This document shows, piece after piece, positions 1 through 64,000 of a DNA stretch of 64,000 nucleotides; the stretch's first letter is position 1; each line of letters begins with the position of its first letter. Origin of the DNA: Armatimonadota bacterium (GTDB lineage Bacteria > Armatimonadota > SYMT01). Below the pieces are notes generated by a model. The model searched no databases. It was not told the DNA's origin and was given only the letters and a program-made list of their open reading frames with translations. The position numbers and the translations under genes were made by a program. The stretch covers positions 288,001 through 352,000 of the forward strand of contig JAWLHY010000002.1 of assembly GCA_041690135.1 (NCBI GenBank). Reading direction: 5' to 3'.

Positions 1-149
1 GCGATCGCCACCACTCCGAACCGGGACCATCCTTCCGGAACCCTCATCTCCTCTGCCTCCCTTGCTGGGGCACGCCAGCCGTGCCCCCCTACTGGTAGGC
101 TGTTTTTCACCGGTGGGGAGAAGTCCTGGGTCGGAGTGGGAGCTCCGGA

Positions 150-863
150 TCAGTCTTCTTCGATCGTGAAGCGGTGCAGAATACCCTGGGGGTTCTGCTG
201 GGCGAGGCTGTCGAGACGAAATGCTTTGACATGGCCGTCGCAGAACAGGATGCAGCAGCGCTCGTTGTGGCGTTCGACCAGTGCCGTGCTGCCCAGGCCG
301 GCGAGGGTTCGCGGACGAGTGCTGGTCAGGACCGGGGTAACGCTCCGGTTCGGCCACTCGATTTCGTGCTGGATGCCGTTTCCGTCCCCTACCAGCAGCG
401 TATCCGCTGGCACCGTCACGGCCGCCAGCGACACGTTGTAGGGCGGGGTGGCGGTGGGGTCCGCCCAGTAGGCGGAGTTCCAGGCATAACTGCCGTAGTT
501 CCGGTCGTCGCGGGACCGATAACGGCCGCCGGGCGGAAACCCCTGACTCGGACAGTTGAAAACCGCCTCGTTCTTCACATACGGCAGGATGGCGTCCATC
601 CACTTGTAATTGATGGCCGCGTTGGACCCGCTGTTGTCCACGCCGAACCAGCTCCGGGGGAGCATCTCGTCGTAGTTCTCCGTGTACATCAGGATCGCGG
701 CCCCGATATGCCGCAGGTTGCTCCGGCAGGTGGTCGCCCGGGCTGCCTCGCGGGTCCGGGCAAAGACCGGGAAGAGGAGCCCGGCGAGAACGGCGATGAT
801 CGCGATCACCACCAGTAACTCGATCAGGGTGAACGCCCGACGCGGATTGACTGAAGAGCCCAT
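150..863 (-). CDS. DUF1559-type prepilin N-terminal cleavage/methylation protein with C-terminal H-X9-DG motif
   Basis: AFTLIELLVVIAIIAVLAGLLFPVF...AREAAR..C.SNL N-terminus; HNERCCILFCDGHVK at C-terminus. Confidence 0.9.
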   Translation of the reverse strand: MGSSVNPRRAFTLIELLVVIAIIAVLAGLLFPVFARTREAARATTCRSNLRHIGAAILMYTENYDEMLPRSWFGVDNSGSNAAINYKWMDAILPYVKNEAVFNCPSQGFPPGGRYRSRDDRNYGSYAWNSAYWADPTATPPYNVSLAAVTVPADTLLVGDGNGIQHEIEWPNRSVTPVLTSTRPRTLAGLGSTALVERHNERCCILFCDGHVKAFRLDSLAQQNPQGILHRFTIEED

Positions 864-954
864 GGCAAGAGTCCTGTCTGCGATGCTTCCGAAGGCCGCC
901 GATCACGCAGCTTCCTGGAAGTAACGCAGCAGAGCGCCGGAAGGGTACGCCAGC

Positions 955-1884
955 CTACTTCAGTCGGCGCTGGAGCCACTCGATCATTCGCGCCTTATAG
1001 CCCTGGAAGCGAGGCTCCTTCTCCCAGTTGATCACGCCGTGGATGCCGTCTTCCACCGTGATCAGGTCGCAGGGGACGCCCGCCTTCCGAAACAGCTCCA
1101 TCCCCAGGGGCGACTGCGCGTAGGGCACGGCCTCGTCTTTGGTGCCGTGGATGAAGAGGAAGGGCGCCGACTTCGCGTGGATGTACCGGTCCGGAGAGGC
1201 CTCTCGGATCCGCGCCACCCCGGGCTCGTCCAGCGCCTCGATCCGGAACACACCCTTCAGCCGCTCGGGCAGCGGGCCGCCCGGCGTGAGGCGGAGAGTC
1301 TCCATCAGGTTGATGGGACCGTAGAACGACACCACGGCCGCCACCTGCGACGGCGGACGGTTGCGCGCGCCGACCAGGTTGACGAGGTGCGCGCCGGCCG
1401 ACTCGCCCATCAAGGCGATCTGCTTCGGCTTGACGCGGTACTCCTTGGCGTTCCGCCGCACGAAGGCGAGCGCTCGTTCCACGTCTTCCACCGCCGCGGT
1501 GTAGGGGAACCGGGGCGCCAGCCGGTAGTCGATGGTGAACCAGGCGAACCCTGTCCGGTCCAGCGGCTCGAACAGGGGCCGGAGGAAGCTCGCGGTCTTG
1601 TCGCCGCCGGTCCAGCCGCCGCCGTGGACCAGGATCACCGCGGGGAAGGGTCCCTTACCGGGGGGAATATGGGCATCGAGCTTGAGCGACACCGGCCCGG
1701 TGGCGAACTCCACGTTTTCGATGACGGTGTAGCCCCCGCCCGTGGCACTCTCCACGGTACCCGTCGGGGCGGCAGTCACCGGCAGTAGCCAGGCGGCGGC
1801 CAGGAGTATCCCAGCCGGCAGCAGCCCCATCACGGTCGGACGGGTGCGCCCGCGAGCGAATGGACGACGCGACATCACGCTCAC
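955..1884 (-). CDS. Secreted alpha/beta hydrolase (HSL/BD-FAE-like esterase)
   Basis: HGGGW oxyanion motif, GESAG nucleophile elbow, HGTKD acid motif, GIHG; N-terminal hydrophobic signal. Confidence 0.85.
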   Translation of the reverse strand: MSVMSRRPFARGRTRPTVMGLLPAGILLAAAWLLPVTAAPTGTVESATGGGYTVIENVEFATGPVSLKLDAHIPPGKGPFPAVILVHGGGWTGGDKTASFLRPLFEPLDRTGFAWFTIDYRLAPRFPYTAAVEDVERALAFVRRNAKEYRVKPKQIALMGESAGAHLVNLVGARNRPPSQVAAVVSFYGPINLMETLRLTPGGPLPERLKGVFRIEALDEPGVARIREASPDRYIHAKSAPFLFIHGTKDEAVPYAQSPLGMELFRKAGVPCDLITVEDGIHGVINWEKEPRFQGYKARMIEWLQRRLK

Positions 1885-1893
1885 TCTCTCAAG

Positions 1894-2739
1894 TTACCGG
1901 CCGAGGCCTGGCAGGTCCGTCCACGATTCTACCTGGTTGACGAGTCGCAGCCACTCCTCCACCTGAGCCAGGTTCTCTTCGCTCTCGATGCGGCGGTGGA
2001 TCGCCGGATCCGGCTCTCCCAGCCGGGGTACACCGACGAGCAGCAGTGCTCGCACCGTTCCGGTCAGTTGACCTTCTTCAAGAATCGCTTGGTAAGTATC
2101 TGACTCTCGCATAGCAGGGATCCCCCTGAACAATTGTGCCACTCTTTCCCGCGGATGACGCAGGCCCATTAAGACGAAGGTATCCGTCCAGAAATCCTTT
2201 CTCTCTTCGGGTGAAGCCTCGGCCACCAGGCGTGTTTCTATCTTACGTAATACCTCGGTAAGCCGCCCGGTAGCCTCATCTGTGATCGGTGCCAAAGGCA
2301 GTGTAGCCAATGACCCGGACAGGACGTCGTCCAACCGCAGAGACCAGGCACGCAGCACATGATACTGAAGCATGTGCACATGCCCGCTCTCAGGGACTAC
2401 GACGCGATACTCGCCAGTGAGGCTGGAGTGGTCCGCTTCCGGGCGCAAGACGACCAGCACGGAGTCCACCGGCAGCGCATGGCGCCGGTGGTGGATGCCG
2501 TTGTAGTTCATGGCTCGGGCCAGGATGCTCGGGTCCCAGGATGCGAACGCCTCGAAGTGGACGACAAACGGGTCTGCGCGCTCCAGCAACACGACTTTAT
2601 CGGCTGCGCCGGAGACGGTGGAGATATCGGCATCCACCAGGGTCGGGCGTCCCGCAATCGGTCCCAGGGCGAGACGAACCCAACCCGCCGGATCTCGTTC
2701 CAGCAGGTCTTTGAAGACCGAGTCGAACGGCTTGGACAA
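1894..2739 (-). CDS. Rpn/putative-transposase-like PD-(D/E)XK family protein
   Basis: KPFDSVFKDL start, AD.V...VHFE motif, LPLAP, MRESDTYQAILEEG C-terminal motif; TTG start; locally lower GC. Confidence 0.65.
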   Translation of the reverse strand: MSKPFDSVFKDLLERDPAGWVRLALGPIAGRPTLVDADISTVSGAADKVVLLERADPFVVHFEAFASWDPSILARAMNYNGIHHRRHALPVDSVLVVLRPEADHSSLTGEYRVVVPESGHVHMLQYHVLRAWSLRLDDVLSGSLATLPLAPITDEATGRLTEVLRKIETRLVAEASPEERKDFWTDTFVLMGLRHPRERVAQLFRGIPAMRESDTYQAILEEGQLTGTVRALLLVGVPRLGEPDPAIHRRIESEENLAQVEEWLRLVNQVESWTDLPGLGR

Positions 2740-2752
2740 CCTGGATTCTCCG

Positions 2753-4102
2753 CTACACCAGCCCGGTGAGGGTTCCTCTGGCGTCCTGGAACTTTTCGGT
2801 TTCCACGCCCATCTTCTGGATCACCGTGAGGAGCACGTTGGAGAGCGGTGGGTGTTTTTCGGGGTCGTGGGCGAGGTGCCGGCCGTGCTTCAGACCCCAG
2901 GCGGCGCCTCCCGCTACCAGCAGCGGCAGGTTCCGGGGGGAGTGGTCCCCGCGCTCGCCGCTGTTCATCCCGGAGCCGTACACGACCATGGTGTGGTCCA
3001 GCATGGTGCGGCCGCCCTCTTCCGTGGACCGCAGGAACGTCAGGAACCGGGCCAGGCGCTCGATGTGGAAGCGGTCGATGGCGGCGAGCTTCCGGAGCAT
3101 GCCGGCGTCTCCGCCGTGGTGGGAGAGCTCATGGTGGTTCTCACCGCCCCCGCCGAAGCCGCCCGCTTCGCGGGACCACTCGAAGGTGATGACTCGGGTG
3201 GTATCGGTGAGGAAGGCGAGGTAGGAAAGCTCCAGCATTACGTCCAGCCACATGGGGCGGTCGTGAGCGTTGCCGGGCTGGCTGTTCAACTGGAGGCCGG
3301 CGGCGGAGACCTTCGGCTTCGGGACGTCGATCCACGCGACCTGCCGCTGCACCCGCAGCTCCGTCTCGCGCACGGAGGCGAGGTATTCCGCCAGCTTCGC
3401 CTGATCCGCTTTGCCGAGCTTGTTCTCCAGCGCTTTCGCCTCCGCCAGCACGTCGTCCAGGATGCTCCGCTTCTCGGCGTAGCGCCGGAGGGCGGCCTCG
3501 CGGGAAGCGGCGTCGTCCGGGACGAACAGCCGCTCGAACAGGCGCTGCGGGTTGTTCTCGCAGGGCAGCGGAGTGCCGTTCCGGTCGAAGGCGAGGGTGT
3601 GGCTGTGGAGTGCGCTGCCGGTGCCGGACATGTCGCCCAGCTCCAGCGAGGGGAAGCGGGTCTGCGCGCCGACCTTGTCCGCGATCACCTGGTCGGCGGA
3701 GATGGTGTTGGTGTAGTCCTTGCCGGGCACCGCGCGCAGGTTGGCGCCGGTGAGCCAGGTGTCCGCGCCGGAGTGGCCGCCGGTCGCGTTCGGGTGCCCG
3801 AGCCCGCTCAGCACGCTGAAGGCGGCCCGGTATGGGGTGAGAGGCTGCAGGGTGGGGGAGAGCGCGTAGCCCGCCCCCTGCGCGGCCGGCACCCACTCCT
3901 TGATGTTCACGCCGTTCGGCACGTAGCAGAAGATGACGCGCGGCACGGGCTTCGCGCCGGACTTCGCCAGCGGCTTGAAGGTCGAGGGCGCCCCGTAGGT
4001 GGCGGGCGGCAGCATCGCCTCCAGGAGCGGCAGCGCGAGCGCCGCGCCGGCGCCGCGGAGCATGGTGCGCCGGGAGAGGGGCCGGCAGTTGATCCGATGC
4101 AT
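2753..4102 (-). CDS. DUF1552 domain protein
   Basis: SRRTMLRGAGAALALPLLEAM Tat-like leader, YVPNG, TRFPSLEL, H.LSHH; ATG at 4102 with AAGGAG RBS; downstream of DUF1592 gene. Confidence 0.9.
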   Translation of the reverse strand: MHRINCRPLSRRTMLRGAGAALALPLLEAMLPPATYGAPSTFKPLAKSGAKPVPRVIFCYVPNGVNIKEWVPAAQGAGYALSPTLQPLTPYRAAFSVLSGLGHPNATGGHSGADTWLTGANLRAVPGKDYTNTISADQVIADKVGAQTRFPSLELGDMSGTGSALHSHTLAFDRNGTPLPCENNPQRLFERLFVPDDAASREAALRRYAEKRSILDDVLAEAKALENKLGKADQAKLAEYLASVRETELRVQRQVAWIDVPKPKVSAAGLQLNSQPGNAHDRPMWLDVMLELSYLAFLTDTTRVITFEWSREAGGFGGGGENHHELSHHGGDAGMLRKLAAIDRFHIERLARFLTFLRSTEEGGRTMLDHTMVVYGSGMNSGERGDHSPRNLPLLVAGGAAWGLKHGRHLAHDPEKHPPLSNVLLTVIQKMGVETEKFQDARGTLTGLV

Positions 4103-4115
4103 GTCCGGGATCTCC

Positions 4116-6833
4116 TTACTGGGTCGTGAACGGCTCCGAGGTGACGATGGCGGCAATCAGGGACCGGAGCGTGTAGCGGCTGCGCTTCATCCGGTCGACG
4201 TAACCACGGACCGCCGGCCGGTCGGAGAAGCCGAGCTCCCGTCCCAGGGCGTAGGTGGTGAGCTGCGAGGCCAGCGTGTCCAGGAAGCGGTCTTCCTGCT
4301 TCAGGAGCTGGGCCTGAAGCCCTTCGACCCCCTGGATCACCGTGCCGTCCGGCATCTTCGCGGAGGCGTCGATCAGCGGGTCGTTGGCCTCGATGCGCCC
4401 CTGGTAGCCGTGACCCTCGCGGTCGCGCCATTCCCCGGCCGCGTTGAAGTTCTCCAGCGCGAAGCCGAGCGGGTCGATCTTGTCGTGGCACCGCGCGCAG
4501 GCCGGGGCTTCGCGGTGGATCTGCAGGCGCTGGCGGACCGTCGCCTTATCGATCCCCGGCACCTTCGCCGCGATCTCGCCCACGTTCGCCACCGGCAGGC
4601 CGGGGTCGCTTCCCAGCAGCGTCCGCAGGATCCACACGCCGCGGGTCACGGGAGAGGTCCGCGTGCCGTTGGAGGTGATGCTGTGGATGGAAGCCTGGGT
4701 CACCAGCCCGCCGCGGTGCGAGCCGGGCGGCGCGGGCACCCGGCGGATGGCATCGCCCTTCACTCCGGGAATACCGTAGAAGCGGGCCAGGCGCTCGTTG
4801 ATGGTGACGAAGTCGCTCTTGATCAGGCTGCGCGCGTTGAGGTCGTGGCGCAGGATCTCGGCGAAGAAACCTTCCGTCTCCCGCACTATCGAAATCTCCA
4901 GGTGGCGGTCGTACTCCGGGTAGAGGTTCTTCGCGGGCGGGTTCGCCCCCACCTTCCGCAGCCCGAGCCACTGCCCGGCGAAGTTCTTCACGAACGCCTC
5001 GCTCTTGGGGTCGGCGAGCATGCGGTCCACCTGCTGCGCCAGCACGGCCGGTTTTGCCAGGTCTCCGCTCGCGGCAAGGCGGAAGAGGGTGTCGTCCGGC
5101 ATCGACGACCAGAGGAAGTAGGAGAGGCGAGAGGCTAGCTCATACGGGTTCAGCCGGCGGGGCTTCGCAGCGGGCGGCTCCGGCTCCACCAGGAACAGGA
5201 AGTGGGGCGAGGCGAGCACCGCCGCCAGGGGAGTTTTGATTGCCTCCACGAACGAGGGCTTCATGGAGCGGACGCGGGTGAAGAGGGCGACCTTCGCCTC
5301 CACCTCGGCGGGTTGCACGGGGCGCCGGTAGGCCCGGGTCATGAACTGTGTGAGAACCGCCCGGGCGCGGGCGGTCTCGTCCTTTGCGGTCGCCGGCGCT
5401 TCCCCCAGCACCTTCCGGTGGCTGGCGGGCGGCCAGGCGGGATGGATCGGGCCCTCCAGTTCCAGCCAGTCGACCAGCAGGGCGGGGCGCGCGAAGGCAT
5501 CGTGGCCCTGCATCCAGAAGTTCTCCAGGACCCGCGGCACCTCGTAGGCGTAATCGAACTCCAGCCCCGCCTTCAGGGGCGTAAACCGCGCGCGGATCTC
5601 GTAGACCTTCGGTGCGTTCTCCGGGGCGTCGATGTCCATCTCCGCGATGACCCGGGGGGCACTGCCGAGGTGCTGGGTCACCTTCACCCGCGGCGGACCG
5701 TAGTCGTACATCCGGTGCGTGGCGAAGTGCTGGAGGTCTCGCTCGAACTGGCGCTCGTGGTAGACCTTACCGGCCGGGTTCTCCGCCAGTTGCTTCTCCA
5801 GCCGCTGGGTCAGGATCCGGCGGGCCGAGGCCACCACGTCGGCGCGTCCCGGCACCCGGCCGGCGGCGCGAAACCGGACGATGTACTCCCCTTCCACGGG
5901 CACGCGGAAGTCGCGGAACCCGATCCCCTTGTCCCACGACTCGTGGTGGACCACCGTAAAGCCGTTCTCGGTGGGGTTGTTGCCGTCGTTGAGCAGGATG
6001 TTGTGCCCATCCCGCCGCACCCGCAGGCGGTCCATCCCCATCGTGTTCTCTTCCGGCTCGAAGTGCCACTTGAAGCCCGCGGGTTGGGGCCCCTCCACCA
6101 GGGCGCGGTCCAGGATCTTCCGCGCGGCCGCGTAGTACAACTCCAGTTGGAGCGGGGAGAGGGTGAGCGCCTGGCCGATGTTGTCGAACCCGCCGGCCGG
6201 GGGATCCTCGGGAAAATCGTCTGCCGGTTGGAAGTCGACGCCCACCAGGTCCCGGATCGTGTGGTTGTACTCCGCCCGGTTGAGGCGGCGCAGCACCACC
6301 CGGGTCGAGCGCTTCGCGATTTCTGCCCGCGCCAGCTCCGCCCGCACCCGCTCCACGAAGGTGCCCGCCGCCTCCGCGGAAGGCTGCTTCTCACCGGTGG
6401 GCGGCATCTGCCCGTTGTTGACCGCCGCGACGACCTCCGCCCACTTCGCGTGGATGCCGGGGTCGGCGAAATCCGCCGCCAGGGTATCGAGCCGCAGCTT
6501 GGCAAATTGCTTTTCCGGCCCGTGGCACCGGATGCAGTGCTCCTTCAGGAACGGTTGCACCGACGGTGTAAACGTGGCGGTGCTGACCGCCGCGGACTTG
6601 ACCGGTGTGTTGGACTTCCCTGTCGCTGGCGGCTTCTGGGCCGCGGTTGCCTTCTTCGGCGCCTGGTACATGGCGCAGGCCGGCAGCACTGCCAGCAAAA
6701 AAGCGCCCACAGCCAGCACCCCGCCGGGGGACCTACCGTGCCTCGGAGAGTCGCGCCGGGCCTGAAAGGGAAGCTCGTTCCGAAGATCCGAACGTCGTGG
6801 GAAGGTTTGCTGCGGTCGGTTTGAAAGAGGCAT
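4116..6833 (-). CDS. DUF1592/DUF1588/DUF1587/DUF1585/DUF1595 protein with planctomycete-type cytochrome c domain
   Basis: CIRCH and CARCH heme motifs, LRRLNRAEYNHTIRDL, YELASRLSYFLWSSMPD, TSPVTRG; start uncertain (6833 chosen). Confidence 0.88.
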   Translation of the reverse strand: MPLSNRPQQTFPRRSDLRNELPFQARRDSPRHGRSPGGVLAVGAFLLAVLPACAMYQAPKKATAAQKPPATGKSNTPVKSAAVSTATFTPSVQPFLKEHCIRCHGPEKQFAKLRLDTLAADFADPGIHAKWAEVVAAVNNGQMPPTGEKQPSAEAAGTFVERVRAELARAEIAKRSTRVVLRRLNRAEYNHTIRDLVGVDFQPADDFPEDPPAGGFDNIGQALTLSPLQLELYYAAARKILDRALVEGPQPAGFKWHFEPEENTMGMDRLRVRRDGHNILLNDGNNPTENGFTVVHHESWDKGIGFRDFRVPVEGEYIVRFRAAGRVPGRADVVASARRILTQRLEKQLAENPAGKVYHERQFERDLQHFATHRMYDYGPPRVKVTQHLGSAPRVIAEMDIDAPENAPKVYEIRARFTPLKAGLEFDYAYEVPRVLENFWMQGHDAFARPALLVDWLELEGPIHPAWPPASHRKVLGEAPATAKDETARARAVLTQFMTRAYRRPVQPAEVEAKVALFTRVRSMKPSFVEAIKTPLAAVLASPHFLFLVEPEPPAAKPRRLNPYELASRLSYFLWSSMPDDTLFRLAASGDLAKPAVLAQQVDRMLADPKSEAFVKNFAGQWLGLRKVGANPPAKNLYPEYDRHLEISIVRETEGFFAEILRHDLNARSLIKSDFVTINERLARFYGIPGVKGDAIRRVPAPPGSHRGGLVTQASIHSITSNGTRTSPVTRGVWILRTLLGSDPGLPVANVGEIAAKVPGIDKATVRQRLQIHREAPACARCHDKIDPLGFALENFNAAGEWRDREGHGYQGRIEANDPLIDASAKMPDGTVIQGVEGLQAQLLKQEDRFLDTLASQLTTYALGRELGFSDRPAVRGYVDRMKRSRYTLRSLIAAIVTSEPFTTQ

Positions 6834-7050
6834 CGATGCGGGTCGGTTCCGGTGAGACCGGCGCGGAACCGCTTTCTCCACGCCCAACGACCCGGACGAG
6901 CCCGTCCCTGGCAACCTCGGAACCTGTCTCACAAGCGACTTTCTACGGGCGGGGGAGGGGGTCCTCCCTACAAGACATTGCCACCGGGCTGCGGTATAAG
7001 TATTGTCCGGTGTGATCCTCGGCACTCTCAACGGCAGACATCCCCTTCTC

Positions 7051-9015
7051 ATGGTCGAAGAACGCGTCCTGGTGATGGCCCCAGAAGGGGACGTGGAGTT
7101 GTGCCGGACCCTGCTCGCCCCGACGGGCGCGACCGTGGAGTGGTGCGAGGATCTGCCGCACTTATGCCGGCTGCTACAGGCGCCGGTAGGTGTTGTGGTG
7201 CTCGGTGAGGCAGCCCTGGCATCTCCGGAGATCGATACGTTGGTGGCGATCCTGGAGAGCCAGCCCGCCTGGTCGGAGTTGCCGGTACTGGTGCTGGCGG
7301 ACGAGGTTTCGCCGGCGGTCGGTGAAGTTTCCTACCCGGTGGAGCGCCTGGGGAACGTCACCTGGATCGAGCGTCCCCTGCGCCCTTCCACGCTCGGTAC
7401 CGCCTTACGGGTTGCCCTCCGGTCCCGGCGCCGTCAGTACCAGATCCGGGCGCACCTCTCGGAACGCGCAGCCGCCGAACGGGCCCTGCGCGAGAGCGAG
7501 GAGCGGTTCCGGATTGCACTGGAAGCCGGGCGCCTGGGCTCCTGGCAGCACGACCTCCGCACCGATGAGCTCACTGCTTCGGATCTTCTCCGGGCTCACT
7601 TCGGGCGTGCGCCGGGCGCGCCGCTGACACACGACGAGGTCCTCGCCGCCGTGCATCCGGAGGACCGCGAGTGTGCGAAGGAGACCATTCGCCAGGCGAT
7701 CCGGGCAGGTGAACCCTACGTACTGGAGTACCGCGTGGTCTGGCCCGACGGTTCGGTCCACTGGCTCATGGTTCGTGGGCGCGCCAGTTACACGGATGTG
7801 GGAGTGCCGATAACCACCTTCGGCGTGACCCTCGACGTTACCGAACGAAAGGACGCCGAGACACGGCGGGTGGAAGTGGAGGAGCGGTTACGCCAGGATG
7901 CCCGCAGCAAGGATGAGTTCCTTGCGATGCTGGCTCACGAGCTGCGCAACCCCCTCGCCCCATTGGCGAACGCCATCGAGATCATGCGGGCGCGTCCCGG
8001 ACGCGAGAAGGGAGAGCGAGCCCGGCACTTGGCGGAGCGCCAGTTGCGCCATCTCCGGCGCCTGGTGGACGATCTCCTGGATGTTTCCCGGATCAACAGC
8101 GGAAAGATCACGCTCAAGCGGCAGCGGGTGGACCTGGTGGTGGCCGTGGAGAACGCGCTGGAAGCGGCCGGTGTCTTCATCGAGGAGTCCGGGCATCAGC
8201 TCGAGGCTTCGCTCCCTCCGGAACCCGTCTATGCGGACGTGGATCCGGTACGCCTGGAGCAGGTGGTGAGCAATCTCCTCCACAACGCAGCCAAGTACAC
8301 GGAGCGCGGCGGGCGCATCCGGGTGGCGTTGGAAGTGGCCGGCGATACCTCTCGCCTCCGGGTCCAGGATACCGGCATCGGGATCTCGCCCGAGCTGCTG
8401 AGCCGCGTGTTCGAACTCTTCATCCAGGGGGAGCGCGGGCTCGATCGCTCCCAGGGTGGGCTGGGGCTGGGGCTGACGCTGGTCCGCAATCTCGTGCATC
8501 TCCATGGGGGCACAGTGGAGGCCTACAGCGAGGGCAGTGGCCGGGGCAGTGAGTTCGTGGTGACGCTCCCGTTGGCGGCCACGCTGGAAAACCTGCCCCC
8601 CTCGAACCTACCCCCCACTCCCTCCGTAGCTCGGGACCAGTACGGCAACAGCTCCCTGCGGCTCCTCGTGGTGGACGACAACCGCGATTCCGCCGACACC
8701 CTCTCGGAGTTGGCGCAGCTTTGGGGCTACGAGGTGGAAACCGCCTACGACGGCCCTACTGCCCTGGAACGGGCGGGGGAGTGGGTGCCGGATTTTCTGC
8801 TTCTGGACATCGGGATGCCCGGCCTGGATGGCTACGAGTTGGCGCGCCGGCTGCGGCAGGATCCGCGCTTCACCCAGGTCATGTTGGTGGCCCTCACCGG
8901 CTACGGTCGCGAAGAAGACGTGGCCCGGTCCCGGGCCGCCGGTTTCGACCACCATCTCGTCAAGCCGGTAGACGTTGAAGAGCTGGAAAGGCTGCTCCGT
9001 GGAAGAGAGGGCTGA
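7051..9015 (+). CDS. Hybrid sensor histidine kinase (PAS, HisKA, HATPase, receiver)
   Basis: FLAMLAHELRNPL H-box, NLLHNAAKYT, DTGIGI, GLGLGL, receiver VVDD...DIGMP...KP. Confidence 0.93.
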   Translation: MVEERVLVMAPEGDVELCRTLLAPTGATVEWCEDLPHLCRLLQAPVGVVVLGEAALASPEIDTLVAILESQPAWSELPVLVLADEVSPAVGEVSYPVERLGNVTWIERPLRPSTLGTALRVALRSRRRQYQIRAHLSERAAAERALRESEERFRIALEAGRLGSWQHDLRTDELTASDLLRAHFGRAPGAPLTHDEVLAAVHPEDRECAKETIRQAIRAGEPYVLEYRVVWPDGSVHWLMVRGRASYTDVGVPITTFGVTLDVTERKDAETRRVEVEERLRQDARSKDEFLAMLAHELRNPLAPLANAIEIMRARPGREKGERARHLAERQLRHLRRLVDDLLDVSRINSGKITLKRQRVDLVVAVENALEAAGVFIEESGHQLEASLPPEPVYADVDPVRLEQVVSNLLHNAAKYTERGGRIRVALEVAGDTSRLRVQDTGIGISPELLSRVFELFIQGERGLDRSQGGLGLGLTLVRNLVHLHGGTVEAYSEGSGRGSEFVVTLPLAATLENLPPSNLPPTPSVARDQYGNSSLRLLVVDDNRDSADTLSELAQLWGYEVETAYDGPTALERAGEWVPDFLLLDIGMPGLDGYELARRLRQDPRFTQVMLVALTGYGREEDVARSRAAGFDHHLVKPVDVEELERLLRGREG

Positions 9016-9089
9016 ACCGGGGAATCTTCCCCATCGCGCAGCACCCTTTCGCCTCTTGCGCGCGGTGAGTGGCGAATAGGTGAGCCGCC

Positions 9090-9251
9090 TTACCTTGGAG
9101 GGCGGCACCGTTCCCTCGCTCCACTCCTCCAGCAGGCCTCGACCAGGGAAGTGAGAAGCGTGCCGAGCAAGGTGAACAGGAGCGAGAACGCCTCGAAAAT
9201 CGCGAGGAAGAGATAGACGCACAGCTCTGCCAGCAGGAGCAGCAGTTCCAC
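9090..9251 (-). CDS. Putative 53-aa hydrophobic small protein (below the ORF track cutoff)
   Basis: GTG at 9251 after GGGAGAAG; MELLLLLAELCVYLFLAIFEAFSLLFTLLGTLLTSLVEACWRSGARERCRPPR*; GC-rich third codon positions. Confidence 0.4.
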   Translation of the reverse strand: MELLLLLAELCVYLFLAIFEAFSLLFTLLGTLLTSLVEACWRSGARERCRPPR

Positions 9252-9312
9252 GAAGTCTTCTCCCGTAGCCGGAAGGGAAGGCTCTCCGCACCGGCCGGCA
9301 GCCCCGGTCGGG

Positions 9313-9792
9313 TTACTTGATGCGGATCTCGCCGATGCGGGTCCCTTCGGGCAAGTTCTTCACCTGTTGGTGGACCTGCCCCAGCACGGAAAAGTGCACC
9401 TGGATATCCGTGGGCACTAGGTTGTCGCCCGAGTACTCCCCGCCGAGCGCGGGCGGGTGCTGGAAGCTGTAGATCTGACCGGGCGCCAGTGTTTTCCCGG
9501 AGGCACGCAAGTTCAGGATCAGTGACGGCACGAAGGAATCCATCACGAATTCCCGGTCGCCCAGCAGCGCTCGGAACTCGTCCACGGAGTCGGCGACTTT
9601 CTCCAGCGCACCGCCGCCCACGTCCAGCAGGTGAACGGTTCCGTCCTCCGTATCCTGGAGGTAGGCGTCACCCAGGGCCGAAAGCAGGATCGGCTGTTTT
9701 GCGGAACCGATGAGCCAGTGCCAATCGGTAAGGAGCGCTTCCCGGTCGAGATGCTGGAAGTTGACCGTGAGGTCGTTCATGGTGATCGGCAT
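9313..9792 (-). CDS. DUF1851/Tdi1-like toxin-immunity protein
   Basis: WHWL...LSALGD.YL, L.PGQIYSF.HPPALGGEY..DNL motif; ATG 9792 preferred. Confidence 0.7.
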   Translation of the reverse strand: MPITMNDLTVNFQHLDREALLTDWHWLIGSAKQPILLSALGDAYLQDTEDGTVHLLDVGGGALEKVADSVDEFRALLGDREFVMDSFVPSLILNLRASGKTLAPGQIYSFQHPPALGGEYSGDNLVPTDIQVHFSVLGQVHQQVKNLPEGTRIGEIRIK

Positions 9793-9989
9793 GGAAAGCC
9801 TCCTTCTGTGCCGGCTGCGACCGGCCATCGTTCGCCGCAGCGGGCAACTCCCCGCATGGTAGTGAACGATCATTCCATCTTTCGGCCCGGCGACGGGGAA
9901 CTCCTCTCTCGGCAAACCTCCTCCGGGGGAGTGGCTGACGCTGGACGCCGGTGTCACTTACCACCCGTGCCTTCAGAGTACAGCCTGCC

Positions 9990-10149
9990 TGGGGATCACC
10001 GCGACCACCAACGGACGCGCCGACCTCATAGCGAAATGGCCAATGTCGTATTCGCGGACGGGCACGTGAAGGCCGTCAAGCGGGACTCCCTCACTGCCGT
10101 CAACCAGGGGAACAATCTCCTCCCGTGGGGTTACACCATCGTCCCCTAG
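9990..10149 (+). pseudogene. 3' remnant of a DUF1559/H-X9-DG gene
   Basis: HSEMANVVFADGHVKAVKRDSL...YTIVP* resembles the C-terminus of 150..863; no pilin N-terminus upstream. Confidence 0.6.
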
Positions 10150-10336
10150 GAAACGGATCCCCTTTCGGACAATCATCGCCAACTGCCCGTCACCTTCGCA
10201 AGGAGTGACGGGCTTCTTCATGGGCTAACCTCTACCTGGCGACTCACCGCACTGGCTCCCGACCCTCGCGGCGGTCCCCGAGCGGAATGACCAGCACCCG
10301 CAAGGCCGGCTGCTCACGGTAGAGGACTCGCGACTC

Positions 10337-11113
10337 ATGTCCCTTAGGTTCCATGCGGCGATCGCCGAACTGCTGGGCATCGTCCCCGTGCCCGCCCCCG
10401 AAAGAATGGCCGCCCTCGAGCAGCGCGAAACGGTGTGTAAAACCCGTTTCCCCGCGTCCGTCCGGGAGTGGCTTTCGCTACCGGGTGTCGAGAGCATCTT
10501 TCATGACCGGAGCAACGACGACCACCTCGAACCGGTGGACGCCCTGGGTGATCCGGGGGAGACGGCCCAGGGCTGGCTCCGCGTGGCCAAAGAGAACCAG
10601 TGGGTGGTGGCCTGGTACGTGCGGCTCGATGAAGGAGAGGACCCGCCCGTCTACCACAACAACGACGAGTGGAATGAAGACCTGGCGCTTACGGACTGGC
10701 AAGAGACTTCCCCCTCCTTCAGCGCCTTCATCTTCGATATGTTGGCCGACGACTGCTTCGGCCGGGGTTGCTCCGGTCTGCTCCTGTCGGCGGTGGATCG
10801 GCTTCCCGGCCCGGAGGAGTTGAAAGCTCTGGAGAGCTGGTTCCGCAAAGGCCCCGTTACGTGCACTCCCGACTACAGCGTGTACCGCTTTGCCGACGCG
10901 CAGACGCTGGTCACGATCGAAGCCGGTTCCGCGTTCGAATTGCCGCCGGGAAAGGCGAAGTGGCGTCTTCGCACGGCTGATGCGGAGGCGCTCTTCAGTG
11001 CCGGCCGGAAGCTGCGGGGTCTCGGGACGATGGCCGAAACGCTGAGCGCGCAGGACTGCACCCCGGAAGCCAGGGGGTGGTGCGACTGGGTCCTGGAGCG
11101 ATTGCGGCAATAG
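10337..11113 (+). CDS. SMI1/KNR4 (SUKH)-like immunity protein
   Basis: LEQRE...RFPASVREW, ENQW..AWYVRLD..EDPPVY, SFSAFI pattern; GAGGA RBS. Confidence 0.65.
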   Translation: MSLRFHAAIAELLGIVPVPAPERMAALEQRETVCKTRFPASVREWLSLPGVESIFHDRSNDDHLEPVDALGDPGETAQGWLRVAKENQWVVAWYVRLDEGEDPPVYHNNDEWNEDLALTDWQETSPSFSAFIFDMLADDCFGRGCSGLLLSAVDRLPGPEELKALESWFRKGPVTCTPDYSVYRFADAQTLVTIEAGSAFELPPGKAKWRLRTADAEALFSAGRKLRGLGTMAETLSAQDCTPEARGWCDWVLERLRQ

Positions 11114-11141
11114 CCATCCAGGCGCCCACTGGAAAAACTGG

Positions 11142-11171
11142 TTGACGGAGGTTCACGGGGTGAGGTATTCT
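11142..11171 (+). promoter_or_regulatory. sigma70-like promoter for the Y RNA/rsr transcript
   Basis: TTGACG (11142-47), 18 bp spacer, TATTCT (11166-71); structured RNA begins about 6 nt downstream. Confidence 0.55.
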
Positions 11172-11267
11172 AAAATCTTCCGCTCCGAAAGGACGAGACT
11201 GGGCTGGTGAAAGCCCGGTGGGCGGGAGGTCGGTTCGCCGCCGTTAAGGACGGCTCCGGCTCGATAC

Positions 11268-11428
11268 GCTGAACGTAGCTCAACGGGAAGAGTCCTGCGC
11301 CTTTGCAAAAGACCCCTTCCCCTCGGCGCCCCTTGCCCGGTAACGGGCCGTAGTCAGAGGGTTATCTACACTGAGCCCATCGCTAAAGGCTCGCGAGGAG
11401 ATGCAGGTTCGAATCCTGCCGTTCAGCA
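11268..11428 (+). ncRNA. tRNA-like Y RNA (YrlA-like) in canonical tRNA order, long stem replacing the anticodon arm
   Basis: Acceptor GCTGAACG/CGTTCAGC; TA-GCTC-AACGGGAA-GAGT D-arm; GCAGG-TTCGAAT-CCTGC T-arm; about 105-nt insert with GCCGTAG..GAGGGTTATC; about 100 bp upstream of the TROVE gene. Confidence 0.75.
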
Positions 11429-11440
11429 TCGTCGGAATCA

Positions 11441-11510
11441 GGAAGCGGGCCGGAGCGCCTGGGTTATCGAGCAGACGATCAACCCCCAGACGCACCACTT
11501 GCCTGCTTCC
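11441..11510 (+). ncRNA. Second Y-RNA-like bulged hairpin (YrlB-like RNA or rsr 5' UTR element)
   Basis: GGAAGCGGGC/GCCTGCTTCC closing stem; GCCGGAG and GGGTTATC motifs shared with the upstream RNA; pyrimidine-rich 3' tail. Confidence 0.5.
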
Positions 11511-11533
11511 CCTTTCCTTTCGGAGTGGTGGCC

Positions 11534-13189
11534 ATGAGCTATCTGCAGAACGTTCTCTCCACCCGGCAAACGCCGCAGTCCGCCCCGATTCCCGGCACCG
11601 ACCAGGTTCCCAACAGCGCGGGCGGTTTTGCGTGGGCCGTCGACGACTGGACCCGGCTTGACCGCTTTCTGATCCTTGGTAGTGAAGGCGGCTCCTACTA
11701 CGCCGGCGAGCAGAAGCTGACGCTGGAGAACGCGGCTACCGTCAAACGCTGCGTGGAACTCGACGGCGAGCGGGCGGTCCGCCGCATCGTGGAGATCAGT
11801 GACGCCGGGCGCGCTCCCAGGAACGATCCCGCGATCTTTGCGCTGGCGGTGGCGTCGGCCTGGGGGGAAGCCTCCGCGCGGTCCGCGGCCTTCCGTGCCC
11901 TTCCCCGGGTTTGCCGGACCGGCACGCACCTGTTTCACTTCGCCGGTTACGTAGAGGGGATGCGGGGCTGGGGACGGGGCCTCCGCACGGCGGTGGCTTC
12001 CTGGTACTCGGAGCGGCCGGCGCGGGATCTCGCCTACCAGGCGGTGAAATACGGGCAGCGGGATGGCTGGAGCCATCGCGACCTGCTGCGGCTGGCGCAC
12101 CCGAAGGCGGAGCCCGATTCCGCGCACAACGCCCTCTACCGCTGGATCGTGAAGGGCTGGGAGGGCGTTGATGAGGAGCCCCATCCGGACCCGGACCTGC
12201 GCCTCATCTGGGCCTGCGAGCGGGTGAAGCGCGTCGGGACCCGCGAGGAGGTGGCGGCGCTGGTTGCCGAGTACGGCGTGCCGCGGGAGGCGGTACCCAC
12301 CTACTGGTTGGGGCAGGCGGTCGTGTGGGAGGCGCTCCTCCAGGGGATGCCGATGACGGCTCTCATCCGGAACCTGGCCACCCTCACCCGGGTGGGCCTG
12401 CTCACCCCGCACGCCGACGCCACCCGCCGGGTGGTGGCGCAGTTGACGGATGGAGAGCGACTCCGCCGGGCGCGGGTTCATCCCATCCAGGTGCTCTCGG
12501 CGCTCCGCACTTACGCCCAGGGGCACGGTGAGCGGGGCAATCACCAATGGGCGCCGGTGGCCCAGGTGGTGGATGCTCTCGACGCGGCCTTCTACACCGG
12601 TTTCGGCAACGTCTCGCCCACCGGCAAGCGTTGGATGCTGGCCCTGGATGTTTCCGGGTCGATGGCGTGCGGCCTGATCGCGGGGGTTCCCGGCCTCACA
12701 CCGCGGATCGCTTCCGCGGCAATGGCCCTCATCACGGCGGCGGTGGAACCGAATCATAGCCTGGTTGCCTTCACCGCGGGGCAAGGTGGTTACGGCGGAC
12801 AGTGGGGCGGCGGAGTCTCCGGCCTCACGCCCCTGGCCCTATCCCCCCGACAGCGGTTGGACGATGTGGTCAAGACGGTCGCCGCCCTTCCCATGGGCGG
12901 GACCGACTGCTCGCTGCCGATGCTCCACGCTACGAAGCACCGGATCCCCGTCGACTGCTTTGTGATTTACACGGACAGCGAGACGTGGCACGGGCAGATC
13001 CACCCCGCCCAGGCGCTCCGGGAGTACCGGGGCCGGATGGGCATTCCGGCCCGCCTGGTCGTCTGTGGGATGCTCTCCAACGGCTTCACCATCGCCGACC
13101 CGGACGATGCCGGCATGCTCGACGTCGTCGGCTTCGACACCGCCACCCCCAACCTGATCAGCGATTTCGCCGTGGGCAACGGCGCGTAA
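11534..13189 (+). CDS. rsr: Ro60/Rsr RNA-binding protein (TROVE + vWA)
   Basis: QVPNSAGGFAW..DDW.RL.RFLILGSEGGSYY, KY.QRDGWSHRDLLRLAH, MP.TALIRNL, DVSGSM MIDAS, GGTDCSLPM, YTDSETW, GMLDVVGFD. Confidence 0.96.
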   Translation: MSYLQNVLSTRQTPQSAPIPGTDQVPNSAGGFAWAVDDWTRLDRFLILGSEGGSYYAGEQKLTLENAATVKRCVELDGERAVRRIVEISDAGRAPRNDPAIFALAVASAWGEASARSAAFRALPRVCRTGTHLFHFAGYVEGMRGWGRGLRTAVASWYSERPARDLAYQAVKYGQRDGWSHRDLLRLAHPKAEPDSAHNALYRWIVKGWEGVDEEPHPDPDLRLIWACERVKRVGTREEVAALVAEYGVPREAVPTYWLGQAVVWEALLQGMPMTALIRNLATLTRVGLLTPHADATRRVVAQLTDGERLRRARVHPIQVLSALRTYAQGHGERGNHQWAPVAQVVDALDAAFYTGFGNVSPTGKRWMLALDVSGSMACGLIAGVPGLTPRIASAAMALITAAVEPNHSLVAFTAGQGGYGGQWGGGVSGLTPLALSPRQRLDDVVKTVAALPMGGTDCSLPMLHATKHRIPVDCFVIYTDSETWHGQIHPAQALREYRGRMGIPARLVVCGMLSNGFTIADPDDAGMLDVVGFDTATPNLISDFAVGNGA

Positions 13190-13193
13190 ATTA

Positions 13194-13236
13194 GAACAAA
13201 AGTTTTATGACGACGCCGGAAGTACTGCGGTATTAT
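13194..13236 (+). promoter_or_regulatory. Candidate retron promoter with adjacent LexA-type box
   Basis: GAAC-AAAA-GTTT (13194-13205) abutting ATGACG (13207-12), 18 bp spacer, TATTAT (13231-36). Confidence 0.45.
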
Positions 13237-13238
13237 GT

Positions 13239-13503
13239 CGGTGGAAAGGGCAGTCTGGGGAGCGGGTTGTTGCTAGCATTCCGCCTGCGGCGTTTCGCCG
13301 TGGCTGCAGTGAAGCTCGCTTCACAGCACCGGCCACCGATGCCACTCAGCTCGGCAATAGGGGTACCCCTCTTATTCGCTGCGCTGGGGCGACGTGGTCC
13401 ACTACGAATAAGAGGGGTACCCCTACCGCCGAGCCTACAGTGATCGGTCCCGGTCCTCGGTGGGTAAGTAGCACTCTTCCGCTCTCCAGGCGCCTTTCCA
13501 CCG
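13239..13503 (+). ncRNA. Retron ncRNA (msr-msd)
   Basis: Terminal inverted repeats 13239-13275 / 13469-13503; putative branching G13276 in TAGC; msr hairpins CGGCGTTTCGCCG and GTGAAGCTCGCTTCAC; msd hairpin with perfect 21-bp stem 13358-78/13405-25; retron RT downstream on the same strand. Confidence 0.85.
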
Positions 13504-13532
13504 TTTTCGACGCGCCCGCGAGGAGTGCCGGA

Positions 13533-16500
13533 ATGACGCCTTCCGATGGAGCCAGGGCCCGGAGCCTGCTGCCCCAGGCCGGGAACGAGGACGAGGAGTT
13601 TCTCCTCCGGTTCGCGCGGGAGGCGCCGGCCCTTTACGGTACCTGGCGCTACCTGAAAGGCCTGTATAAGGATGCCGAGGCGGCGGCTTCCCCGGCGGTG
13701 CTCGGCGTGCTCATCGGTCGACTGGACACCCTGGACCCTCTGGGCCTCCGAGCAGAGACAATCGGCAACGGTCCGGACCTTTCCGGCGCGCTGGCGGTTT
13801 CGGTGGAGCCTCCGCTGGCCTGCGTCACCCTCTGGTCCGGCTTCGTGCTCCTGGACCTTTCGGACCCCGCGGCGCCCCGGCAGGTGTGCCGGGAGAATGC
13901 GGGCCGGACGAAACGCGCGGTCCTGGCGGGCGGCCGAGCCTACGTGGAACTGGAGGGAGAGAGGAACGCCGCGGACCGCATCCTGATCTTCGACCTCTCC
14001 AACCCGCGGCGGCCGGTGGATATCGGCGCCGTGGAGGTGCGGGGGGTCCGCGGGATGGCGGTGGTGGGGCAGCACCTCATCCTGGCCGAGGGCGTGGGGG
14101 CGGAGCGGGGTCGCCTGCGGGTGTTCGACGTGGCGGATCCCGGCCGGCCGGAACCGGTGGCGAACCTGGCGCTCCGCGACGTCTCTGGGATGGCGGTGTC
14201 CCACCGCCGGGCGTACGTGGCGAGCGGCGCCGGCCAGAGCCGTGCTCCCGGCCTGCACGTGGTCGACCTTTCCGATCCGCGGCAGCCCACGGTGCTCGGG
14301 TTCTTCCCGGTCAGCGCTGCGGGTGTGGTGGTGGACGACACGTACCTGGAAATCCAGCGGCGCGGCCGGACCCTGTGGGTCCTCGATCCCTCGGTGCCGC
14401 CGCCGGCAGCCGCGCAGCCTCCCGCGCCCAACCCGGCGGAAGCCCGGCCCGGACTGTTGCAACGGGTGACCAATCTGTTCCAGCGGCCCTCCGCCGAGCG
14501 AGCGGCAGAGGGGGCGTCTTCCCTGGCCCATGGCGTGTACGAGCGCGGGAACGACGGACGGATCCAGAGTGCGGCGGTCCACCGGGGTCACCTCTACCTG
14601 GCCCAACAGTGGGGCGGCCTGGAGGTCGTTTCTCTCGCGGAGCCGGGCGTGCCCAGGCGGGTGGGAGAAGTTTCCACCGGGAATTCGCCGTTTCTGGCGG
14701 TTTCGGGTGACCTGCTGTTCGCGTTTCCCCAGTATGGGCAATGGATGGTTTTCGACGTCTCCACGCCCGCGCACCCCGCGCAGCTCGGCCTGCCTCCGAG
14801 CTCGCGGACCGTGGGGTACATGAAGCGCCGTGCTCGCCGCTTCCTGCGCACGCTGGAGGCGCCGGAGCGTTTCGTGGAGACGGCCTACCATGCCCTGCTG
14901 GAAGCGGGCCGCGGCCGGAAGGAGCTCGACCTGGAGCAGCAGTGGGTCTCGGTCGACCTGCTCTACGGCCGGTCCGGACGGTACGTGCAAACCCGTCACG
15001 GGCGGGGGCCTTACGTGGCCCGGCAACCGGAGCTTCGGTCGCTGCGCCGAACCCGCGAGGAGCGCCGGCCCGAGGCGTGGGACCAGCGGCCGAACCTGGC
15101 GTGTGCCCTGTTCGCCGAGCCGGATCTGCCCTGGCAGGTCCACGAGTGCATGCTCAAGATCTTGCAGGCCAACCGCGAGCCCGTGCCGGCGCTCGGCCCG
15201 GGGCTGCGCCTGCGGTTCCTGCGCAGTGGGTCTCCCCTGCTGATCTTGCTGGCCGCCCGCGAGGTCGCTGGCGAGATCGAGGCCGGGACGAAGCTCGACG
15301 GCGAGCCGTCGGCCCGTGCGTACTTCTACGCGAACGCCACCCGTCGGAAGCAGATCGCGTCCCGGCTGGCCGCCCGCTCCGGATCTCCGGGTTGGGCCCG
15401 CCCCTTTGCCGCCACCCTGTTGGAGCTGATCGTCGCGGCGTTGGAGAGCGGAGGCATCTCCCGGCGCGTCGTGAGCGCGGCCGGTCTGCTCACCCGGAGC
15501 TTCTCGCCGTTCATCCCCGGAGAACGCCTTCTGCCCCTGGCGGTTCGGATGGTGGAATCGGGCCGGCCGGAGTTGCTCGAGCTCGTGCTGGCGGGGTTCC
15601 GCGGCGCCACGCTCAAGTCCCTTCCGGAATGGCTCGCGCTGTGGGGACAACTGCCCGAAGAGGCCCGGGAGCGAGCCTGGGGGGCGCTAGAATCCGGAAT
15701 GCGGCGGACCCGCATCACCTATGCGGCGGCGCTCGAACTGGTAACGGCGGAATCGGAGGCGGTCCGCGAAGGGGGCTGGCGCGTGCTGCAACTGCTCTCG
15801 CCGGAGCCGAAGCTGCTGAGTGCGCTCTGGGAGCAACTGCTCTCCACCACCGAGGAGACCCCGGCACTGCGCACGGCCGTCGGTTCCGCCGCGGCGCTCG
15901 CGTTGCTGGCGCGATCGGGATTGAGCCCGGACCGGCTGACCGAGCGGCTCACCGCGATCCCTTCCCTGGCGGGACTGCTGTCGCCGGAGACGATGGAGGT
16001 CGTCGCCGGATCGGTGCCGGTCGAGGGGCTCCTGTCGCTCGTCGCGGCTATCCCGGAGGCGCGCTGGACCGTGCTGCGCGGCGCGGTCCTGGAAGGCTTG
16101 CGGCAGTCCGGCCGGCTCGGCGCGTTCTGGAAGGTCGTGCCCTCGGCGCTGGGCGACCCCGTCTTGCAGCAGCGATTGCTGGAGGATCCTGCCGTCGTCG
16201 CCTCGCTGCTGACCGTGGAAGACCCGGCGGTGCTGGAGATCCCCGATCCGCCGTTTGAGGACCTGCTCTACCAGTGGGCGATTTCCCACGCCGGTCTGCT
16301 TCCCCGCGGCTCCTCGGGATTGTTGACCGCGGCCACTCACCCCCTGCCCCGGGTGCGCGATTGGGCCCTGGAGCGGGTGCGGGCCGAGGGGATGGACGTG
16401 CCCTTCGCTCTCCGCCTGCTGGAATCGACCGTTCCCGCCTCCATGGCGGTGGCGCAGGAGTTCTTCACCGCCGCCGCACCCGGCAGCCTGGATGAGATGA

Positions 16501-16934
16501 CCTACGCCCTGGCCTTGAGCGATAGCCCGGAGAGCGCGGTCCGCGCGGTGGGGCGGCAGTTCATCCACGACCGGTGGAGCACCCTGCCGCACTCCGACCT
16601 GCTGCGGGCCCTCTCGGAGCATGGGGACGCGGAGATGAACCGCTTCCTGGCGGACCTCCTTCTGCAAGAGGCGGACGAAGCCGTGGAGCGGTCATCGGAG
16701 GTCCGTGACTTCGAGCGCGGCGTGCTCCGTGCCCGCAACCGCGGGCGGCGCGCCAAGGAACGGGTGAAAGCCCGCCTCTCGCACACGGAGACGCCGGATG
16801 TCTCCCTCCTGCTGAGCCTCGCCCGCAGTGGAACCCCACGCGACGCCGAGTGGGCGATGAGCGAGTTGGGTCGCCTGGCGGCCTCCGGGGTCGCCGTGGA
16901 GGGGGTCAGCGTGGAAGGAGTGGCCGGGGTTTGA
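13533..16934 (+). CDS. Retron-associated large protein: helical (ARM/HEAT-like) repeats with an inserted LVIVD-repeat beta-propeller
   Basis: ATG 13533 after AGGAG; at least six LVIVD-type repeats (LLDLSDP, LIFDLSNP, RVFDVADP, HVVDLSDP, EVVSLAEP, MVFDVSTP); Leu/Ala-rich helical C-terminal two thirds with DSPESAVR and NRGRRAKE. Confidence 0.65.
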   Translation: MTPSDGARARSLLPQAGNEDEEFLLRFAREAPALYGTWRYLKGLYKDAEAAASPAVLGVLIGRLDTLDPLGLRAETIGNGPDLSGALAVSVEPPLACVTLWSGFVLLDLSDPAAPRQVCRENAGRTKRAVLAGGRAYVELEGERNAADRILIFDLSNPRRPVDIGAVEVRGVRGMAVVGQHLILAEGVGAERGRLRVFDVADPGRPEPVANLALRDVSGMAVSHRRAYVASGAGQSRAPGLHVVDLSDPRQPTVLGFFPVSAAGVVVDDTYLEIQRRGRTLWVLDPSVPPPAAAQPPAPNPAEARPGLLQRVTNLFQRPSAERAAEGASSLAHGVYERGNDGRIQSAAVHRGHLYLAQQWGGLEVVSLAEPGVPRRVGEVSTGNSPFLAVSGDLLFAFPQYGQWMVFDVSTPAHPAQLGLPPSSRTVGYMKRRARRFLRTLEAPERFVETAYHALLEAGRGRKELDLEQQWVSVDLLYGRSGRYVQTRHGRGPYVARQPELRSLRRTREERRPEAWDQRPNLACALFAEPDLPWQVHECMLKILQANREPVPALGPGLRLRFLRSGSPLLILLAAREVAGEIEAGTKLDGEPSARAYFYANATRRKQIASRLAARSGSPGWARPFAATLLELIVAALESGGISRRVVSAAGLLTRSFSPFIPGERLLPLAVRMVESGRPELLELVLAGFRGATLKSLPEWLALWGQLPEEARERAWGALESGMRRTRITYAAALELVTAESEAVREGGWRVLQLLSPEPKLLSALWEQLLSTTEETPALRTAVGSAAALALLARSGLSPDRLTERLTAIPSLAGLLSPETMEVVAGSVPVEGLLSLVAAIPEARWTVLRGAVLEGLRQSGRLGAFWKVVPSALGDPVLQQRLLEDPAVVASLLTVEDPAVLEIPDPPFEDLLYQWAISHAGLLPRGSSGLLTAATHPLPRVRDWALERVRAEGMDVPFALRLLESTVPASMAVAQEFFTAAAPGSLDEMTYALALSDSPESAVRAVGRQFIHDRWSTLPHSDLLRALSEHGDAEMNRFLADLLLQEADEAVERSSEVRDFERGVLRARNRGRRAKERVKARLSHTETPDVSLLLSLARSGTPRDAEWAMSELGRLAASGVAVEGVSVEGVAGV

Positions 16935-17011
16935 GAGTTGAAGGCGAGTGTGAGGGGTAGGGGGACGAGTAGGAGTAAGAGTAAGAGTAGAAATCGGTTG
17001 GTACGGGATCA

Positions 17012-17151
17012 CGGGCAGTTGCACTGCCCGCGAAATACTTCGTCCCGCAGTTGCACTGCGGAAGCCTATGGTTTCGCAGTCGTTTCGGATCACCCAGATC
17101 GCCAATGCTGGTGCCAGGGCGGGGGCAGCGCAGTGCAACTGCGCACGAAGT
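17012..17151. repeat. Cluster of palindromic GCAGTTGCACTGC elements (REP/BIME-like)
   Basis: Copies at 17012-30 and 17045-61 (direct) and 17128-44 (inverted); 17038-60 can pair with 17129-51. Confidence 0.7.
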
Positions 17152-17251
17152 GTGACGGCTGCAGTCCAATCCATACGGACACATGTGCTGCAGCCGATCA
17201 GCCTGGCTTCCGCGGTTCGAAATACGCATCACGAATCACGCATCAAGACCT

Positions 17252-19186
17252 ATGCAGTTCACCCAATCCTATTCTCATCCGAGTACGGCCAGTATGGGGC
17301 CGGAGGGGCTCCGGCTGGACGTGGCCGCGGAGCAGCACCGGCCGCCGGTGTTCTTGCAGGCGATGGTGCGGGAGAGCCTCTCCTACGCCCGGCTGATGCT
17401 GGCGCTCTACCAGGTGGTGCAGGGGGATCTGCGCTCGAAGACGCGGGATCACAGCGCCTACCAGGAGTGGGTGCAGCAGCGTTATTTGGACGAGCTCTCG
17501 CCGCAACTGGCGGCCAACCGCGCGCGGATTCCGGGCCTGCTGCAGCAGCGGGACGAGTTGAGCGGCCGGATCTCGGAGCTGCATAAGGAAATCCGCGAGC
17601 TGGAGAAGCGGACCTCCGGCGCGGAGTTCCACAGCGCGAAACAGAGGTACTTCAACTGGCTGTGGAAGCACGACAAGGATGCCTGGTGGGTACTCGATCC
17701 CGTGGTGAGCGTCCATCCGGATGCCCTCATCTTCGAAGTCTTCTCCCAGGATGAATCGAGTTATGGCCGGGTCACGGTCCCCTCGGACCGGCTGGACGTG
17801 CTGGGGAACGTCGCCTACGGGACCACCAATATCGACTTCAGCCGCGCGCTGGCCCGCGAGATGGAGCGGGTGCGGAACTACCGTCCCGCCTGGCTCCAGA
17901 TCGGCGCGGAAGGCGTGACGATGGCCACTGGTGCCGGGGAAGCGGTGGAGAAGAAGATCGATCTGCCCCCGTCCTGGGTGCGCGGCTTCCTGCAGGTCCA
18001 GTCCGCGGCGGCGTTCGGCACCGTCGATCTGACGCTCAGCGCGGAGACGGTCGCCGAAGTGCTCTCCCTGCTGCGCCGGCAACGCGAGGAGGGCAGCCCG
18101 CGCTCCCTCCGGTTCCGTCTCGCCCCCGGCGAGTTGCCGGTCCTGATCGTGGAGCCGTGGAACGTCGAAATCCGGGAGTCGCAGCATGTGTATCGCGGCG
18201 ACCACCGGGGCGAAATCCGGCTGTGGGGGCGCCGGCGCCTGGCGGTCCTGGAGAATGTCCTGCCGCATGCCGAGGCGGTGCAGGTGCGACTGCTGGGCAC
18301 CGGGATGCCCTCCTATTGGAGCCTGCACCTGGGCAGCCACCGGTTCGACCTGGGTCTTTCCGGCTGGACCCGCAACGATTGGGCCAGGGCGGCCCGGTTC
18401 GATCTGCTGGCCTCCACCGGCGCCGTTTCGGAGCGGGATTTTGGAATTGCGGCCGCGAAACTGGAGGAGCGCCTGCGCCTGACCCCGGAGGAGCTGGCTA
18501 CGGTGGGCGGTCTCCCGCAGTCGGCCGCTGCCGCGGCCCTCCAGCAGCTCTGCGCGCGCGGGCAGGCGATGTTCGACCCCACCACGGGCGCCTACCGCTG
18601 GCGACCCTTGTTCGCCCACCCGGTGGAGCTGGAAAGCGACGAGGATAAGCGCCTGGCTTACGCGCGCCGCGTGCTGGAAGGCAACCGGGTGAAGTGGACC
18701 GGTAAGCCGGAAACAGTGCAGGACCGGGTGCGCCACACCGCCACCGTGCGCGGCGAGCGGGGCGAGAAGAACTTCCGGGTGATCCTGGAGCTGGACGCGG
18801 ACGGCCGGGTGCAGTACGCCGAGTGCACCTGTAGCTGGCACCGGCGGGAAAAGCTGCGCAAGGGCCCCTGCGGGCACATCCTGGCGGCCACGGCCCTGGC
18901 TTCCCAACTGGTGGAAGCAGGCACCGGAGGGCCGATCAACGCCCCCGATCCGCAGCGCTTCGCCGGCAAGACCTTTGTATTTACCGGGGCCCTCACCCGC
19001 TTCACCCGGGAAGAGGCGCACGCCATGGTGGAACAGGCCGGCGGAAAGCCCGGCAGCGACGTCAGCCGGAACACGGATTACCTGGTGGCGGGAGAGCGCG
19101 CCGGCTCCAAGCTCACCCGCGCCCGTTCCCTGAACATCCCGGTGCTGACGGAAGAAGAGTTCTTGAACATGCTTCAAGGGCGGTAG
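17252..19186 (+). CDS. Retron-associated SWIM zinc-finger protein with C-terminal BRCT domain
   Basis: LDPVVSVHPD..IFEVFSQDESSYG, SWVRGFLQVQSA, CTC..x..GPCGH SWIM motif, GKTFVFTG.L..FTREEA...GG..SVS..TDYLVAG..AGSKL..A BRCT; ATG 17252. Confidence 0.85.
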   Translation: MQFTQSYSHPSTASMGPEGLRLDVAAEQHRPPVFLQAMVRESLSYARLMLALYQVVQGDLRSKTRDHSAYQEWVQQRYLDELSPQLAANRARIPGLLQQRDELSGRISELHKEIRELEKRTSGAEFHSAKQRYFNWLWKHDKDAWWVLDPVVSVHPDALIFEVFSQDESSYGRVTVPSDRLDVLGNVAYGTTNIDFSRALAREMERVRNYRPAWLQIGAEGVTMATGAGEAVEKKIDLPPSWVRGFLQVQSAAAFGTVDLTLSAETVAEVLSLLRRQREEGSPRSLRFRLAPGELPVLIVEPWNVEIRESQHVYRGDHRGEIRLWGRRRLAVLENVLPHAEAVQVRLLGTGMPSYWSLHLGSHRFDLGLSGWTRNDWARAARFDLLASTGAVSERDFGIAAAKLEERLRLTPEELATVGGLPQSAAAAALQQLCARGQAMFDPTTGAYRWRPLFAHPVELESDEDKRLAYARRVLEGNRVKWTGKPETVQDRVRHTATVRGERGEKNFRVILELDADGRVQYAECTCSWHRREKLRKGPCGHILAATALASQLVEAGTGGPINAPDPQRFAGKTFVFTGALTRFTREEAHAMVEQAGGKPGSDVSRNTDYLVAGERAGSKLTRARSLNIPVLTEEEFLNMLQGR

Positions 19187-19193
19187 AAATCCG

Positions 19194-20621
19194 ATGTTAA
19201 CTCCTACACGACAGGATAGAGCCTACTGGCGGGAGCGGGTCCGGGAGATCGGGCTCACCGGGGTGATCCGGGAGGAGATGACCCGGCTGGGGTTCTGGCC
19301 GCCGAACGAGGAAGTGGGGCGGCAGGCTGCGGAGGCGATGGCGGAGCTGCGGGTGCGGTACCGCGATCTGGCGGAACTCCGGGAACAGCTACAGCGTCTC
19401 GAGCAGGAGTTGGGGGATGCCCAGAACATCGCCGCGATGATCGCCGAGATTCGCAAGCGGCGGATTGAGCGGGTGCGCGCGCAGCGGGAAGTCCGCCGGG
19501 AGCAGCGCGCCCGGGAGCGCGAGGAGCGGCGACGGCAGGATGAAGAATGGCGCCGGACCACCTTGCCGTTCCTGGGTCGCGGCGTCTCCGGCGGGTTGAT
19601 CTACACCGGTGGTGACCCGGTGCGGCTGGAGTCGCTGGGCCTGCCGGTCGTGGAGACGGCGGTGGATCTGGCGGCGGCGATGGAGATCCCGGTGGAGGAG
19701 CTGACCTGGCTCACCTATCACCGGGGCGCGGCCCGCACGGACCACTACCATCGCTTTACGATCCCGAAGCGGCATGGGGGTGTAAGGGTCATCTCCTCGC
19801 CCAAGCGGAACCTGCGCGCCGCCCAGCGCTGGATCCTGGCCTCCATCCTGGCGGAGCAGGAGGTCCATCCCGCGGCGATGGCGTTCCGCCCGAAACGCTC
19901 CATCGTCGATAACGCGGTGGCGCATGCGGGCCGGGCGGTGGTCGTACGCGTGGACCTGAAGGACTTCTTTCCCTCCATCACCTTCCGGCGGGTCAAGGGG
20001 CTGTACGAGTCGTTCGGCTACAACGAGGGGATCTCGACCCTCCTGGCGCTCCTCTCCACGGAGCCGCCCCGCGTGGCTCTGATGGTGGACGGCCAGCGCC
20101 GTTTCGTCAGTCTCGGGGATCGCCAGCTACCCCAGGGCGCCTGTACGTCCCCCGCCATCACGAACCTGCTTTGCCGGAAGCTGGACCGTCGCCTGGAGCG
20201 CGCCGCATCCGCGTTCGGGTTTACCTACACCCGCTATGCCGACGACCTGGTCTTCTCTCACGACCGGGAGGAGGCGCCGGTGGGAGCCATGCTGACCCTG
20301 GCGCGCTCCATCCTGTCCGACGAGGGCTTCACCGTCAACGAGGAGAAGACCGCGGTGATGCGGCCCCAGCACCGGCAGGTAGTGACCGGGATTGTCGTGA
20401 ACGGCGAGCCGGCCCGGGTCTCCCGGCGGGACCTGCGCCGGTTCCGGGCTTTCCTGCACCACTGCGAAACCGAGGGCTTCGCAGTGATGTCGCAGCGTCT
20501 CGGCCGGGATGCCCGCGCCTACGCGGCCGGCTATCTCTCCTTCATCCACATGGTCAACCCGGAACAGGAAGAGCGGATCCGCGCGCGGCATCCCTGGCTC
20601 TCACGCTGGGGTGAGGCGTAA
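19194..20621 (+). CDS. Retron-type reverse transcriptase (Mx162/type XIII-like)
   Basis: IPKRHGGVR.I..P, NAVAH (region X), DLKDFFPSI, LPQGACTSP, YADD, VVTG (region Y); N-terminal coiled-coil extension; no fused effector domain. Confidence 0.93.
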   Translation: MLTPTRQDRAYWRERVREIGLTGVIREEMTRLGFWPPNEEVGRQAAEAMAELRVRYRDLAELREQLQRLEQELGDAQNIAAMIAEIRKRRIERVRAQREVRREQRAREREERRRQDEEWRRTTLPFLGRGVSGGLIYTGGDPVRLESLGLPVVETAVDLAAAMEIPVEELTWLTYHRGAARTDHYHRFTIPKRHGGVRVISSPKRNLRAAQRWILASILAEQEVHPAAMAFRPKRSIVDNAVAHAGRAVVVRVDLKDFFPSITFRRVKGLYESFGYNEGISTLLALLSTEPPRVALMVDGQRRFVSLGDRQLPQGACTSPAITNLLCRKLDRRLERAASAFGFTYTRYADDLVFSHDREEAPVGAMLTLARSILSDEGFTVNEEKTAVMRPQHRQVVTGIVVNGEPARVSRRDLRRFRAFLHHCETEGFAVMSQRLGRDARAYAAGYLSFIHMVNPEQEERIRARHPWLSRWGEA

Positions 20622-20657
20622 GGGCCGATCCTTCGGTTCTCGGGGCGTATTCAGAGT

Positions 20658-21428
20658 TTACGGGGTGACCAGCCGGCCCACGACCAGCGACTTCTGGGTT
20701 TGATCGTACATCGTGGAGCCGTTGTCCGTGCTCCAGCAGTGGCCCACCACCTGGTCGTCCGCCGCATCGGCAAAGATCAGCATCTTGCCCTTGCCCACCC
20801 CCTCGTCAGGACCGCCGGCATCGGGGCGGGTCACGCGGGTGTCCTGCAGGTCGTGGGCATCGCTGCTGCTGTCGATCACCGTGACCGCGTACTTCCGGAT
20901 GCCGTTCGCTTCCGACAGGAGCACGGGGCTACCGGCCACCATCGCCATGTGTCCCGTGTTGCTCGTCTGGACCGTCAGGTTCTTGATGGCGATGAAGTCG
21001 CCCGCGGTCCACTGGCTCACCTTGCCCAGCGTCACGAAGTGCAGGTGCTTGTGCGCCAGCTTGCTGGTGCAGGTCTGGGCTCCCAGGAACCAGTCGTGGT
21101 AGGTCTTGGCAAACGGGCTCTTGGAGCCGATGCAGCGGTAGAAATCGGAGTCGGTATGGCCGTAGCTGTGCTGGATGAGCCGGGTGATGAACTGGCCGCA
21201 CACCGTGTTGTTGGAGGGGGTTACCCCGCTTCCAGGCCACACCACCGTGCTGCTGGTGTTGTAATCGTTGTTCGCCGCCTGGATGCTGATGACCAGCCGC
21301 TCCGCCTGCGTTGCGTGGAAGGGCGTGACGGAGGCGAACCCGCGGACCGCACCCGAGAGGGCGGCCGCGACCGTGGCGGCGACCAGGGCGCCGCGGAAAA
21401 CCTGCTTCTGGGTGGTGTTGGCGTTCAT
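20658..21428 (-). CDS. Secreted hypothetical protein, possible papain-like (NlpC/P60/CHAP-type) Cys-His fold
   Basis: Signal-like N-terminus; TVCGQFIT, GDFIAI, TGHMAMV, VIDSS motifs. Confidence 0.5.
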   Translation of the reverse strand: MNANTTQKQVFRGALVAATVAAALSGAVRGFASVTPFHATQAERLVISIQAANNDYNTSSTVVWPGSGVTPSNNTVCGQFITRLIQHSYGHTDSDFYRCIGSKSPFAKTYHDWFLGAQTCTSKLAHKHLHFVTLGKVSQWTAGDFIAIKNLTVQTSNTGHMAMVAGSPVLLSEANGIRKYAVTVIDSSSDAHDLQDTRVTRPDAGGPDEGVGKGKMLIFADAADDQVVGHCWSTDNGSTMYDQTQKSLVVGRLVTP

Positions 21429-21717
21429 GTTCTTGCTACTCCCTCCGGCCTTCTTTTGGAGCCGGCTGCGTTCCGGTTGACTGTAGTTCTTGCGGCCGGG
21501 GCCTCGCTCTAGCCAGGTAGAGTATGAACGACGGCGGGGATTTGGCTTGTGAAACGGGTCACGAGGAGAGGGTGAGTTGTTCCGGCGGTGATCGAGTGTC
21601 ACGGTAGCCGGAGTTCCGGGTACTCTCAAGAAAGGGGTCCCTTTCGGACAGGATCCGGGGGCCACGGGTGGAGAGCTGCGGCGCGACGGCACAACGGCGC
21701 CAGGGATGGGAGGCGCA

Positions 21718-22713
21718 ATGCAGGGACAAACGGAGCGAACGGGACGGATCTTGCTCACCGGGGCGACCGGATTTGTCGGCCGCCGGCTCTGGGGGGTGCT
21801 GACGCGGGCGGGGCACGAAGTCGTTTGCCTCACCCGTCGCGTGGAGACAGCGCGCGCGAAGTGGCCGGAGCGGACCTGGGTGCAGGGCGATGCCGCCGAC
21901 GAGGAGGACCTGGTCCGGGCGATGGAGGGCTGCACGGCCGCGTACTACCTGATGCACGGCATGGCCGAGCACGTCGCGGACTTCCGCCGCCTGGAACGGG
22001 AGACGGCGGAGCGGTTCAACCGGGCGGGAGAACGGGCGGGGCTCCAACGGACGGTCTACCTGGGCGGGTTCGCTCCCCAGGGCCCGCCCACGGAGCACCT
22101 GGCCAGCCGCCTGGAGGTGGGAGAGGTGCTCCGCAGCGGCCCGGTGCCCACCATCGAGCTGCGTGCCAGCATGATCGTGGGGCACGGCAGCCTTTCATGG
22201 TTGATGGTTCGCGACCTCGCCGCGCGCCTGCCCTGCATGGTCCTGCCGAAGTGGCTCGAATCCCGCACCCAGCCCGTGGCGGTCGATGACGTGCTGCAGG
22301 CACTGGTGCGCGCCCTCTCGCTGGATGCCGGCGGCAACCCTTCCTTCGACCTCCCGGGGCCGGAGATCCTTTCCGGGCGGGAGATCCTAGAGCGAACCGC
22401 GCAGGTGATGGGCCTTCCGCCCCCATTCATGGTCCAGGTGCCGGTGCTCTCGCCCTGGCTCTCGTCCCACTGGGTCCACTTCGTCACCCGCGCCGAGTGG
22501 GCGGTCGCCCGAGAAGTGGTGATCGGCATGGCCCACGACTTCCTGGCCCGCGACGGCCGGTTCTGGGACCTGGCGGGCATTCGTCCCATGGCGTTCGAAC
22601 AGGCGGCGAAGATCGCGCTGGCCGAAGAAGCGCAGGAAGGGACGATATCCGGCTTCTGGGGATCGGTTGAGCGAGGCCTCCGAAGGCATGCCGTACGCGC
22701 CACGGTCCCTTAG
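21718..22713 (+). CDS. NAD(P)-binding atypical SDR/epimerase (YbjT-like)
   Basis: ILLTGATGFVG, AYYLMHGM, HLASRLEV, LRASMIVG.GS.S. Confidence 0.85.
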   Translation: MQGQTERTGRILLTGATGFVGRRLWGVLTRAGHEVVCLTRRVETARAKWPERTWVQGDAADEEDLVRAMEGCTAAYYLMHGMAEHVADFRRLERETAERFNRAGERAGLQRTVYLGGFAPQGPPTEHLASRLEVGEVLRSGPVPTIELRASMIVGHGSLSWLMVRDLAARLPCMVLPKWLESRTQPVAVDDVLQALVRALSLDAGGNPSFDLPGPEILSGREILERTAQVMGLPPPFMVQVPVLSPWLSSHWVHFVTRAEWAVAREVVIGMAHDFLARDGRFWDLAGIRPMAFEQAAKIALAEEAQEGTISGFWGSVERGLRRHAVRATVP

Positions 22714-23215
22714 TTCTTTTTGAAGGTGAACCACTGGATCGGCCGGCACCGGTATCGCGGACCCCGGGAGCCGGAAGAGAAGTAAGCCGGATAGGGGTGA
22801 GTAGGAAAGAAAAGAAACCGACGAGTGCCGTTACTCGGCGCTCAAAATCGAAGGGTGGCCCGGCGCGGTCCTGGGGGGAATGGCGCTCGGGTCGGGATGG
22901 TGGACCGGAGACAGTGCCCCACTGGCCATACCCACGGCCAATCCCAGGCCGATGCACGCCAGGCGCGCCAGCAGGCGGAGGCGAGCGGGAATGATTACCG
23001 GCTCAAACGCGTCTTCCCGCAGTCCTGTGATGCCCCGAAATCGTACCGGGGCTATCCGGCTGCGGCCCCACAACCTCGGCTTCGTGCTATCCAGGTCCAC
23101 GCTTCCGTCCCCACTGGTCTGCCGCTCACGCCTGCTGAATCTCTCGGCAAGCTGATTTTGCCCGTCTCCCCATAACCGCAGGTGAACGAAGCCCTAAAGC
23201 GGCATTAAATGCGCT

Positions 23216-24448
23216 TCAGTAGTGGATTTCCAGCAGGCAGATCTCGGGCGGACAGAAGAAGCGCACCTGGGGGGCGAGGTTCCGCTCCATGCCGATGCCG
23301 CGGGACACGTGGAGCGGGATGTCGCCGAAGAGGTGGAGACCCCCCGCGTACTTTCGCGGCAGGCGGCTGAACGTGATGGGGGCGCCGTAGCCTGGAATCA
23401 CCACCTGCCCGCCATGAGTGTGCCCGGCGAGGGCGAGGTTGATACGCGGCGCTTCCAGCAGGTGCTGGACGTATTCCGGCGCGTGTCCGAGGGCGATGCG
23501 GTAATCGCTCCCGCCCGCCCGGTCCAGCAGATCCCGCAGGAGGTCCGGCGCGGGCTTTCGGCTGGTGCGGACGTCGAGGCCGACCAGGTCAAGTGACCGC
23601 CCACCCGGGAGGAGTACGGTCACGGTTTCGTTACTCAGGCAGCGGACGTTCGTGCCGGCGAAGAGGGCGGTCCACCCGTCGTGCTCCACGTCCCCTTCGA
23701 CCGCATAGACCCCCAGAGGTGCCTCCAGGGGTTCCGATTTCAGGAACTCCCGCAGGTCAGCCGCCGCCTGGTCGCGGGTGGGGCGGTAGCGGGACTGGAC
23801 GTAGTCGCCGGTGAATACGATCAGGTCCGGGCGCAGCGCATTCGCCGTCCGGAGCGCCCGCCGCTCGTAATCGCGGATGGCGTGGGTCTGCAGGTCGGCG
23901 AGGTGCAGCAGGCGCAGGGTGCCCGCGGGCGCCCTCCCCTGTGTGAGGTCGAGCGTGTGCCGGCGGACCTGCAGAGCGTACGGCTCCCGGTGGTACGCCT
24001 GCACGTAGACCCCGACGAGGAGTGCCGCCGCGGCGAACAGGAACCCGCCCCGGCGCCGATCGGAGCGACCACCGCTGCTCCGGGCGGCCCGCACGTGGAG
24101 GAGACCCACGAGGAACAGCAATAACGGCAGCTCTCCGAACAGGATCTGCGCCGCCAGCCGCAGCAGCGCGAAGGGCTTCTGGTCGGTCACCACCAGCACC
24201 ACTGCCCCTGCGAGGCTGGAGAAGGCGAAGACGACTCCATCCGCCAGGACGTAGATCAACCAGAGCCACAACGGTCCCGGAGCCGTAACGGGCGCTTCCG
24301 AGCTGGCTCCCCCGGGGGCCAGGAGAGGGGAAGTGGGGGTGCGGGCGGGTGTCCTTGCCAGGCGGTGGCGCCATCGTACCCCGATCCAGGCACACGCCGC
24401 CAGCACCAGAACATGGGCCGCGGCCATCGCCAGCGGGAAACTCAGCAT
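23216..24448 (-). CDS. Membrane-anchored metallophosphoesterase (YkuE-like)
   Basis: N-terminal TM helices; ADLQ, TGDY, GDVE, HAP, GHTHGGQ, VSRGIG. Confidence 0.85.
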   Translation of the reverse strand: MLSFPLAMAAAHVLVLAACAWIGVRWRHRLARTPARTPTSPLLAPGGASSEAPVTAPGPLWLWLIYVLADGVVFAFSSLAGAVVLVVTDQKPFALLRLAAQILFGELPLLLFLVGLLHVRAARSSGGRSDRRRGGFLFAAAALLVGVYVQAYHREPYALQVRRHTLDLTQGRAPAGTLRLLHLADLQTHAIRDYERRALRTANALRPDLIVFTGDYVQSRYRPTRDQAAADLREFLKSEPLEAPLGVYAVEGDVEHDGWTALFAGTNVRCLSNETVTVLLPGGRSLDLVGLDVRTSRKPAPDLLRDLLDRAGGSDYRIALGHAPEYVQHLLEAPRINLALAGHTHGGQVVIPGYGAPITFSRLPRKYAGGLHLFGDIPLHVSRGIGMERNLAPQVRFFCPPEICLLEIHY

Positions 24449-24685
24449 CGGGGATGATTCTACGCTGTTGCGGTTTCGCCAAACCGGACCGGTCTTGGAT
24501 CTCGATTGCCTTTATCCGGCAGAACGGGTGCGAGCCCAAAGCCGACCGTGGTGCACTCCGTGTGCGATGGCAAGATCCTGGTCGGGGACTGCGACCTGAC
24601 CCTACCAACGGGCATTGCAAATACGGTGGTCAAACCGTTGCCGGGATAGCTACTCCGTTCCCGTCCAGATACTCTTAACGGTGGG

Positions 24686-24723
24686 ACAGGGGAGAGCTGC
24701 CGAAGCCGGCACCCTCCCCTGTC
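24686..24723 (-). terminator. Hairpin downstream of the xylose-isomerase-like gene
   Basis: GACAGGGGAG...CTCCCCTGTC inverted repeat. Confidence 0.4.
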
Positions 24724-24763
24724 TTCAGGTCCCGACCCTGAGCGGTCGAGATTTGGAACGGCA

Positions 24764-25795
24764 CTACCGCAGGCCCATCAGATGCTTGACGATCAGCAGC
24801 TCCAGGGCTTCGTAGTCGCGGGAGTCGCGTAGGGCCTGGACTTCCGCCGGGTCGACCTTGCGGACCACCTCCACGAGTTGCAGGAAGATCTCCTTGCTGT
24901 TCTCCAGGTGGCGCCAGGCCAGCTCGAACGGCTGGGTGCGCATCGCCTTTACGTCAAGACCGATCCACTCGCCGTTCTTGCCGTAGCCGGCCTGCTCCAG
25001 CACCCATACCTGGTTGAAGGCACGGCGCAGGTCCACGGTGCCGAACGCCTTATCCTGGTCGTACTTCAGGCCGTTCTGGTCGTTCAGGTGCACGCTCCAG
25101 AGCTTGTCGTGCCACAGGGCGTAGGCCATTTCATCGCTGGGGTCCAGGCCGAGCAGGATGGCGTGGGCGCTCTCGATCAGGATACCGCTGCGGCTGGGAT
25201 CGACCGTTTTGTAGCAGAGCGCCAGGAAGTGACCGGTGCTCGGCATGTACATCAGGTCCATCGGCTCGTTCGGCTTCATCTCGCCCAGGATCCGGATGTC
25301 GCGGTCGTACTCCAGCAGCGCGTTGGCGTACTCCAGCATGTAGCTGAAGCTGTCCTGCGCGTTCTTCGACTCACGGATGTAGGTCCCTTCCCGCGCCGGC
25401 CACCACACGATGTCGCGGGTGCCGATCATCCGGGCAATGTCGATGGCCCGCTTCGAGCGGTCGATGGCGTACTGCCGCTCTTCCTTGCGGTTGGAAGTGA
25501 CCGGACCGTCCACGGTGCGGGGGTCTTCCCACAGCCGGGGCGCGATGAACTCCGCGACCAGACCGCGGTCGTCCAGCATCTTCTTAACCTCCGCCACCGC
25601 CTTCTCCATCTGGTCGGCGGGCAGGTCGGCGGGGATGACGTCGTCGTCGTGGAACTGGATGCCCTGGAAGCCGAGCTTGACGGCGATGTCGAGCTTTTCG
25701 GCGAACTCGCGGCTCGGGCGGACGGTCGGCCCGAACGGGTCGGCGCCTTCATGAATATTCCAGGGACCGAAGGAAAACCGGTACTGGGTTGCCAT
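24764..25795 (-). CDS. Xylose isomerase-like TIM-barrel protein
   Basis: GADPFG, FHDDD, W..REG, EMKPNEP, E.AH, HLNDQNGLKYDQD. Confidence 0.85.
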   Translation of the reverse strand: MATQYRFSFGPWNIHEGADPFGPTVRPSREFAEKLDIAVKLGFQGIQFHDDDVIPADLPADQMEKAVAEVKKMLDDRGLVAEFIAPRLWEDPRTVDGPVTSNRKEERQYAIDRSKRAIDIARMIGTRDIVWWPAREGTYIRESKNAQDSFSYMLEYANALLEYDRDIRILGEMKPNEPMDLMYMPSTGHFLALCYKTVDPSRSGILIESAHAILLGLDPSDEMAYALWHDKLWSVHLNDQNGLKYDQDKAFGTVDLRRAFNQVWVLEQAGYGKNGEWIGLDVKAMRTQPFELAWRHLENSKEIFLQLVEVVRKVDPAEVQALRDSRDYEALELLIVKHLMGLR

Positions 25796-25936
25796 AGGGG
25801 AGATGCTCCTGTCGAATACGGGAGGGCGCGGCCGGTGGAACGCAACAGCGTTCAGCACGCCCCATCGTGGTTAGCCGTGGAAGGGAGGGTTCCCTGCGTG
25901 GTGTGCGGGCGACCTTCTCTGGGGAATGACCCCGCC

Positions 25937-26719
25937 TTACTTGCGAAGACCGCGATCCCGGAGGAGGGCATCGGCCCATTGGGCCTCCTCGGGCGGGAGT
26001 GGCGGCTCCGGGTTCTTCGTGTAGTCTACCGAGAGATCGTACGAACCCCGGTCGTAGCACGTAGCGAGAGCCTGTCCCAAATGCAAAACTACATCCTCGT
26101 CGTCCGGCCTCACCGGAATCCGGAAGTTCGGGATCGGATCGCGAACCCCAAAGCGCACAACTTGAAATCGCTGTGTCCTCGCCCGGTGGATGCAGATGCG
26201 ATAGTCCGAGGGTGCAAGCAGCTCCTTCGGTACGGCGACGGTGTGGCGGCCGCCGCGTAGCAGGTCGATTTCGACAAGATGGGTCTCACTGACGAGGATC
26301 TCGCGCTGCTTCTCGCGGTACTCGCGATAACCAGTTCCCGTTTTGTTCCAGGGACTGAGCAACTCCAGAATGGTGACGACGGCATGCCCCGTGGTTTCCC
26401 GGATGGTGATGTACCGGTGGGGCACGGTCAGGTCCGGCACCACAATTTCCTCCGGGGCGGCGATATCCACATCGGGATCCGCGACCGCGAGGCGGCCGCC
26501 AGTGGCTCCGGGACGGGTTGCTTCGTAAACCCGCACGTCGGGCCGAATGCTCTCGCCGAGTGGGCCCAGAACTACCCGCTCTTCGGCGCGCGCGACGTAC
26601 CGGGGATAGAGCTGCGGTTGCAGGTCATCGCAGATACGGATCAGCAAGTTGGTGTGAACACCCTGCCAGAAGTGAGGATCTTCCAGGTAGGGGTCCATTC
26701 CGGGGAAAGGGCTGGGCAT
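25937..26719 (-). CDS. DUF4058 family protein
   Basis: MPSPFPGMDPYLE, ELLSP.NK, HLVEIDLLRGG, DY...P.PPL. Confidence 0.9.
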   Translation of the reverse strand: MPSPFPGMDPYLEDPHFWQGVHTNLLIRICDDLQPQLYPRYVARAEERVVLGPLGESIRPDVRVYEATRPGATGGRLAVADPDVDIAAPEEIVVPDLTVPHRYITIRETTGHAVVTILELLSPWNKTGTGYREYREKQREILVSETHLVEIDLLRGGRHTVAVPKELLAPSDYRICIHRARTQRFQVVRFGVRDPIPNFRIPVRPDDEDVVLHLGQALATCYDRGSYDLSVDYTKNPEPPLPPEEAQWADALLRDRGLRK

Positions 26720-26775
26720 CGACGTCTCCGTATCCAGTGCAGCTTTACTGATGGTACCGCGGGCCGGGATACGGG

Positions 26776-27516
26776 TCAAGGATACCGGAAGCGACCGGTG
26801 ATCTTCACATGGGGCAGCAGGTCTTCCTGGGTGGCCTGACCCGCGTTGTGGATGATCAGCGGCCGGCCCTCGCGGGTGCGGACGTTGGACACCACGCCGC
26901 AGTGCCCCAGCCCGTTGGAGAGGTCGCAATAGACCAGGTCGCCGGGCTTCCAGGTGGCCGCGGCTTCTCCCTCCCATTCCAGCGGCAGCGCCTTGCCGAA
27001 GCGACGGAGAAAGGTCATGTGGTTGGGCGTGCGGCGGTGGTCGATGTTGCGGTCCGGCCGGCGGAGGCCGTACTTCTTCGGGTAGAGCCGGAAGTTGCGG
27101 CGCATGTCTTCGTGGATCAGCTTCTGCAGGTCGTAATCGGCATGCCGGAGGGCCCGGACCACCACGTCCGTGCAGGCGCCCCGGTCCGCGGGGACGTCGC
27201 CGCCGGGGTATTCCAGGCTCACATAGGAGGCATCGTAGGTGACCCCGCGCCGCACCTCCAGCTTGGCGCCGTTCACGATCTTCTCGGCGGCCGTCGTGGG
27301 GTTCGTGATCAGCGCCAGGGGATCCGGACCGAAGCCGAGGCGCGGCCACGACGGCGGGGGATTTGCGGGCGTATCCGTCTGCGTCCGGGGAGAGCACCCC
27401 GCCAGGTGCAGCAAAAGGAGCAGCGGAAGCAGGCGCCTTCGCGGGATCCGGTTGAGCCGTCCGGCGGCCGGTGGGAGGGAGTTCCTGGTGTTGGAAGGCT
27501 GGGAGGGATGCAGCAT
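26776..27516 (-). CDS. DUF1287 (YijF-like) lipoprotein
   Basis: LAGC lipobox, YD.SY..L.YPGGDVP..GACTDVVVRA, DRNIDHRR.PN, IIHN. Confidence 0.85.
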   Translation of the reverse strand: MLHPSQPSNTRNSLPPAAGRLNRIPRRRLLPLLLLLHLAGCSPRTQTDTPANPPPSWPRLGFGPDPLALITNPTTAAEKIVNGAKLEVRRGVTYDASYVSLEYPGGDVPADRGACTDVVVRALRHADYDLQKLIHEDMRRNFRLYPKKYGLRRPDRNIDHRRTPNHMTFLRRFGKALPLEWEGEAAATWKPGDLVYCDLSNGLGHCGVVSNVRTREGRPLIIHNAGQATQEDLLPHVKITGRFRYP

Positions 27517-27619
27517 CAGCCGGATTGGGAATCGACGGTCGAACCCCTGCTTACGCTGGGGCTGGCCTGGTGGTTACACCTTCCAACGCTGAGAGTGACG
27601 AAGACGGTACGGTCTGCGC

Positions 27620-28969
27620 TCACCAGAGATTCTTCCCAGCCACGAGGTCTCCGAGGCTGTTCCGGGTGAGTGCGTAGGGAACGCCGCCGGGTTTCCGGGC
27701 GCGCATCCGGCTGGTGGCCGGGAGCCCACCGTTGTCCTGGCAGTCCGGACCTACGCTGTACAGCACGAAGTCCGCGCCCCGGCGCCGGTAACGGCACGGT
27801 TTTCCCGGCGCGAACGGATCAGCCGGGACGCGGGTCAGGTAGCGTGGAACAAGCTCTTCCAGCTTATCCGGATAGCGCCCGTGCTCCGTGCGGTACGCGT
27901 GGAGAGCGTGCCCCAGACGGACCAGATGGTTTTGGGCCTCTGTTTTGAGTGCCGCAAACCAACCCGGGTTCGGTGATGGGATCAGTTGCTCCGTCAGTGG
28001 ATCAGCCGGAGCCGGAAACGTGTTGCTTCCCCACCGAATGCGCTTTGCCAGTTCAATTGCCTGATCCATGGCGGTGGTGTAGTCGTTCAGGACCTGGGCT
28101 TTACCGCGGGTCTGTATCTGGTAGACAAGCAGCCACTGACCGCCGGTCTGCGGCCAGTGGGTTACGGAGCGAATGGCGTGCTCCTGAAGAGTGCCGCGCC
28201 ACTTCCGATTTTGCAACTTCACCAGAAGCCAGGACTGCCCCGCTTGCTTGTCCCATTCGAGGGCCTGCCAGAAGGGGATCTGCTCCTCGCAAAGGCGTTC
28301 GATCCGGTAACCCGCGGCGCGCGCCTGTTCCGGGGTGAGGTTCGGCAGGTACTTCCAGAGGAGCGCTCGCGCAGCGGCCTGGTCCTGCGCTCCGTACAGC
28401 AATCCGATCAGGGCATTGCCACGCGGTACCCGCACCCCCATCTCGAGGGCTTCGAGGGAAGACGACACGGCGCCTTTCCAGTTGCGCCTGGCGGCATGGA
28501 CCTCGGCTTCCAGGCGGAGCAACCGGGAAAGCTCGCGGAACTGTCGCAGGTAATCAAAGTCGGGATCCTGTCCTGTGGTAAACGGGGCGTGGTATCCGTG
28601 TCGCAACCCTTCGCGCGTTAACCCAAGGACGGCATGCTGTGCGCGGAGAAGCGCTTCCTTCTCCGCCAGGGTGAGTTTCACCGAAGGGTCGGAGGTGGAC
28701 GAGGGGTAGAGCCCATCCGGCACCGCAGCCGTGATTCGCCGCCGGTCGTCCGAGGTCAGCCGGCCCGCCGCCTCCAGCCAGAAATCGTGCGCGTTCGGGT
28801 TGGGCAGGCTGGGGGTGGCGGCCCGCAGCGTAGGCGGGGCATCCAGCCAGCTCCGCCAGAGCGTGAAGAGAACCAGGCAAGTGAAGAAGGAAAGCAGGAG
28901 CGCGTAGGCTACCACCTGACGCGAGCTCCTTCGCTTTCCGGAAGATTGAAGGGTATCCATTGTTGTCAT
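27620..28969 (-). CDS. Membrane-anchored hypothetical protein, paralog 1 of 3 (GspG-like C-terminal motif)
   Basis: N-terminal TM, PNPNA, YP..LEELVP.YL..VP.DPF, LYSVGPD..DNGG. Confidence 0.75.
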   Translation of the reverse strand: MTTMDTLQSSGKRRSSRQVVAYALLLSFFTCLVLFTLWRSWLDAPPTLRAATPSLPNPNAHDFWLEAAGRLTSDDRRRITAAVPDGLYPSSTSDPSVKLTLAEKEALLRAQHAVLGLTREGLRHGYHAPFTTGQDPDFDYLRQFRELSRLLRLEAEVHAARRNWKGAVSSSLEALEMGVRVPRGNALIGLLYGAQDQAAARALLWKYLPNLTPEQARAAGYRIERLCEEQIPFWQALEWDKQAGQSWLLVKLQNRKWRGTLQEHAIRSVTHWPQTGGQWLLVYQIQTRGKAQVLNDYTTAMDQAIELAKRIRWGSNTFPAPADPLTEQLIPSPNPGWFAALKTEAQNHLVRLGHALHAYRTEHGRYPDKLEELVPRYLTRVPADPFAPGKPCRYRRRGADFVLYSVGPDCQDNGGLPATSRMRARKPGGVPYALTRNSLGDLVAGKNLW

Positions 28970-29046
28970 TGCCTGCTGTAGGAGGTGCCGAAGGCTGAAG
29001 GATGAAAACTGAGCACCCGAACACCTGACTACCCGAACACCTGACT

Positions 29047-30990
29047 ACCTGACGACCGGCGGACGGGACGTCCGCGCCCCTTTGGCCTACAGCACATTTA
29101 CCCCCGCCACGATGTCTCCAGTGCTGTCCGCCACCACCATGTGCCGGACGGCGGGGTCGGCGCTGGCGCGTTTGCCCCGGACGGGGCGCCCGCCGTCGTC
29201 GGCGGCATCGGGGCCGATGCTGTAGAGGAGCGGACGTCCGCGTTCGACGCGGTACCGGACCCTGCCATCCGGCGCGAACGCGTCTTCCGGAAGCGCCTTC
29301 AGGTAGTGGGGTACCAGTGCCGAAAGAGCGCGGGGCGGCTGTCCCTGCTCGGCCTGATAGGCCCGGAGGGCGAGGGACAGCAGCAGGAGGTCGTTGAGCA
29401 CTTCGCTCTTGGTCATGGTGAACTGAACCCGTTCATATCTGGGTACGACCATCCGCACCAGAGCGTTTGCCGGAAGGGGCACGGGAGCGGAACGCTTTGC
29501 ATACGGCGCTCGGGCGTGCGCGATGGAACGGTCCATGTACGCCGAAAACTCGTTGACCAGGGTGCCTTTACTGGTCGTGACCAGGTGCGCCAGGGTGGTT
29601 GGGTTCCTGGGGGCTATCGGTTGGCCTGCGTCAATCATCGCCTTCGTGTAGCGTTCCTGCCAGTCCGGGCAGCGCATGATTTCCAGCAGGCCGGTCAGGG
29701 TGGCCCACTTCTCTTCTTCTAGAGTGCGCCAGTAGGGAAAACGCTCCTTTCGGATGCGCTCCAGGCGTTGAACCGCGGTATGAGCTTCCGAACCGGAGAG
29801 ATGCTCGGCAATCTCCCAGGAATCTTTCCTGGCGATTGTCTGGATGGCAGCACCGACGAGGGCGCTAATGAGGGTGTTGCCCTCTGCAGCCCTGGCGCCC
29901 ATCTGGATACTGTCCAGGCTGCTCTCCATTGCGCCCGCCCAGTTGCCCCGCGCCGCCCGCACCTGTTCTTCCAGCCGCAGAACCAGCGAGAGTTCGCGGA
30001 AGCGGGCAAGGTGGGGATAAATGCGGGGGAATGAACGTGCAGGGGGCTCTCCGTAAGAGTGTTCGAGGCCCGCTCGTAGGCGTGCGAGTGCGGGCGCATA
30101 CTGACGAACCAGTTCCGCGCGCATTGCCTCCGATGTCTGCTTCGCCTGGCGCGGGTTGTATGTAGGGACTTTCAGGTTCGCCCAGAGAGCGTCCGCCACA
30201 GCTTGCGATCGGCCTGCCGGCATCTGTTCCGTGGCGGACCGGAAGTCGTCGAACGCATTCGGGCTGGGTAGCGTGCGCCGAGGGATGCTTACGGTTGGCG
30301 TGGCGTCCCGCCAGTGGATGCCCAGCGTCAAGCCCCCCAACAGGGTCAAAATGGTCACCGGGATAATCGCCTCTGCTCGTTGTGAGCCTATCCGGTGCTC
30401 TTCGGTGTGCAGGGTATCCGTGGCTGCCATCCACCTCCTCCTCGCAAAGGACACGGAAGAGACGGCAAAATCCTTACTCCCGTTACGCGAGGCCTTTCAA
30501 CACCACCGGGTGCACGTCACAAGCCCCCAGTACCGCCATCCGAGGAGCCTTCATACAGCCAGCAACCCTCCGCATGCCCGAACACCTGGTGACCGCATGC
30601 CCGAACACCAGAACACCTGACTACCTGAACACCTGACGACCGGCGGACGGGACGTCCGCGCTCCTTTGGCCTACTGGATATTCACCCCCGCCACGATGTC
30701 TCCGGTGCTGTCCGCCTCCACCATGTGCCGGACGGCGGGGTCGGCGCTGGTGCGTTTGCCCCGGACGGGGCGCCCGCCGTCGTCGGTGGCATCGGGGCCG
30801 ATGCTGTAGAGGAGCGGACGTCCGCGTTCGACCCGGTACCGGAACTTGCCATCGGGCGCGAACGGGTCCTCCGGCAGCGCCTTCAGGTAGCGGGGCACCA
30901 ATGCCGAGAGGGCGCGGGGCGGCTGTCCCTGCTCGGCCTGATAGGCGCGCAGGGCGAGGGAGAGCAGCAGCAGGTCGTTGAGCACCTCGC
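29047..30990. repeat. Direct duplication of about 360 bp (29047-29410 / 30631-30990, offset 1584) with adjacent ACACCTGA-type octamer tandem repeats
   Basis: CCTGACGACCGGCGGACGGGACGTCCGCGC..CTTTGGCCTAC and the following coding sequence match between copies. Confidence 0.85.
29087..30430 (-). CDS. Membrane-anchored hypothetical protein, paralog 2 of 3
   Basis: LPSPNAFDDF, LVP.YLKALPED.F, LYSIGPD..DDGG; GAGGAGG RBS. Confidence 0.75.
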   Translation of the reverse strand: MAATDTLHTEEHRIGSQRAEAIIPVTILTLLGGLTLGIHWRDATPTVSIPRRTLPSPNAFDDFRSATEQMPAGRSQAVADALWANLKVPTYNPRQAKQTSEAMRAELVRQYAPALARLRAGLEHSYGEPPARSFPRIYPHLARFRELSLVLRLEEQVRAARGNWAGAMESSLDSIQMGARAAEGNTLISALVGAAIQTIARKDSWEIAEHLSGSEAHTAVQRLERIRKERFPYWRTLEEEKWATLTGLLEIMRCPDWQERYTKAMIDAGQPIAPRNPTTLAHLVTTSKGTLVNEFSAYMDRSIAHARAPYAKRSAPVPLPANALVRMVVPRYERVQFTMTKSEVLNDLLLLSLALRAYQAEQGQPPRALSALVPHYLKALPEDAFAPDGRVRYRVERGRPLLYSIGPDAADDGGRPVRGKRASADPAVRHMVVADSTGDIVAGVNVL

Positions 30991-32002
30991 TTTTCACCGA
31001 GGCGAAGTGGGCCTGCTCGAACACCGGAACGATCACGCTGACCAGGGAATTTGTGGGAAGCGCTATCGGCGCCGGTCGCGCGGCATACGGTACTTTGGCG
31101 CGGCTAATGGACCGGTCCATATAGTTCGAATACTCGTTGACCAGGGTGCTCTTGCTGGTGGCCATCAGGCGGAGCATGAGGCCCCAGTCCGCCGTTGTGC
31201 CCGGTCCCATGGCCAGCAGGTACTGCCGGTACCAATCCGGCCGGCGCATGATCTCCAGCAATCCGGCCTGTACCATCCACTTCTCTTCCTCGAGCGTGCG
31301 CCAGTAGGGAAAACGTTCTTCCCGTATCCGCGCGAGCCGTTGGATGGCGGCGCGCGCTTCCGGTCCGGAAAGGTGTCCTGCGATCTCCCAGGTATCCTTC
31401 CGGCCGATGGATTGGATGGCGATACCCACCAGCTGGCCGATCATTACGCCGCCATGGGGGATTTTCGCACCGAGGTGGAGGTTGTCCAGGCTGCTCTCCA
31501 TGGCGCCCGACCAATCTCCCTGCCTGGCCCGCACCTGTCCTTCCAGGCGCAGGACCCGGGCGAGGTCGCGAAACTGGGCGAAGTGGGGGTAAGTGTGGGT
31601 GAATGACCGCGCGGGAGGCTCCAGGTAGGGGTGATCCAGGCCCTTGCGAAGTTGCTCGAGCGCAGGGACGTATTGGCGGACCAGCTCCGCGCGTTCCGCC
31701 TCGGAGGGCTTCTTCTCCCGCGGCTTGTACGAGGGAATCTTGAGGTTGGCCCAAAGTGCGTCCGCCGCGGCCTTTGTTTGGCCCGCCGGGATTTTCTCCG
31801 TGGCGGCCTGGAAATCGTCGAAGGCGTTCGGGCTGGGAAGAGTGGGCTGGGGAATCGTCACCACCGGAGTGACGTTCAAGAAATGGACCCCAAGCATCAG
31901 AACCAGCACCAGAACGAGGCCGCAGGCTCCTAGCGCCAGGCCCAGCGCTCGTTTTGAGCCTCCCCGCTTCCCCTCTGGGTGCAGGCCATCCGATACCCCC
32001 AT
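30671..32002 (-). CDS. Membrane-anchored hypothetical protein, paralog 3 of 3
   Basis: Same motifs as paralog 2; C-terminal about 105 aa nearly identical to it. Confidence 0.75.
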   Translation of the reverse strand: MGVSDGLHPEGKRGGSKRALGLALGACGLVLVLVLMLGVHFLNVTPVVTIPQPTLPSPNAFDDFQAATEKIPAGQTKAAADALWANLKIPSYKPREKKPSEAERAELVRQYVPALEQLRKGLDHPYLEPPARSFTHTYPHFAQFRDLARVLRLEGQVRARQGDWSGAMESSLDNLHLGAKIPHGGVMIGQLVGIAIQSIGRKDTWEIAGHLSGPEARAAIQRLARIREERFPYWRTLEEEKWMVQAGLLEIMRRPDWYRQYLLAMGPGTTADWGLMLRLMATSKSTLVNEYSNYMDRSISRAKVPYAARPAPIALPTNSLVSVIVPVFEQAHFASVKSEVLNDLLLLSLALRAYQAEQGQPPRALSALVPRYLKALPEDPFAPDGKFRYRVERGRPLLYSIGPDATDDGGRPVRGKRTSADPAVRHMVEADSTGDIVAGVNIQ

Positions 32003-32020
32003 CCGCAAGCTCCTCTCTGC

Positions 32021-33265
32021 CTACTCGGGAAAGACGCGGGACGTGGCGGGGTCGTTACCTGTCGCTCTCGCATTTGATGCTCCTGGAGCGCGAAGCCAGG
32101 CCGGAAGGGGCGGCGCCTGTGCGGACGCGGCATAGCGCAGGCGCTGGAGCACCGCAAAGATCAGGGAGTTCGTCTCCGGTTCGTCCGGTCCCGTGGGGAG
32201 GCGAACCTCGCGGCCGGAAGAGGATGCGAGGCACAGCATCGCGCCCTCGGCGTCCTCCCGGGAGCCCCACCGTGCAGAACAGATGGAGTCCCAGTCGATG
32301 GCGAACGGTCCCTGGCAAGTCTGCCCTTCCAGTCCGTGCTCGGTTATCCGGCAGTGAAAGGCCTGGCGGCGGAAGTTCTCCCAGTGAGCCCGCAAGCTGC
32401 GGAGGAGCCCAGAGCAATGAAAGAGAACCCCGGGCACGAGGAACTTCCACCCCAATGTGTGGGAAGGCGGTTCCAGCATAGAAACCACCAACAGCAGTAT
32501 CCAGAGGGGCAGGAAGCCGGCGATCACCAGGGCGGAACGCTGGTAGCTCCGCGCGGACGGGGCGGGAAGGACCCGAGCGGGAGGCGCGGCCATCGGGGGA
32601 AGGGTGTCCCACACGCTTTCGTGCTCCGGTTGGAGCGCAAGGACCTCGTGTCGGCCATACCGGCGCAACTGTTGCCACACGGCGCTGGTGAGTGGGGTGC
32701 CGGTGCCATGGGCGGCCGCCCGGTCGGGGAACGAGATCCGGCCCTCCGGACCCTCCAGGCGATACTCCCACAGCGTGGCCACTCCGCGGACCGTGGTCAC
32801 CGTCCGCAACTCGGACCAGCGGAGCCTTCGCCGGAAGAACAGACCTCGGGCTTCGATCCCCTCTGCGTCCAGCTTCCACCGGTAGGGGGCTCGTGCCTGG
32901 CGAGCCAATACGCACAGGGCCAGCAAGGCAACCAAAGAAAGCAGGAGCGGGGGCCAGAAGGAGACGCCGGGGAACTCCGCTGCGCCGCTGGAAGTCAGGC
33001 GGCTCCAGAGCCACCAGGCGGGGAGAGCCGCAAGAGTCACCGCGAAGTAGGCCGGCAAGCGCAGGGTCACGCCCCAGACCGGATCGGTCGCGGTGAGGGT
33101 TTCCAGGGCGGGGAGATCCGCGCGCTGTTCCGGCGGTACGGCCCGGCTAAGAAACTCAGCTGGCGGGTCGTCGGTAGTAACAATGGGTTGGCGCTGTGTA
33201 CCTCTCAGCGTCCCCGTTTCTCCCGCCGGATGATCGATCTCGAGTTCCGTCCGAATGGAGCCCAT
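32021..33265 (-). CDS. Membrane protein with putative bacterial PH-like domains
   Basis: TM pairs followed by W.LD.EGIEARGLF.RRRLRW.E; paralog of 34666..35820; start uncertain. Confidence 0.6.
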   Translation of the reverse strand: MGSIRTELEIDHPAGETGTLRGTQRQPIVTTDDPPAEFLSRAVPPEQRADLPALETLTATDPVWGVTLRLPAYFAVTLAALPAWWLWSRLTSSGAAEFPGVSFWPPLLLSLVALLALCVLARQARAPYRWKLDAEGIEARGLFFRRRLRWSELRTVTTVRGVATLWEYRLEGPEGRISFPDRAAAHGTGTPLTSAVWQQLRRYGRHEVLALQPEHESVWDTLPPMAAPPARVLPAPSARSYQRSALVIAGFLPLWILLLVVSMLEPPSHTLGWKFLVPGVLFHCSGLLRSLRAHWENFRRQAFHCRITEHGLEGQTCQGPFAIDWDSICSARWGSREDAEGAMLCLASSSGREVRLPTGPDEPETNSLIFAVLQRLRYAASAQAPPLPAWLRAPGASNARATGNDPATSRVFPE

Positions 33266-33428
33266 GCAGCTTCTCCGGGTGCGGCGTTCCGCATGCCGCG
33301 CGGATGGGGGCGCTCTGCAGTTCCCCAACCAGGTATTCGGATAAGCTTTGTCGGTAACCTGCATGGAAGGGATGGCGGCCGCCGGCGAAGGGGTCGGTCC
33401 CGCCCGCGAACAGCAACCCAGGAGCAGT

Positions 33429-34508
33429 ATGAAGCACGCAATCCTCCGTGGGGGCATGGTGGCCCTCGCCCTGAGCCTCTCCGTGGCGGCCGGCGCCGGT
33501 GAAAAGCGCTGGAAGATCCACGATCTCTCCCGCCCGAAGCCCCCGGTGGTGACGCCGCCGGCCCAGAACCTTCCCACGCCCGTGCCGCCGGACGCCGTCG
33601 TGCTCTTCGACGGAAAGAACCTGTCGGAGTTTGCCTCGCTTGCCGGCGGGCCCGCGAAATGGACGGTGAAGGACGGCGCCCTGATTGTGGCGCCCGGTAC
33701 GGGCCACATCGTGACGAAGCGGGCCTTCGGCGACGTGCAAGTCCACCTGGAGTGGGCCTCCCCGAACCCGGCAACCGGCAGGAGCCAGGGCCGCGGGAAC
33801 AGCGGCATCCACCTCATGGGCCTCTACGAGGTGCAGATCCTCGACTCGTATCAGGCCGACACCTATGCGGACGGCCAGGCCGCCGCGCTGTATGGCCAAT
33901 TTCCGCCGCTGGTCAACGCCTGCCGCCCGCCCGGGGAATGGCAGAGCTACGACATCGTGTTCCGGCGTCCGCGCTTCGATGCCCGGGGCAAGCTCCTGAA
34001 GCCGGCCCGCGTAACGGTCATCCACAACGGCGTGCTGGTCCAGGACAACGTGGAGCTGCTCGGCCCCACGATCTGGCTGCACTATCGCCCATACAAGGCC
34101 CATGCGGACAAGCTGCCGTTCTCCCTCCAGGAACACGGTAACCCGGTCCGGTACCGCAACATCTGGGTGCGGGAGCTCGGGGAACCCGCGAAGTTCGAGG
34201 GTGGCGGTCCTGAAACGGCTCCGAAGAGCACCGTGGCGGTCGGCGATCTGAAGCGGTTCGTAGGCACCTACAAGGCCCAACTGGGACAGAAGCTGGAAGA
34301 TGTCACGGTGACGCTCAAGAAGGGGCGGCTCTTCCTCGGCATCCCCGTGCGGGAGCAGTCGTTCGAGATGATCCCGCTCTCGCCCACGGAGTTCACCCTG
34401 CGGACCACGGACGCGCGGGTGGTGTTCAAGCTGGATACCGCCGGCAAGCCGACCGCCTTCGACTTCGGGGTGGGCGAAGACGTGTCCTTTACCGCGCGAC
34501 GCCCGTAA
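33429..34508 (+). CDS. DUF1080 (3-keto-disaccharide hydrolase-like) secreted protein
   Basis: PPDAVVLFDGK, FGD.Q.HLEW, GNSG, YEVQILDS, WQSYDI.F, LQEHGNPVRYRNIW. Confidence 0.9.
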   Translation: MKHAILRGGMVALALSLSVAAGAGEKRWKIHDLSRPKPPVVTPPAQNLPTPVPPDAVVLFDGKNLSEFASLAGGPAKWTVKDGALIVAPGTGHIVTKRAFGDVQVHLEWASPNPATGRSQGRGNSGIHLMGLYEVQILDSYQADTYADGQAAALYGQFPPLVNACRPPGEWQSYDIVFRRPRFDARGKLLKPARVTVIHNGVLVQDNVELLGPTIWLHYRPYKAHADKLPFSLQEHGNPVRYRNIWVRELGEPAKFEGGGPETAPKSTVAVGDLKRFVGTYKAQLGQKLEDVTVTLKKGRLFLGIPVREQSFEMIPLSPTEFTLRTTDARVVFKLDTAGKPTAFDFGVGEDVSFTARRP

Positions 34509-34665
34509 CTCACCTTTCGCTTGCCGGGAGGAGACAGTGTCCGGTGCCGGTGGCCGGTGTGTCTCCTTCCGGCGGTATTCGCGTTAACCTAAGCGGGGGC
34601 GGCGCCCTGGACACTCTCCTCCCCCGCTCACAAGAGCGTAAGTCACGCGGTCTAGAGCCACGCTA

Positions 34666-35820
34666 CTACGAGCCGGGGTGGCCCCTTCGTACCCAGGGAG
34701 TGCGCTCCTTCGATCCGGCCTCTGACTTGTCGTTGCTGTCCACGCCTTTGCGCAGCCATTGGGGAAGGGTCACGGCATGGGCGGGGTCGCTGTATCGCAG
34801 CCGCGCCAGCATGGCGAACAGGAGTGGAACCGCTCCTCGCTCCTTTTGCCCGACGGGTAACGCAAATACCTGGTGTGGGGCACTGCCGCGGACCACGAGC
34901 AGCGCGCAGTTCTCCGCGGGGGTGCGCCAGTGCACCCGGGTGACTTCGTCCCACTGGAGGTGCACCGGTCCGTTCCTGGTCTCCGCTTCGATGCGGTCGT
35001 CGTGGAGTGTGCAGGACTGGGCGCAGGACCGCAGTCCCCGCCACTGAATCCAGAAAACACCGGCCACAAAGCCGCCGACGCTCAGCGTGAGAAGGAGTGA
35101 ACCCCACCCCTCGCCTAGAACCCAGCCCAGGATGGCCATGAGGATCATCAAAGTGACCACGACGACGCCCGGAACCACGGTGGAAGCCCACAGGGAGCGC
35201 GGGATGGGGCGATCCGTGGACCACCGCGTCACGGTGGCTTCTATCGGGAGTTCGTCCCACACGCTCTCGTCCCACGGCTGCAGCAACCCGTGCCTTCCGC
35301 AGCGCCGCAGGTGCTGCCAGCCCGAGGCGCACAACTGCACCGTGAATAACGCTGCGGGAAATGAAATCGTGCCCTCGGGCCCGGTGAAGTGATACCAGTC
35401 GGTCGCGTCCCGCACCCCGATGACGCGGATGACATCGATTTCCGTCCACCGCAGGCGCCGCCGGTGAAACAGCCCGCGCGCCTCGATACCCTCGGGATCG
35501 GTGCTCCAGGCGAACTCGCCTCGCAGGAGGCGCAGGCCGAGCCAGAGCAGCACGCCACCGATGCCGAGGCCCCCCAGCGCCACGGCCAATCCGACCCGCC
35601 CGAAGGAGCTCGGCTCCGAAGACACCAGCAAGACCATGGGAATGCGCATGAACAGGAAGAGGAGCAGCGCGAGGACAAGTACAATCATGACGGCCAGTGC
35701 CGTCACGCTGCCCCAGGTGCGGACCGTCACCCGCTCCAGCGCGGGGAGATCGGGGCGCTCATCGGGGCGTACACACCGGCTTCGGGGTTCTACCATCGAA
35801 TGCTGCCTATCCAGATTCAT
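34666..35820 (-). CDS. Membrane protein with putative bacterial PH-like domains (paralog of 32021..33265)
   Basis: RPDLPALE, GIEARGLFHRRRLRW, GPEG.ISFP, ESVWD.LP shared with the paralog. Confidence 0.65.
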   Translation of the reverse strand: MNLDRQHSMVEPRSRCVRPDERPDLPALERVTVRTWGSVTALAVMIVLVLALLLFLFMRIPMVLLVSSEPSSFGRVGLAVALGGLGIGGVLLWLGLRLLRGEFAWSTDPEGIEARGLFHRRRLRWTEIDVIRVIGVRDATDWYHFTGPEGTISFPAALFTVQLCASGWQHLRRCGRHGLLQPWDESVWDELPIEATVTRWSTDRPIPRSLWASTVVPGVVVVTLMILMAILGWVLGEGWGSLLLTLSVGGFVAGVFWIQWRGLRSCAQSCTLHDDRIEAETRNGPVHLQWDEVTRVHWRTPAENCALLVVRGSAPHQVFALPVGQKERGAVPLLFAMLARLRYSDPAHAVTLPQWLRKGVDSNDKSEAGSKERTPWVRRGHPGS

Positions 35821-35893
35821 GGCAGCGCCGCAGCGCTACCACCGTAAGTCCGTTAGCAGTGGTCGAAGAGCACCATCCTGGGTTCATGCCTGT

Positions 35894-35946
35894 AAGTCCG
35901 CGGAGGCGGACTTCGTGTCTTTCCAGCTTGCGACTTTAGTCGCCCC
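35894..35946. repeat. REP-like paired hairpins
   Basis: AAGTCCGCGGAGGCGGACTT and GCGACTTTAGTCGC palindromes in an intergenic gap. Confidence 0.5.
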
Positions 35947-35962
35947 GCCAGACCAGCAGGGT

Positions 35963-36703
35963 TCAATCGTTCCCACCGAAGATGCGGCCGATGTCCCCAA
36001 TGGTACCGCCCAGGCCGCCCATGCTGCTGCTGCCTTCCGTGGTCGTGCCCATAATCCGGCCGGCGAGGCGGGAGAATGGCAGGGTCTGGAGGATCGCCCG
36101 GCCGGGGCCGCGCAGCACCGCCATGAAGAGCCCCTCGCCGCCGAACAGCGTGTTCTTGAAACCGCCCACGAACTGGATGTCGTAGGACACGGTCTCCTCG
36201 AACGCGACGATACAGCCCGTATCGACCCGCAGCGATTCGTGTGGCTGGAGGTTGAACTCCACGAAGTTGCCGCCGCCGTGGATGAACACGTTCCCGAACC
36301 CGTTGAGGCGCTGGAGGATGAAGCCTTCACCGCCGAAGAATCCTGCCCCCAGCTTCTTGGTGAAGGCGATGTTCATTTCCACCTGGGCGGTGGAGAACAG
36401 GAACGACTCCCGTTGGCACAGCCAGGCACGTCCCTGGAGATCGATTTGGCGGACCTGGCCCGGGTAGGGCGCGGCGAACGCCACCATCCCCGAGGGCCCC
36501 TGGCAGCGGAAATAGGGAATGAACAGGCTTTCGCCCGTCAGCATGCGCTTGAGACCGCCGAACAGGCCGCCCTGCATCTGGGTGTCCATCTGGATGGCGT
36601 CCGACATAAAAAGCATTGCGCCGGCCTCGGCCCGGACCTCCTCCCCCTGCTGCATGTTGACGACGACCGCCTGCATCACGTCGCCCATCACCTGGAACTG
36701 CAT
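35963..36703 (-). CDS. TIGR00266/AIM24 family protein
   Basis: AEAGAM..M, GESLF, FAAPYPG, GFFGGEGFILQRL.G.G, FGGEGLF, QTLPFSRLA. Confidence 0.92.
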   Translation of the reverse strand: MQFQVMGDVMQAVVVNMQQGEEVRAEAGAMLFMSDAIQMDTQMQGGLFGGLKRMLTGESLFIPYFRCQGPSGMVAFAAPYPGQVRQIDLQGRAWLCQRESFLFSTAQVEMNIAFTKKLGAGFFGGEGFILQRLNGFGNVFIHGGGNFVEFNLQPHESLRVDTGCIVAFEETVSYDIQFVGGFKNTLFGGEGLFMAVLRGPGRAILQTLPFSRLAGRIMGTTTEGSSSMGGLGGTIGDIGRIFGGND

Positions 36704-36892
36704 CGTGCCTTTGCCTCCCTTGGGTTCCTCGCGGGGATCCTGACCCCCACCCTCACTAACGGTGTTTCGAGCGTGGAAGTTGCGCTCCCTGCTGCCCGGA
36801 ACCCGGTGGGTGATTTGACGCGAGGGTTCGTAGTTCGTGACGGGGGCGGTGGTCCAACCAATGCGACGGTTGTTCGCCTGGGATCTCCCGGA

Positions 36893-37215
36893 ATGCAACA
36901 CAGGTGCGGGGGCATGATCCTGGTCAGCTACGGGGGTGCGGTACGGGTGCGGGGGAAGCATCCTGGTCGGGGACGGCCCTATGCTCCGCCGGGTGTACGA
37001 CCACGACCCTACCGTCTGCACTGCGGCTACCGGAATGCATAACGGGTGCGCAGGCATGATCCTGGTCGGCGACTGCGGGCCGGCCCTACGCACGCACAGT
37101 CGCGTGGTGCATGGGCATGGTGATTGTCACGCGGCAGTTGCTTACCTGCAACCGACCCTATCGGCCAACCGTGAAGTCGACTTGGTGGAGGTAGGGGAAC
37201 GGTCGCAGTCCCTTC
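36893..37215. repeat. Degenerate GTAG-type REP-like repeat cluster (related copy at 24574-24605)
   Basis: GGTGCG.GGGCATGATCCTGGTC three times, several ..CCCTAC ends, inverted GTAGGGGAACGGTCGCAGTCCC at 37191. Confidence 0.55.
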
Positions 37216-37344
37216 CCCAGAGCATGGTTTCGCACCCGTCGGCCCACCATGCAGCGCCACCAGTGGACACGCGACCCTCCTTATCTTAATCGTAATCCGT
37301 ATCCTAATCGGCCGCAGGCCCCTTCAACCTGGAACTTTCAACGT

Positions 37345-37737
37345 TCAACTCATCTCCCGGCAGAAGAGGCCGACGAGTTGGAGGAGCAGCCTGGAGTTAA
37401 AGGGTTTATCCAGGTAGGCCACGGCGCGCAAGGAGTTGCCGACCTGTTCCTCGCGAGAAACGGCGCTGGTGACGATGATGGGAACGCCGGCCAGGCGGGA
37501 ATCGGCGCGCTGTTCCCGGCGGAAGGCCCAGCCGTCCATGCGGGGCATCATCAGGTCCAGCAGGATCACGCCGGGGAGCGGGTTCGTGCGGAGATACCGG
37601 AGGGCGTCCTCCCCGTCGGTGGCCGTGGCGGTGGGATACCCGGCCAGGCCGAGAATCTCCACGATCAACCCACGGATCGCTTCGTCGTCGTCCACGATCA
37701 AGACGGTCCTTACTCCGTCCGCCGGCGCCGCGTCCAT
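37345..37737 (-). CDS. Single-domain response regulator
   Basis: LIVDDD, LLDLMMPRMDG, KPF; GGAGGT RBS. Confidence 0.9.
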   Translation of the reverse strand: MDAAPADGVRTVLIVDDDEAIRGLIVEILGLAGYPTATATDGEDALRYLRTNPLPGVILLDLMMPRMDGWAFRREQRADSRLAGVPIIVTSAVSREEQVGNSLRAVAYLDKPFNSRLLLQLVGLFCREMS

Positions 37738-37980
37738 AACACCTCCGTTGCTTCCGTTAATCGTTAACGTCGCTCCCAACGAAGTTTAACCACGCACGGA
37801 GGCTCAAGCAACCGGTCATTGAATCAGACCATGTCCCTGCCTGCTCGTTGACAGGTTCGGCAAGATCATCGATCATCTGGGAAGACCCCGGTCTGATACG
37901 ATATAACGTGCCGCCGCCTCGATCGGAGTCAGGATCGAACGCGAACGCAGGCCGGACGAGCAGGAAGAGACCGTAGCAAG

Positions 37981-39369
37981 ATGAAGCCTTTCAATAGTTG
38001 GTTCGAGTGCACCAATCCCGAGTGCGGAAAGCGCTATCCGCTGAACGAGGTGATCTATAAGTGCCCGGACTGCAGCACCGGCGACAAGCGCAGCGGGCTC
38101 CTGCGGGTGCGGCACGATATGGACGCGCTGCGGCAGCGCTCGGCAGAAGAGTGGAAGGCGCTTTTTGAAAGCCGCTGGGCGCATACCAAGTGGCCTTACG
38201 GGAGCGGCGTTTGGGGCAAGAAGGAGTGGGTTTGCCCGGTCGTGGACGATGAGAACATCGTCAGCGCCTACGAGGGCGGTACCAACCTCTTCTGGGCCAA
38301 CCGGTTTGGGCAGGAAGTCGGCCTGGACGACCTCTGGGTGAAGCTGTGCGGCAACAGCCACAGCGGCTCGTTCAAGGACCTGGGGATGACCGTCCTCGTC
38401 AGCATGGTCAAGCAGATGATCAGCGAGGGCAAGCCGATCAAAGCCGTGGCCTGCGCCTCCACCGGGGACACCTCGGCCGCGCTGGCGATGTACTGTGCTG
38501 CTTCCGGTATTCCGGCCATCGTGCTGCTGCCTCGCTCCAAGGTCAGCATCCCGCAGCTCATCCAACCGATCGCCAACGGCGCCCTCACCATTGCGCTTGA
38601 TACGGACTTCGATGGCTGCATGGCGCTGGTTGCCGACCTGTGCCAGAAGGAGAATATCTACCTGGCCAACTCCATGAACTCGCTGCGGCTGGAAGGGCAG
38701 AAGACGATTGCCCTGGAGATCCTGCAGCAGTTCGACTGGCAGCCGGTCGACGTGGTGGTGGTGCCGGTCGGGAACTGCGGGAACATCTCCGCCATCGGCC
38801 AGGGTTTCCTGATGATGAAGGAGCTCGGCCTGATCGACCGCATTCCCCGCCTCGTCGGGGCGCAGACCGTCAAGGCCAACCCGCTTGCCGAGCTCTACCG
38901 CCGGGGTTACCCGGACGAGCCTTTCCGGCCGATGCAGGCGCAGGACACCCTGGCCAACGCCATCCGGATCGGCGACCCGGTCAACCTGTACAAGGCCATC
39001 GAGATCCTCAAGCAGATGCCGGGCCACTCCATCATCGATGTCACCGAGGACGAGCTAGCGCACGCTTCCGCCTGGGCGGACCGCGGTGGTCTCTTCACCT
39101 GCCCCCACACCGGCGTGGCCCTGGCCGCCATGCTCAAGCTGGTAAAGCAGGGCGAGATCAAGCGGAGCGACCGGGTGGTGGTTATCAGCACCGCCAACGG
39201 CCTTAAGTTCCCGCAGTTCAAGATCGCCTACCACGCCCCCGAGTCGTCGCAAGAGGTGGAGGAGACCCCGACCCTGGCCGAGGTCACCCCGCGCCTGCGG
39301 AACTCTCCGGTCTACCTCCCCGCCAACCTGGATACGGTACGCGCCACAATTGACCAGCGGCTGGGATAA
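37981..39369 (+). CDS. thrC: Threonine synthase
   Basis: [13 protein letters not shown] lysine, [38 protein letters not shown]. Confidence 0.92.
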
Positions 39370-39447
39370 CGGTTTCAGCTTTCTCCATCTCGGGCAACCG
39401 TGTAGCAACCCGGACGCAGGTCCGGGTCACAGGGAGGAAGCGAAGCC

Positions 39448-40725
39448 ATGGCCGACTATCCCCGTCTGGCGCCCGTGTGCCAGCGGCTCTATTCCAGCCC
39501 CATCGATGATCTTCCGGCGGCGGTCCGGTGCGCACTCGCCGACGCTATTCCTCCGGATCGGGTCCGGAAGGGGCAGCGGATCGGCATCACCGCGGGCAGT
39601 CGCGGCATCGCCAATATTGCCCCGATCCTGAAGGCCGCCGTCGATCTCCTGCGGGAGCGCGGAGCCGAGCCGTTTCTCTTTCCCTCCATGGGCAGTCACG
39701 GCGGCGCCACGGCCGAGGGGCAGGCGGACCTGCTGGGCCGCGTCTTCGGCATCAACGAGGAGACCATGGGCTACCCGGTCCTCTCCTCGATGGAGGTCGT
39801 CGAATTGGGCCGCACTCCGGAGCACGACCTTCCCGTCTACGTGGATGAGCACGTCGCGAAAGCCGACGGTATCCTCGTCGTGAACCGCGTCAAGGCCCAC
39901 ACCGACTACCGCGGTCCTCACGAGAGCGGGTTGATGAAGATGATCGCCATCGGAATGGGCAAGCGCGCCCAGGCGGAGACCATCCATGCCCATGGGGTTT
40001 ACGGCCTGCGGGAATTGATCCCCGAGGTGGCGCGCGCGAAGATCCGCATGGCTCCTATCCTCGGCGGCCTGGCCCTGGTGGAGGATGGCTACGACCAGAC
40101 CTCGGAGATCGTGGGCCTCCCGGCGGACCGGATCGAGGCGGAGGAGCCGGCGATCCTGGAGCGGGCCAAGGCCGGCATGGCGCTGCTGCCGTTCGACGAG
40201 CTAGATCTGCTGGTGATCGACCGGATGAGCAAGGAGATCAGCGGTACCGGCATGGACACCAACGTCATCGGCCGGCGCCGGATCAACAACGAGCCGGAGT
40301 GGGAAGTGCCAGCCATCGAGGTGGTGTTCGTCCGCGACCTGGAACAGCACGCCTCCACCAATGCGGTCGGCATCGGCCTGGCCGATCTCACCACCCGGAG
40401 ACTCCGCGAGCGGTTCGACCTGAAGAAGACCCAGGTGAACGGCCTCACCTCCACCTTTGCCCAGCGGCTGATGCTGCCGGTGGTGGCGGAGGACGACCGG
40501 GAGGGCATGGATCACGCCATGTATCTCCTGCGGCGCAAGTCCCCCGACCAGATCCGCATGGTCCGGATCCGCGACACCGCCCACCTCCACCGCCTGCTCG
40601 TCTCCGAGGCGCTGCTGCCGGAGGTCCGGCGGCATGAACGGCTGGAGCAGGAAGGAGAACCGGAGGAGATCCGCTTCGACGCGGAAGGCAAGCTCACCCC
40701 CGACGAAGTCGTGCAGGTCAAGTAA
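39448..40725 (+). CDS. LarA-like (lactate racemase N-terminal domain) protein
   Basis: GSRGI, PSMGSHGGATAEGQ, NRVKAHT, ESGL.KM..IG.GK, K.ISG.GMD.NV.GR. Confidence 0.75.
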   Translation: MADYPRLAPVCQRLYSSPIDDLPAAVRCALADAIPPDRVRKGQRIGITAGSRGIANIAPILKAAVDLLRERGAEPFLFPSMGSHGGATAEGQADLLGRVFGINEETMGYPVLSSMEVVELGRTPEHDLPVYVDEHVAKADGILVVNRVKAHTDYRGPHESGLMKMIAIGMGKRAQAETIHAHGVYGLRELIPEVARAKIRMAPILGGLALVEDGYDQTSEIVGLPADRIEAEEPAILERAKAGMALLPFDELDLLVIDRMSKEISGTGMDTNVIGRRRINNEPEWEVPAIEVVFVRDLEQHASTNAVGIGLADLTTRRLRERFDLKKTQVNGLTSTFAQRLMLPVVAEDDREGMDHAMYLLRRKSPDQIRMVRIRDTAHLHRLLVSEALLPEVRRHERLEQEGEPEEIRFDAEGKLTPDEVVQVK

Positions 40726-40740
40726 AGGAGAGGAATCCCC

Positions 40741-41640
40741 ATGGAACCGGAGATCATTGCCGACCACAAGTGCGTCACTGGAGAGGCTCCCCTCTGGCAT
40801 CCCGGTGAAGGACAGCTCTACTGGAGCGACATTCCGGCGGGACGGATGTATCGCTACGATCCGCAGACGGGTCAGCACGAGCAGTTCTACCGGGGCGAGC
40901 CGGTCGGCAGCTTTACCATCCAGGAAGACGGTGGGCTGCTGCTGCTGGGGACAAGAGGCTCGGTGCGGGTCTGGGCGGGCGGCACACTGGTTACCCTGAT
41001 CGAGGAGATTCCGGACGAGCGGGAGACGCGCTTCAACGACGCGATCGCTGATCCGATGGGGCGCGTCTTTGCGGGCACGATGCCGGCGAAGGATCGCTCC
41101 AGTCATCTCTATCGCCTGGAGCCGGATGGCGCGCCGATCCAGGTGCTGGATGGGTTGGGCCAGGCAAATGGGATGGGTTTCTCGCCGGATCGGCGTTTTC
41201 TCTATCTCACCGATACCCGCGAGCGGCGCATCTACCGCTTTGCCTACAATCCCGTAGATGGCGCGCTCACGGACCGCGAGGTCTTCGCCGAAGTGCCGGA
41301 TGCCGAGGGGGAAGGCAAGCCCGACGGCTTGACGGTTGATGCCGACGGCCACGTCTGGTCGGCGCGGTGGGGCGGCGGCTGCGTGGTCCGGTATGCGCCG
41401 GACGGCACGGAAGAGCGGCGGATCGTCCTGCCGACCCTCAAGATCTCCAGCCTGGCCTTCGGCGGTGAGAGCTACCAGGATCTCTACATCACCAGCGCGG
41501 GCGGCGATGACCGGGTGGAGAACGGGCCGCACGCCGGTGCCCTGTTCCGCGTCCGCCCCGGGGTGACGGGCGTGCCGGAGTTCCGGTCGCGCGTTGGCAC
41601 GGCCAATCCGTTAGCTCCGGGTCTCTCCAAAGCGGCATAA
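40741..41640 (+). CDS. SMP-30/gluconolactonase family protein
   Basis: GEAPLW, RFND..ADP.GR, NG.GFSPD, PDG.TVD, LYITSA. Confidence 0.92.
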   Translation: MEPEIIADHKCVTGEAPLWHPGEGQLYWSDIPAGRMYRYDPQTGQHEQFYRGEPVGSFTIQEDGGLLLLGTRGSVRVWAGGTLVTLIEEIPDERETRFNDAIADPMGRVFAGTMPAKDRSSHLYRLEPDGAPIQVLDGLGQANGMGFSPDRRFLYLTDTRERRIYRFAYNPVDGALTDREVFAEVPDAEGEGKPDGLTVDADGHVWSARWGGGCVVRYAPDGTEERRIVLPTLKISSLAFGGESYQDLYITSAGGDDRVENGPHAGALFRVRPGVTGVPEFRSRVGTANPLAPGLSKAA

Positions 41641-41803
41641 CTCGGGTCGCGCGTGAGGCGAAGACCACCAGCCGTGGCCTTGCTTACGGTGCGGTGCCAA
41701 AGAGCGGGTTTGTCCGCTTCTCTTGTTGGGGACTCTCGGCGCGGGCGCTTCCGTTCAGGTGAGGCGCTCTCCGACGAAAATACCCGATGCGGGAGGAGGA
41801 CTC

Positions 41804-42613
41804 ATGGACGATACTCTCAACCGGCGGCACTTGCTGGCCGGTACGCTGCCCGCCGCGACCCTGCTGGGCTCGGCCGTGACCGGAGGAGCGGCCATCGCGC
41901 AGGACCGGGACGCGGCCGGAGCGCGCCGTGGCTTCGACTCGGTGGTCGAGCGGCTAATCGCCCAGGCCTATCAGAACGGCCGGTACACGCTGCCGCCGCT
42001 GCCGTACCCTTACGACGCTCTAGAGCCGCACATCGATGCCCGCACCATGCGTCTGCATCACGACCAGCATCACCTGGGCTACGTGAACGGTCTCAACCGG
42101 ACTCTGGACGCGCTGGAAGAGTTCCGGCGGGGCACGGAGAAGGACTCCAGCCTTCTCTACGCTTTGCAGCGGGACCTCACGTTCAACGGCGGCGGCCACA
42201 CGCTCCACACCCTCTTTTGGGCCACCATGGCGCCCCGGGGCGGCGGTACCCCGAGAGGTGAGATCGCCCAGGCCCTGAATCGCCAGTTCGGCTCCTTCAG
42301 CCGTTTCAAGGAGTACTACACCAGCGTGGCAACGGGCGTGAAGGGCAGCGGCTGGGCCGTGCTGGCGTACGAGCCCGTAGGCGACATGCTGGACGTGTTC
42401 CAGGTCGGCGACCACGACACCAAGCTGATCGCCACCGCGGAGCCCCTGCTCCCGCTGGACGTATGGGAGCACGCCTATTACCTGAAGTACACCAACAACC
42501 GCGGCCGGTACGTGGACGCCTGGTGGAACGTGGTCAACTGGCCCGCCGTGAACGACGCTTACACCTGGGTTCGCTCCCGCTTCCGCGAGCGCCAGGCCCG
42601 CGCTTCCGGCTAG
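41804..42613 (+). CDS. sod: Fe/Mn superoxide dismutase with twin-arginine signal
   Basis: NRRHLL Tat motif; LPPLPY.YDALEP, HH..HH.GYV, FNGGGH..H, GSGW, DVWEHAYY. Confidence 0.93.
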   Translation: MDDTLNRRHLLAGTLPAATLLGSAVTGGAAIAQDRDAAGARRGFDSVVERLIAQAYQNGRYTLPPLPYPYDALEPHIDARTMRLHHDQHHLGYVNGLNRTLDALEEFRRGTEKDSSLLYALQRDLTFNGGGHTLHTLFWATMAPRGGGTPRGEIAQALNRQFGSFSRFKEYYTSVATGVKGSGWAVLAYEPVGDMLDVFQVGDHDTKLIATAEPLLPLDVWEHAYYLKYTNNRGRYVDAWWNVVNWPAVNDAYTWVRSRFRERQARASG

Positions 42614-42839
42614 CGCCCGGGGCGGGGGGCTAGGGGTTGGGGGCCAGGGGTTAGGGGCTGGGGAATAGGAATGAGGGGAAGGGGTGTTGTGCGGTTCGGT
42701 TGTTATGCGTCTCTGCGGGTCCAGGACGGTCAGAGAGATAGCCCCGGACCCGCCTCTGGTCTTCAGGCGAAACCTGGATACATAGTCAACTCTCCACCCT
42801 CCACCCCCCGACCCCTGGCCCCCAATCCCACAGGGCCCG

Positions 42840-44150
42840 TCAGGCAGCGCGGCGGCGCTCTGGGCTGAGATCCTCGGTGGGTTGCCCTTCCTCATCCGGA
42901 GGCGAGGGTTTCTCGCCTCCGGACTCCTGCTGGTCTCGTTCGTCGGCGGGGGGACGGGCGTCCCGGCTGCCTTGTTCGGTCTCCTCCGCTTCCCTGGTAT
43001 CGAGACCGGGAGAAAGGACGGCCTCCGCCTGATGCTCCAGCGCCCGGGTGTTCTCTTCCTGGGGGCGCAAGTAGAATTCTTCCCAGCAGACTTTCAGGAT
43101 GCCGGTGACCGGCACCGCCAGGATCGCGCCCAGGATGCCGAAGAGCGAGTGCATCACCAGCAGGGTGAACAGGAGAGAGACCGGGTGGAGCTCCATCGCC
43201 TCGCCCATGATCCACGGCACCAGCACGTTGCCCTCGATCTGCTGCAGCGCGACGAAGAAGAGCGCCACCCACAGGGCTTGGGTCGGGTCCATCGCCAGCG
43301 CGTAAAGAATCGGAGGAAGGGCGGCCAGGATGGGGCCGATTACCGGGATCAACTCCCCGAAGCCCGCCAGTACGCCGAACAGTCCTGCGTGGGGGATGCC
43401 CAGGAGATGGAGCCCTCCCCATGTCAACAGTGCGACGATAACGCCGTCCACAACGGAAGCCCAGGCCCACCGCACGATCCGGTACATGCTTCGCTCGACG
43501 ACGGCGGTGGTTTGCTCCCGGTAAGGTTCCGGCACAGCGGTCAGAAGCCCCGTCAGCAGGGGTTCCGGTCGCCCGACGGTGTAGATGACCAGCACCAGGA
43601 CCAGCAGCACGGAGAAGAAGCCGGTTACCGCGTTCATCAGGTAGTTGGTCAACTGGCCAAAGAGATTGTAGAGCCGCGGCGTGATGCTGCTGAGGATCTC
43701 CGTCGGCGGCGGAACGGCCTCCGCGAGCTGCGGGAACTGCAGCGTAAAACGGAAGTAGAGATCGTTCAACCAGGCGGAAACCTGGTCTCGCAGAGCCGCG
43801 ATGTCGCCCACGTCTTGCAACAGGCGCGGGACCAGCAGATATCCCAGGTAGCCTACCAGGCCCACGGAGGCGAAGACCAGCACGATGGCGCTGAGGATGC
43901 GCGGGATGCCGCGCTCCGCCAGCCAGGCGGCGGCCGGGTTGAGCACGGCCGACAGCACGAATACGAGCAGAAAAAGCAGCAGGATGCCGCTGATCGGCCC
44001 GGCGAGCTGCCATACGAGGAAGATGCCCACGAGCAACAGGATCGCGTGGCGGAAAGCCCGGTAAAAGCCGCGGTAGAGGGCATCGGCGAGTTCGGATGTC
44101 GTTACCGACTCATCTTTCCGGTTCTCACCGGATACGACAGCCCTTCTCAC
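42840..44150 (-). CDS. AI-2E family transporter
   Basis: Multiple TMs; IPVIGP, QQIEGNVLVP.IMG..M.LHP, GAILAVP. Confidence 0.9.
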   Translation of the reverse strand: MRRAVVSGENRKDESVTTSELADALYRGFYRAFRHAILLLVGIFLVWQLAGPISGILLLFLLVFVLSAVLNPAAAWLAERGIPRILSAIVLVFASVGLVGYLGYLLVPRLLQDVGDIAALRDQVSAWLNDLYFRFTLQFPQLAEAVPPPTEILSSITPRLYNLFGQLTNYLMNAVTGFFSVLLVLVLVIYTVGRPEPLLTGLLTAVPEPYREQTTAVVERSMYRIVRWAWASVVDGVIVALLTWGGLHLLGIPHAGLFGVLAGFGELIPVIGPILAALPPILYALAMDPTQALWVALFFVALQQIEGNVLVPWIMGEAMELHPVSLLFTLLVMHSLFGILGAILAVPVTGILKVCWEEFYLRPQEENTRALEHQAEAVLSPGLDTREAEETEQGSRDARPPADERDQQESGGEKPSPPDEEGQPTEDLSPERRRAA

Positions 44151-44193
44151 CCCTGGCTCCTTTCGCCTCCTTTAGCAAGATCGCCAGTCCCGG

Positions 44194-44691
44194 TTACCCG
44201 TCGCCTTCCGGACCACAAACCCCGCCCGGGGTCCGAGCCACACCGTTGAGACGAGCCTGAACCTGCTGCCGCAGGGGAATGAAGAGAAGGCCCAGGACCA
44301 GCCCATACAGGAGGTGGGCGCCCAGGAGACCGAGGCCGGGGATGCCCGGCGTCACCACCCGGTCCAAGACCCACTGGAGCACCACGATCGGGCCGAGCAC
44401 CCACAAGAGAAAGCCGTAGCAGATCCCGAACAGCCAGCTTCCTCGTGGGTCATCAGCGGCGCGACGAAAGACACGGCCGTAGAGAAGCCCGCCCAGGGTC
44501 GCCAGGGTTATCCAGGCAGCCAGTACGCCCCATCCGGGTAGTCCCGTGCTCCATGACAGCCCTCCGATCGCGCCGGCGGTCCACAAGAGCGCCGCGGAGG
44601 GCAGCGCCGCCCCGAACCAGGCGGCGGCGCCCACCGCGCCATGCCACTGCCTGGGCACCGTTGTATTTCCATGGGCGCGCATGTACTCCAC
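44194..44691 (-). CDS. Hypothetical membrane protein
   Basis: Four hydrophobic segments; HLLYGLVLG; third gene of a tight operon. Confidence 0.6.
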   Translation of the reverse strand: MEYMRAHGNTTVPRQWHGAVGAAAWFGAALPSAALLWTAGAIGGLSWSTGLPGWGVLAAWITLATLGGLLYGRVFRRAADDPRGSWLFGICYGFLLWVLGPIVVLQWVLDRVVTPGIPGLGLLGAHLLYGLVLGLLFIPLRQQVQARLNGVARTPGGVCGPEGDG

Positions 44692-44697
44692 GGCGGT

Positions 44698-45897
44698 TCA
44701 CCTCAGGATCAGCAGGTCGGTGTTGGGCAGGAGCGGGACCTCCCGGTACATCTCCACCAGGTGCCGGTAGGCGAGGGCGACCGGGCGGGGATTGCGGTTG
44801 AGATCGTAGAGGCCCACCGGAAAGACATTGCCCGCGGCGCGGCTCATGCCCCGGTCCCAATCGATCTGGTCCTGCAGGCTGTACCAGGTAAAACCCAGCA
44901 CCGGAACCCCTTCTTGCCGGATCAGTTGGACGTTATGCCACTGCCTCCAGAGCCATCCCGGCGCCTGCGCGGCGTCGGGGCAGTTCGTCTCCGTATGCAT
45001 GATGGGCCGGCGATAACGCTGGAAGTACTGGCTGGTGATGACGTACCACCCGAAGAGCTCCCCGAGGTTCTCCTTCCGCCCTTCCGCGTTGATCAGGATC
45101 TCATTCCATTCGTAATAGTCGATCCCGAGAACGCTCCGGCGTCCCAGGTCCTGCTGCATAAACCAGGCGTACTCGTCGCGGGGCATTCCGTGGTCCAGCA
45201 GGTAGGTGTAAACGTCCGCGCGGACCGGATTTCCGTAGAGCAGGTCCAGCGCGATGAACCGGCGTTGGTTCTCGAAGTCGGCGATCCGCATGATCTCCGG
45301 GTCGGGGCAGCACGGCTGGCAGAATTCACTGCTCTCGCTGTTGATGAACACCGCGTCCGGCCGTTCCCGGAGAATCGCCTGGATCATCAGCACGCAGGAG
45401 CGGGCCAGGTGGCGCACTGCGGTCGCGAAGGCCTGCTCGGTGCGGATCTGCTCGTTCCAGAGCCCCTCCAGAGTGCTCATCCGGGCCGCCACGAACATCT
45501 CGTTGACCGGCGTGTAGAACTTGACCCACGGGTAGCGCCGGGCAAAGGCGGCCGCGTATTCCGCCAGACGCTCCGGCAGTTCGGGGTTCTGGAAGTTTTC
45601 CAGCCAGTCCGGCACGCCGAAGTGGCAGAGGTCCATGATCGGCACGATCTCCAACTCACGCATGGCCTCGGCTACCGCGTCGAGGAATGACCAGTCGTAC
45701 CGTCCGGGACCCAGGTATATCCGGTGGAGCGGCGGGCCGTAGCGCAGGTATTTCAGCCCCAGTTCTCGGACCAGCTCCAGGTCTCTGCGCCAGTAGCGGT
45801 AGTGATCCGTCGCTTCGAGCTGGTCCAGACGCCAGCGCCCGCTCTCGATGGTGGGATAACTGCACTCGATTCCCGTCGCGAACATGAAATCAGCCAT
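44698..45897 (-). CDS. Glycoside hydrolase family 1-like protein
   Basis: FATGIECS, DL.HFGVPDW, TPVNE acid/base motif, HTET nucleophile, GFTWYSL.DQ.DW. Confidence 0.85.
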   Translation of the reverse strand: MADFMFATGIECSYPTIESGRWRLDQLEATDHYRYWRRDLELVRELGLKYLRYGPPLHRIYLGPGRYDWSFLDAVAEAMRELEIVPIMDLCHFGVPDWLENFQNPELPERLAEYAAAFARRYPWVKFYTPVNEMFVAARMSTLEGLWNEQIRTEQAFATAVRHLARSCVLMIQAILRERPDAVFINSESSEFCQPCCPDPEIMRIADFENQRRFIALDLLYGNPVRADVYTYLLDHGMPRDEYAWFMQQDLGRRSVLGIDYYEWNEILINAEGRKENLGELFGWYVITSQYFQRYRRPIMHTETNCPDAAQAPGWLWRQWHNVQLIRQEGVPVLGFTWYSLQDQIDWDRGMSRAAGNVFPVGLYDLNRNPRPVALAYRHLVEMYREVPLLPNTDLLILR

Positions 45898-46417
45898 GCA
45901 GGGCCCTCCGCTGACGGTTTGAGCGCCGGACCGGGTACCCGACGGGGCGGGTATAAAGCGTTCCCATCACGAGGCCATAGATGCCGTGTCCCAGCACGAG
46001 ACCCAGGGGGCCGGCCCACCCGAAGCTGGCGCCAAACGGGCCAGGGTCAGGCAGACGCCCGTTGGCGACCAGCGGATGGATCAGCGCCATCTGCGGCACC
46101 ATGATCAGCCCCGCCAGCGGAGTGGGCACGAAGAGGGCGAAGCACAGTCCCTGGAGAGGCGGAGGCCAGTCGAAGGTGGACCAGAAGAAGTAGGCGTAGA
46201 AGACGGCCCAGATCGTCCCCACCATCGCATGGAGTGCCAGGCCCACCGGCCACCATTGCCAGGCCGGCCCCTGGCCCACCGCCAACGTTCCCAGAAGGTG
46301 CGTGATATCGTGGATCGGCACTCCCGCCAGCAGTAACAGCCGGATCACGAGTTCCCATGCCACGGCGCCCGCCATCCCGGCCAGCACCGCCTTACCGAAC
46401 GCCACTTTTCGAATCAC
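45890..46417 (-). CDS. Hypothetical membrane protein
   Basis: Four TMs with H in LALHAMVG and GHGIYGLV; overlaps the GH1 start. Confidence 0.65.
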   Translation of the reverse strand: MIRKVAFGKAVLAGMAGAVAWELVIRLLLLAGVPIHDITHLLGTLAVGQGPAWQWWPVGLALHAMVGTIWAVFYAYFFWSTFDWPPPLQGLCFALFVPTPLAGLIMVPQMALIHPLVANGRLPDPGPFGASFGWAGPLGLVLGHGIYGLVMGTLYTRPVGYPVRRSNRQRRALHG

Positions 46418-46673
46418 GCGAATACTTCTTTCGGAACTCTCTGTCCGCGAAAGCGCTCCATGCGATGCGACCCCGATCCACGTCTCTTCCTATCTTCCCG
46501 TCGCTCTGCAGCCGGAAACAGGCGCCGGCGTGGCACGACCCCGGCGGGGTTGCCCGCCGGAAGAGAAGGGTAAGGGATACCGGAACGCAACGACGGTTTA
46601 CGCCGTGTGACCCGGAGACGGCGCCCGCCTCGCCGGGTCCGACACGGCGGGCCGGGGAAGGGAGAGAAGAGAA

Positions 46674-47150
46674 ATGGTACGAGCTTGGGGACGAGTCGGG
46701 CTGCTGGTAGGGAGCCTGTCGTTGGGGATGGCACTGCCCTCCGCCGCGGTCAACCCGGTCTATCCGCTGGTGGCCGTGAGCGTGGACGGCACGGAGCTGG
46801 CAACGCGCGGGCTGCTGATGAACGGCCGCACGTTGCTGCCGGTGCGGGAGTTGACCCAGCAGTTGAACGGCACCGTCCGGTGGGACCCGCACAGCAAAAC
46901 GGTGTGGGCCGCCTTCCCGGACCAGGGGCGGACGATCCGCATGACCATCAACTCGCCGGTGGCGAGCATCTACACCTACGATCCGGACCAGCCGCACCGG
47001 ACCGGGCCGTTCGTGGAGCGGATCCGGCTGGACCAGCCGCCGGTGCTGCTGGGCGGTAGAGTGGTCGCCCCGGTCGCCGCGGCGGCCGAAGTGGCGGGAG
47101 CCGTGGCCTACTGGGAGCCGGAACAGAAGATGGTGGTGATTGAAAGCTAG
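46674..47150 (+). CDS. Copper amine oxidase N-terminal (stalk) domain secreted protein
   Basis: Signal peptide; NGRTLLPVR.L...L.G.V.WD, P.L.GGRVVAPV. Confidence 0.8.
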   Translation: MVRAWGRVGLLVGSLSLGMALPSAAVNPVYPLVAVSVDGTELATRGLLMNGRTLLPVRELTQQLNGTVRWDPHSKTVWAAFPDQGRTIRMTINSPVASIYTYDPDQPHRTGPFVERIRLDQPPVLLGGRVVAPVAAAAEVAGAVAYWEPEQKMVVIES

Positions 47151-47164
47151 GACTGTCCAAGTGC

Positions 47165-47195
47165 ACGGGGCTGCTCGCGTAGCGAGCAGCCCCGT
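47165..47195. terminator. Hairpin between convergent genes
   Basis: ACGGGGCTGCTCGC-GTA-GCGAGCAGCCCCGT perfect 14-bp stem. Confidence 0.65.
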
Positions 47196-47222
47196 TGTGC
47201 TTGATCCTGAACCTGGTGGGAA

Positions 47223-47969
47223 TCAGTAGGTGGCGCGGCCGCCGCTGACGTCGTAGCACTGGGCGGTGACGAAGCTGGCCCCGTCCGAGGCGAGGAAGCC
47301 GATGACCGTGGCTACTTCTTCCGGCTGACCGAACCGCCCTACGGGGATGCGGCTCTTCATGTACTCCACCTGCTGCGGAGTGAGCTGCTTGAGGATCTCC
47401 GTCTCGATCACGGCCGGGGAGACGGCGTTCACCCGCACGCCCTTCTGCGAAACTTCCTTCGCCAGCGCCTTGGTGAGGCCGATCACGCCCGCCTTGGCGG
47501 TGGAATAGGGGACCATGTTCGGGTTCCCTTCCTTGCCGGCGATGGAGGCGACATTGATGATGGAGCCCGAGCCCTGTGCCAGCATCGTGGGCATCACGGC
47601 CTGGCAGCAGAGGAAGACGCTCTTCAGGTCGACTGCCATCATCACGTCCCAGTCCTCGTCGGTGATCTCGGCCAGGGGGGCCGCGCGGCCGGCGATGCCC
47701 GCGTTGTTGACCAGCACGTCCATGCGGCCGTAGCGGTCCAGCACCCCGGCGGCCATGGCTTCCACGCTGGCCCGGTCGGCGACATTCACCTTCACGGCAA
47801 TCGCCTCGGCGCCGGAACCGCGGAGCTCCTCCGCCACGGCCTGGGCGCCCGCCTCATCCAGGTCGGCGACGACGACGGCCATGCCCTGCCGGGCCATCTC
47901 GGCGGCGGTGGCGCGGCCGATCCCGCGCGCCGCTCCGGTTACAATCGCTACACGTTGATTCTCGCTCAT
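47223..47969 (-). CDS. SDR family oxidoreductase
   Basis: TGAARGIG, NNAG, YSTAK. Confidence 0.93.
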   Translation of the reverse strand: MSENQRVAIVTGAARGIGRATAAEMARQGMAVVVADLDEAGAQAVAEELRGSGAEAIAVKVNVADRASVEAMAAGVLDRYGRMDVLVNNAGIAGRAAPLAEITDEDWDVMMAVDLKSVFLCCQAVMPTMLAQGSGSIINVASIAGKEGNPNMVPYSTAKAGVIGLTKALAKEVSQKGVRVNAVSPAVIETEILKQLTPQQVEYMKSRIPVGRFGQPEEVATVIGFLASDGASFVTAQCYDVSGGRATY

Positions 47970-47972
47970 AAC

Positions 47973-48908
47973 CTATTTCTTCTTACTCGACATCCTCACG
48001 GAAAGCTTGAGCTGCGCCGGGACCATCATCCCACCGGCATCCAACATGATATCTCCGGCGACGGTGGAGGATTGGGTGTTCTCGACGATCTCACCCCGTT
48101 CGCGGTCGAATAGCAGGGTGCCGCTGGTGGCCTCGGGCTTGAGATCGCTCGCAGCTACTTTGAACGGCAGGGGCGAACCTTCCTCGATGGAATAGACGAC
48201 GCTGTCGTGGATGATGCCCAGCTTGTCGTAGGTTTTTCCGTTCTTCTCGACCGTGCCCTGGTAGTCGTAATGCGCGGTGTAGGTCAGCAACTGACCGCCG
48301 CCAATCGACAGGACTTCGCTGCGCTTCCACTTATCGCCCACCTTGACCGGTCCATCGGGAAGGCGCTTTCGGTTCTGTTCCCAGGTGCGCTTCCGCATTT
48401 CGAGGGAGTATTCCCGGCGTAGCGCGGCCTGCGCCTCCGGCGAAGCCTTCTCCAGGAGTTGCTCCGTGCCTTCCAGAGCGACGAGGCGGTTAGCGCCATC
48501 GATGACGCGCGTCACCGATTTCCCCACGGTCAAGTGGAAGCTCTCCAGGACGCCCTGGAGCGTCGGGTTGTCGCTCTTGACCGTCTCCGGTTTGGCCGAG
48601 TCATACATGGCCACCAAACCGCCGGGAAGCGAGAAACTGGCCATCACGGAGTCGGTCCTTTCCTGGATGCGCACCGTCCCGTCCGCGGCCGGCTTGCCGG
48701 TGGTGAAGGTGTTGGTGCTGCTGATCTCCGCCTGCGTCCTCATGTCCATCCCCAGGATGTTCAGGGTCTGGTCCAGCGAGTAGGTGGTCAGGAAGGTTGC
48801 GGTCCCTTCCGGGTTGCGGGGCACCAACGGCACCTGCGCCAGGGCGGCGGTGGCCAGGCAAACGGCCAGGGCCAGGGAAGTAGAAATCGCACGCTTCATC
48901 GGATGCAT
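47973..48908 (-). CDS. Secreted hypothetical protein (DUF6263-like)
   Basis: Signal peptide; YDS, LP..PVKVGDKW, G.L.FD...G. Confidence 0.6.
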   Translation of the reverse strand: MHPMKRAISTSLALAVCLATAALAQVPLVPRNPEGTATFLTTYSLDQTLNILGMDMRTQAEISSTNTFTTGKPAADGTVRIQERTDSVMASFSLPGGLVAMYDSAKPETVKSDNPTLQGVLESFHLTVGKSVTRVIDGANRLVALEGTEQLLEKASPEAQAALRREYSLEMRKRTWEQNRKRLPDGPVKVGDKWKRSEVLSIGGGQLLTYTAHYDYQGTVEKNGKTYDKLGIIHDSVVYSIEEGSPLPFKVAASDLKPEATSGTLLFDRERGEIVENTQSSTVAGDIMLDAGGMMVPAQLKLSVRMSSKKK

Positions 48909-48932
48909 TCTCCTGTCGATCTCGGTTGCGGC

Positions 48933-49811
48933 CTATTTCTTGAGATGCTTGTTGAAGAACGCGATCATGGCGGATTCCGCTTTCTGAGCGTCTTCGCCGC
49001 GGAACCCGTGCCCCGCTCCCTCCAACGGCAGCAGTTCTACTTCGACGCCGGCCGTCTTCATCCGGTCGTGGATCCACTGGGCTTGCTCGAACGCCACGTA
49101 GTTGTCCTTCGTCCCATGCACGAAGAGGGTAGGGGCTGCGTGCGGGGTGACCCAGTAAAGCGGGCTGGAAAGGATGTGGCGCTGCCGGGCCTGCTCCAGG
49201 TCGCCGCCGAGGAAGAGCGGCAGTACCACGTGAGCGTCGACGCTCTTGCCGTAGGACTGGGTGAAGTCGCTGGGGCCGTAGTAGTTGACCACGCACGTGA
49301 CGGCGCTCGACTGTTCCGGGTGGCCGCCGTCGCCCTCGAACTCCTTCACGCCCGCCGTGACGCCGAGGAACTGCGCCAGGTGGCCGCCCGCCGAACCGCC
49401 GGTGGCGCCGATGCGGGTGGGATCTACATGGTACTTCCGCGCGTTGGCCCGCAGCCAGCGCACCGCCGCCTTCGTGTCGTACACGGCCGCCGGGAACGGG
49501 TACTTCGGCGCCAGCCGGTAGCTGACCGTCATTGCGACGTATCCCTGCTGCGCCAGGCGCCGGATCAGCGCGTCGTAGCCCTGGCGCTTGCCGGCGCGGA
49601 ATCCGCCACCGTGGATGCAGACGATGGCGGGGAACGGTCCCTCTCCCTTCGGGCGAGCCATGTTCACCTGGAGGTGCTGGTTGTCCGGGTTGGAGTACTC
49701 GATATCGGCTTCGAAGACGATGTCGTCCTGCGTGCGGGCGGGGCCTGCCAGAGTGGCGGCGAGGCCGGCGAGGCCCAGGCCCAGTGCGGATCTACGGTTG
49801 AACGTTTTCAT
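48933..49811 (-). CDS. Tat-exported alpha/beta hydrolase (esterase)
   Basis: NRRSAL, HGGGF, GGSAGG, HGTKD, GAGHG. Confidence 0.88.
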   Translation of the reverse strand: MKTFNRRSALGLGLAGLAATLAGPARTQDDIVFEADIEYSNPDNQHLQVNMARPKGEGPFPAIVCIHGGGFRAGKRQGYDALIRRLAQQGYVAMTVSYRLAPKYPFPAAVYDTKAAVRWLRANARKYHVDPTRIGATGGSAGGHLAQFLGVTAGVKEFEGDGGHPEQSSAVTCVVNYYGPSDFTQSYGKSVDAHVVLPLFLGGDLEQARQRHILSSPLYWVTPHAAPTLFVHGTKDNYVAFEQAQWIHDRMKTAGVEVELLPLEGAGHGFRGEDAQKAESAMIAFFNKHLKK

Positions 49812-49921
49812 GGATTGCTACGGCCCCCGGCGGGGGCTAAAGTTTGGCGGGAGATGCTTCTGGGTTGAAGGTTGGAAGGTTGAAAGTTGAAGGTTCGCGG
49901 AGCCCCAGGGGGTCGGATGGG

Positions 49922-50482
49922 TCAGGCAGGGCGGGAGAGGACCTGGATGGGGTCTCCAGGGCAGACTTCGCCGGACTCGATGACCCGGATGTAGAGGCCG
50001 CGGAGGCGCCAGTCTTTGAACTCCGGGGCGTTGGTGAGGTCGCGAGCCTCCTGGCCGAAACGGGCGGAGTACTTGCCGCAGCCGGTGTGCGGCATGGGCG
50101 TCACCTCGCAGATGGCGGTACCTACCCGGAGGCGGGTCCCCGTCGGCAGGTTGTCGGTCGAGAGGTCCAATTCCACCACCAGGTTGTCCCCGAACAGTTC
50201 CAGGGGCTGGCCATTTCCGATCACGCGTCCCACATCGGCCCGCATCACCGTGATCTGTGCGTCCGGGTAGGCGCGAAACTTCTGCGCCCAGCGGTCACCC
50301 TCCACCCCGTTTTCCACCGTGAGGGCGCATCGCTCCGGCGTTAGCCGCGCATTCACCTCCGGCCGCGCCACCACCAGCACCACCGAGCCCGCGTCTCGCG
50401 GCGCCGGAGGCAGTTCCCGCAGCCGTCGCGCCAGCTCCGCTCCAGGAACATGCAAGGACTCGGTGGTCTTCGTATCGCTCAC
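49922..50482 (-). CDS. MOSC domain protein
   Basis: G..GDRW, GDNL.V..DLS..NLP.GTRL.VG, PHTGC.K, RG.Y..V. Confidence 0.88.
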   Translation of the reverse strand: MSDTKTTESLHVPGAELARRLRELPPAPRDAGSVVLVVARPEVNARLTPERCALTVENGVEGDRWAQKFRAYPDAQITVMRADVGRVIGNGQPLELFGDNLVVELDLSTDNLPTGTRLRVGTAICEVTPMPHTGCGKYSARFGQEARDLTNAPEFKDWRLRGLYIRVIESGEVCPGDPIQVLSRPA

Positions 50483-50587
50483 TTCCTCGCTCCTTTCTTG
50501 ATCGCTAACGAAGTCTATACCGGATGGGCCGGTTCTGTGCCGCAGCGTGCACTTTCCCTGGGCAAGACCGTTGCCGGTTCCCCTCCT

Positions 50588-51376
50588 TCAAAGGCGAGCG
50601 CCGTGACCCCGGTAGGCGGAGGGGTTGTCCAGGCGGTCTCGCACCTGGACGACCACCCGCTCCACGATCGCCTGCACCGCCAGCTCTCCGAACTCGGCGC
50701 TGGCTTCCTGCACGGGGCTTCGGGTGCCGACTCCCACCAGCGGCGCCGCCGGGTCGGCCGGTAGCTCCGACAGGTCGACTCCCTCGGGGTCGAGGGCGAG
50801 GAGCAGAGAGGTCTCCCAGTGGCCGGCGTGGTCGCCCGCGGTAGGAAACTGCTCGCGGACCAGTTCGTAGCCGGTGAAGGCCCATCCGATCGCCCGGGGC
50901 TTCCACTGCTGAAAGAGGCTTACCGCCGCCCGTGCGTGGTCGATGAGCGGGTAATGCCCGGCCACGAACACGATCACCTGGAACCCCAGGCTCTCCGCCT
51001 GGAAGAGCATGTGGAGCAGGAGCTTCTGATAGTTGTCGTACTGCTCCTGCGGCGTGCGGCGCATGTAGCCGGGAGCGAAGTTCTCCGGCGGGAGCCCCAT
51101 CGCCTCGCTGACCGGACCGCAGTGCTGGGGGCTCGAGTCGATCAGGGCCAACTCCCGGCTTTCCCCGTACCAGAGCGACGGAAAGACCAACCCGCCGCCA
51201 GCCTGCGCGCAGCGGACCGCGAGGGCATGGGCCTTCAGAGCATCGAGGCCGACCGGGTTATGCAAACCATGCCACTCTAGCGTTCCGAGCGGCAGATAGA
51301 CCGCCGGGCACTCCAGTCGCCGGGCCACGATCTGCTTCGGGCGCAGCCGCTCGTACCGGACCTCTTCCCCGTGCAT
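50588..51376 (-). CDS. Creatininase family protein
   Basis: PLGTLEWHG.H.P.G.D, GHY, DHAG.WETS. Confidence 0.88.
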   Translation of the reverse strand: MHGEEVRYERLRPKQIVARRLECPAVYLPLGTLEWHGLHNPVGLDALKAHALAVRCAQAGGGLVFPSLWYGESRELALIDSSPQHCGPVSEAMGLPPENFAPGYMRRTPQEQYDNYQKLLLHMLFQAESLGFQVIVFVAGHYPLIDHARAAVSLFQQWKPRAIGWAFTGYELVREQFPTAGDHAGHWETSLLLALDPEGVDLSELPADPAAPLVGVGTRSPVQEASAEFGELAVQAIVERVVVQVRDRLDNPSAYRGHGARL

Positions 51377-51785
51377 CGAAACCTCCCGTTCCGCCCTCCC
51401 CATCTCCCACACCTACGTTCTCCCTCTCTTCCGCTCCCCCATTCCCCCAGTTCCTCCGTTCTCCCCTTCACCTGCTCCCACATTCCCACATCCCCCCGCC
51501 CCGCCCCCGCTCCCCGCCTTCTGCCCCCTGCCGGCGTCCCGCCCTCCTTATCCTAATCGCAATCTTCATCCTCATCGGCCGCAGGCCCCAGCACCCCCCT
51601 GTCCGTCCGCTATCCCCACAATCAGCTAACAAGTCCGCAGTGATACATTTCACAGGCCGCGCGAGCCAGTCGGCAGTATCATCTGTAACGGAAACGAAGC
51701 ATCTAGCCGGAACACCCTACGCCGCGTCGTCGCCGACGTGAAGCGTTCCTCAATCAAGTTCCGGCGCGACCCGAGGACAGTTGCT

Positions 51786-53663
51786 ATGAAAGCCACCTTT
51801 CGACTGGCGTCTCTCACTCTTTCGCTGGCCTGCGCCGGCGGTTCCGTCGCCTCAGCCCAACCGGCTCCCGGGAGCGGCATGGCTCACCCGGAACTCTTCC
51901 TGGCCCTGGGGCACCGGGATTTGCCGGGCGTGAAGGCGCTCCTGCACTCCGGCGCCAGCCCGAACGCTCGCAACACCATCCAGATGACCGCGCTCATGAC
52001 CGCGGTCGGGGTCGGCGACCCGGAAGCGGTGAAGAGCCTGCTCGCCGCCGGCGCCGAAATTGACGCGGCCAGCCCGTTCGGCACCGCGCTCACTTTCGCC
52101 CTCATGGAAGGCCGTTCGGAAATCGCGCGCTTCCTGATCGAAAAGGGCGCCGGCATTGCTTCGGGGCGGCCGGACCGGATCAGTAGCCTGATGCTGGCGG
52201 CTCGTGCCGGTGATACGGAGATCATCCGCCTGCTGCTGGCCAAGAAGGCCGATCTCAACGCGGTGGATAACCACGGTTCGACGGCCCTTTCGTACGCGGC
52301 ACGGCACGGCCGCCCTGAGGCGGTCCGGGCACTGCTGGCCGCCGGCGCCAAGATCGATGTCGCCGACACCGACGGGTGGACAGCCCTGACCCACGCGGCG
52401 GTCAACGGGCACACCGCGATCGTGGAGAGCCTTCTCCAGAAGGGCGCGAACCCGAACGCTCGGGACAAGCGCGGCCGCACGCCGCTGCTGGCCGCCGCCA
52501 GCTACGGCGACTCTCCCCAGGTGATCGGCGCCCTCCTGGCCCGCGGCGCGGTCCGGGACGCGAAGGATGCGCAGGGGCGCACTGCGCTCCAGTTGGCTGA
52601 AGGTCGCGGATACACAGAGACGGCGAAGTTGCTCCGCGAGAAGGGTGCTCGCATGGCACTGGCGGCGCTGCCGGCTGTCCGCACCCCTCGCCAGGCGGCG
52701 GAACTGAGCCTGCGGCAGGTGGAGAACTCCATGCAAATCTTCGCAAAGCGCACCGGCTGCGCTTCCTGCCATCACGAGGGGATCGCGCGCTTCACCACCG
52801 GCTTCGCCCGGGCGCGGGGCTACCAGATCAGTGAGGCGTTTGCCCGCGAGCAGGAGAAGCGGGTGACCGGCGAGTTCGAGCGGATGCTGCCCCTGCTGCG
52901 GAAGGCGGTGGAGAACCCGGCGGAGATCAAGAATGTGCCGGCGATAGACCTGGGCGACTTCGCCCCTGCTACGGGATCGCTGCTGCTCGGCCTGGGCGAG
53001 CACGGAACGACCGCCTCGGAGGCCCTATCCGCCGCGGCGATGGTCCTGGCCCGCATCCAGACCCCCGAGGGGGATTGGCGCTTCGGCCTGCAGCGGGTGC
53101 CGGTTCAGTCCAGCTTCTTCTCCAGCACCGCAATGGCGGTGCGGGCGCTGAAGAACTACGCCCCGAAGGCACATCAGCCGGAGGTCGCCGGGCGGATCGC
53201 GCGGGCGAAGCAGTGGTTGGCCTCGGCGCCGGTGAAGGACAACGAGGACCGCGCCTTCCGCTTGCTCGGGTTGAAGTGGGCCGGCGCTACGCCGGAAGAG
53301 CGGCGCAAAGCGCTCGAGGAGTTGCGCGCGACCCAGCGACCGGACGGAGGCTGGGCGCAGTTGGACACGCTGAAGAGCGACGCGTATGCTACCGGCTTGG
53401 CGCTCTTCGCCCTCAACCAGGGCGGCGAACTGGCGGCCTCGGATCCCGTCTACCAGCGCGGCGTGCAATACCTGCTGCGGACGCAGGAGGATGACGGAAC
53501 CTGGTACGTCTACAAGCGCGCGATCCCGGCGAATAACTACTTCGATACCGAGTTCCCCTATGGGCAGTCGCAATACATCTCGCACATGGCGGCCAGTTGG
53601 GCGAGCATGGCGCTGATGCTGGCAGCAGAGGCTCCGGTCGCGCAGCAGGCGGCGGTCCGGTAA
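51786..53663 (+). CDS. Secreted ankyrin-repeat protein with CxxCH motif and prenyltransferase/squalene-cyclase-like repeats
   Basis: About seven G.TAL..AA..G repeats, CASCHH, Q.PDGGW, SDAYATG, Q..DGTW. Confidence 0.82.
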   Translation: MKATFRLASLTLSLACAGGSVASAQPAPGSGMAHPELFLALGHRDLPGVKALLHSGASPNARNTIQMTALMTAVGVGDPEAVKSLLAAGAEIDAASPFGTALTFALMEGRSEIARFLIEKGAGIASGRPDRISSLMLAARAGDTEIIRLLLAKKADLNAVDNHGSTALSYAARHGRPEAVRALLAAGAKIDVADTDGWTALTHAAVNGHTAIVESLLQKGANPNARDKRGRTPLLAAASYGDSPQVIGALLARGAVRDAKDAQGRTALQLAEGRGYTETAKLLREKGARMALAALPAVRTPRQAAELSLRQVENSMQIFAKRTGCASCHHEGIARFTTGFARARGYQISEAFAREQEKRVTGEFERMLPLLRKAVENPAEIKNVPAIDLGDFAPATGSLLLGLGEHGTTASEALSAAAMVLARIQTPEGDWRFGLQRVPVQSSFFSSTAMAVRALKNYAPKAHQPEVAGRIARAKQWLASAPVKDNEDRAFRLLGLKWAGATPEERRKALEELRATQRPDGGWAQLDTLKSDAYATGLALFALNQGGELAASDPVYQRGVQYLLRTQEDDGTWYVYKRAIPANNYFDTEFPYGQSQYISHMAASWASMALMLAAEAPVAQQAAVR

Positions 53664-53796
53664 GAAAAACTGCCGGCCAGTCTTGAAAAGGAGAATGGGA
53701 GAATGGGGGATGCCTGTAGCAGGGCGCGCCCATTCTCCCTCTCTTCACTTCTCCCATTCGCACGGATCATCGGAGCAGCCTTAGCGGGGCCACAGC

Positions 53797-54117
53797 TCAA
53801 AGACGCTGTCCGCACTTCTTGCAGAACCGGCTGGCGACATCGTTGGGGGTGCGGCACACGGGGCACGGCATGTTGACCTCCGGAATGTCGCCGGGACGGG
53901 TCAGGTAGTCGCCGCGCAGATACTGAAGGCGACCTTCCGCGTAGGCGGTGGTGGTAAAGCCCGTCAGCACGATTCCCAGGCCGCCCAGGGCGACCCAGTC
54001 ACTGCCGATGGGCCACCCCAGGGCGGCTACTCCCGCCCCCGCGCACATCACGACGTAGCCCACGCCGCGGACCTGCCGCCAGTACTCCAGATCGTGCTTG
54101 TCCATGGTCAACAGCAT
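53797..54117 (-). CDS. Small membrane protein with C-terminal zinc ribbon
   Basis: Two TMs then CPVC..N....FCKKCG; start uncertain. Confidence 0.6.
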   Translation of the reverse strand: MLLTMDKHDLEYWRQVRGVGYVVMCAGAGVAALGWPIGSDWVALGGLGIVLTGFTTTAYAEGRLQYLRGDYLTRPGDIPEVNMPCPVCRTPNDVASRFCKKCGQRL

Positions 54118-54291
54118 GGACGTAAACGCGCCGCGTACAGATACGTCCAACTTCGTGACGCCCAATCTTTTTTCCGCAGCCGGGCGAAGTAGAACACGAG
54201 CGAGGCAGAGGCGACGCGATACGGCAACGCACCGACACAGAGGAATGGAATGGATCACTCGGAACCTGGAATCGGTCCGACTGGAGCGGCG

Positions 54292-54387
54292 CGGAAGTAC
54301 TCTCTCGAGCGTCTTCTGGAAGGCGTGACCGAGGAGAACTGTCATCCCGAGATCGACCTGGGATGCCCCGTCGGTAAAGAGGCGTGG
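54292..54387 (+). pseudogene. MazE antitoxin C-terminal remnant
   Basis: KYSLERLLEGVTEENCHPEIDLGCPVGKEAW matches the MazE-family tail pattern; no AbrB N-terminus and no mazF. Confidence 0.6.
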
Positions 54388-54446
54388 TCGTCGGAGTTGC
54401 CCTTCGGTGACCTGTCTACACTGACGGGTCCCGAAGAAGACCTGTT

Positions 54447-55916
54447 TCAGGTGAGCCGCGGAATGGGGTCCCCTTGATAGACGGCGTGCGGCCGCTCCTC
54501 CGCGTCGTGCCATTCGGCAAATTGGGGAATGCCGAGCGCCGTGTAGATCGTGGCCGCGAAATTCTCGGGGGTAACCGCGTCCGAAGCCGGGTAGCCGCCG
54601 ATGGCGTCGGAGGAACCGATGACCTGCCCGCCCTTGACCCCACCGCCGGCGAACCAGACGGTCTGTACCGCACCCCAGTGGTCGCGGCCCGGCAGCTTGT
54701 AGAACTTCGGCAGGTGGGAGATCTTCGGCGTGCGGCCGAACTCGCCCGCCATGACAATCAGCGTGGAATCGAGTTGCCCGCTTTCGTGGAGGTCATCCAG
54801 GAGCGCGGAAACGGCCCGGTCCGTCGGCGGGAGCAACTTGTCCTTCAGGTGGGGGAAGATATTGCCGTGGTTATCCCACGACTCGTTGTTCCCCAGGTTT
54901 ACCTGCACCAGGTTGACGCCGCACTCGACCAGCCGGCGCGCCATCAGCAGCGACCAGCCGAAAGCGTTGTTGCCGTAGCGCTCCAGCGTCTTCGGGTCCG
55001 TCCCCTGCACGTCCAGCGCGCGGCGCACGCTTCCGTCCGTCAGCAGTGAGGTGGCTTCCTGGTGGAAGCGGTCGAACTGCCCCACCTCCGCGAACTGCGC
55101 CAGGTCTTCGCGCTGGCGGTCGATACCGCGCAGCAGCGCCAGGCGGTTGGCCAGCCGTCCGCGCCCCACGCCTTCGGGTAAGGTGAGGCTGGGGACCTGG
55201 AATTGGTGCCGCTTTGGTGTGAAGGGCCGCTGCTGGTGGTCGAACTCGTACTCCGGGTAAGCGCCGTAAGCCCGCGGGTCGAATCCGGCCGCCTCGATGA
55301 ACCACGGCTCGCGGCGGGAGCCCATGATTCCCGCGAACTGGCCGGGGATCACCCGGCCCGAACTGTGGACCAGCCTTTCCGGCAGCACCACGGCCGGGGG
55401 CAGGTTGTTCCGCGTGCGGGTTACGGCGCCCGCTATCGCTGCGATGGAGGGCCAGTCGCTCGGGCGCGGCATGCCGGGGCTGAACCCCGGGGGCAACTGC
55501 GAGCGGCCGGTGAGCATGATGTGGTGGCCGGCAGAGTGGTCGTTGGTGTGGTGGGTCAGGGACCGAACCAGCGCCCAGTGACGGCTGCGCTGCGCCAGCA
55601 TCGGCAGGTGCTCGCAGATCTGGATGCCGTCCGTCCGGGTAGCAATCGGCTTGAACTCGCCCCGGATCTCCTCGGAAGCGTCCGGCTTCATGTCGAAGCT
55701 GTCGATCTGGGAGAGTCCCCCGGAGAGAAAGATGTAAATAACCGATTTCGCCTTCGGCTCCCCGGCGGCGTCCCCGGAGTTCTCTGCCGCCATGGCGCGC
55801 AGAGCGGCCAGGTCGTTCATCCCCAGGCCAAGCAAACCGACCGCTCCCGCCTGTAACGCCGTCCGGCGGCGGATGCAGGCGTGCTGAAAGGGGGTGTTCT
55901 TGTTGTGGACCGACAT
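54447..55916 (-). CDS. DUF1501 domain protein
   Basis: RRTALQAG, GGLSQIDSFDMKP, WDNH, GEFGRTP, GRDHW. Confidence 0.92.
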   Translation of the reverse strand: MSVHNKNTPFQHACIRRRTALQAGAVGLLGLGMNDLAALRAMAAENSGDAAGEPKAKSVIYIFLSGGLSQIDSFDMKPDASEEIRGEFKPIATRTDGIQICEHLPMLAQRSRHWALVRSLTHHTNDHSAGHHIMLTGRSQLPPGFSPGMPRPSDWPSIAAIAGAVTRTRNNLPPAVVLPERLVHSSGRVIPGQFAGIMGSRREPWFIEAAGFDPRAYGAYPEYEFDHQQRPFTPKRHQFQVPSLTLPEGVGRGRLANRLALLRGIDRQREDLAQFAEVGQFDRFHQEATSLLTDGSVRRALDVQGTDPKTLERYGNNAFGWSLLMARRLVECGVNLVQVNLGNNESWDNHGNIFPHLKDKLLPPTDRAVSALLDDLHESGQLDSTLIVMAGEFGRTPKISHLPKFYKLPGRDHWGAVQTVWFAGGGVKGGQVIGSSDAIGGYPASDAVTPENFAATIYTALGIPQFAEWHDAEERPHAVYQGDPIPRLT

Positions 55917-56004
55917 CACATCTCTCCCAGGCGGGCCGATCTGCCCCGGGTTATGAGAGCGATTTCCAGAGGCGGAGTTGCGGCGATCTGCCCGATAAGG
56001 GACG

Positions 56005-56115
56005 GTCCGCGAATGGGGCGAAGGAAGAGCGATCCGCGAATGAGGCGAATGGAGCGAACGGGGAAACCGGGCGAATGGAACGTGGTGGGAGAATTGAGCT
56101 GAATGGTACGAACTG
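56005..56115. repeat. Short tandem GCGAA(T/C)GG-type intergenic repeats
   Basis: CCGCGAATGGGGCGAA, CCGCGAATGAGGCGAATGGAGCGAA, GGCGAATGG. Confidence 0.55.
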
Positions 56116-56289
56116 GGGAAGCTTCGGCAACTCGCCTGTTGCGGTCGGAGGGGATAGTGGTGGAGGAGTGGTGCGGGCATCTCGCCCGCATGGAGTTGGC
56201 AAAAGCAGGCAGACCAGCGGAATCGAGCCGGCGGCGAACCGGGCGTCACCCCGGTGCTGGAAATCCACTCCATGCCCTTCTGGACATGT

Positions 56290-58779
56290 CTACGATGTGA
56301 GATCCACTTCCGCGCCACCGGAGGCGATCAGCCTCTGTAACGCTTCCGGGTCCACGGGCTTGACCAGGTGTTCGTGGAAACCGGCCTGGTGAGCGTTGTG
56401 CCGATCCTCGGCGAGGCCGTAGCCGGTGACGGCGATGAGCCGGGTCGCGTGGGTGGCGGGGTCTTCCCGGAGCGTCCGGGCGACGTCGTAGCCGCTCATT
56501 CCGGGGAGTTGGATATCACACAGCACCACCTGCGGCCGGAACTCGCGGGCGGCTTCCACCCCGGTGGGGCCGTCTAGAGCCACGCGGACCTCGTGCCCGT
56601 ACAGTTCGAGCAGGTCCCGCATCGTTTCCGCGGCGTCCCGGTTATCTTCGATCACCAGGACCCGCAAAACGGGGGCATCCGTCGCGGGGCTGGGAGACGG
56701 CTCCGCGGGAGCGGGCGCCCGCTCCCGCGGTAGTTGCACGATGAACTCCGCTCCCAGCCCGGACCCGGCGCTTGCGGCCCGGATCTCCCCTCCATGCATC
56801 TGGACCAGTCCCTGTGCGAGGGCGAGCCCCAGCCCCAGCCCCCCACGCTCGCAGCTCCGGTTATCCTGGACGAAAGGATCGAATAGATGGGGGAGCAGGT
56901 CGGGCCGGATGCCGATGCCGGTGTCGCGCACCTGCAGGACGGCCCATTCTCCGTTGTCGGAAGGGACCAATCTCACGGAAACCGTCCCCCCCGCGTCCGT
57001 GAACTTCGTCGCGTTCTGCAGCAGATTGTCGAGTACCTGGGCGAGACGTGTCGGGTCTCCCCGGACGAAGACGGCTTCGTCCGGCAGTTCCAGTTCGAGG
57101 TGGAGACCCGTTTGCTCCACCTCGCTCCGGTGATCCTCCACGGTGCTGCGGACCAATTCCCGCAGGTCTACCTGCTGGAAGCTGAGCAGCAGTTTTCCTC
57201 GCGCGATGCGGGTGATGTTGAGCAGGTCGTCGATCAGGCGCGTCTCATGCCGGAGTTGGCGTTTGATGGTCTCCAGGGCACGGCAGGCGAGTGGGTGCTC
57301 CGGAGCGAGCAACTCGAGGATGCGCACTCCATTCCGAATCGGCCCGAGTGGATTCCGGAGCTCATGGCCGAGGAGAGCCAGGAAGCGGGTTTTGTTCTCA
57401 TCCGCCTGCTGAAGTTCCTGGAACAAGCGGGCGTTGTCAAGGGCCAGCGCCGCCCGGCCGACCAGCTCTTGCACCAGGGCCAGGCAGTTCTCATCATAAG
57501 ACCGCCCGGAATGGGAAGCCAGCAGGGTCACGGCGCCGAGCGTCCGGCCCCGGGCCAACAGCGGCACGGCCAACGCCGCGTGCGGACGGATCTGTCGCAG
57601 CGCCTCCAGGTGTTCGGGAGCGAGGTCGAGTTGCTCCAGGTGAGCCTCGGTGATTTCGTCGCAGAGCACCGCCTCGCCCGAGCGGATGACCCGCGCTGCC
57701 GGGCTGATCGAGTGGAGATCGGGAGCGAACCGGCGGAGAACGGCTTCGACTGCGTCCGGATCGCTTCCGGATTGGCGGACCCCCTCCCGCCGCACGACCC
57801 CATTCTCCTGCACCACGTCGATGAGACACCAGTCGGCCAGGCGGGGCACGAACAGGTGCGTGACCCGGTCTAGCGTCGTTTCATAATCGAGCGAATTCGC
57901 CAGGGTGCGACTGGCCTCGGACAGGAGGCGCATGGCATCTTCCGCCAGTTTCCGCCACGTCACGTCGGTCACCATTGCCAGTACCCCTTCGAAGGTACCG
58001 CGATCGTCGAAGATAGGGCGCGTGGAAACGATCGCCCACACCTCTTTGCCATCCCGGCGCCGGTAGCGGAAGTCGTGCTCCTCCATGATGCCCAGGCGGC
58101 GACGCTCCAGCTTCCGCCGCAACTCGCTCCGATCCTCCGGGAAGACGAAATCCGAGACGGGGCGCCCGACCATTTCCTCGACCGTGTAGCCGAGCATCTC
58201 CGCCATCCGCTGGTTGACGTAGGTGGTGTGGGCCGCGGCATCCACCAGCCACACGCCCTCCGTGGCTGTTTCGACGATGCGCCGATAGCGCTCTTCACTC
58301 GCCTGCAGCGCCTGCTGCGTGCAGAGGCGATAGTCCCGGCTCGCCCCCTCGATGGCCCGGTCGAGCACGTCGTGGATCACGGCGCGGACGTTGAACGGAA
58401 GGGGGCCTTCCGCCTCGAGTTCCTCCAGCAGGATGCGCCGGAGCAAACGGTATTCGGCGATCAACTGGTCCAGGGAGTATCCCGGCAGCGTGGCCCGCTG
58501 CTCGGCATGACGGCGCGGAGCCGCCGGCGACATCGTTCCTCCCTCCGGTCGGGACAGCAGGTCCGACAACTGTTCGAGGAACTCCGGAAGGCTGTTGTGG
58601 AGGGAGCTTTCGTCCCGCCCGCGCGCGGCGGGTACCTCAACACGCACGACCTCCGCCCAGCGCGAGAGAATCTCCGGAATAGTTCGTCTCAGGCGCTGGG
58701 CCACGGCCGCTCGCTGGCTGTTTGGCGAACTGCCAGCTACTGCTTCGCCGACCTCGTTGCTGCTCATCCCGGGACTCAT
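56290..58779 (-). CDS. Hybrid sensor histidine kinase (RsbRD-N-like, PAS, GAF, HisKA, HATPase, receiver)
   Basis: LGHELRNPL, NLLQNATKFT, DTGIGI, receiver IEDN..CDIQLP..KP; start uncertain. Confidence 0.92.
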   Translation of the reverse strand: MSPGMSSNEVGEAVAGSSPNSQRAAVAQRLRRTIPEILSRWAEVVRVEVPAARGRDESSLHNSLPEFLEQLSDLLSRPEGGTMSPAAPRRHAEQRATLPGYSLDQLIAEYRLLRRILLEELEAEGPLPFNVRAVIHDVLDRAIEGASRDYRLCTQQALQASEERYRRIVETATEGVWLVDAAAHTTYVNQRMAEMLGYTVEEMVGRPVSDFVFPEDRSELRRKLERRRLGIMEEHDFRYRRRDGKEVWAIVSTRPIFDDRGTFEGVLAMVTDVTWRKLAEDAMRLLSEASRTLANSLDYETTLDRVTHLFVPRLADWCLIDVVQENGVVRREGVRQSGSDPDAVEAVLRRFAPDLHSISPAARVIRSGEAVLCDEITEAHLEQLDLAPEHLEALRQIRPHAALAVPLLARGRTLGAVTLLASHSGRSYDENCLALVQELVGRAALALDNARLFQELQQADENKTRFLALLGHELRNPLGPIRNGVRILELLAPEHPLACRALETIKRQLRHETRLIDDLLNITRIARGKLLLSFQQVDLRELVRSTVEDHRSEVEQTGLHLELELPDEAVFVRGDPTRLAQVLDNLLQNATKFTDAGGTVSVRLVPSDNGEWAVLQVRDTGIGIRPDLLPHLFDPFVQDNRSCERGGLGLGLALAQGLVQMHGGEIRAASAGSGLGAEFIVQLPRERAPAPAEPSPSPATDAPVLRVLVIEDNRDAAETMRDLLELYGHEVRVALDGPTGVEAAREFRPQVVLCDIQLPGMSGYDVARTLREDPATHATRLIAVTGYGLAEDRHNAHQAGFHEHLVKPVDPEALQRLIASGGAEVDLTS

Positions 58780-58949
58780 ACCCAGGCAAGTGTGAGGTGT
58801 CTGCCGGATCGGGAGGTCAATCAGCAGGCGTTTTACCTCTTCCGGGCCAACCGGCTTCACCCGGTGGATGTCCAATCCGGCCCGGCGACCACGCTCCTAC
58901 TGCCTCTTCCGTCCCGGGGAGGAACCTGTTATACTGATTGCAACAACCA

Positions 58950-59023
58950 CGGGGTGTGGCGCAGCTTGGTAGCGTGCCTGCTTTGGGAGCAGGAGGTCGC
59001 AGGTTCAAATCCTGTCGCCCCGA
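58950..59023 (+). tRNA. tRNA-Pro(TGG)
   Basis: CGGGGTG/CGCCCCG acceptor, CCTGC-TTTGGGA-GCAGG anticodon arm, GGTTCAAATCC T-loop; CCA not encoded. Confidence 0.96.
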
Positions 59024-59043
59024 TCCGGGACCGGCTCATGCAT

Positions 59044-59076
59044 CGAAGACCTCAAGCCTTGGGCTTGAGGTCTTCG
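59044..59076 (+). terminator. Hairpin after tRNA-Pro
   Basis: CGAAGACCTCAAGCC-TTG-GGCTTGAGGTCTTCG perfect 15-bp stem. Confidence 0.75.
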
Positions 59077-59141
59077 GCATTTTCTGGCTTACCGTAACCG
59101 GGTGCCCGTCCCCGCGTTCCTCATGCCGGAGGTGATTCAGC

Positions 59142-59612
59142 ATGTACCGGCATACCCAAACGGGCTGGGTGATCATCGTGTCTCTCGGTGGCGCGCTGGT
59201 GTTCGTGGTCGGGCTCGCGCTACTGCTGAATGCGGGTGGCGCTCCTCTTCCCCCACCGGTGACCGGCCTCCTCGGGATCGTCTCCGCCGTTCTTCTCATT
59301 TGCCTGGTGCTCTTCGGATCTCTGACGGTGAGCGTGGATGCCGTGAGGGTGGAGGCCCGGTTTGGTCCGGGGCTGATCCGCGTCAGCTTCCCGTTGGCCG
59401 AAATCGATGCCTGCCGGGTGGTGCGGAACGAGGCCTGGATGGGTTGGGGGATTCACTATTACGGGCGGGGCTGGCTCTACAATGTTTCTGGCATGAAAGC
59501 GGTGGAGTTGCAACTGCGAGACGGCAGGGAGTGTCGCATCGGCACGGACGAGCCGGAGGCGCTGAGCGCGGCCATTTCCACGCACCGGCCCGCCCTACTC
59601 CCCGGCGGTTGA
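59142..59612 (+). CDS. Small membrane protein with PH-like domain
   Basis: YRHTQ, two TMs, GWGI, WLYNVSG..AVEL, IGTDEP; GGAGGT RBS. Confidence 0.75.
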   Translation: MYRHTQTGWVIIVSLGGALVFVVGLALLLNAGGAPLPPPVTGLLGIVSAVLLICLVLFGSLTVSVDAVRVEARFGPGLIRVSFPLAEIDACRVVRNEAWMGWGIHYYGRGWLYNVSGMKAVELQLRDGRECRIGTDEPEALSAAISTHRPALLPGG

Positions 59613-59680
59613 CGGGAACGGGAACAAGCCTCCGGGAGTGAAGGTCCGGCGGCCCGTCCCGGAGGATACCTCCGGAAGGC

Positions 59681-60541
59681 TTACGGGAAGCAGCGTGAAC
59701 AGGGCGTGCAGCCTTTCGCGCGGGCAGCCTCTATTCCCATCCCCGTGGCGCTCTTGCGAAGATAGCGGCACCCCATGTGGTGGTATTTCTTGCCGCTGGT
59801 CGTTACGTAGACCGTATCACCGATGGCAGGCGGCGTCTGTGTCGGCGGCGTGGGGAGAGTTTCACGCGAGCGCGGCTGTTCCGATCGCTGCTCCGGAGGC
59901 GATGCTGACGCGGGTCCCTCGACCGGCGAGGTCTTCGGGCGGGGCCTGCTATCCGAAGGTTTACGCTGCGCCGGCAGCGGGCGTATCCGGATGGGCGCCA
60001 GCCCTTCTCCGGGGGCGGGTTCCACGGGGACGGCCTTGACCTCGGCCGGCTCCCGATTGGGCGGAGGCAGCGGGCGAGTGGTAGCCGGGAAGGAAAGGGG
60101 TTTATCTTCCCGAACCGGCGCGCGCCCGGGTTGGGTGGGTTGGGCCGTATCCCCGGAAGGGGATTTCGGGACCCAGGCCCAGGGCAGAACGGGCACTCCG
60201 GGGGTGGGGCGACCCTGGAATCGACGCGGCTCGGTAGTACCGGCCGGACGTGGATGACCGGGTCGTGCGGCGGGCTGCTCTGGCCGGGTCCCTCCACGCT
60301 TTGGGGTCGGGGAAGCGCGGTCGACGTCCTGCGACTTCCTGAGTGCTTCGGGGTAGACCCAGTCTTCCACGCCCGCGGGAGTGGAGGGAATCCTGGTAGA
60401 GTGCGCCGGAACCACCTGGGGCGCCGGACGCGCGCCGGTACAACCTGTTGGCCCCAGGAGCAGGCTCCCGGCCGCAACCAGGAAATACCACTCCCGGCGA
60501 AACTGGCCGTTCCCCGTTTGGCGCGGAGCGGTGCGGCACAT
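59681..60541 (-). CDS. Pro-rich putative lipoprotein with C-terminal Ada-like Zn-binding domain
   Basis: PTGC possible lipobox; VYVT.SGKKYH..GCRYL..S...A..KG.TPCSRC; start uncertain. Confidence 0.6.
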   Translation of the reverse strand: MCRTAPRQTGNGQFRREWYFLVAAGSLLLGPTGCTGARPAPQVVPAHSTRIPSTPAGVEDWVYPEALRKSQDVDRASPTPKRGGTRPEQPAARPGHPRPAGTTEPRRFQGRPTPGVPVLPWAWVPKSPSGDTAQPTQPGRAPVREDKPLSFPATTRPLPPPNREPAEVKAVPVEPAPGEGLAPIRIRPLPAQRKPSDSRPRPKTSPVEGPASASPPEQRSEQPRSRETLPTPPTQTPPAIGDTVYVTTSGKKYHHMGCRYLRKSATGMGIEAARAKGCTPCSRCFP

Positions 60542-60958
60542 TGGGCTGCTTCCTGCCGGACGGCATCCCGGTAACAGTGGGGTCAGTGGAGAAGCCCCTC
60601 TGTTAACCGGCTTCCACAGGGGTGTTTGGCCGTCCAGGATCAATTTCCTCCGTAAATGGCCAAACAGACACACAGCCCCAGAGCGAGGGAGTCACGCGGT
60701 TGAGACCTCGCTCTGGGGCTGCTGTGTCAGCATCCCTCTCTGCTTGCGAAGAGCCTATTCCACAGATCCGGCCCCCGCAAACCTTATCTTCCCCCTTAAT
60801 TAAGGGATTGATCAGAAAAGTTTCCGCCGAACGAAGCTAGGGGCGCCGAACTTCACCTTCGGCCCGGTTTCTCGTCGGGATGCGGGGGTAATACTCTCCG
60901 TCCGGAATACACCCGCTGCCGAGTGGGCGTGTCGGCAGGGCAAAGGGTAGGGAGGCGC

Positions 60959-62320
60959 ATGGCACAGGGAAGGACAGCCCCCCAGGCATTGGCAGGGGGC
61001 CCGGAGCGGCAACCGGCGCTCGGACGGATGGTTCGCGCGCTCCGGTACCGGAACTACCGCCTGTTCTTCGGCGGACAACTGGTCTCTCTGATCGGCACCT
61101 GGCTGCAGCAGGTGGCCCTGAGCTGGCTGGTGTATCGCCTTACGGGATCTGCCTTGCTGCTGGGGGTGGTGGGCTTCGCGGGCCAGATTCCCGCCTTCCT
61201 GCTGTCGCCGCTGGCGGGCGTGATGGTGGACCGCTGGCCCCGGCATCGGGTGCTGCTGATCACCCAAACGTTGATGATGCTCCAGGCGGGCGTGCTCGCC
61301 GCCCTGGTGCTGTTGGGGCAGATCGAAATTTGGATGCTGCTCGCGCTCGCGGCGTTCCAGGGGATCGTCAACGCTTTCGACATGCCCGCGCGCCAGGCAT
61401 TCGTAGTCCAGATCGTCGAGGATCGCGCCGACCTTCCGAACGCCATCGCGTTGAACTCCTCCATGTTCAACGGAGCGCGGCTCGTCGGACCGGCGATGGC
61501 GGGGATCCTGGTCGCCGCCGTGGGGGAAGGCTGGTGCTTCCTCCTGAACAGCGTGAGCTACCTGGCGGTCCTGATTGCGCTGCTCATGATCCGCGTGGCG
61601 CCGCAGGCCCTCGCCCCCGGACGTCCGAACATCTTCGCCAGCGTGCGCGAGGGCTCGGGCTATGCCTTCGGCTTCCCGCCCATCCGCGCCCTCTTGCTGT
61701 TGATCGCCGTGATCAGTCTCGTCGGCATGCCTTATACCGTGCTGATGCCGGTGTTCGCCACCGAGGTCCTGGGAGGGAATGCTACCACCCTGGGCTGGCT
61801 GATGGCCGCCTCCGGATCGGGAGCCCTGGCCAGCGCCCTCTACCTCGCATCACGGCATACGGTGCTGGGCCTGGGCCGGATCATCATCCTCGGCGTGCTG
61901 CTGTTCGGCGGGGGGCTCGTGGCCTTCTCCTTCTCACGGGAGCTCTGGCTCTCCTTACTCCTGATGGTGGTTTCGGGCGGCGGGATGATGCTCCAGATGG
62001 CCTCCGGGAATACGGTGCTGCAGACCATCGTGGAGGAGGACAAGCGTGGCCGGGTGATGAGCCTTTATTCCATGGCCTTTATGGGGATGGCCCCGTTCGG
62101 GAGCCTGCTGGCCGGATGGCTCTCCAGCCGGATCGGCGCTCCCACCACGCTGGCGATCTGCGGGGGGCTCGCCGCGCTGGCGGGGCTGGTTTTCGGGCGC
62201 ATGCTGCCGGCTCTTCGGGAGCACGTCCGCCCCATCTACGTCCGCGCGGGCATCCTGCCGGAGACCGCCGCCGGTGTGCAGATCGCGACGGAGCTTACGC
62301 GTCCGCCCGAGACTCGGTAG
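60959..62320 (+). CDS. MFS transporter (DHA3-like)
   Basis: RNYRLFFGGQ.VS.IGTW, D.PARQAF, NAIALNS..FN.AR, RGRVMS; about 12 TMs. Confidence 0.92.
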   Translation: MAQGRTAPQALAGGPERQPALGRMVRALRYRNYRLFFGGQLVSLIGTWLQQVALSWLVYRLTGSALLLGVVGFAGQIPAFLLSPLAGVMVDRWPRHRVLLITQTLMMLQAGVLAALVLLGQIEIWMLLALAAFQGIVNAFDMPARQAFVVQIVEDRADLPNAIALNSSMFNGARLVGPAMAGILVAAVGEGWCFLLNSVSYLAVLIALLMIRVAPQALAPGRPNIFASVREGSGYAFGFPPIRALLLLIAVISLVGMPYTVLMPVFATEVLGGNATTLGWLMAASGSGALASALYLASRHTVLGLGRIIILGVLLFGGGLVAFSFSRELWLSLLLMVVSGGGMMLQMASGNTVLQTIVEEDKRGRVMSLYSMAFMGMAPFGSLLAGWLSSRIGAPTTLAICGGLAALAGLVFGRMLPALREHVRPIYVRAGILPETAAGVQIATELTRPPETR

Positions 62321-62430
62321 AGTGCTGCTCGGTATCTCTCCTGTCAGGTTTCGATTCCGGCCTCCACGGGGAGGCTTAGCGGGGAATGCCGGCAGCGACG
62401 CCGGAGTTCCGCGAGAGAAAGGGGGACCGC

Positions 62431-62787
62431 ATGGCGGACCGAATGAAGAACGAAGAGATGACGCACGACCAGATGACGCATGAGGATTGGAACGAATACC
62501 GTGGCCGGTACGAGGCCGACTACGATATGCACTACGGCACCACCGGCCGCCCGTGGCAGGACTACGAGCCCGCCTACCGGTTCGGGCACGATCTGGGCTG
62601 CCGAGAGGAATACCGCAACCAGGATTGGGCCACGGTGGAACCACATGCCCGCAAGCATTGGGAAAGCGGCGATGGCGCGAACGGCGAAAGCGGCGGTCTG
62701 AAAGGCGCCTGGGAAGATTTCAAAGACTCCGTGCGTTACGCCTGGAATGAGGTAACCGGCAAAGAGCATCACCGCCGGGCGGCGTAA
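62431..62787 (+). CDS. Hypothetical protein
   Basis: YEPAYRFG, W..VE, WE.FKD.VR.AW motifs; GGGGGA RBS. Confidence 0.7.
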   Translation: MADRMKNEEMTHDQMTHEDWNEYRGRYEADYDMHYGTTGRPWQDYEPAYRFGHDLGCREEYRNQDWATVEPHARKHWESGDGANGESGGLKGAWEDFKDSVRYAWNEVTGKEHHRRAA

Positions 62788-62799
62788 CCCTGGAGAGCG

Positions 62800-64000
62800 A
62801 TGCGACAACTCCTCATCGAAGTACCTTCGGGTCAGGGCGCTCGCGTCCTGAACACGGCCGAGCGGCGCCGCGGTGCGAACCTGGTCCGGTTAGACGCCCG
62901 AGGCGCCGCTGGCCCCGTTGAACTGGCGATCGTCCATGTGCCGAACCGGGAGGTGGAGCCGCTCATCGCCGAATTGCAGGAGATCGATAAGTTGCGGGTG
63001 ACGCTTCTGCCCCAGGGGGTGATCAACCTTCAGCCCCCCCAGGAGGAAGCCCCGGAGCAAGCCACGGATATCGAGCCGCGCAGCCCCTTGGAAATCTTCT
63101 TCTCCGGCCTGCAGAGCGTGGGTTCGTGGAAGGGGTTCCTGGCCTACGCCGCCGCCGCGGGGTTCGTGGTCTGGATCGGGTTATTCACGAATACGGTCTA
63201 CCTGCTGGTGGCCGCGATGTTGATCGCGCCGTTCGCCGGGCCGGCCATGAACGTGGCGATGGGCACGGCTCGGGGCGACGCGGCGCTGATCCGTAAGGGT
63301 ATCTCGCGTTACTTCGCCTCGCTCGCGGTAGCGATATTGATCAGTCTCGCGTTGACTCTGGTCTTCCGGCAGGAGATCGCCACGCAGCAGATGGTCGAGA
63401 TCAGCGAAATCTCCGCAGTGGCCGCGCTGCTTCCGCTGGCGGCCGGGGCCGCGGGTGCGCTGAACCTCTGCCAGTCGGACCGGAACAGCCTGGTATCGGG
63501 GGCGGCCGTCGGGATGTTGATCGCCGCCTCCCTGGCGCCGCCGGCCGGGGTCATCGGGATGGCCGCCGCCATGGGTGAATGGCCGATGGCGAAGTCCGGG
63601 GCGTTTCTCCTGCTGCTCCAACTTCTGGCGATCAACGTTTCCGGGGCCCTGGTGTTCCGTCTTTATGGTCTCACCCCGGAGGGTCCCCGGTTCTCCCGCG
63701 GGCGGCAGTGGCTCTTTCCGGTAGCGCTGGGGGTGACCCTGCTCGGCCTGGGAGGGGTCCTGGCCTGGCAATTCTCCAGCCGGCCCAACCTGCAGCGCTC
63801 CAGCCAGGCCCAGCGGGCCGCCCAGGAGGTGAAGCAGGCCGTCAACGAGAGCGGGCTGGCGCGCCTGGTGGAGGCCAACATGCGGTTTACCCGTGCGGAC
63901 ATTCCCGGGCAAAACTCCCTGCTCGGGGTGCTCTACGTCCAGCGCGCGGAGGGCGTGGACCTGCCGGCGGAAGTGATCCGCCGGCGCCTCACCGAAACCG
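62800..64000 (+). CDS. DUF389 domain membrane protein (runs off the window end; absent from the ORF track)
   Basis: ATG 62800 after GGAGAG; MRQLLIEVP.., LLVAAMLIAPFAGPAMN, PLAAGAAGAL, GMLIAASLAPP. Confidence 0.8.
   Translation, partial: MRQLLIEVPSGQGARVLNTAERRRGANLVRLDARGAAGPVELAIVHVPNREVEPLIAELQEIDKLRVTLLPQGVINLQPPQEEAPEQATDIEPRSPLEIFFSGLQSVGSWKGFLAYAAAAGFVVWIGLFTNTVYLLVAAMLIAPFAGPAMNVAMGTARGDAALIRKGISRYFASLAVAILISLALTLVFRQEIATQQMVEISEISAVAALLPLAAGAAGALNLCQSDRNSLVSGAAVGMLIAASLAPPAGVIGMAAAMGEWPMAKSGAFLLLLQLLAINVSGALVFRLYGLTPEGPRFSRGRQWLFPVALGVTLLGLGGVLAWQFSSRPNLQRSSQAQRAAQEVKQAVNESGLARLVEANMRFTRADIPGQNSLLGVLYVQRAEGVDLPAEVIRRRLTET

What the first reader, a model, noticed from the sequence alone, without database searches (positions are those of the whole stretch)
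11268..11428. tRNA-shaped RNA with no anticodon: a YrlA-like Y RNA in open-acceptor (tRNA-order) arrangement
Seen: textbook acceptor, D and T arms in normal tRNA order, but 11294-11398 is a 105-nt bulged stem. In it, GACCCCTTCCCCTCGGCGCC precedes GGGCCGTAGTCAGAGGGTTATC, joined by the GCCCG-GTAA-CGGGC cap. Known: YrlA RNAs lie next to rsr, carry a GNCGAA-like Ro-binding bulged helix in place of the anticodon arm, and usually have their ends in that Ro stem with a loop-closed acceptor. Inference: here the topology is permuted so the Ro stem is capped and the acceptor is open, making it a possible RNase P/RNase Z/CCA substrate. Such permuted forms may have precedent and should be checked in the literature.
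Basis: partly seen in the sequence, partly recalled or inferred. Interest (0 to 1): 0.78.

Follow-up and report, generated by a model that had tools for sequence, protein, structure and literature searches.

The report
tRNA-ordered Y RNA beside Ro60 gene
Just upstream of a bacterial Ro60 (rsr) gene lies a tRNA-shaped RNA gene whose anticodon arm is replaced by a hairpin-capped Ro60-binding Y-RNA module, a circular permutation of the known YrlA RNAs that turns out to be common in several bacterial phyla.

Summary
Window 11269-11426 (+) has a perfect 7-bp acceptor stem, a D arm and a T arm in tRNA order. The 109-nt stretch between D arm and T arm carries a Y-RNA module: CUUGCCCG, a GUAA cap, then CGGGCCGUAG...GGGUUAUC. 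It lies 107 nt upstream of rsr (TROVE plus Ro60-vWA), followed by a small ordinary Y RNA at 11441-11509.

A covariance model of the insert alone, built from 27 relatives without the window, finds 11320-11374 at 30 bits. That is the best hit in the 9.1-Mb genome. In 151 sampled genomes of the phylum the module occurs in 25. Of these, 24 carry rsr, against 34 of 151 overall. It sits just upstream of rsr on the same strand.

All five helices covary (21 of 26 pairs). A same-phylum genome has canonical YrlA, with a closed acceptor and its ends in the Ro stem, built from the same motifs in permuted order.

No Rfam family covers the window element, and I found no description in the papers I could reach.

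Verdict: a real, conserved, tRNA-order variant of YrlA. RNase P cleavage, CCA addition and Rsr binding are inferred, not shown. The "105-nt bulged stem" is really a branched insert.

The parts
11142..11171 (+). sigma-70-like promoter (TTGACG, 18 nt, TATTCT)
   Evidence: 9 of 12 matches; 2 sites found in the region against 0.3 expected. A consensus match only.
11172..11268 (+). 5' leader with two hairpins; G11268 can pair with C11427 as an 8th acceptor pair
   Evidence: fold of 11175-11267: z -2.44; 4 of 200 shuffles fold as well. Contigs from RNA libraries begin at 11191-11213. Function unknown; presumed to be removed by RNase P.
11269..11275 (+). acceptor stem, 5' strand (CUGAACG)
   Evidence: 7 of 7 pairs with 11420-11426. 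Homologous pairs covary in relatives.
11278..11293 (+). D arm (GCUC / AACGGGAA / GAGU), preceded by U8 A9 at 11276-11277
11294..11311 (+). anticodon-stem remnant, 5' side (11294-11300), plus mini hairpin (11301-11311)
   Evidence: minimum-energy fold. Not conserved in relatives.
11320..11361 (+). permuted Y-RNA module: upper helix 11320-11327 with 11353-11361; internal loops; Ro-site helix GCCCG 11335-11339 with CGGGC 11344-11348; GUAA cap 11340-11343; unpaired C11349 and GUAG following
   Evidence: (R2 30 bits, E 2e-8). Motif match to the Rfam sbRNA consensus printed.
11360..11366 (+). GGUUAUC motif shared with the small Y RNA, canonical YrlA and nematode sbRNAs
   Evidence: supplementary text 2 of Chen 2014
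11373..11398 (+). variable-arm-like hairpin (GAGCC...GGCUC, 11373-11392) and anticodon-stem remnant, 3' side (11393-11398)
   Evidence: The close relatives' differences within the element lie at 11372-11380 in and beside this hairpin, plus 11414 in the T loop.
11403..11419 (+). T arm (GCAGG / UUCGAAU / CCUGC)
11420..11427 (+). acceptor 3' strand (CGUUCAG) and position 73 (C11427); no encoded CCA
11441..11509 (+). small Y RNA in ordinary order (ends form the Ro-site stem)
   Evidence: Rfam RF01656 (nematode stem-bulge RNA) 36.5 bits, E 1.1e-5, gathering 38; fold z -3.57, 0 of 200 shuffles. Homologues exceed gathering.
11534..13189 (+). rsr (Ro60 orthologue, 551 aa)
   Evidence: PF05731 TROVE 3.7e-48 and PF25045 vWA_Ro60 3e-62

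Best explanation
This is a gene for a Y RNA of the YrlA kind written in tRNA order. The RNA starts and ends in a 7-bp (possibly 8-bp) acceptor stem and has normal D and T arms. In place of the anticodon loop it carries a Ro60-binding Y module whose two strands are joined by a GUAA tetraloop.

The likely course of events is as follows. The promoter-like site at 11142-11171 drives one transcript holding the leader, this RNA, the small Y RNA and rsr. RNase P cuts at 11268/11269. The 3' end is trimmed at about 11427 and receives CCA. The mature RNA of about 160 nt folds into an L shape. Rsr binds the capped bulged helix (GGGCCG opposite CUUGCC). The tRNA-like body then acts as the stable effector or tether end, as proposed for YrlA.

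Shown here: the sequence anatomy, covariation of all five helices in relatives, tight linkage to rsr across phyla, and the permutation relation to canonical YrlA. Inferred: transcription start, processing, CCA addition, Rsr binding and downstream function.
For: 1. Anatomy. Searches show the arms. rsr starts 107 nt downstream.

2. Independent models. R1 is a whole-element model built from 27 non-window relatives. It hits 11267-11429 at 42.4 bits, E 2.3e-8. R2 models the insert only and hits 11320-11374 at 30 bits. That is the best hit in the 9.1-Mb genome.

3. Structure. On the 27-sequence alignment A2, 21 of 26 pairs show compensatory changes and 98.1% of cells pair. None of 500 shuffles reached the observed values, and slid controls gave 37-51% paired. 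All 7 acceptor pairs and all 5 pairs of the upper Y helix covary.

4. Linkage in the phylum. R2 hits 25 of 151 sampled genomes. rsr is found in 34 of the 151. Of the 25 R2-positive genomes, 24 have rsr, and only 1 of the 117 genomes without rsr has a hit. Of the 24 best-hit loci, 21 hold rsr within about 1.5 kb (26 of 29 loci counting second hits).

5. Linkage in other phyla. In 48 Rsr loci from other lineages, R2 gives 43 hits in 23 loci, all 43 on the rsr strand. Of these, 18 are not seed sequences.

6. tRNA scaffold. My descriptor finds a zero-mismatch tRNA scaffold around the module in 18 of the 24 best-hit loci. Two of the six misses were read by eye and are also in tRNA order.

7. Permutation. 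G123 has canonical closed-acceptor YrlA units next to rsr with the same motifs (GGGUUAUC before the T arm, CCUUG after the D arm).

8. The 3' end. 11 of 59 unique elements have N-CCA encoded right after the acceptor, and 4 more have an 8th pair, then N, then CCA.

9. Rfam. The tRNA model calls many shorter relatives tRNA, for example 59.2, 57.4 and 50.2 bits.

10. Precedent. M. smegmatis YrlA is cut by RNase P and gets CCA in vivo (Chen 2014, passages).

11. Presence in RNA libraries. Contigs of three runs from two studies cover 11191-11563, 11194-11469 and 11213-11431. This shows presence only, not RNA ends.
Against: - No direct evidence exists for a discrete RNA, its ends, CCA addition or Rsr binding. 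The laid runs are contigs and may contain DNA.
- The insert's folding energy is no better than that of shuffles (z -0.09).
- Pairwise similarity between the insert halves and the neighbouring small Y RNA is weak. The 5' half against the second half was reached by 58 of 2000 shuffles in the window and 31 of 2000 in G005. The 3' half against the first half was not significant (374 and 459 of 2000).
- The published Ro motif GNCGAAN0-1G is met only approximately (GCCGUAG).
- The helix below the unpaired C is only 3-5 bp before the cap. Whether Ro60 accepts a capped site is untested.
- R1 scores ordinary tRNAs as high or higher, so only R2 discriminates.
- The seed elements were chosen with my own descriptor and motif, which favours the structure in A2.
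- Related genomes are not independent observations.
Confidence: 0.72

Rival explanations
1. It acts in cis. The tRNA-like fold and Y modules in the rsr 5' leader serve as RNase P processing punctuation and/or as Rsr binding sites for feedback control of rsr mRNA, rather than yielding a stable trans-acting RNA.
For: The elements always sit just upstream of rsr on the same strand. One promoter-like site precedes the whole block and no terminator-like site was found before rsr. One RNA-library contig runs from 11191 into rsr at 11563.
Against: Canonical YrlA and small Y RNAs in the same genomic position are stable Rsr-bound RNAs in studied species (Chen 2014). All tRNA tertiary-core features and an encoded CCA in some lineages are more than a processing signal would need. 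Some elements lie downstream of rsr (L027 at 4204-4326, rsr at 2501-4102).
Confidence: 0.12
2. It is a functional tRNA-like RNA linked to rsr, but the insert does not bind Rsr. It docks another partner or is only a stabilising arm.
For: The Ro motif deviates from GNCGAA. The capped helix is short. Pairwise similarity to the small Y RNA is weak.
Against: The nearly invariant GGGCCG, CUUGCC and GGUUAyC motifs match the two strands of the Rfam stem-bulge/Y consensus and of canonical YrlA. The module is found almost only in rsr-bearing genomes (24 of 25).
Confidence: 0.08
3. It is an ordinary tRNA gene interrupted by an intron or insertion that is removed to give a working tRNA.
For: The acceptor, D and T arms are perfect. 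Rfam's tRNA model calls the relatives tRNA.
Against: Removing the insert leaves no anticodon loop. At 109 nt it is too short for a group I intron (general knowledge), and no intron family matched even at E up to 10. The insert itself is conserved, covaries and tracks rsr. ARAGORN finds no anticodon in six relatives' loci that hold such elements.
Confidence: 0.04
4. It is a decaying pseudo-tRNA or a chance resemblance.
For: Rsr genes often sit in or beside tRNA arrays, where degenerate copies could arise.
Against: Zero acceptor mismatches, compensatory changes in all helices, and occurrence in 25 of 151 genomes of the phylum and in other phyla.
Confidence: 0.03

Closest known systems
YrlA (Y RNA-like A; Rfam RF02553; Chen et al. 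2014; Wang et al. 2018)
   Same: It lies next to rsr on the same strand and has tRNA-like D arm, T arm and acceptor stem. The Ro-binding helix takes the place of the anticodon arm. The GGUUAyC motif precedes the T arm and CUUG follows the D arm.
   Different: The topology is circularly permuted. Here the RNA ends lie in the acceptor stem and the Ro stem is closed by a tetraloop. YrlA has its ends in the Ro stem and a loop-closed acceptor. There is no RF02553 match at this place. Both strands of the Ro helix are recognisable here, whereas Chen 2014 report only the 5' strand for Salmonella and M. smegmatis.
[quoted passage not shown]
   Same: The end state has an open 7-bp acceptor with a CCA end on a Ro-bound tRNA-like RNA (Chen 2014, passages).
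   Different: There the open acceptor arises by cutting a closed loop, which leaves two pieces (65 and 82 nt). Here one continuous chain would have it from the start, and some relatives encode the CCA.
Metazoan Y RNAs and nematode stem-bulge RNAs (Rfam RF01656), and the small Y RNA at 11441-11509
   Same: A conserved bulged helix with GGNCCG on one strand and CUUGNCC on the other, followed by GGGUUAUC (consensus printed).
   Different: Those RNAs pair their own 5' and 3' ends to form the helix and have no tRNA-like domain. Here the strand order is reversed and the helix is capped.
D. radiodurans Yrn1
   Same: An Rsr-bound Y RNA with a T arm and some tRNA-like features.
   Different: In Yrn1 the Ro stem takes the place of the acceptor stem and an anticodon-like arm is present (Chen 2014, section 10). 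Here the acceptor is genuine and the Ro module takes the anticodon position.

Membership tests
YrlA (Chen 2014 / Rfam RF02553) | Encoded within 4 kb of the Ro60 orthologue on the same strand | tested here: met
   The element ends at 11427 and rsr starts at 11534, both on the + strand.
YrlA (Chen 2014 / Rfam RF02553) | tRNA-like domain with T arm, D arm and acceptor stem | tested here: met
   Descriptor scan. R1 full-length alignment. Covariation in relatives.
YrlA (Chen 2014 / Rfam RF02553) | Ro-binding helix with the GNCGAAN0-1G motif in place of the anticodon arm | tested here: inconclusive
   The window has GCCGUAG (U where A is expected). Relative G005b has GCCGAAAG. The family consensus is GGGCCGnnGG. 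The position in place of the anticodon arm is met.
YrlA (Chen 2014 / Rfam RF02553) | 5' and 3' ends pair in the Ro stem; acceptor stem closed by a loop | tested here: not met
   The acceptor strands lie 144 nt apart at the two ends of the element, and the Ro stem is closed by GUAA. No D arm follows the 3' acceptor strand.
YrlA (Chen 2014 / Rfam RF02553) | Match to the Rfam covariance model at gathering score (69 bits) | tested here: not met
   No match at E up to 10 in 10900-11700. The place is not among the 11 own-genome matches at E up to 10. A search with the permuted sequence could not be run.
YrlA (Chen 2014 / Rfam RF02553) | Bound by Rsr in vivo | not testable with these tools
   Needs immunoprecipitation or EMSA.
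tRNA (Rfam RF00005) | Cloverleaf with acceptor, D and T arms | tested here: met
   Shorter relatives exceed the RF00005 gathering score. The window element itself does not.
tRNA (Rfam RF00005) | Anticodon arm with a 7-nt loop and an anticodon | tested here: not met
   A 109-nt branched insert lies between the D and T arms. ARAGORN finds nothing here or at relatives' elements.
Y RNA in the wide sense (Ro60-binding bulged helix) | Conserved helix with GGNCCG opposite CUUGNCC and an unpaired C | tested here: met
   GCCCG/CGGGC with C11349 unpaired, and CUUG at 11332-11335. The columns are nearly invariant in A2 and A3 and the helix covaries.
Y RNA in the wide sense (Ro60-binding bulged helix) | The helix is formed by the RNA's own 5' and 3' termini | tested here: not met
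   The termini side of the helix is closed by a tetraloop.

The most novel reading that the evidence does not exclude
These are true tRNA-topology Y RNAs. [quoted passage not shown] Ro60 would then be tethered to a molecule that the tRNA-handling machinery (EF-Tu, ribosome, synthetases, repair enzymes) treats as a tRNA. This form, a Y module inserted into a tRNA anticodon loop, would be the ancestor of canonical YrlA. YrlA would arise by reading from mid-unit to mid-unit in tandem arrays such as the seven-module array of G005.
Probability: 0.2. Interest if true: 0.82.

Novelty: new variant of a known kind. Interest (0 to 1): 0.63.

Why it matters
YrlA RNAs are described as circularly permuted tRNA mimics that lack a free CCA end (Wang 2018). 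Why Ro60's partner RNA copies a tRNA is an open question.

A widespread form in true tRNA order has three consequences:
- The closed acceptor is not essential to the family.
- Ro60 can probably bind a hairpin-capped site only 3-5 bp long below the bulge.
- A tRNA-like CCA end may be a common functional feature, not a peculiarity of M. smegmatis. Some lineages encode the CCA.

This form was found in 24 of the 34 rsr-bearing genomes sampled in this phylum. It was also found in Rsr loci labelled Chloroflexota, Chthonomonadaceae, Nannocystaceae and Actinomycetota.

It gives single-chain substrates for testing RNase P cleavage, CCA addition, aminoacylation and Ro60 binding. It also explains why shorter relatives can be called as tRNAs (Rfam's tRNA model) and why YrlA models miss these loci.

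Tried and rejected
- **Rfam on the window.** At gathering scores it finds only tRNA-Pro at 58950. At E up to 10 in 10900-11700 it finds nothing on the element.
- **ARAGORN.** It finds nothing on the element or on its relatives.
- **BLAST-type DNA search of 61 related genomes.** It found only G005 convincingly, which is too insensitive.
- **Model R1 (whole element).** It scores ordinary tRNAs at 44-61 bits. I dropped it as a discriminator and built R2 from the insert alone.
- **Rfam YrlA in the own genome.** The C16 match is two tandem tRNAs, the false-positive type that Chen 2014 warn of.
- **Rfam YrlA in 40 Rsr loci and 151 genomes of the phylum.** No match reached gathering. For one search this holds for the 150 best rows shown. 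Sub-threshold hits also occur in 5 of 14 control genomes, so I used them only as leads.
- **Second R2 hit in the own genome** (C1:885616-885695, 22 bits). It has no tRNA scaffold and looks like coding sequence. I treated it as chance.
- **Pairwise local alignment of insert halves with the small Y RNA.** It is only marginal.
- **Encoded-CCA enrichment.** 7 of 32 elements against 15 of 230 normal-size tRNA-like hits. The CCA-bearing copies come from a few related genomes, so this is not a sound test.
- **Pairing of position -1 with position 73.** 44 of 59 elements against 105 of 204 ordinary tRNAs. The excess is modest and not independent.
- **Read laying.** All four runs are contigs, so no RNA ends, strand or level can be read. 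The parts of 10700-13400 without cover prove nothing.
- **Two reviews not held.** Sim and Wolin 2018 (PMC6047535) and Sim et al. 2020 (PMC10870794) could not be read. The supplementary figures PDF of Chen 2014 is unreadable here. Any of these could show a tRNA-ordered form.

Full report
**1. What is in the sequence**

Window 11269-11426 (+) reads as a tRNA with its anticodon arm replaced.
- The acceptor 5' strand CUGAACG (11269-11275) pairs 7 of 7 with CGUUCAG (11420-11426).
- U8 and A9 follow, then a D arm GCUC/AACGGGAA/GAGU (11278-11293).
- The T arm is GCAGG/UUCGAAU/CCUGC (11403-11419).
- Between the D and T arms lie 109 nt.

My descriptor scan gives this as the only hit of at least 96 nt in the window. 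ARAGORN and Rfam at gathering scores see only tRNA-Pro at 58950. Rfam at E up to 10 finds nothing on the element.

The insert is branched, not one long bulged stem. It has a short anticodon-stem remnant, a mini hairpin, the Y module (11320-11361) and a variable-arm-like hairpin (11373-11392). Its energy is no better than that of shuffles (z -0.09). The whole element gives z -2.44. The case therefore rests on comparison, not on thermodynamics.

**2. Surroundings**

- The ORF at 11534-13189 is a Ro60 orthologue: TROVE 3.7e-48 and Ro60 vWA 3e-62.
- A 69-nt RNA lies between the element and rsr (11441-11509). It folds as an ordinary Y RNA (z -3.57, 0 of 200 shuffles). It matches the Rfam nematode stem-bulge RNA family RF01656 at 36.5 bits, E 1.1e-5, just under the gathering score of 38.
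- A promoter-like site lies at 11142-11171, and no terminator-like site precedes rsr.
- The genome is a 9.1-Mb assembly with planctomycete-type domains nearby.

**3. Relatives**

A genome of the same family (G005) has seven RNA modules upstream of rsr. Two are tRNA-order elements of 121 and 122 nt, with a GAGA-capped GCCCG/CGGGC helix. The others are Y RNAs in ordinary order.

A search with the Rsr protein gave 48 loci from other lineages. My descriptor found 54 long tRNA-shaped hits in 50 loci.
- 32 of them have zero acceptor mismatches and carry a CUUG-type motif, a cap and then GGGCCG. They lie in 19 loci.
- 4 more, with long caps, lie in 4 further loci.
- All are on the rsr strand.

The record labels include Chloroflexia, Caldilineaceae, Anaerolineae, Chthonomonadaceae, Nannocystaceae and several Actinomycetota.

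**4. Structure test**

On 27 non-window elements (A2), RNAalifold predicts five helices: acceptor (7 bp), D (4), upper Y helix (5), cap-proximal Ro-site helix (5) and T (5). Compensatory changes occur at 21 of 26 pairs.

Pair counting gives 98.1% of cells paired. None of 500 shuffles reached any measure, and slid controls gave 37-51% paired. All 7 acceptor pairs vary on both sides. The acceptor pairing joins the two far ends of the element, so this is the direct evidence for an open-acceptor, tRNA-order topology.

One caveat applies. The seeds were picked with my own descriptor and motif, and several are close kin.

**5. Independent tests on the window**

- Model R1 (whole element, no window sequence) hits 11267-11429 at 42.4 bits, E 2.3e-8. 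It also scores ordinary tRNAs, so it does not discriminate.
- Model R2 (insert only, from A3) hits 11320-11374 at 30.0 bits, E 2e-8. That is the best hit in the whole genome, E 2.9e-6.

**6. Linkage to rsr**

In 151 genomes sampled across the phylum:
- R2 hits 25 at E up to 1e-4.
- Rsr is found in 34.
- 24 of the 25 R2-positive genomes carry rsr. Only 1 of the 117 genomes without a detected rsr has an R2 hit.
- Of the 24 best-hit loci, 21 contain rsr within the fetched 3 kb (26 of 29 loci counting second hits), with the module just upstream on the same strand.
- 18 of the 24 pass my strict tRNA descriptor. Two of the six failures, read by eye, are also in tRNA order with unusual D or T loops.

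In the 48 loci from other phyla, R2 gives 43 hits in 23 loci, all on the rsr strand. Of these, 18 are not seeds.

**7. The permutation**

Rfam's YrlA model reaches its gathering score in none of the 40 Rsr loci scanned. It also fails in all 151 genomes of the phylum.

Its best sub-threshold hit (G123, 50 bits) is a clear canonical YrlA next to rsr. Its order is: 5' strand GAGGAACCGAAGG..GGGUUAUC, T arm, acceptor closed by UUCG, D arm, then ...CCUUGUUCCUC. The seed alignment of Chen 2014 shows the same order (supplementary text 2).

In both forms GGUUAUC lies 5' of the T arm and CUUG lies 3' of the D arm. The two forms differ only in where the circle is cut: in the cap for YrlA, in the acceptor loop for the window RNA.

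In the phylum sample, 10 rsr-bearing genomes lack an R2 hit. At least three of them (G015, G043, G123) have a sub-threshold YrlA-model hit close to rsr. This suggests the two forms substitute for each other. I inspected only G123.

**8. The 3' end**

- The window encodes no CCA (C11427, then AUCG).
- Among 59 unique elements, 11 have N-CCA directly after the acceptor. Four more have an extra pair, then N, then CCA.
- Position -1 can pair with position 73 in 44 of 59 elements, against 105 of 204 ordinary tRNAs in the same loci. In the window this is G11268:C11427.
- These counts are not independent and are only suggestive.

**9. Expression**

Three runs from RNA libraries in two studies hold contigs covering 11191-11563, 11194-11469 and 11213-11431. 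A probable DNA run has a contig across 11095-11245. Contigs show presence only. They give no ends, strand or level.

**10. Literature**

I read Chen 2014 (sections 5, 10 and 18, passages, supplementary text 2 and part 1 of Table S1). I read passages of Wang 2018.

Both describe YrlA as having its ends in the Ro stem and a loop-closed acceptor "resembling circularly permuted tRNAs". They note that M. smegmatis YrlA is opened by RNase P and receives CCA. They speculate that some YrlAs might be processed to look more like tRNAs. Table S1 lists Planctomycetes hits to their closed-acceptor model.

Searches for YrlA, bacterial Y RNA with permuted, Y RNA with acceptor stem, TROVE with tRNA array, Ro60 with CCA-adding, and TROVE with RtcB turned up no description of a tRNA-ordered, capped form. 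Two reviews and one supplementary PDF could not be read, so priority is not excluded.

**11. Verdict**

This is a real and conserved RNA gene, best filed as a new topological variant of the YrlA class of Y RNAs. The mechanism is inferred by analogy and needs the experiments listed: RNase P and CCA maturation, Rsr binding at the capped bulged helix, and the tRNA-like body as the stable effector end.

Noticed in passing
window 11441-11509 (+): A small Y RNA in ordinary order lies between the tRNA-order element and rsr. It matches the Rfam nematode stem-bulge RNA family RF01656 at 36.5 bits (gathering 38). Homologues in five other Rsr loci (L023, L024 twice, L030, L032) exceed gathering. So a family curated for nematodes recognises bacterial Y RNAs.
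   Followed up: partly
own genome, contig C4 about 52340-54000 (loci L011, L074); outside the window: An array of about nine tRNA-shaped genes is followed by a canonical-order YrlA-like RNA (acceptor closed by a loop; RF02553 36.6 bits, below gathering). A 549-aa ORF follows. The ORF has no TROVE hit in Pfam, only weak vWA hits, but is weakly collinear with Rsr (BLASTP E 0.001). It may be a second, divergent Ro60-like system.
   Followed up: partly
own genome, C1:1086687-1086810 (locus L075); outside the window: A 124-nt element has D and T arms and a 3' acceptor strand close to those of the window's tRNA-Pro. It lacks a matching 5' acceptor strand. Its insert holds GGGCCGGAG...GGGUUAC motifs and a terminator-like hairpin follows. 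It may be another tRNA/Y hybrid away from rsr.
   Followed up: no
loci L030, L033, L034, L038, L040, L042, L043, L046, L048, L050, L054, L056, L063: Many Rsr genes of Actinomycetota, Chloroflexota and other lineages sit at the end of long same-strand tRNA arrays, about 6 to more than 20 Rfam tRNA hits within the 2.5-kb flanks.
   Followed up: no
locus L007 1340-2240 (G005): Seven RNA modules stand in a row upstream of rsr. Two are tRNA-order elements. Three are small Y RNAs of about 70 nt. Two are longer Y-like RNAs that start GAGAUGGGCCGCUGCG.
   Followed up: partly
window 17183-20621 (+): A 667-aa protein with a C-terminal BRCT domain is followed at once by a 475-aa reverse transcriptase (RVT_1, 4.9e-28). 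The type of retroelement was not determined.
   Followed up: no
window 9313-9957 (-): A 214-aa ORF has a T6SS immunity Tdi1 C-terminal domain (9.1e-14). The 258-aa ORF at 10337-11113, just upstream of the RNA block, has no Pfam match.
   Followed up: no
run X5, record 24, laid on window 11267-11302: A 188-nt contig from an RNA library matches only the D-arm region. It continues into an insert that differs from the window's but also contains CUUGCC. It looks like a related tRNA-order element from another organism in that sample.
   Followed up: no

Follow-up and report, generated by a model that had tools for sequence, protein, structure and literature searches.

Genes and gene order at the locus

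The window, i.e. the whole stretch of 64,000 nt analysed here, lies in an Armatimonadota genome of 9.1 Mb and contains a three-gene operon preceded by a structured RNA element at 13239–13503 (Table 1). The order is RNA, HEAT/ARM and WGR-like gene, SWIM-BRCT gene and reverse transcriptase (RT) gene, all on the + strand. The RT is a member of the retron clade, matching the PADLOC profile RT_XIII (7e-156) and the Pfam domain RVT_1 (4.9e-28) at residues 190–399, with YADD present. The second protein is recognised by SWIM_XIII (6.8e-171) and carries a BRCT domain (Pfam, 6.5e-13) at residues 592–663, encoded at 18956–19186 of the window. For the first accessory protein matches to WGR_XIII (7.8e-26; residues 931–1083 only, that is about the last 150) and to HEAT-ARM_XIII (3.9e-12) were obtained, and Pfam adds only an LVIVD repeat at 216–255. 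The greater part of this protein is unexplained by domain matches. These PADLOC and Pfam matches make up the gene set of a type XIII retron, namely a clade-10 RT, a SWIM-type primary protein and a HEAT/ARM or WGR accessory, the WGR_XIII match being partial; the initial annotation had already read the downstream genes as a retron.

The SWIM and RT genes are just 7 bp apart, so that there is no room for an RNA gene adjoining the RT. The distance of 5.7 kb given earlier between RNA and RT is correct (end of the 3′ arm a2 at 13503, RT start at 19194). A mechanical open reading frame with a GTG start (13440–16934) overlaps the RNA. Translation of the first accessory gene probably begins at the ATG at 13533, which is preceded by GAGGAG at 13520–13525, and the homologue in the related locus L018 aligns from residue 1 of the protein started there; the ORF track thus seems to extend wrongly into the RNA, as was suspected. 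The RNA ends 29 nt before this first start codon of the operon, and on its other side a Ro60/TROVE gene ends 50 nt 5′ of it. The RNA call completes the annotation of a type XIII retron and corrects the start of its first accessory gene.

Table 1 Features of the RNA element, its operon and related loci (positions refer to the window unless a locus is named)
Feature	Position	Strand	Basis or remark
Ro60/TROVE + vWA gene	11525–13189		TROVE 3.7e-48, vWA_Ro60 3e-62
Promoter-like site (ATGACG, 18-nt spacer, TATTAT)	13207–13236	+	−10 box a few bases 5′ of a1
a1, 5′ arm of terminal stem	13239–13275	+	Fold, inverted repeats, duplex energies
Predicted priming (branching) G in TAGC	13276	+	First unpaired base after a1; conserved column
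msr hairpin 1	13285–13303	+	8 bp, TTT loop; covariation; most conserved element
msr hairpin 2	13305–13328 (arms 13305–13315/13318–13328)	+	Fold, inverted repeat, covariation
msd template region	13328–13468	+	Long stem-loop 13335–13448 inside two short junction helices
Junction helices of msd region	13328–13331/13451–13454 and 13337–13340/13443–13446	+	Fold, covariation
a2, 3′ arm of terminal stem	13469–13503	+	Fold, inverted repeats, covariation; TTTT next at 13504–13507
First accessory gene, HEAT/ARM + WGR-like protein, 1133 aa	13533–16934	+	PADLOC WGR_XIII, HEAT-ARM_XIII
Second accessory gene, SWIM-type protein with C-terminal BRCT, 667 aa	17183–19186	+	PADLOC SWIM_XIII, Pfam BRCT
Retron RT, 475 aa, long N-terminal extension	19194–20621	+	PADLOC RT_XIII, Pfam RVT_1
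Array loci, first four	L001 3189–4097; L018 7188–7810; L021 7670–8549; L022 3082–3885		Tandem msr-msd units
Array loci, last four	L034 7064–7702; L037 7000–7597; L041 7815–8391; L043 7441–8024		Tandem msr-msd units
PARP-linked gene, sister group	L044 2444–3826	+	Also in L045, L046, L048, L049
PARP-linked gene, sister group	L047 7383–8675	−

Architecture and fold of the RNA element

The inverted repeats described for the ends of the element were found again by a repeat search, pairing 13239–13249 with 13493–13503 (11 nt, 100 % complementary) and 13255–13265 with 13479–13489 (11 nt, 91 % complementary). Between them lie the arms of the long msd hairpin at 13335–13378 and 13405–13448 (44 nt, 82 % complementary), whose core (13358–13378 with 13405–13425) is a perfect stem of 21 bp. 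The minimum-free-energy structure of 13230–13510 pairs 13271–13275 with 13469–13473, leaves G13276 as the first unpaired base and continues with two small hairpins and then the long hairpin. Its energy of −160.5 kcal/mol compares with a shuffle mean of −108.4 (sd 5.3; z = −9.83), and 0 of 200 dinucleotide shuffles reach this stability. The folding that had been recommended as a check returned a stable structure, and it bore out the terminal repeats, G13276 in TAGC as the first unpaired base, the two small hairpins and the perfect 21-bp stem, the arms spanning 13335–13448.

The element thereby combines paired terminal repeats (a1/a2), a conserved G, lying in an AGC/TAGC context immediately 3′ of a1, and, of the one to three msr hairpins looked for, two, followed by a long msd stem-loop with 44-nt arms; a retron-clade RT is encoded with it on the same strand. 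A review places the priming G in a conserved AGC, with TAGC as the commonest form (PMC6868368). The promoter-like site in front of a1 was found once, with 0.1 expected in shuffles. As a descriptive, uncontrolled count, a TAnnnT box is present within 30 nt 5′ of a1 in 25 of 36 aligned copies.

Covariation and conserved bases

The alignment A1 comprises 36 full copies of the RNA. RNAalifold predicts 44 pairs for them, 37 with compensatory changes. A structure of 50 pairs, consisting of the RNAalifold-type structure and the second hairpin, was tested: 83.7 % of the cells pair, versus 36.8–48.0 % with the partners slid by 1–3 columns, and both sides change in 41 of the 50 pairs. Neither the covariation score nor the percentage paired was reached by any of 500 shuffles; the measure of ‘further pair types’ was not above the shuffles (483 of 500 reach it). 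The inner pairs of a1/a2 (helix 1) are 86 % paired, with changes on both sides in 5 of 6 pairs. For msr hairpin 1 (helix 2) the values are 97.2 % of cells and 5 of 8 pairs, for msr hairpin 2 (helix 3) 77.8 % and 4 of 6, and the two junction helices (4 and 5) are paired to 98.6 and 89.6 %. In the msd stem (helix 6) both sides change in all 22 pairs; its sequences are almost unrelated among the copies and complementarity is always kept. G-U pairs are common (e.g. UG in 21 of 36 rows at columns 99/115) and fit a transcript of the + strand only.

The outer arms of a1 and a2 are not alignable by sequence, and duplex energies were therefore compared. Cognate arms reach a mean of −37.1 kcal/mol (n = 36), versus −18.1 (sd 6.3, n = 1236) for arms from different loci, pairs within one locus having been left out of the latter. 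For 28 of the 36 a1 arms no a2 pairs better than the cognate one, and most of the exceptions are copies that have an extra hairpin and, behind it, a priming site located further upstream. Conservation among the 36 copies is at least 90 % at G13276 and C13277, which correspond to G50 and C51 in row 1 of A1; the base before the priming G (column 88) is A in 23 rows and G in 8. After the core, a run of three or more T follows within 45 nt in 32 of 36 copies, again an uncontrolled and descriptive count. The covariation of a1/a2, the conserved G-C, the msr hairpins and the covarying msd stem together support the msr-msd architecture that was proposed, and the 36 covarying sequences represent a clean set for modelling this RNA.

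Two further details of the variable part were seen. A GTAG or CTAG recurs at a fixed place in the otherwise variable msd 5′ arms (A1 columns about 176–186), where the window has GGTAC (about 13358–13368). The msd loop is conserved among the copies of A1, reading GCGCTGAG ... CCCAC.

Conservation among relatives and link to the RT

Among 401 sampled genomes of the same phylum, 59 contain RT relatives at E up to 1e-60. The comparison covered 41 loci, 40 of which were fetched from RT-positive genomes and one of which came from a related-locus search. According to tblastn the gene order HEAT-type, SWIM, RT is found in nearly all of them. The SWIM-protein matches reach the C-terminus in most loci of the main clade, and the proteins of a sister group (L044–L049) have 571 aa, with matches that stop near residue 570. 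By blastn, the window RNA and the regions 5′ of the first gene share 84–97 % identity over 33–82 nt in the msr part, and all 16 related elements that were folded show the same architecture.

A profile of the core, which spans the priming site and everything up to a2, was run over the 41 loci and the window. It matches full-length, on the operon strand and just upstream of the HEAT-type gene in each of the 25 loci that include the start of this gene and enough DNA in front of it, and in part at the contig ends of two others (L042, L054). Five loci end before the RNA region (L019, L026, L031, L055, L056). The core profile gave no match in the remaining nine, which are L025, the sister group and the distant L052 and L053. 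In the window there is one match, at 13273–13473. For the whole clade, a search for the template RNA thus has to look in front of the first operon gene, several kilobases away from the RT.

A covariance model of the msr part with 88 positions (R1), built from 16 copies including that of the window, has a single match in the 9.1-Mb genome, and with filters off it gave no other credible match at 9000–24000 of the window. Since the window is among the seeds, its own match arises by construction, and what counts is that no others were found. In the phylum R1 matches were obtained in 16 of 151 genomes (assumed to be the handles G000–G150, as all listed handles fall in this range), namely in 15 of 21 RT-positive genomes versus 1 of 130 RT-negative ones. 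Six of the 21 were missed: two are cut at contig ends (G002, G025), two have core-profile matches which the filtered search lost (G124 and G096, the latter with a sister-type operon in addition), G074 has a sister-type operon only, without this RNA, and G073 has a distant RT outside the loci examined. The RT-negative genome with the RNA is G010, a fragmented assembly. It holds two copies of the RNA (G010:C238:2671–3092) and no RT was found in it; a second copy was also seen in G044 (G044:C65:6453–6542) on a contig other than that of the operon. These extra copies in G010 and G044 may reflect assembly gaps or orphan templates. With Rfam at gathering thresholds only a tRNA (58950–59023) was found in the whole window, and at E up to 10 the region 12900–13900 gave chance microRNA-type hairpins only and no retron or Y RNA family.

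RT-adjacent form and comparison with known systems

In some distant loci a match lies close to the RT. With filters off, R1 matched the SWIM–RT intergenic region of L053 at 9576–9655 (22.4 bits, E 0.0034) and gave a weak match upstream of the RT in L052 (15.5 bits, E 0.14). A tblastn search of plasmid records added an RT of Methylobacterium bullatum with 49 % identity over residues 126–457 (NZ_LR743510.1, L060). The order in L060 is WGR_XIII (1.5e-251), SWIM_XIII (7e-213), RNA and RT_XIII (6.6e-176), and R1 matches at 8404–8488 (26.1 bits, E 1.2e-4). Folding of 8340–8660 (z = −6.0) gives a long stem and a terminal stem together with the first hairpin seen in the window. This locus therefore shares the order of the three protein genes, the first msr hairpin, the terminal stem and the long msd stem with the window, but has the RNA between SWIM gene and RT, the classical RT-adjacent place. 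The R1 matches in L060 and L053 indicate that one RNA family takes two positions within type XIII, adjoining the RT in some loci and heading the operon in the clade of the window.

Type XIII retrons include Retron-Mxa1 (Mx162), Mxa2 (Mx65), Sau1 (Sa163) and Nex2 (Ne144), and their RNA is described, with covariance models for it (PMC7736814, Mestre et al. 2020). The published models are A_firmi, B_Ne144 and C_Mx162/Mx65. The window has the RT_XIII clade with a long N-terminal RT extension, the SWIM primary and the HEAT/ARM/WGR accessory in common with this type, as well as an msr-msd with terminal stem, small msr hairpins and a long msd stem. It differs in that its RNA is not contiguous with the RT and precedes both accessory genes, that the SWIM protein has a BRCT domain and that the first accessory protein matches WGR_XIII at its C-terminus only. 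The predicted transcript of 265 nt is similar in size to the 241 nt given for Mx162, and the priming context is TAGC, in contrast to CAGC for Mx162 and Sa163 and GAGC for Mx65 (PMC6868368).

Accessory ORFs between msd and RT are known from other retron types, and in the group of Retron-Vch1/Vc95, Eco4/Ec83, Eco7/Ec78 and Sen2/St85 the RNA likewise leads the operon with the RT after the accessory genes (PMC6868368); RT clade, accessory proteins and msr sequence of this group are, however, unrelated. The element is thus very probably of a known kind in a less usual position. A survey of 2026 scanned 10 kb on each side of the RT with type XIII covariance models and lists 143 candidates for type XIII, including 26 from Planctomycetota (PMC13712802). 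The expectation of the initial annotation that pipelines would miss the RNA consequently holds for RT-adjacent searches only, but not for a 10-kb-flank search of this kind.

Alternative explanations

From its place the RNA could also be a cis-acting leader of the operon mRNA, i.e. an attenuator, terminator or RNA-stability element, which is not reverse transcribed. The short distance to the first start codon, the TTTT directly after a2 and the T runs that follow the core in most copies (an uncontrolled count) would suit such a role, and contigs from RNA libraries that bridge a2 and the gene start (see below) speak weakly for it. On the other hand, in L060 and L053 the same msr hairpin and architecture directly precede the RT instead of the first gene, eight loci carry tandem arrays of two or three complete units, and the conserved G-C after a1 together with a long stem that varies in sequence and always pairs are hallmarks of retrons. 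A role as leader in place of a template is accordingly improbable; the two roles are compatible and do not exclude each other.

The Ro60/TROVE-vWA gene upstream raises the possibility of a Y RNA, the partner of the Ro60 protein. Bacterial Y RNAs, too, are structured, have a long terminal stem and adjoin the Ro60 (rsr) gene, which in the window ends very close to the RNA. However, tblastn matches to the Ro60 protein occur in none of the 41 operon-bearing loci, the RNA tracks the retron operon and its RT instead, and no Rfam Y RNA family was matched at E up to 10. The identification as a Y RNA is therefore very unlikely and the adjacency of Ro60 looks incidental. The long inverted repeats at the ends would also suit a dispersed palindromic repeat, or else a miniature mobile element, which came to lie here by chance. 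However, the element occurs once in the 9.1-Mb genome, keeps the same place and orientation with respect to the operon in 25 loci and has covarying helices, so that this explanation can practically be neglected.

Proposed function and expression

We consider it highly probable that the msr-msd of a type XIII retron is encoded at 13239–13503 as a non-coding RNA gene, from which msDNA would be made starting at G13276. Transcription would begin a few bases after the TATTAT box (13229–13234), and the ends of the RNA would pair through a1 and a2. The RT, although encoded 5.7 kb downstream, would bind the conserved msr hairpins, prime from the 2′-OH of G13276 and, starting at 13468, copy the template leftward across the long hairpin. 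From retron engineering work, retron RTs are known to use RNAs provided on a separate transcript. The product is expected to be a branched RNA–DNA molecule, an msDNA of about 135–140 nt with a stem of about 40 bp, the DNA of which would begin CTTACCCACC; the complement read downward from 13468 does start in this way, as had been claimed. For a predicted ssDNA of 139 nt (13468 to about 13330) the folding energy is −46.3 kcal/mol (z = −8.66). An msDNA length of about 140 nt is reasonable, the presumed 3′ end being a stop guessed from the conserved junction helices. The msDNA might have a holding or sensing role for the two accessory proteins. To our knowledge, a biological role of type XIII retrons is not established. 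With TTTT directly after a2 and 29 nt left to the start codon, the RNA might also influence how far transcription reads through into the operon genes.

Nine public runs carry small shares of the stretch (at most 0.14) in the form of contigs. Four of these runs were aligned to the window, where the parts without cover are uninformative; a soil DNA contig of 532 nt covers 13188–13557 with 15 differences. Two contigs from two RNA libraries of one study cover 13390–13594 and 13423–13595; they are about 97 % alike to the window, with six differences and one gap each, and bridge a2 and the start of the first gene. These contigs show that a close relative exists, and as they carry no transcript ends, strand or level they are at most a weak hint of transcription.

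Tandem arrays and the sister group

Tandem arrays of two or three complete msr-msd units lie upstream of the operon in 8 of 25 related loci (Table 1). Each unit has its own pairing a1 and a2 arms, and the msd stems differ between the units. The window represents the single-unit form of this operon-head arrangement. In the array loci one RT may serve several templates. A literature search brought up no report of tandem or multiple retron ncRNAs, its scope for PMC7736814 and PMC13712802 being their main text. A broader proposal, which we put forward tentatively and regard as somewhat less probable than its opposite, is that the template RNA of the clade is a separate gene at the operon head with its own promoter and a terminator-like end, which in about a third of the loci was multiplied into arrays of two or three units sharing msr and loop and differing in the msd stem; one RT would then make several msDNAs, and read-through past a1/a2 would set the ratio of template to mRNA.

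Two leads come from the related loci, several template RNAs per RT and operons led by a PARP-like gene in the sister group. The RT of these HEAT-type/SWIM/RT operons is about 50 % identical, and in all six loci (L044–L049) a gene with WGR, PARP_reg and PARP catalytic domains lies directly upstream on the same strand. A literature search for retrons with PARP and WGR yielded nothing relevant. R1 with filters off gave no credible match in L025, L044, L045 and L049. Hairpins of up to about 57 bp are seen between the PARP-like and the large gene, at about 3812–4051 in L045 and about 3489–3640 in L049 (RT on the + strand), and these long hairpins may represent a different template RNA.
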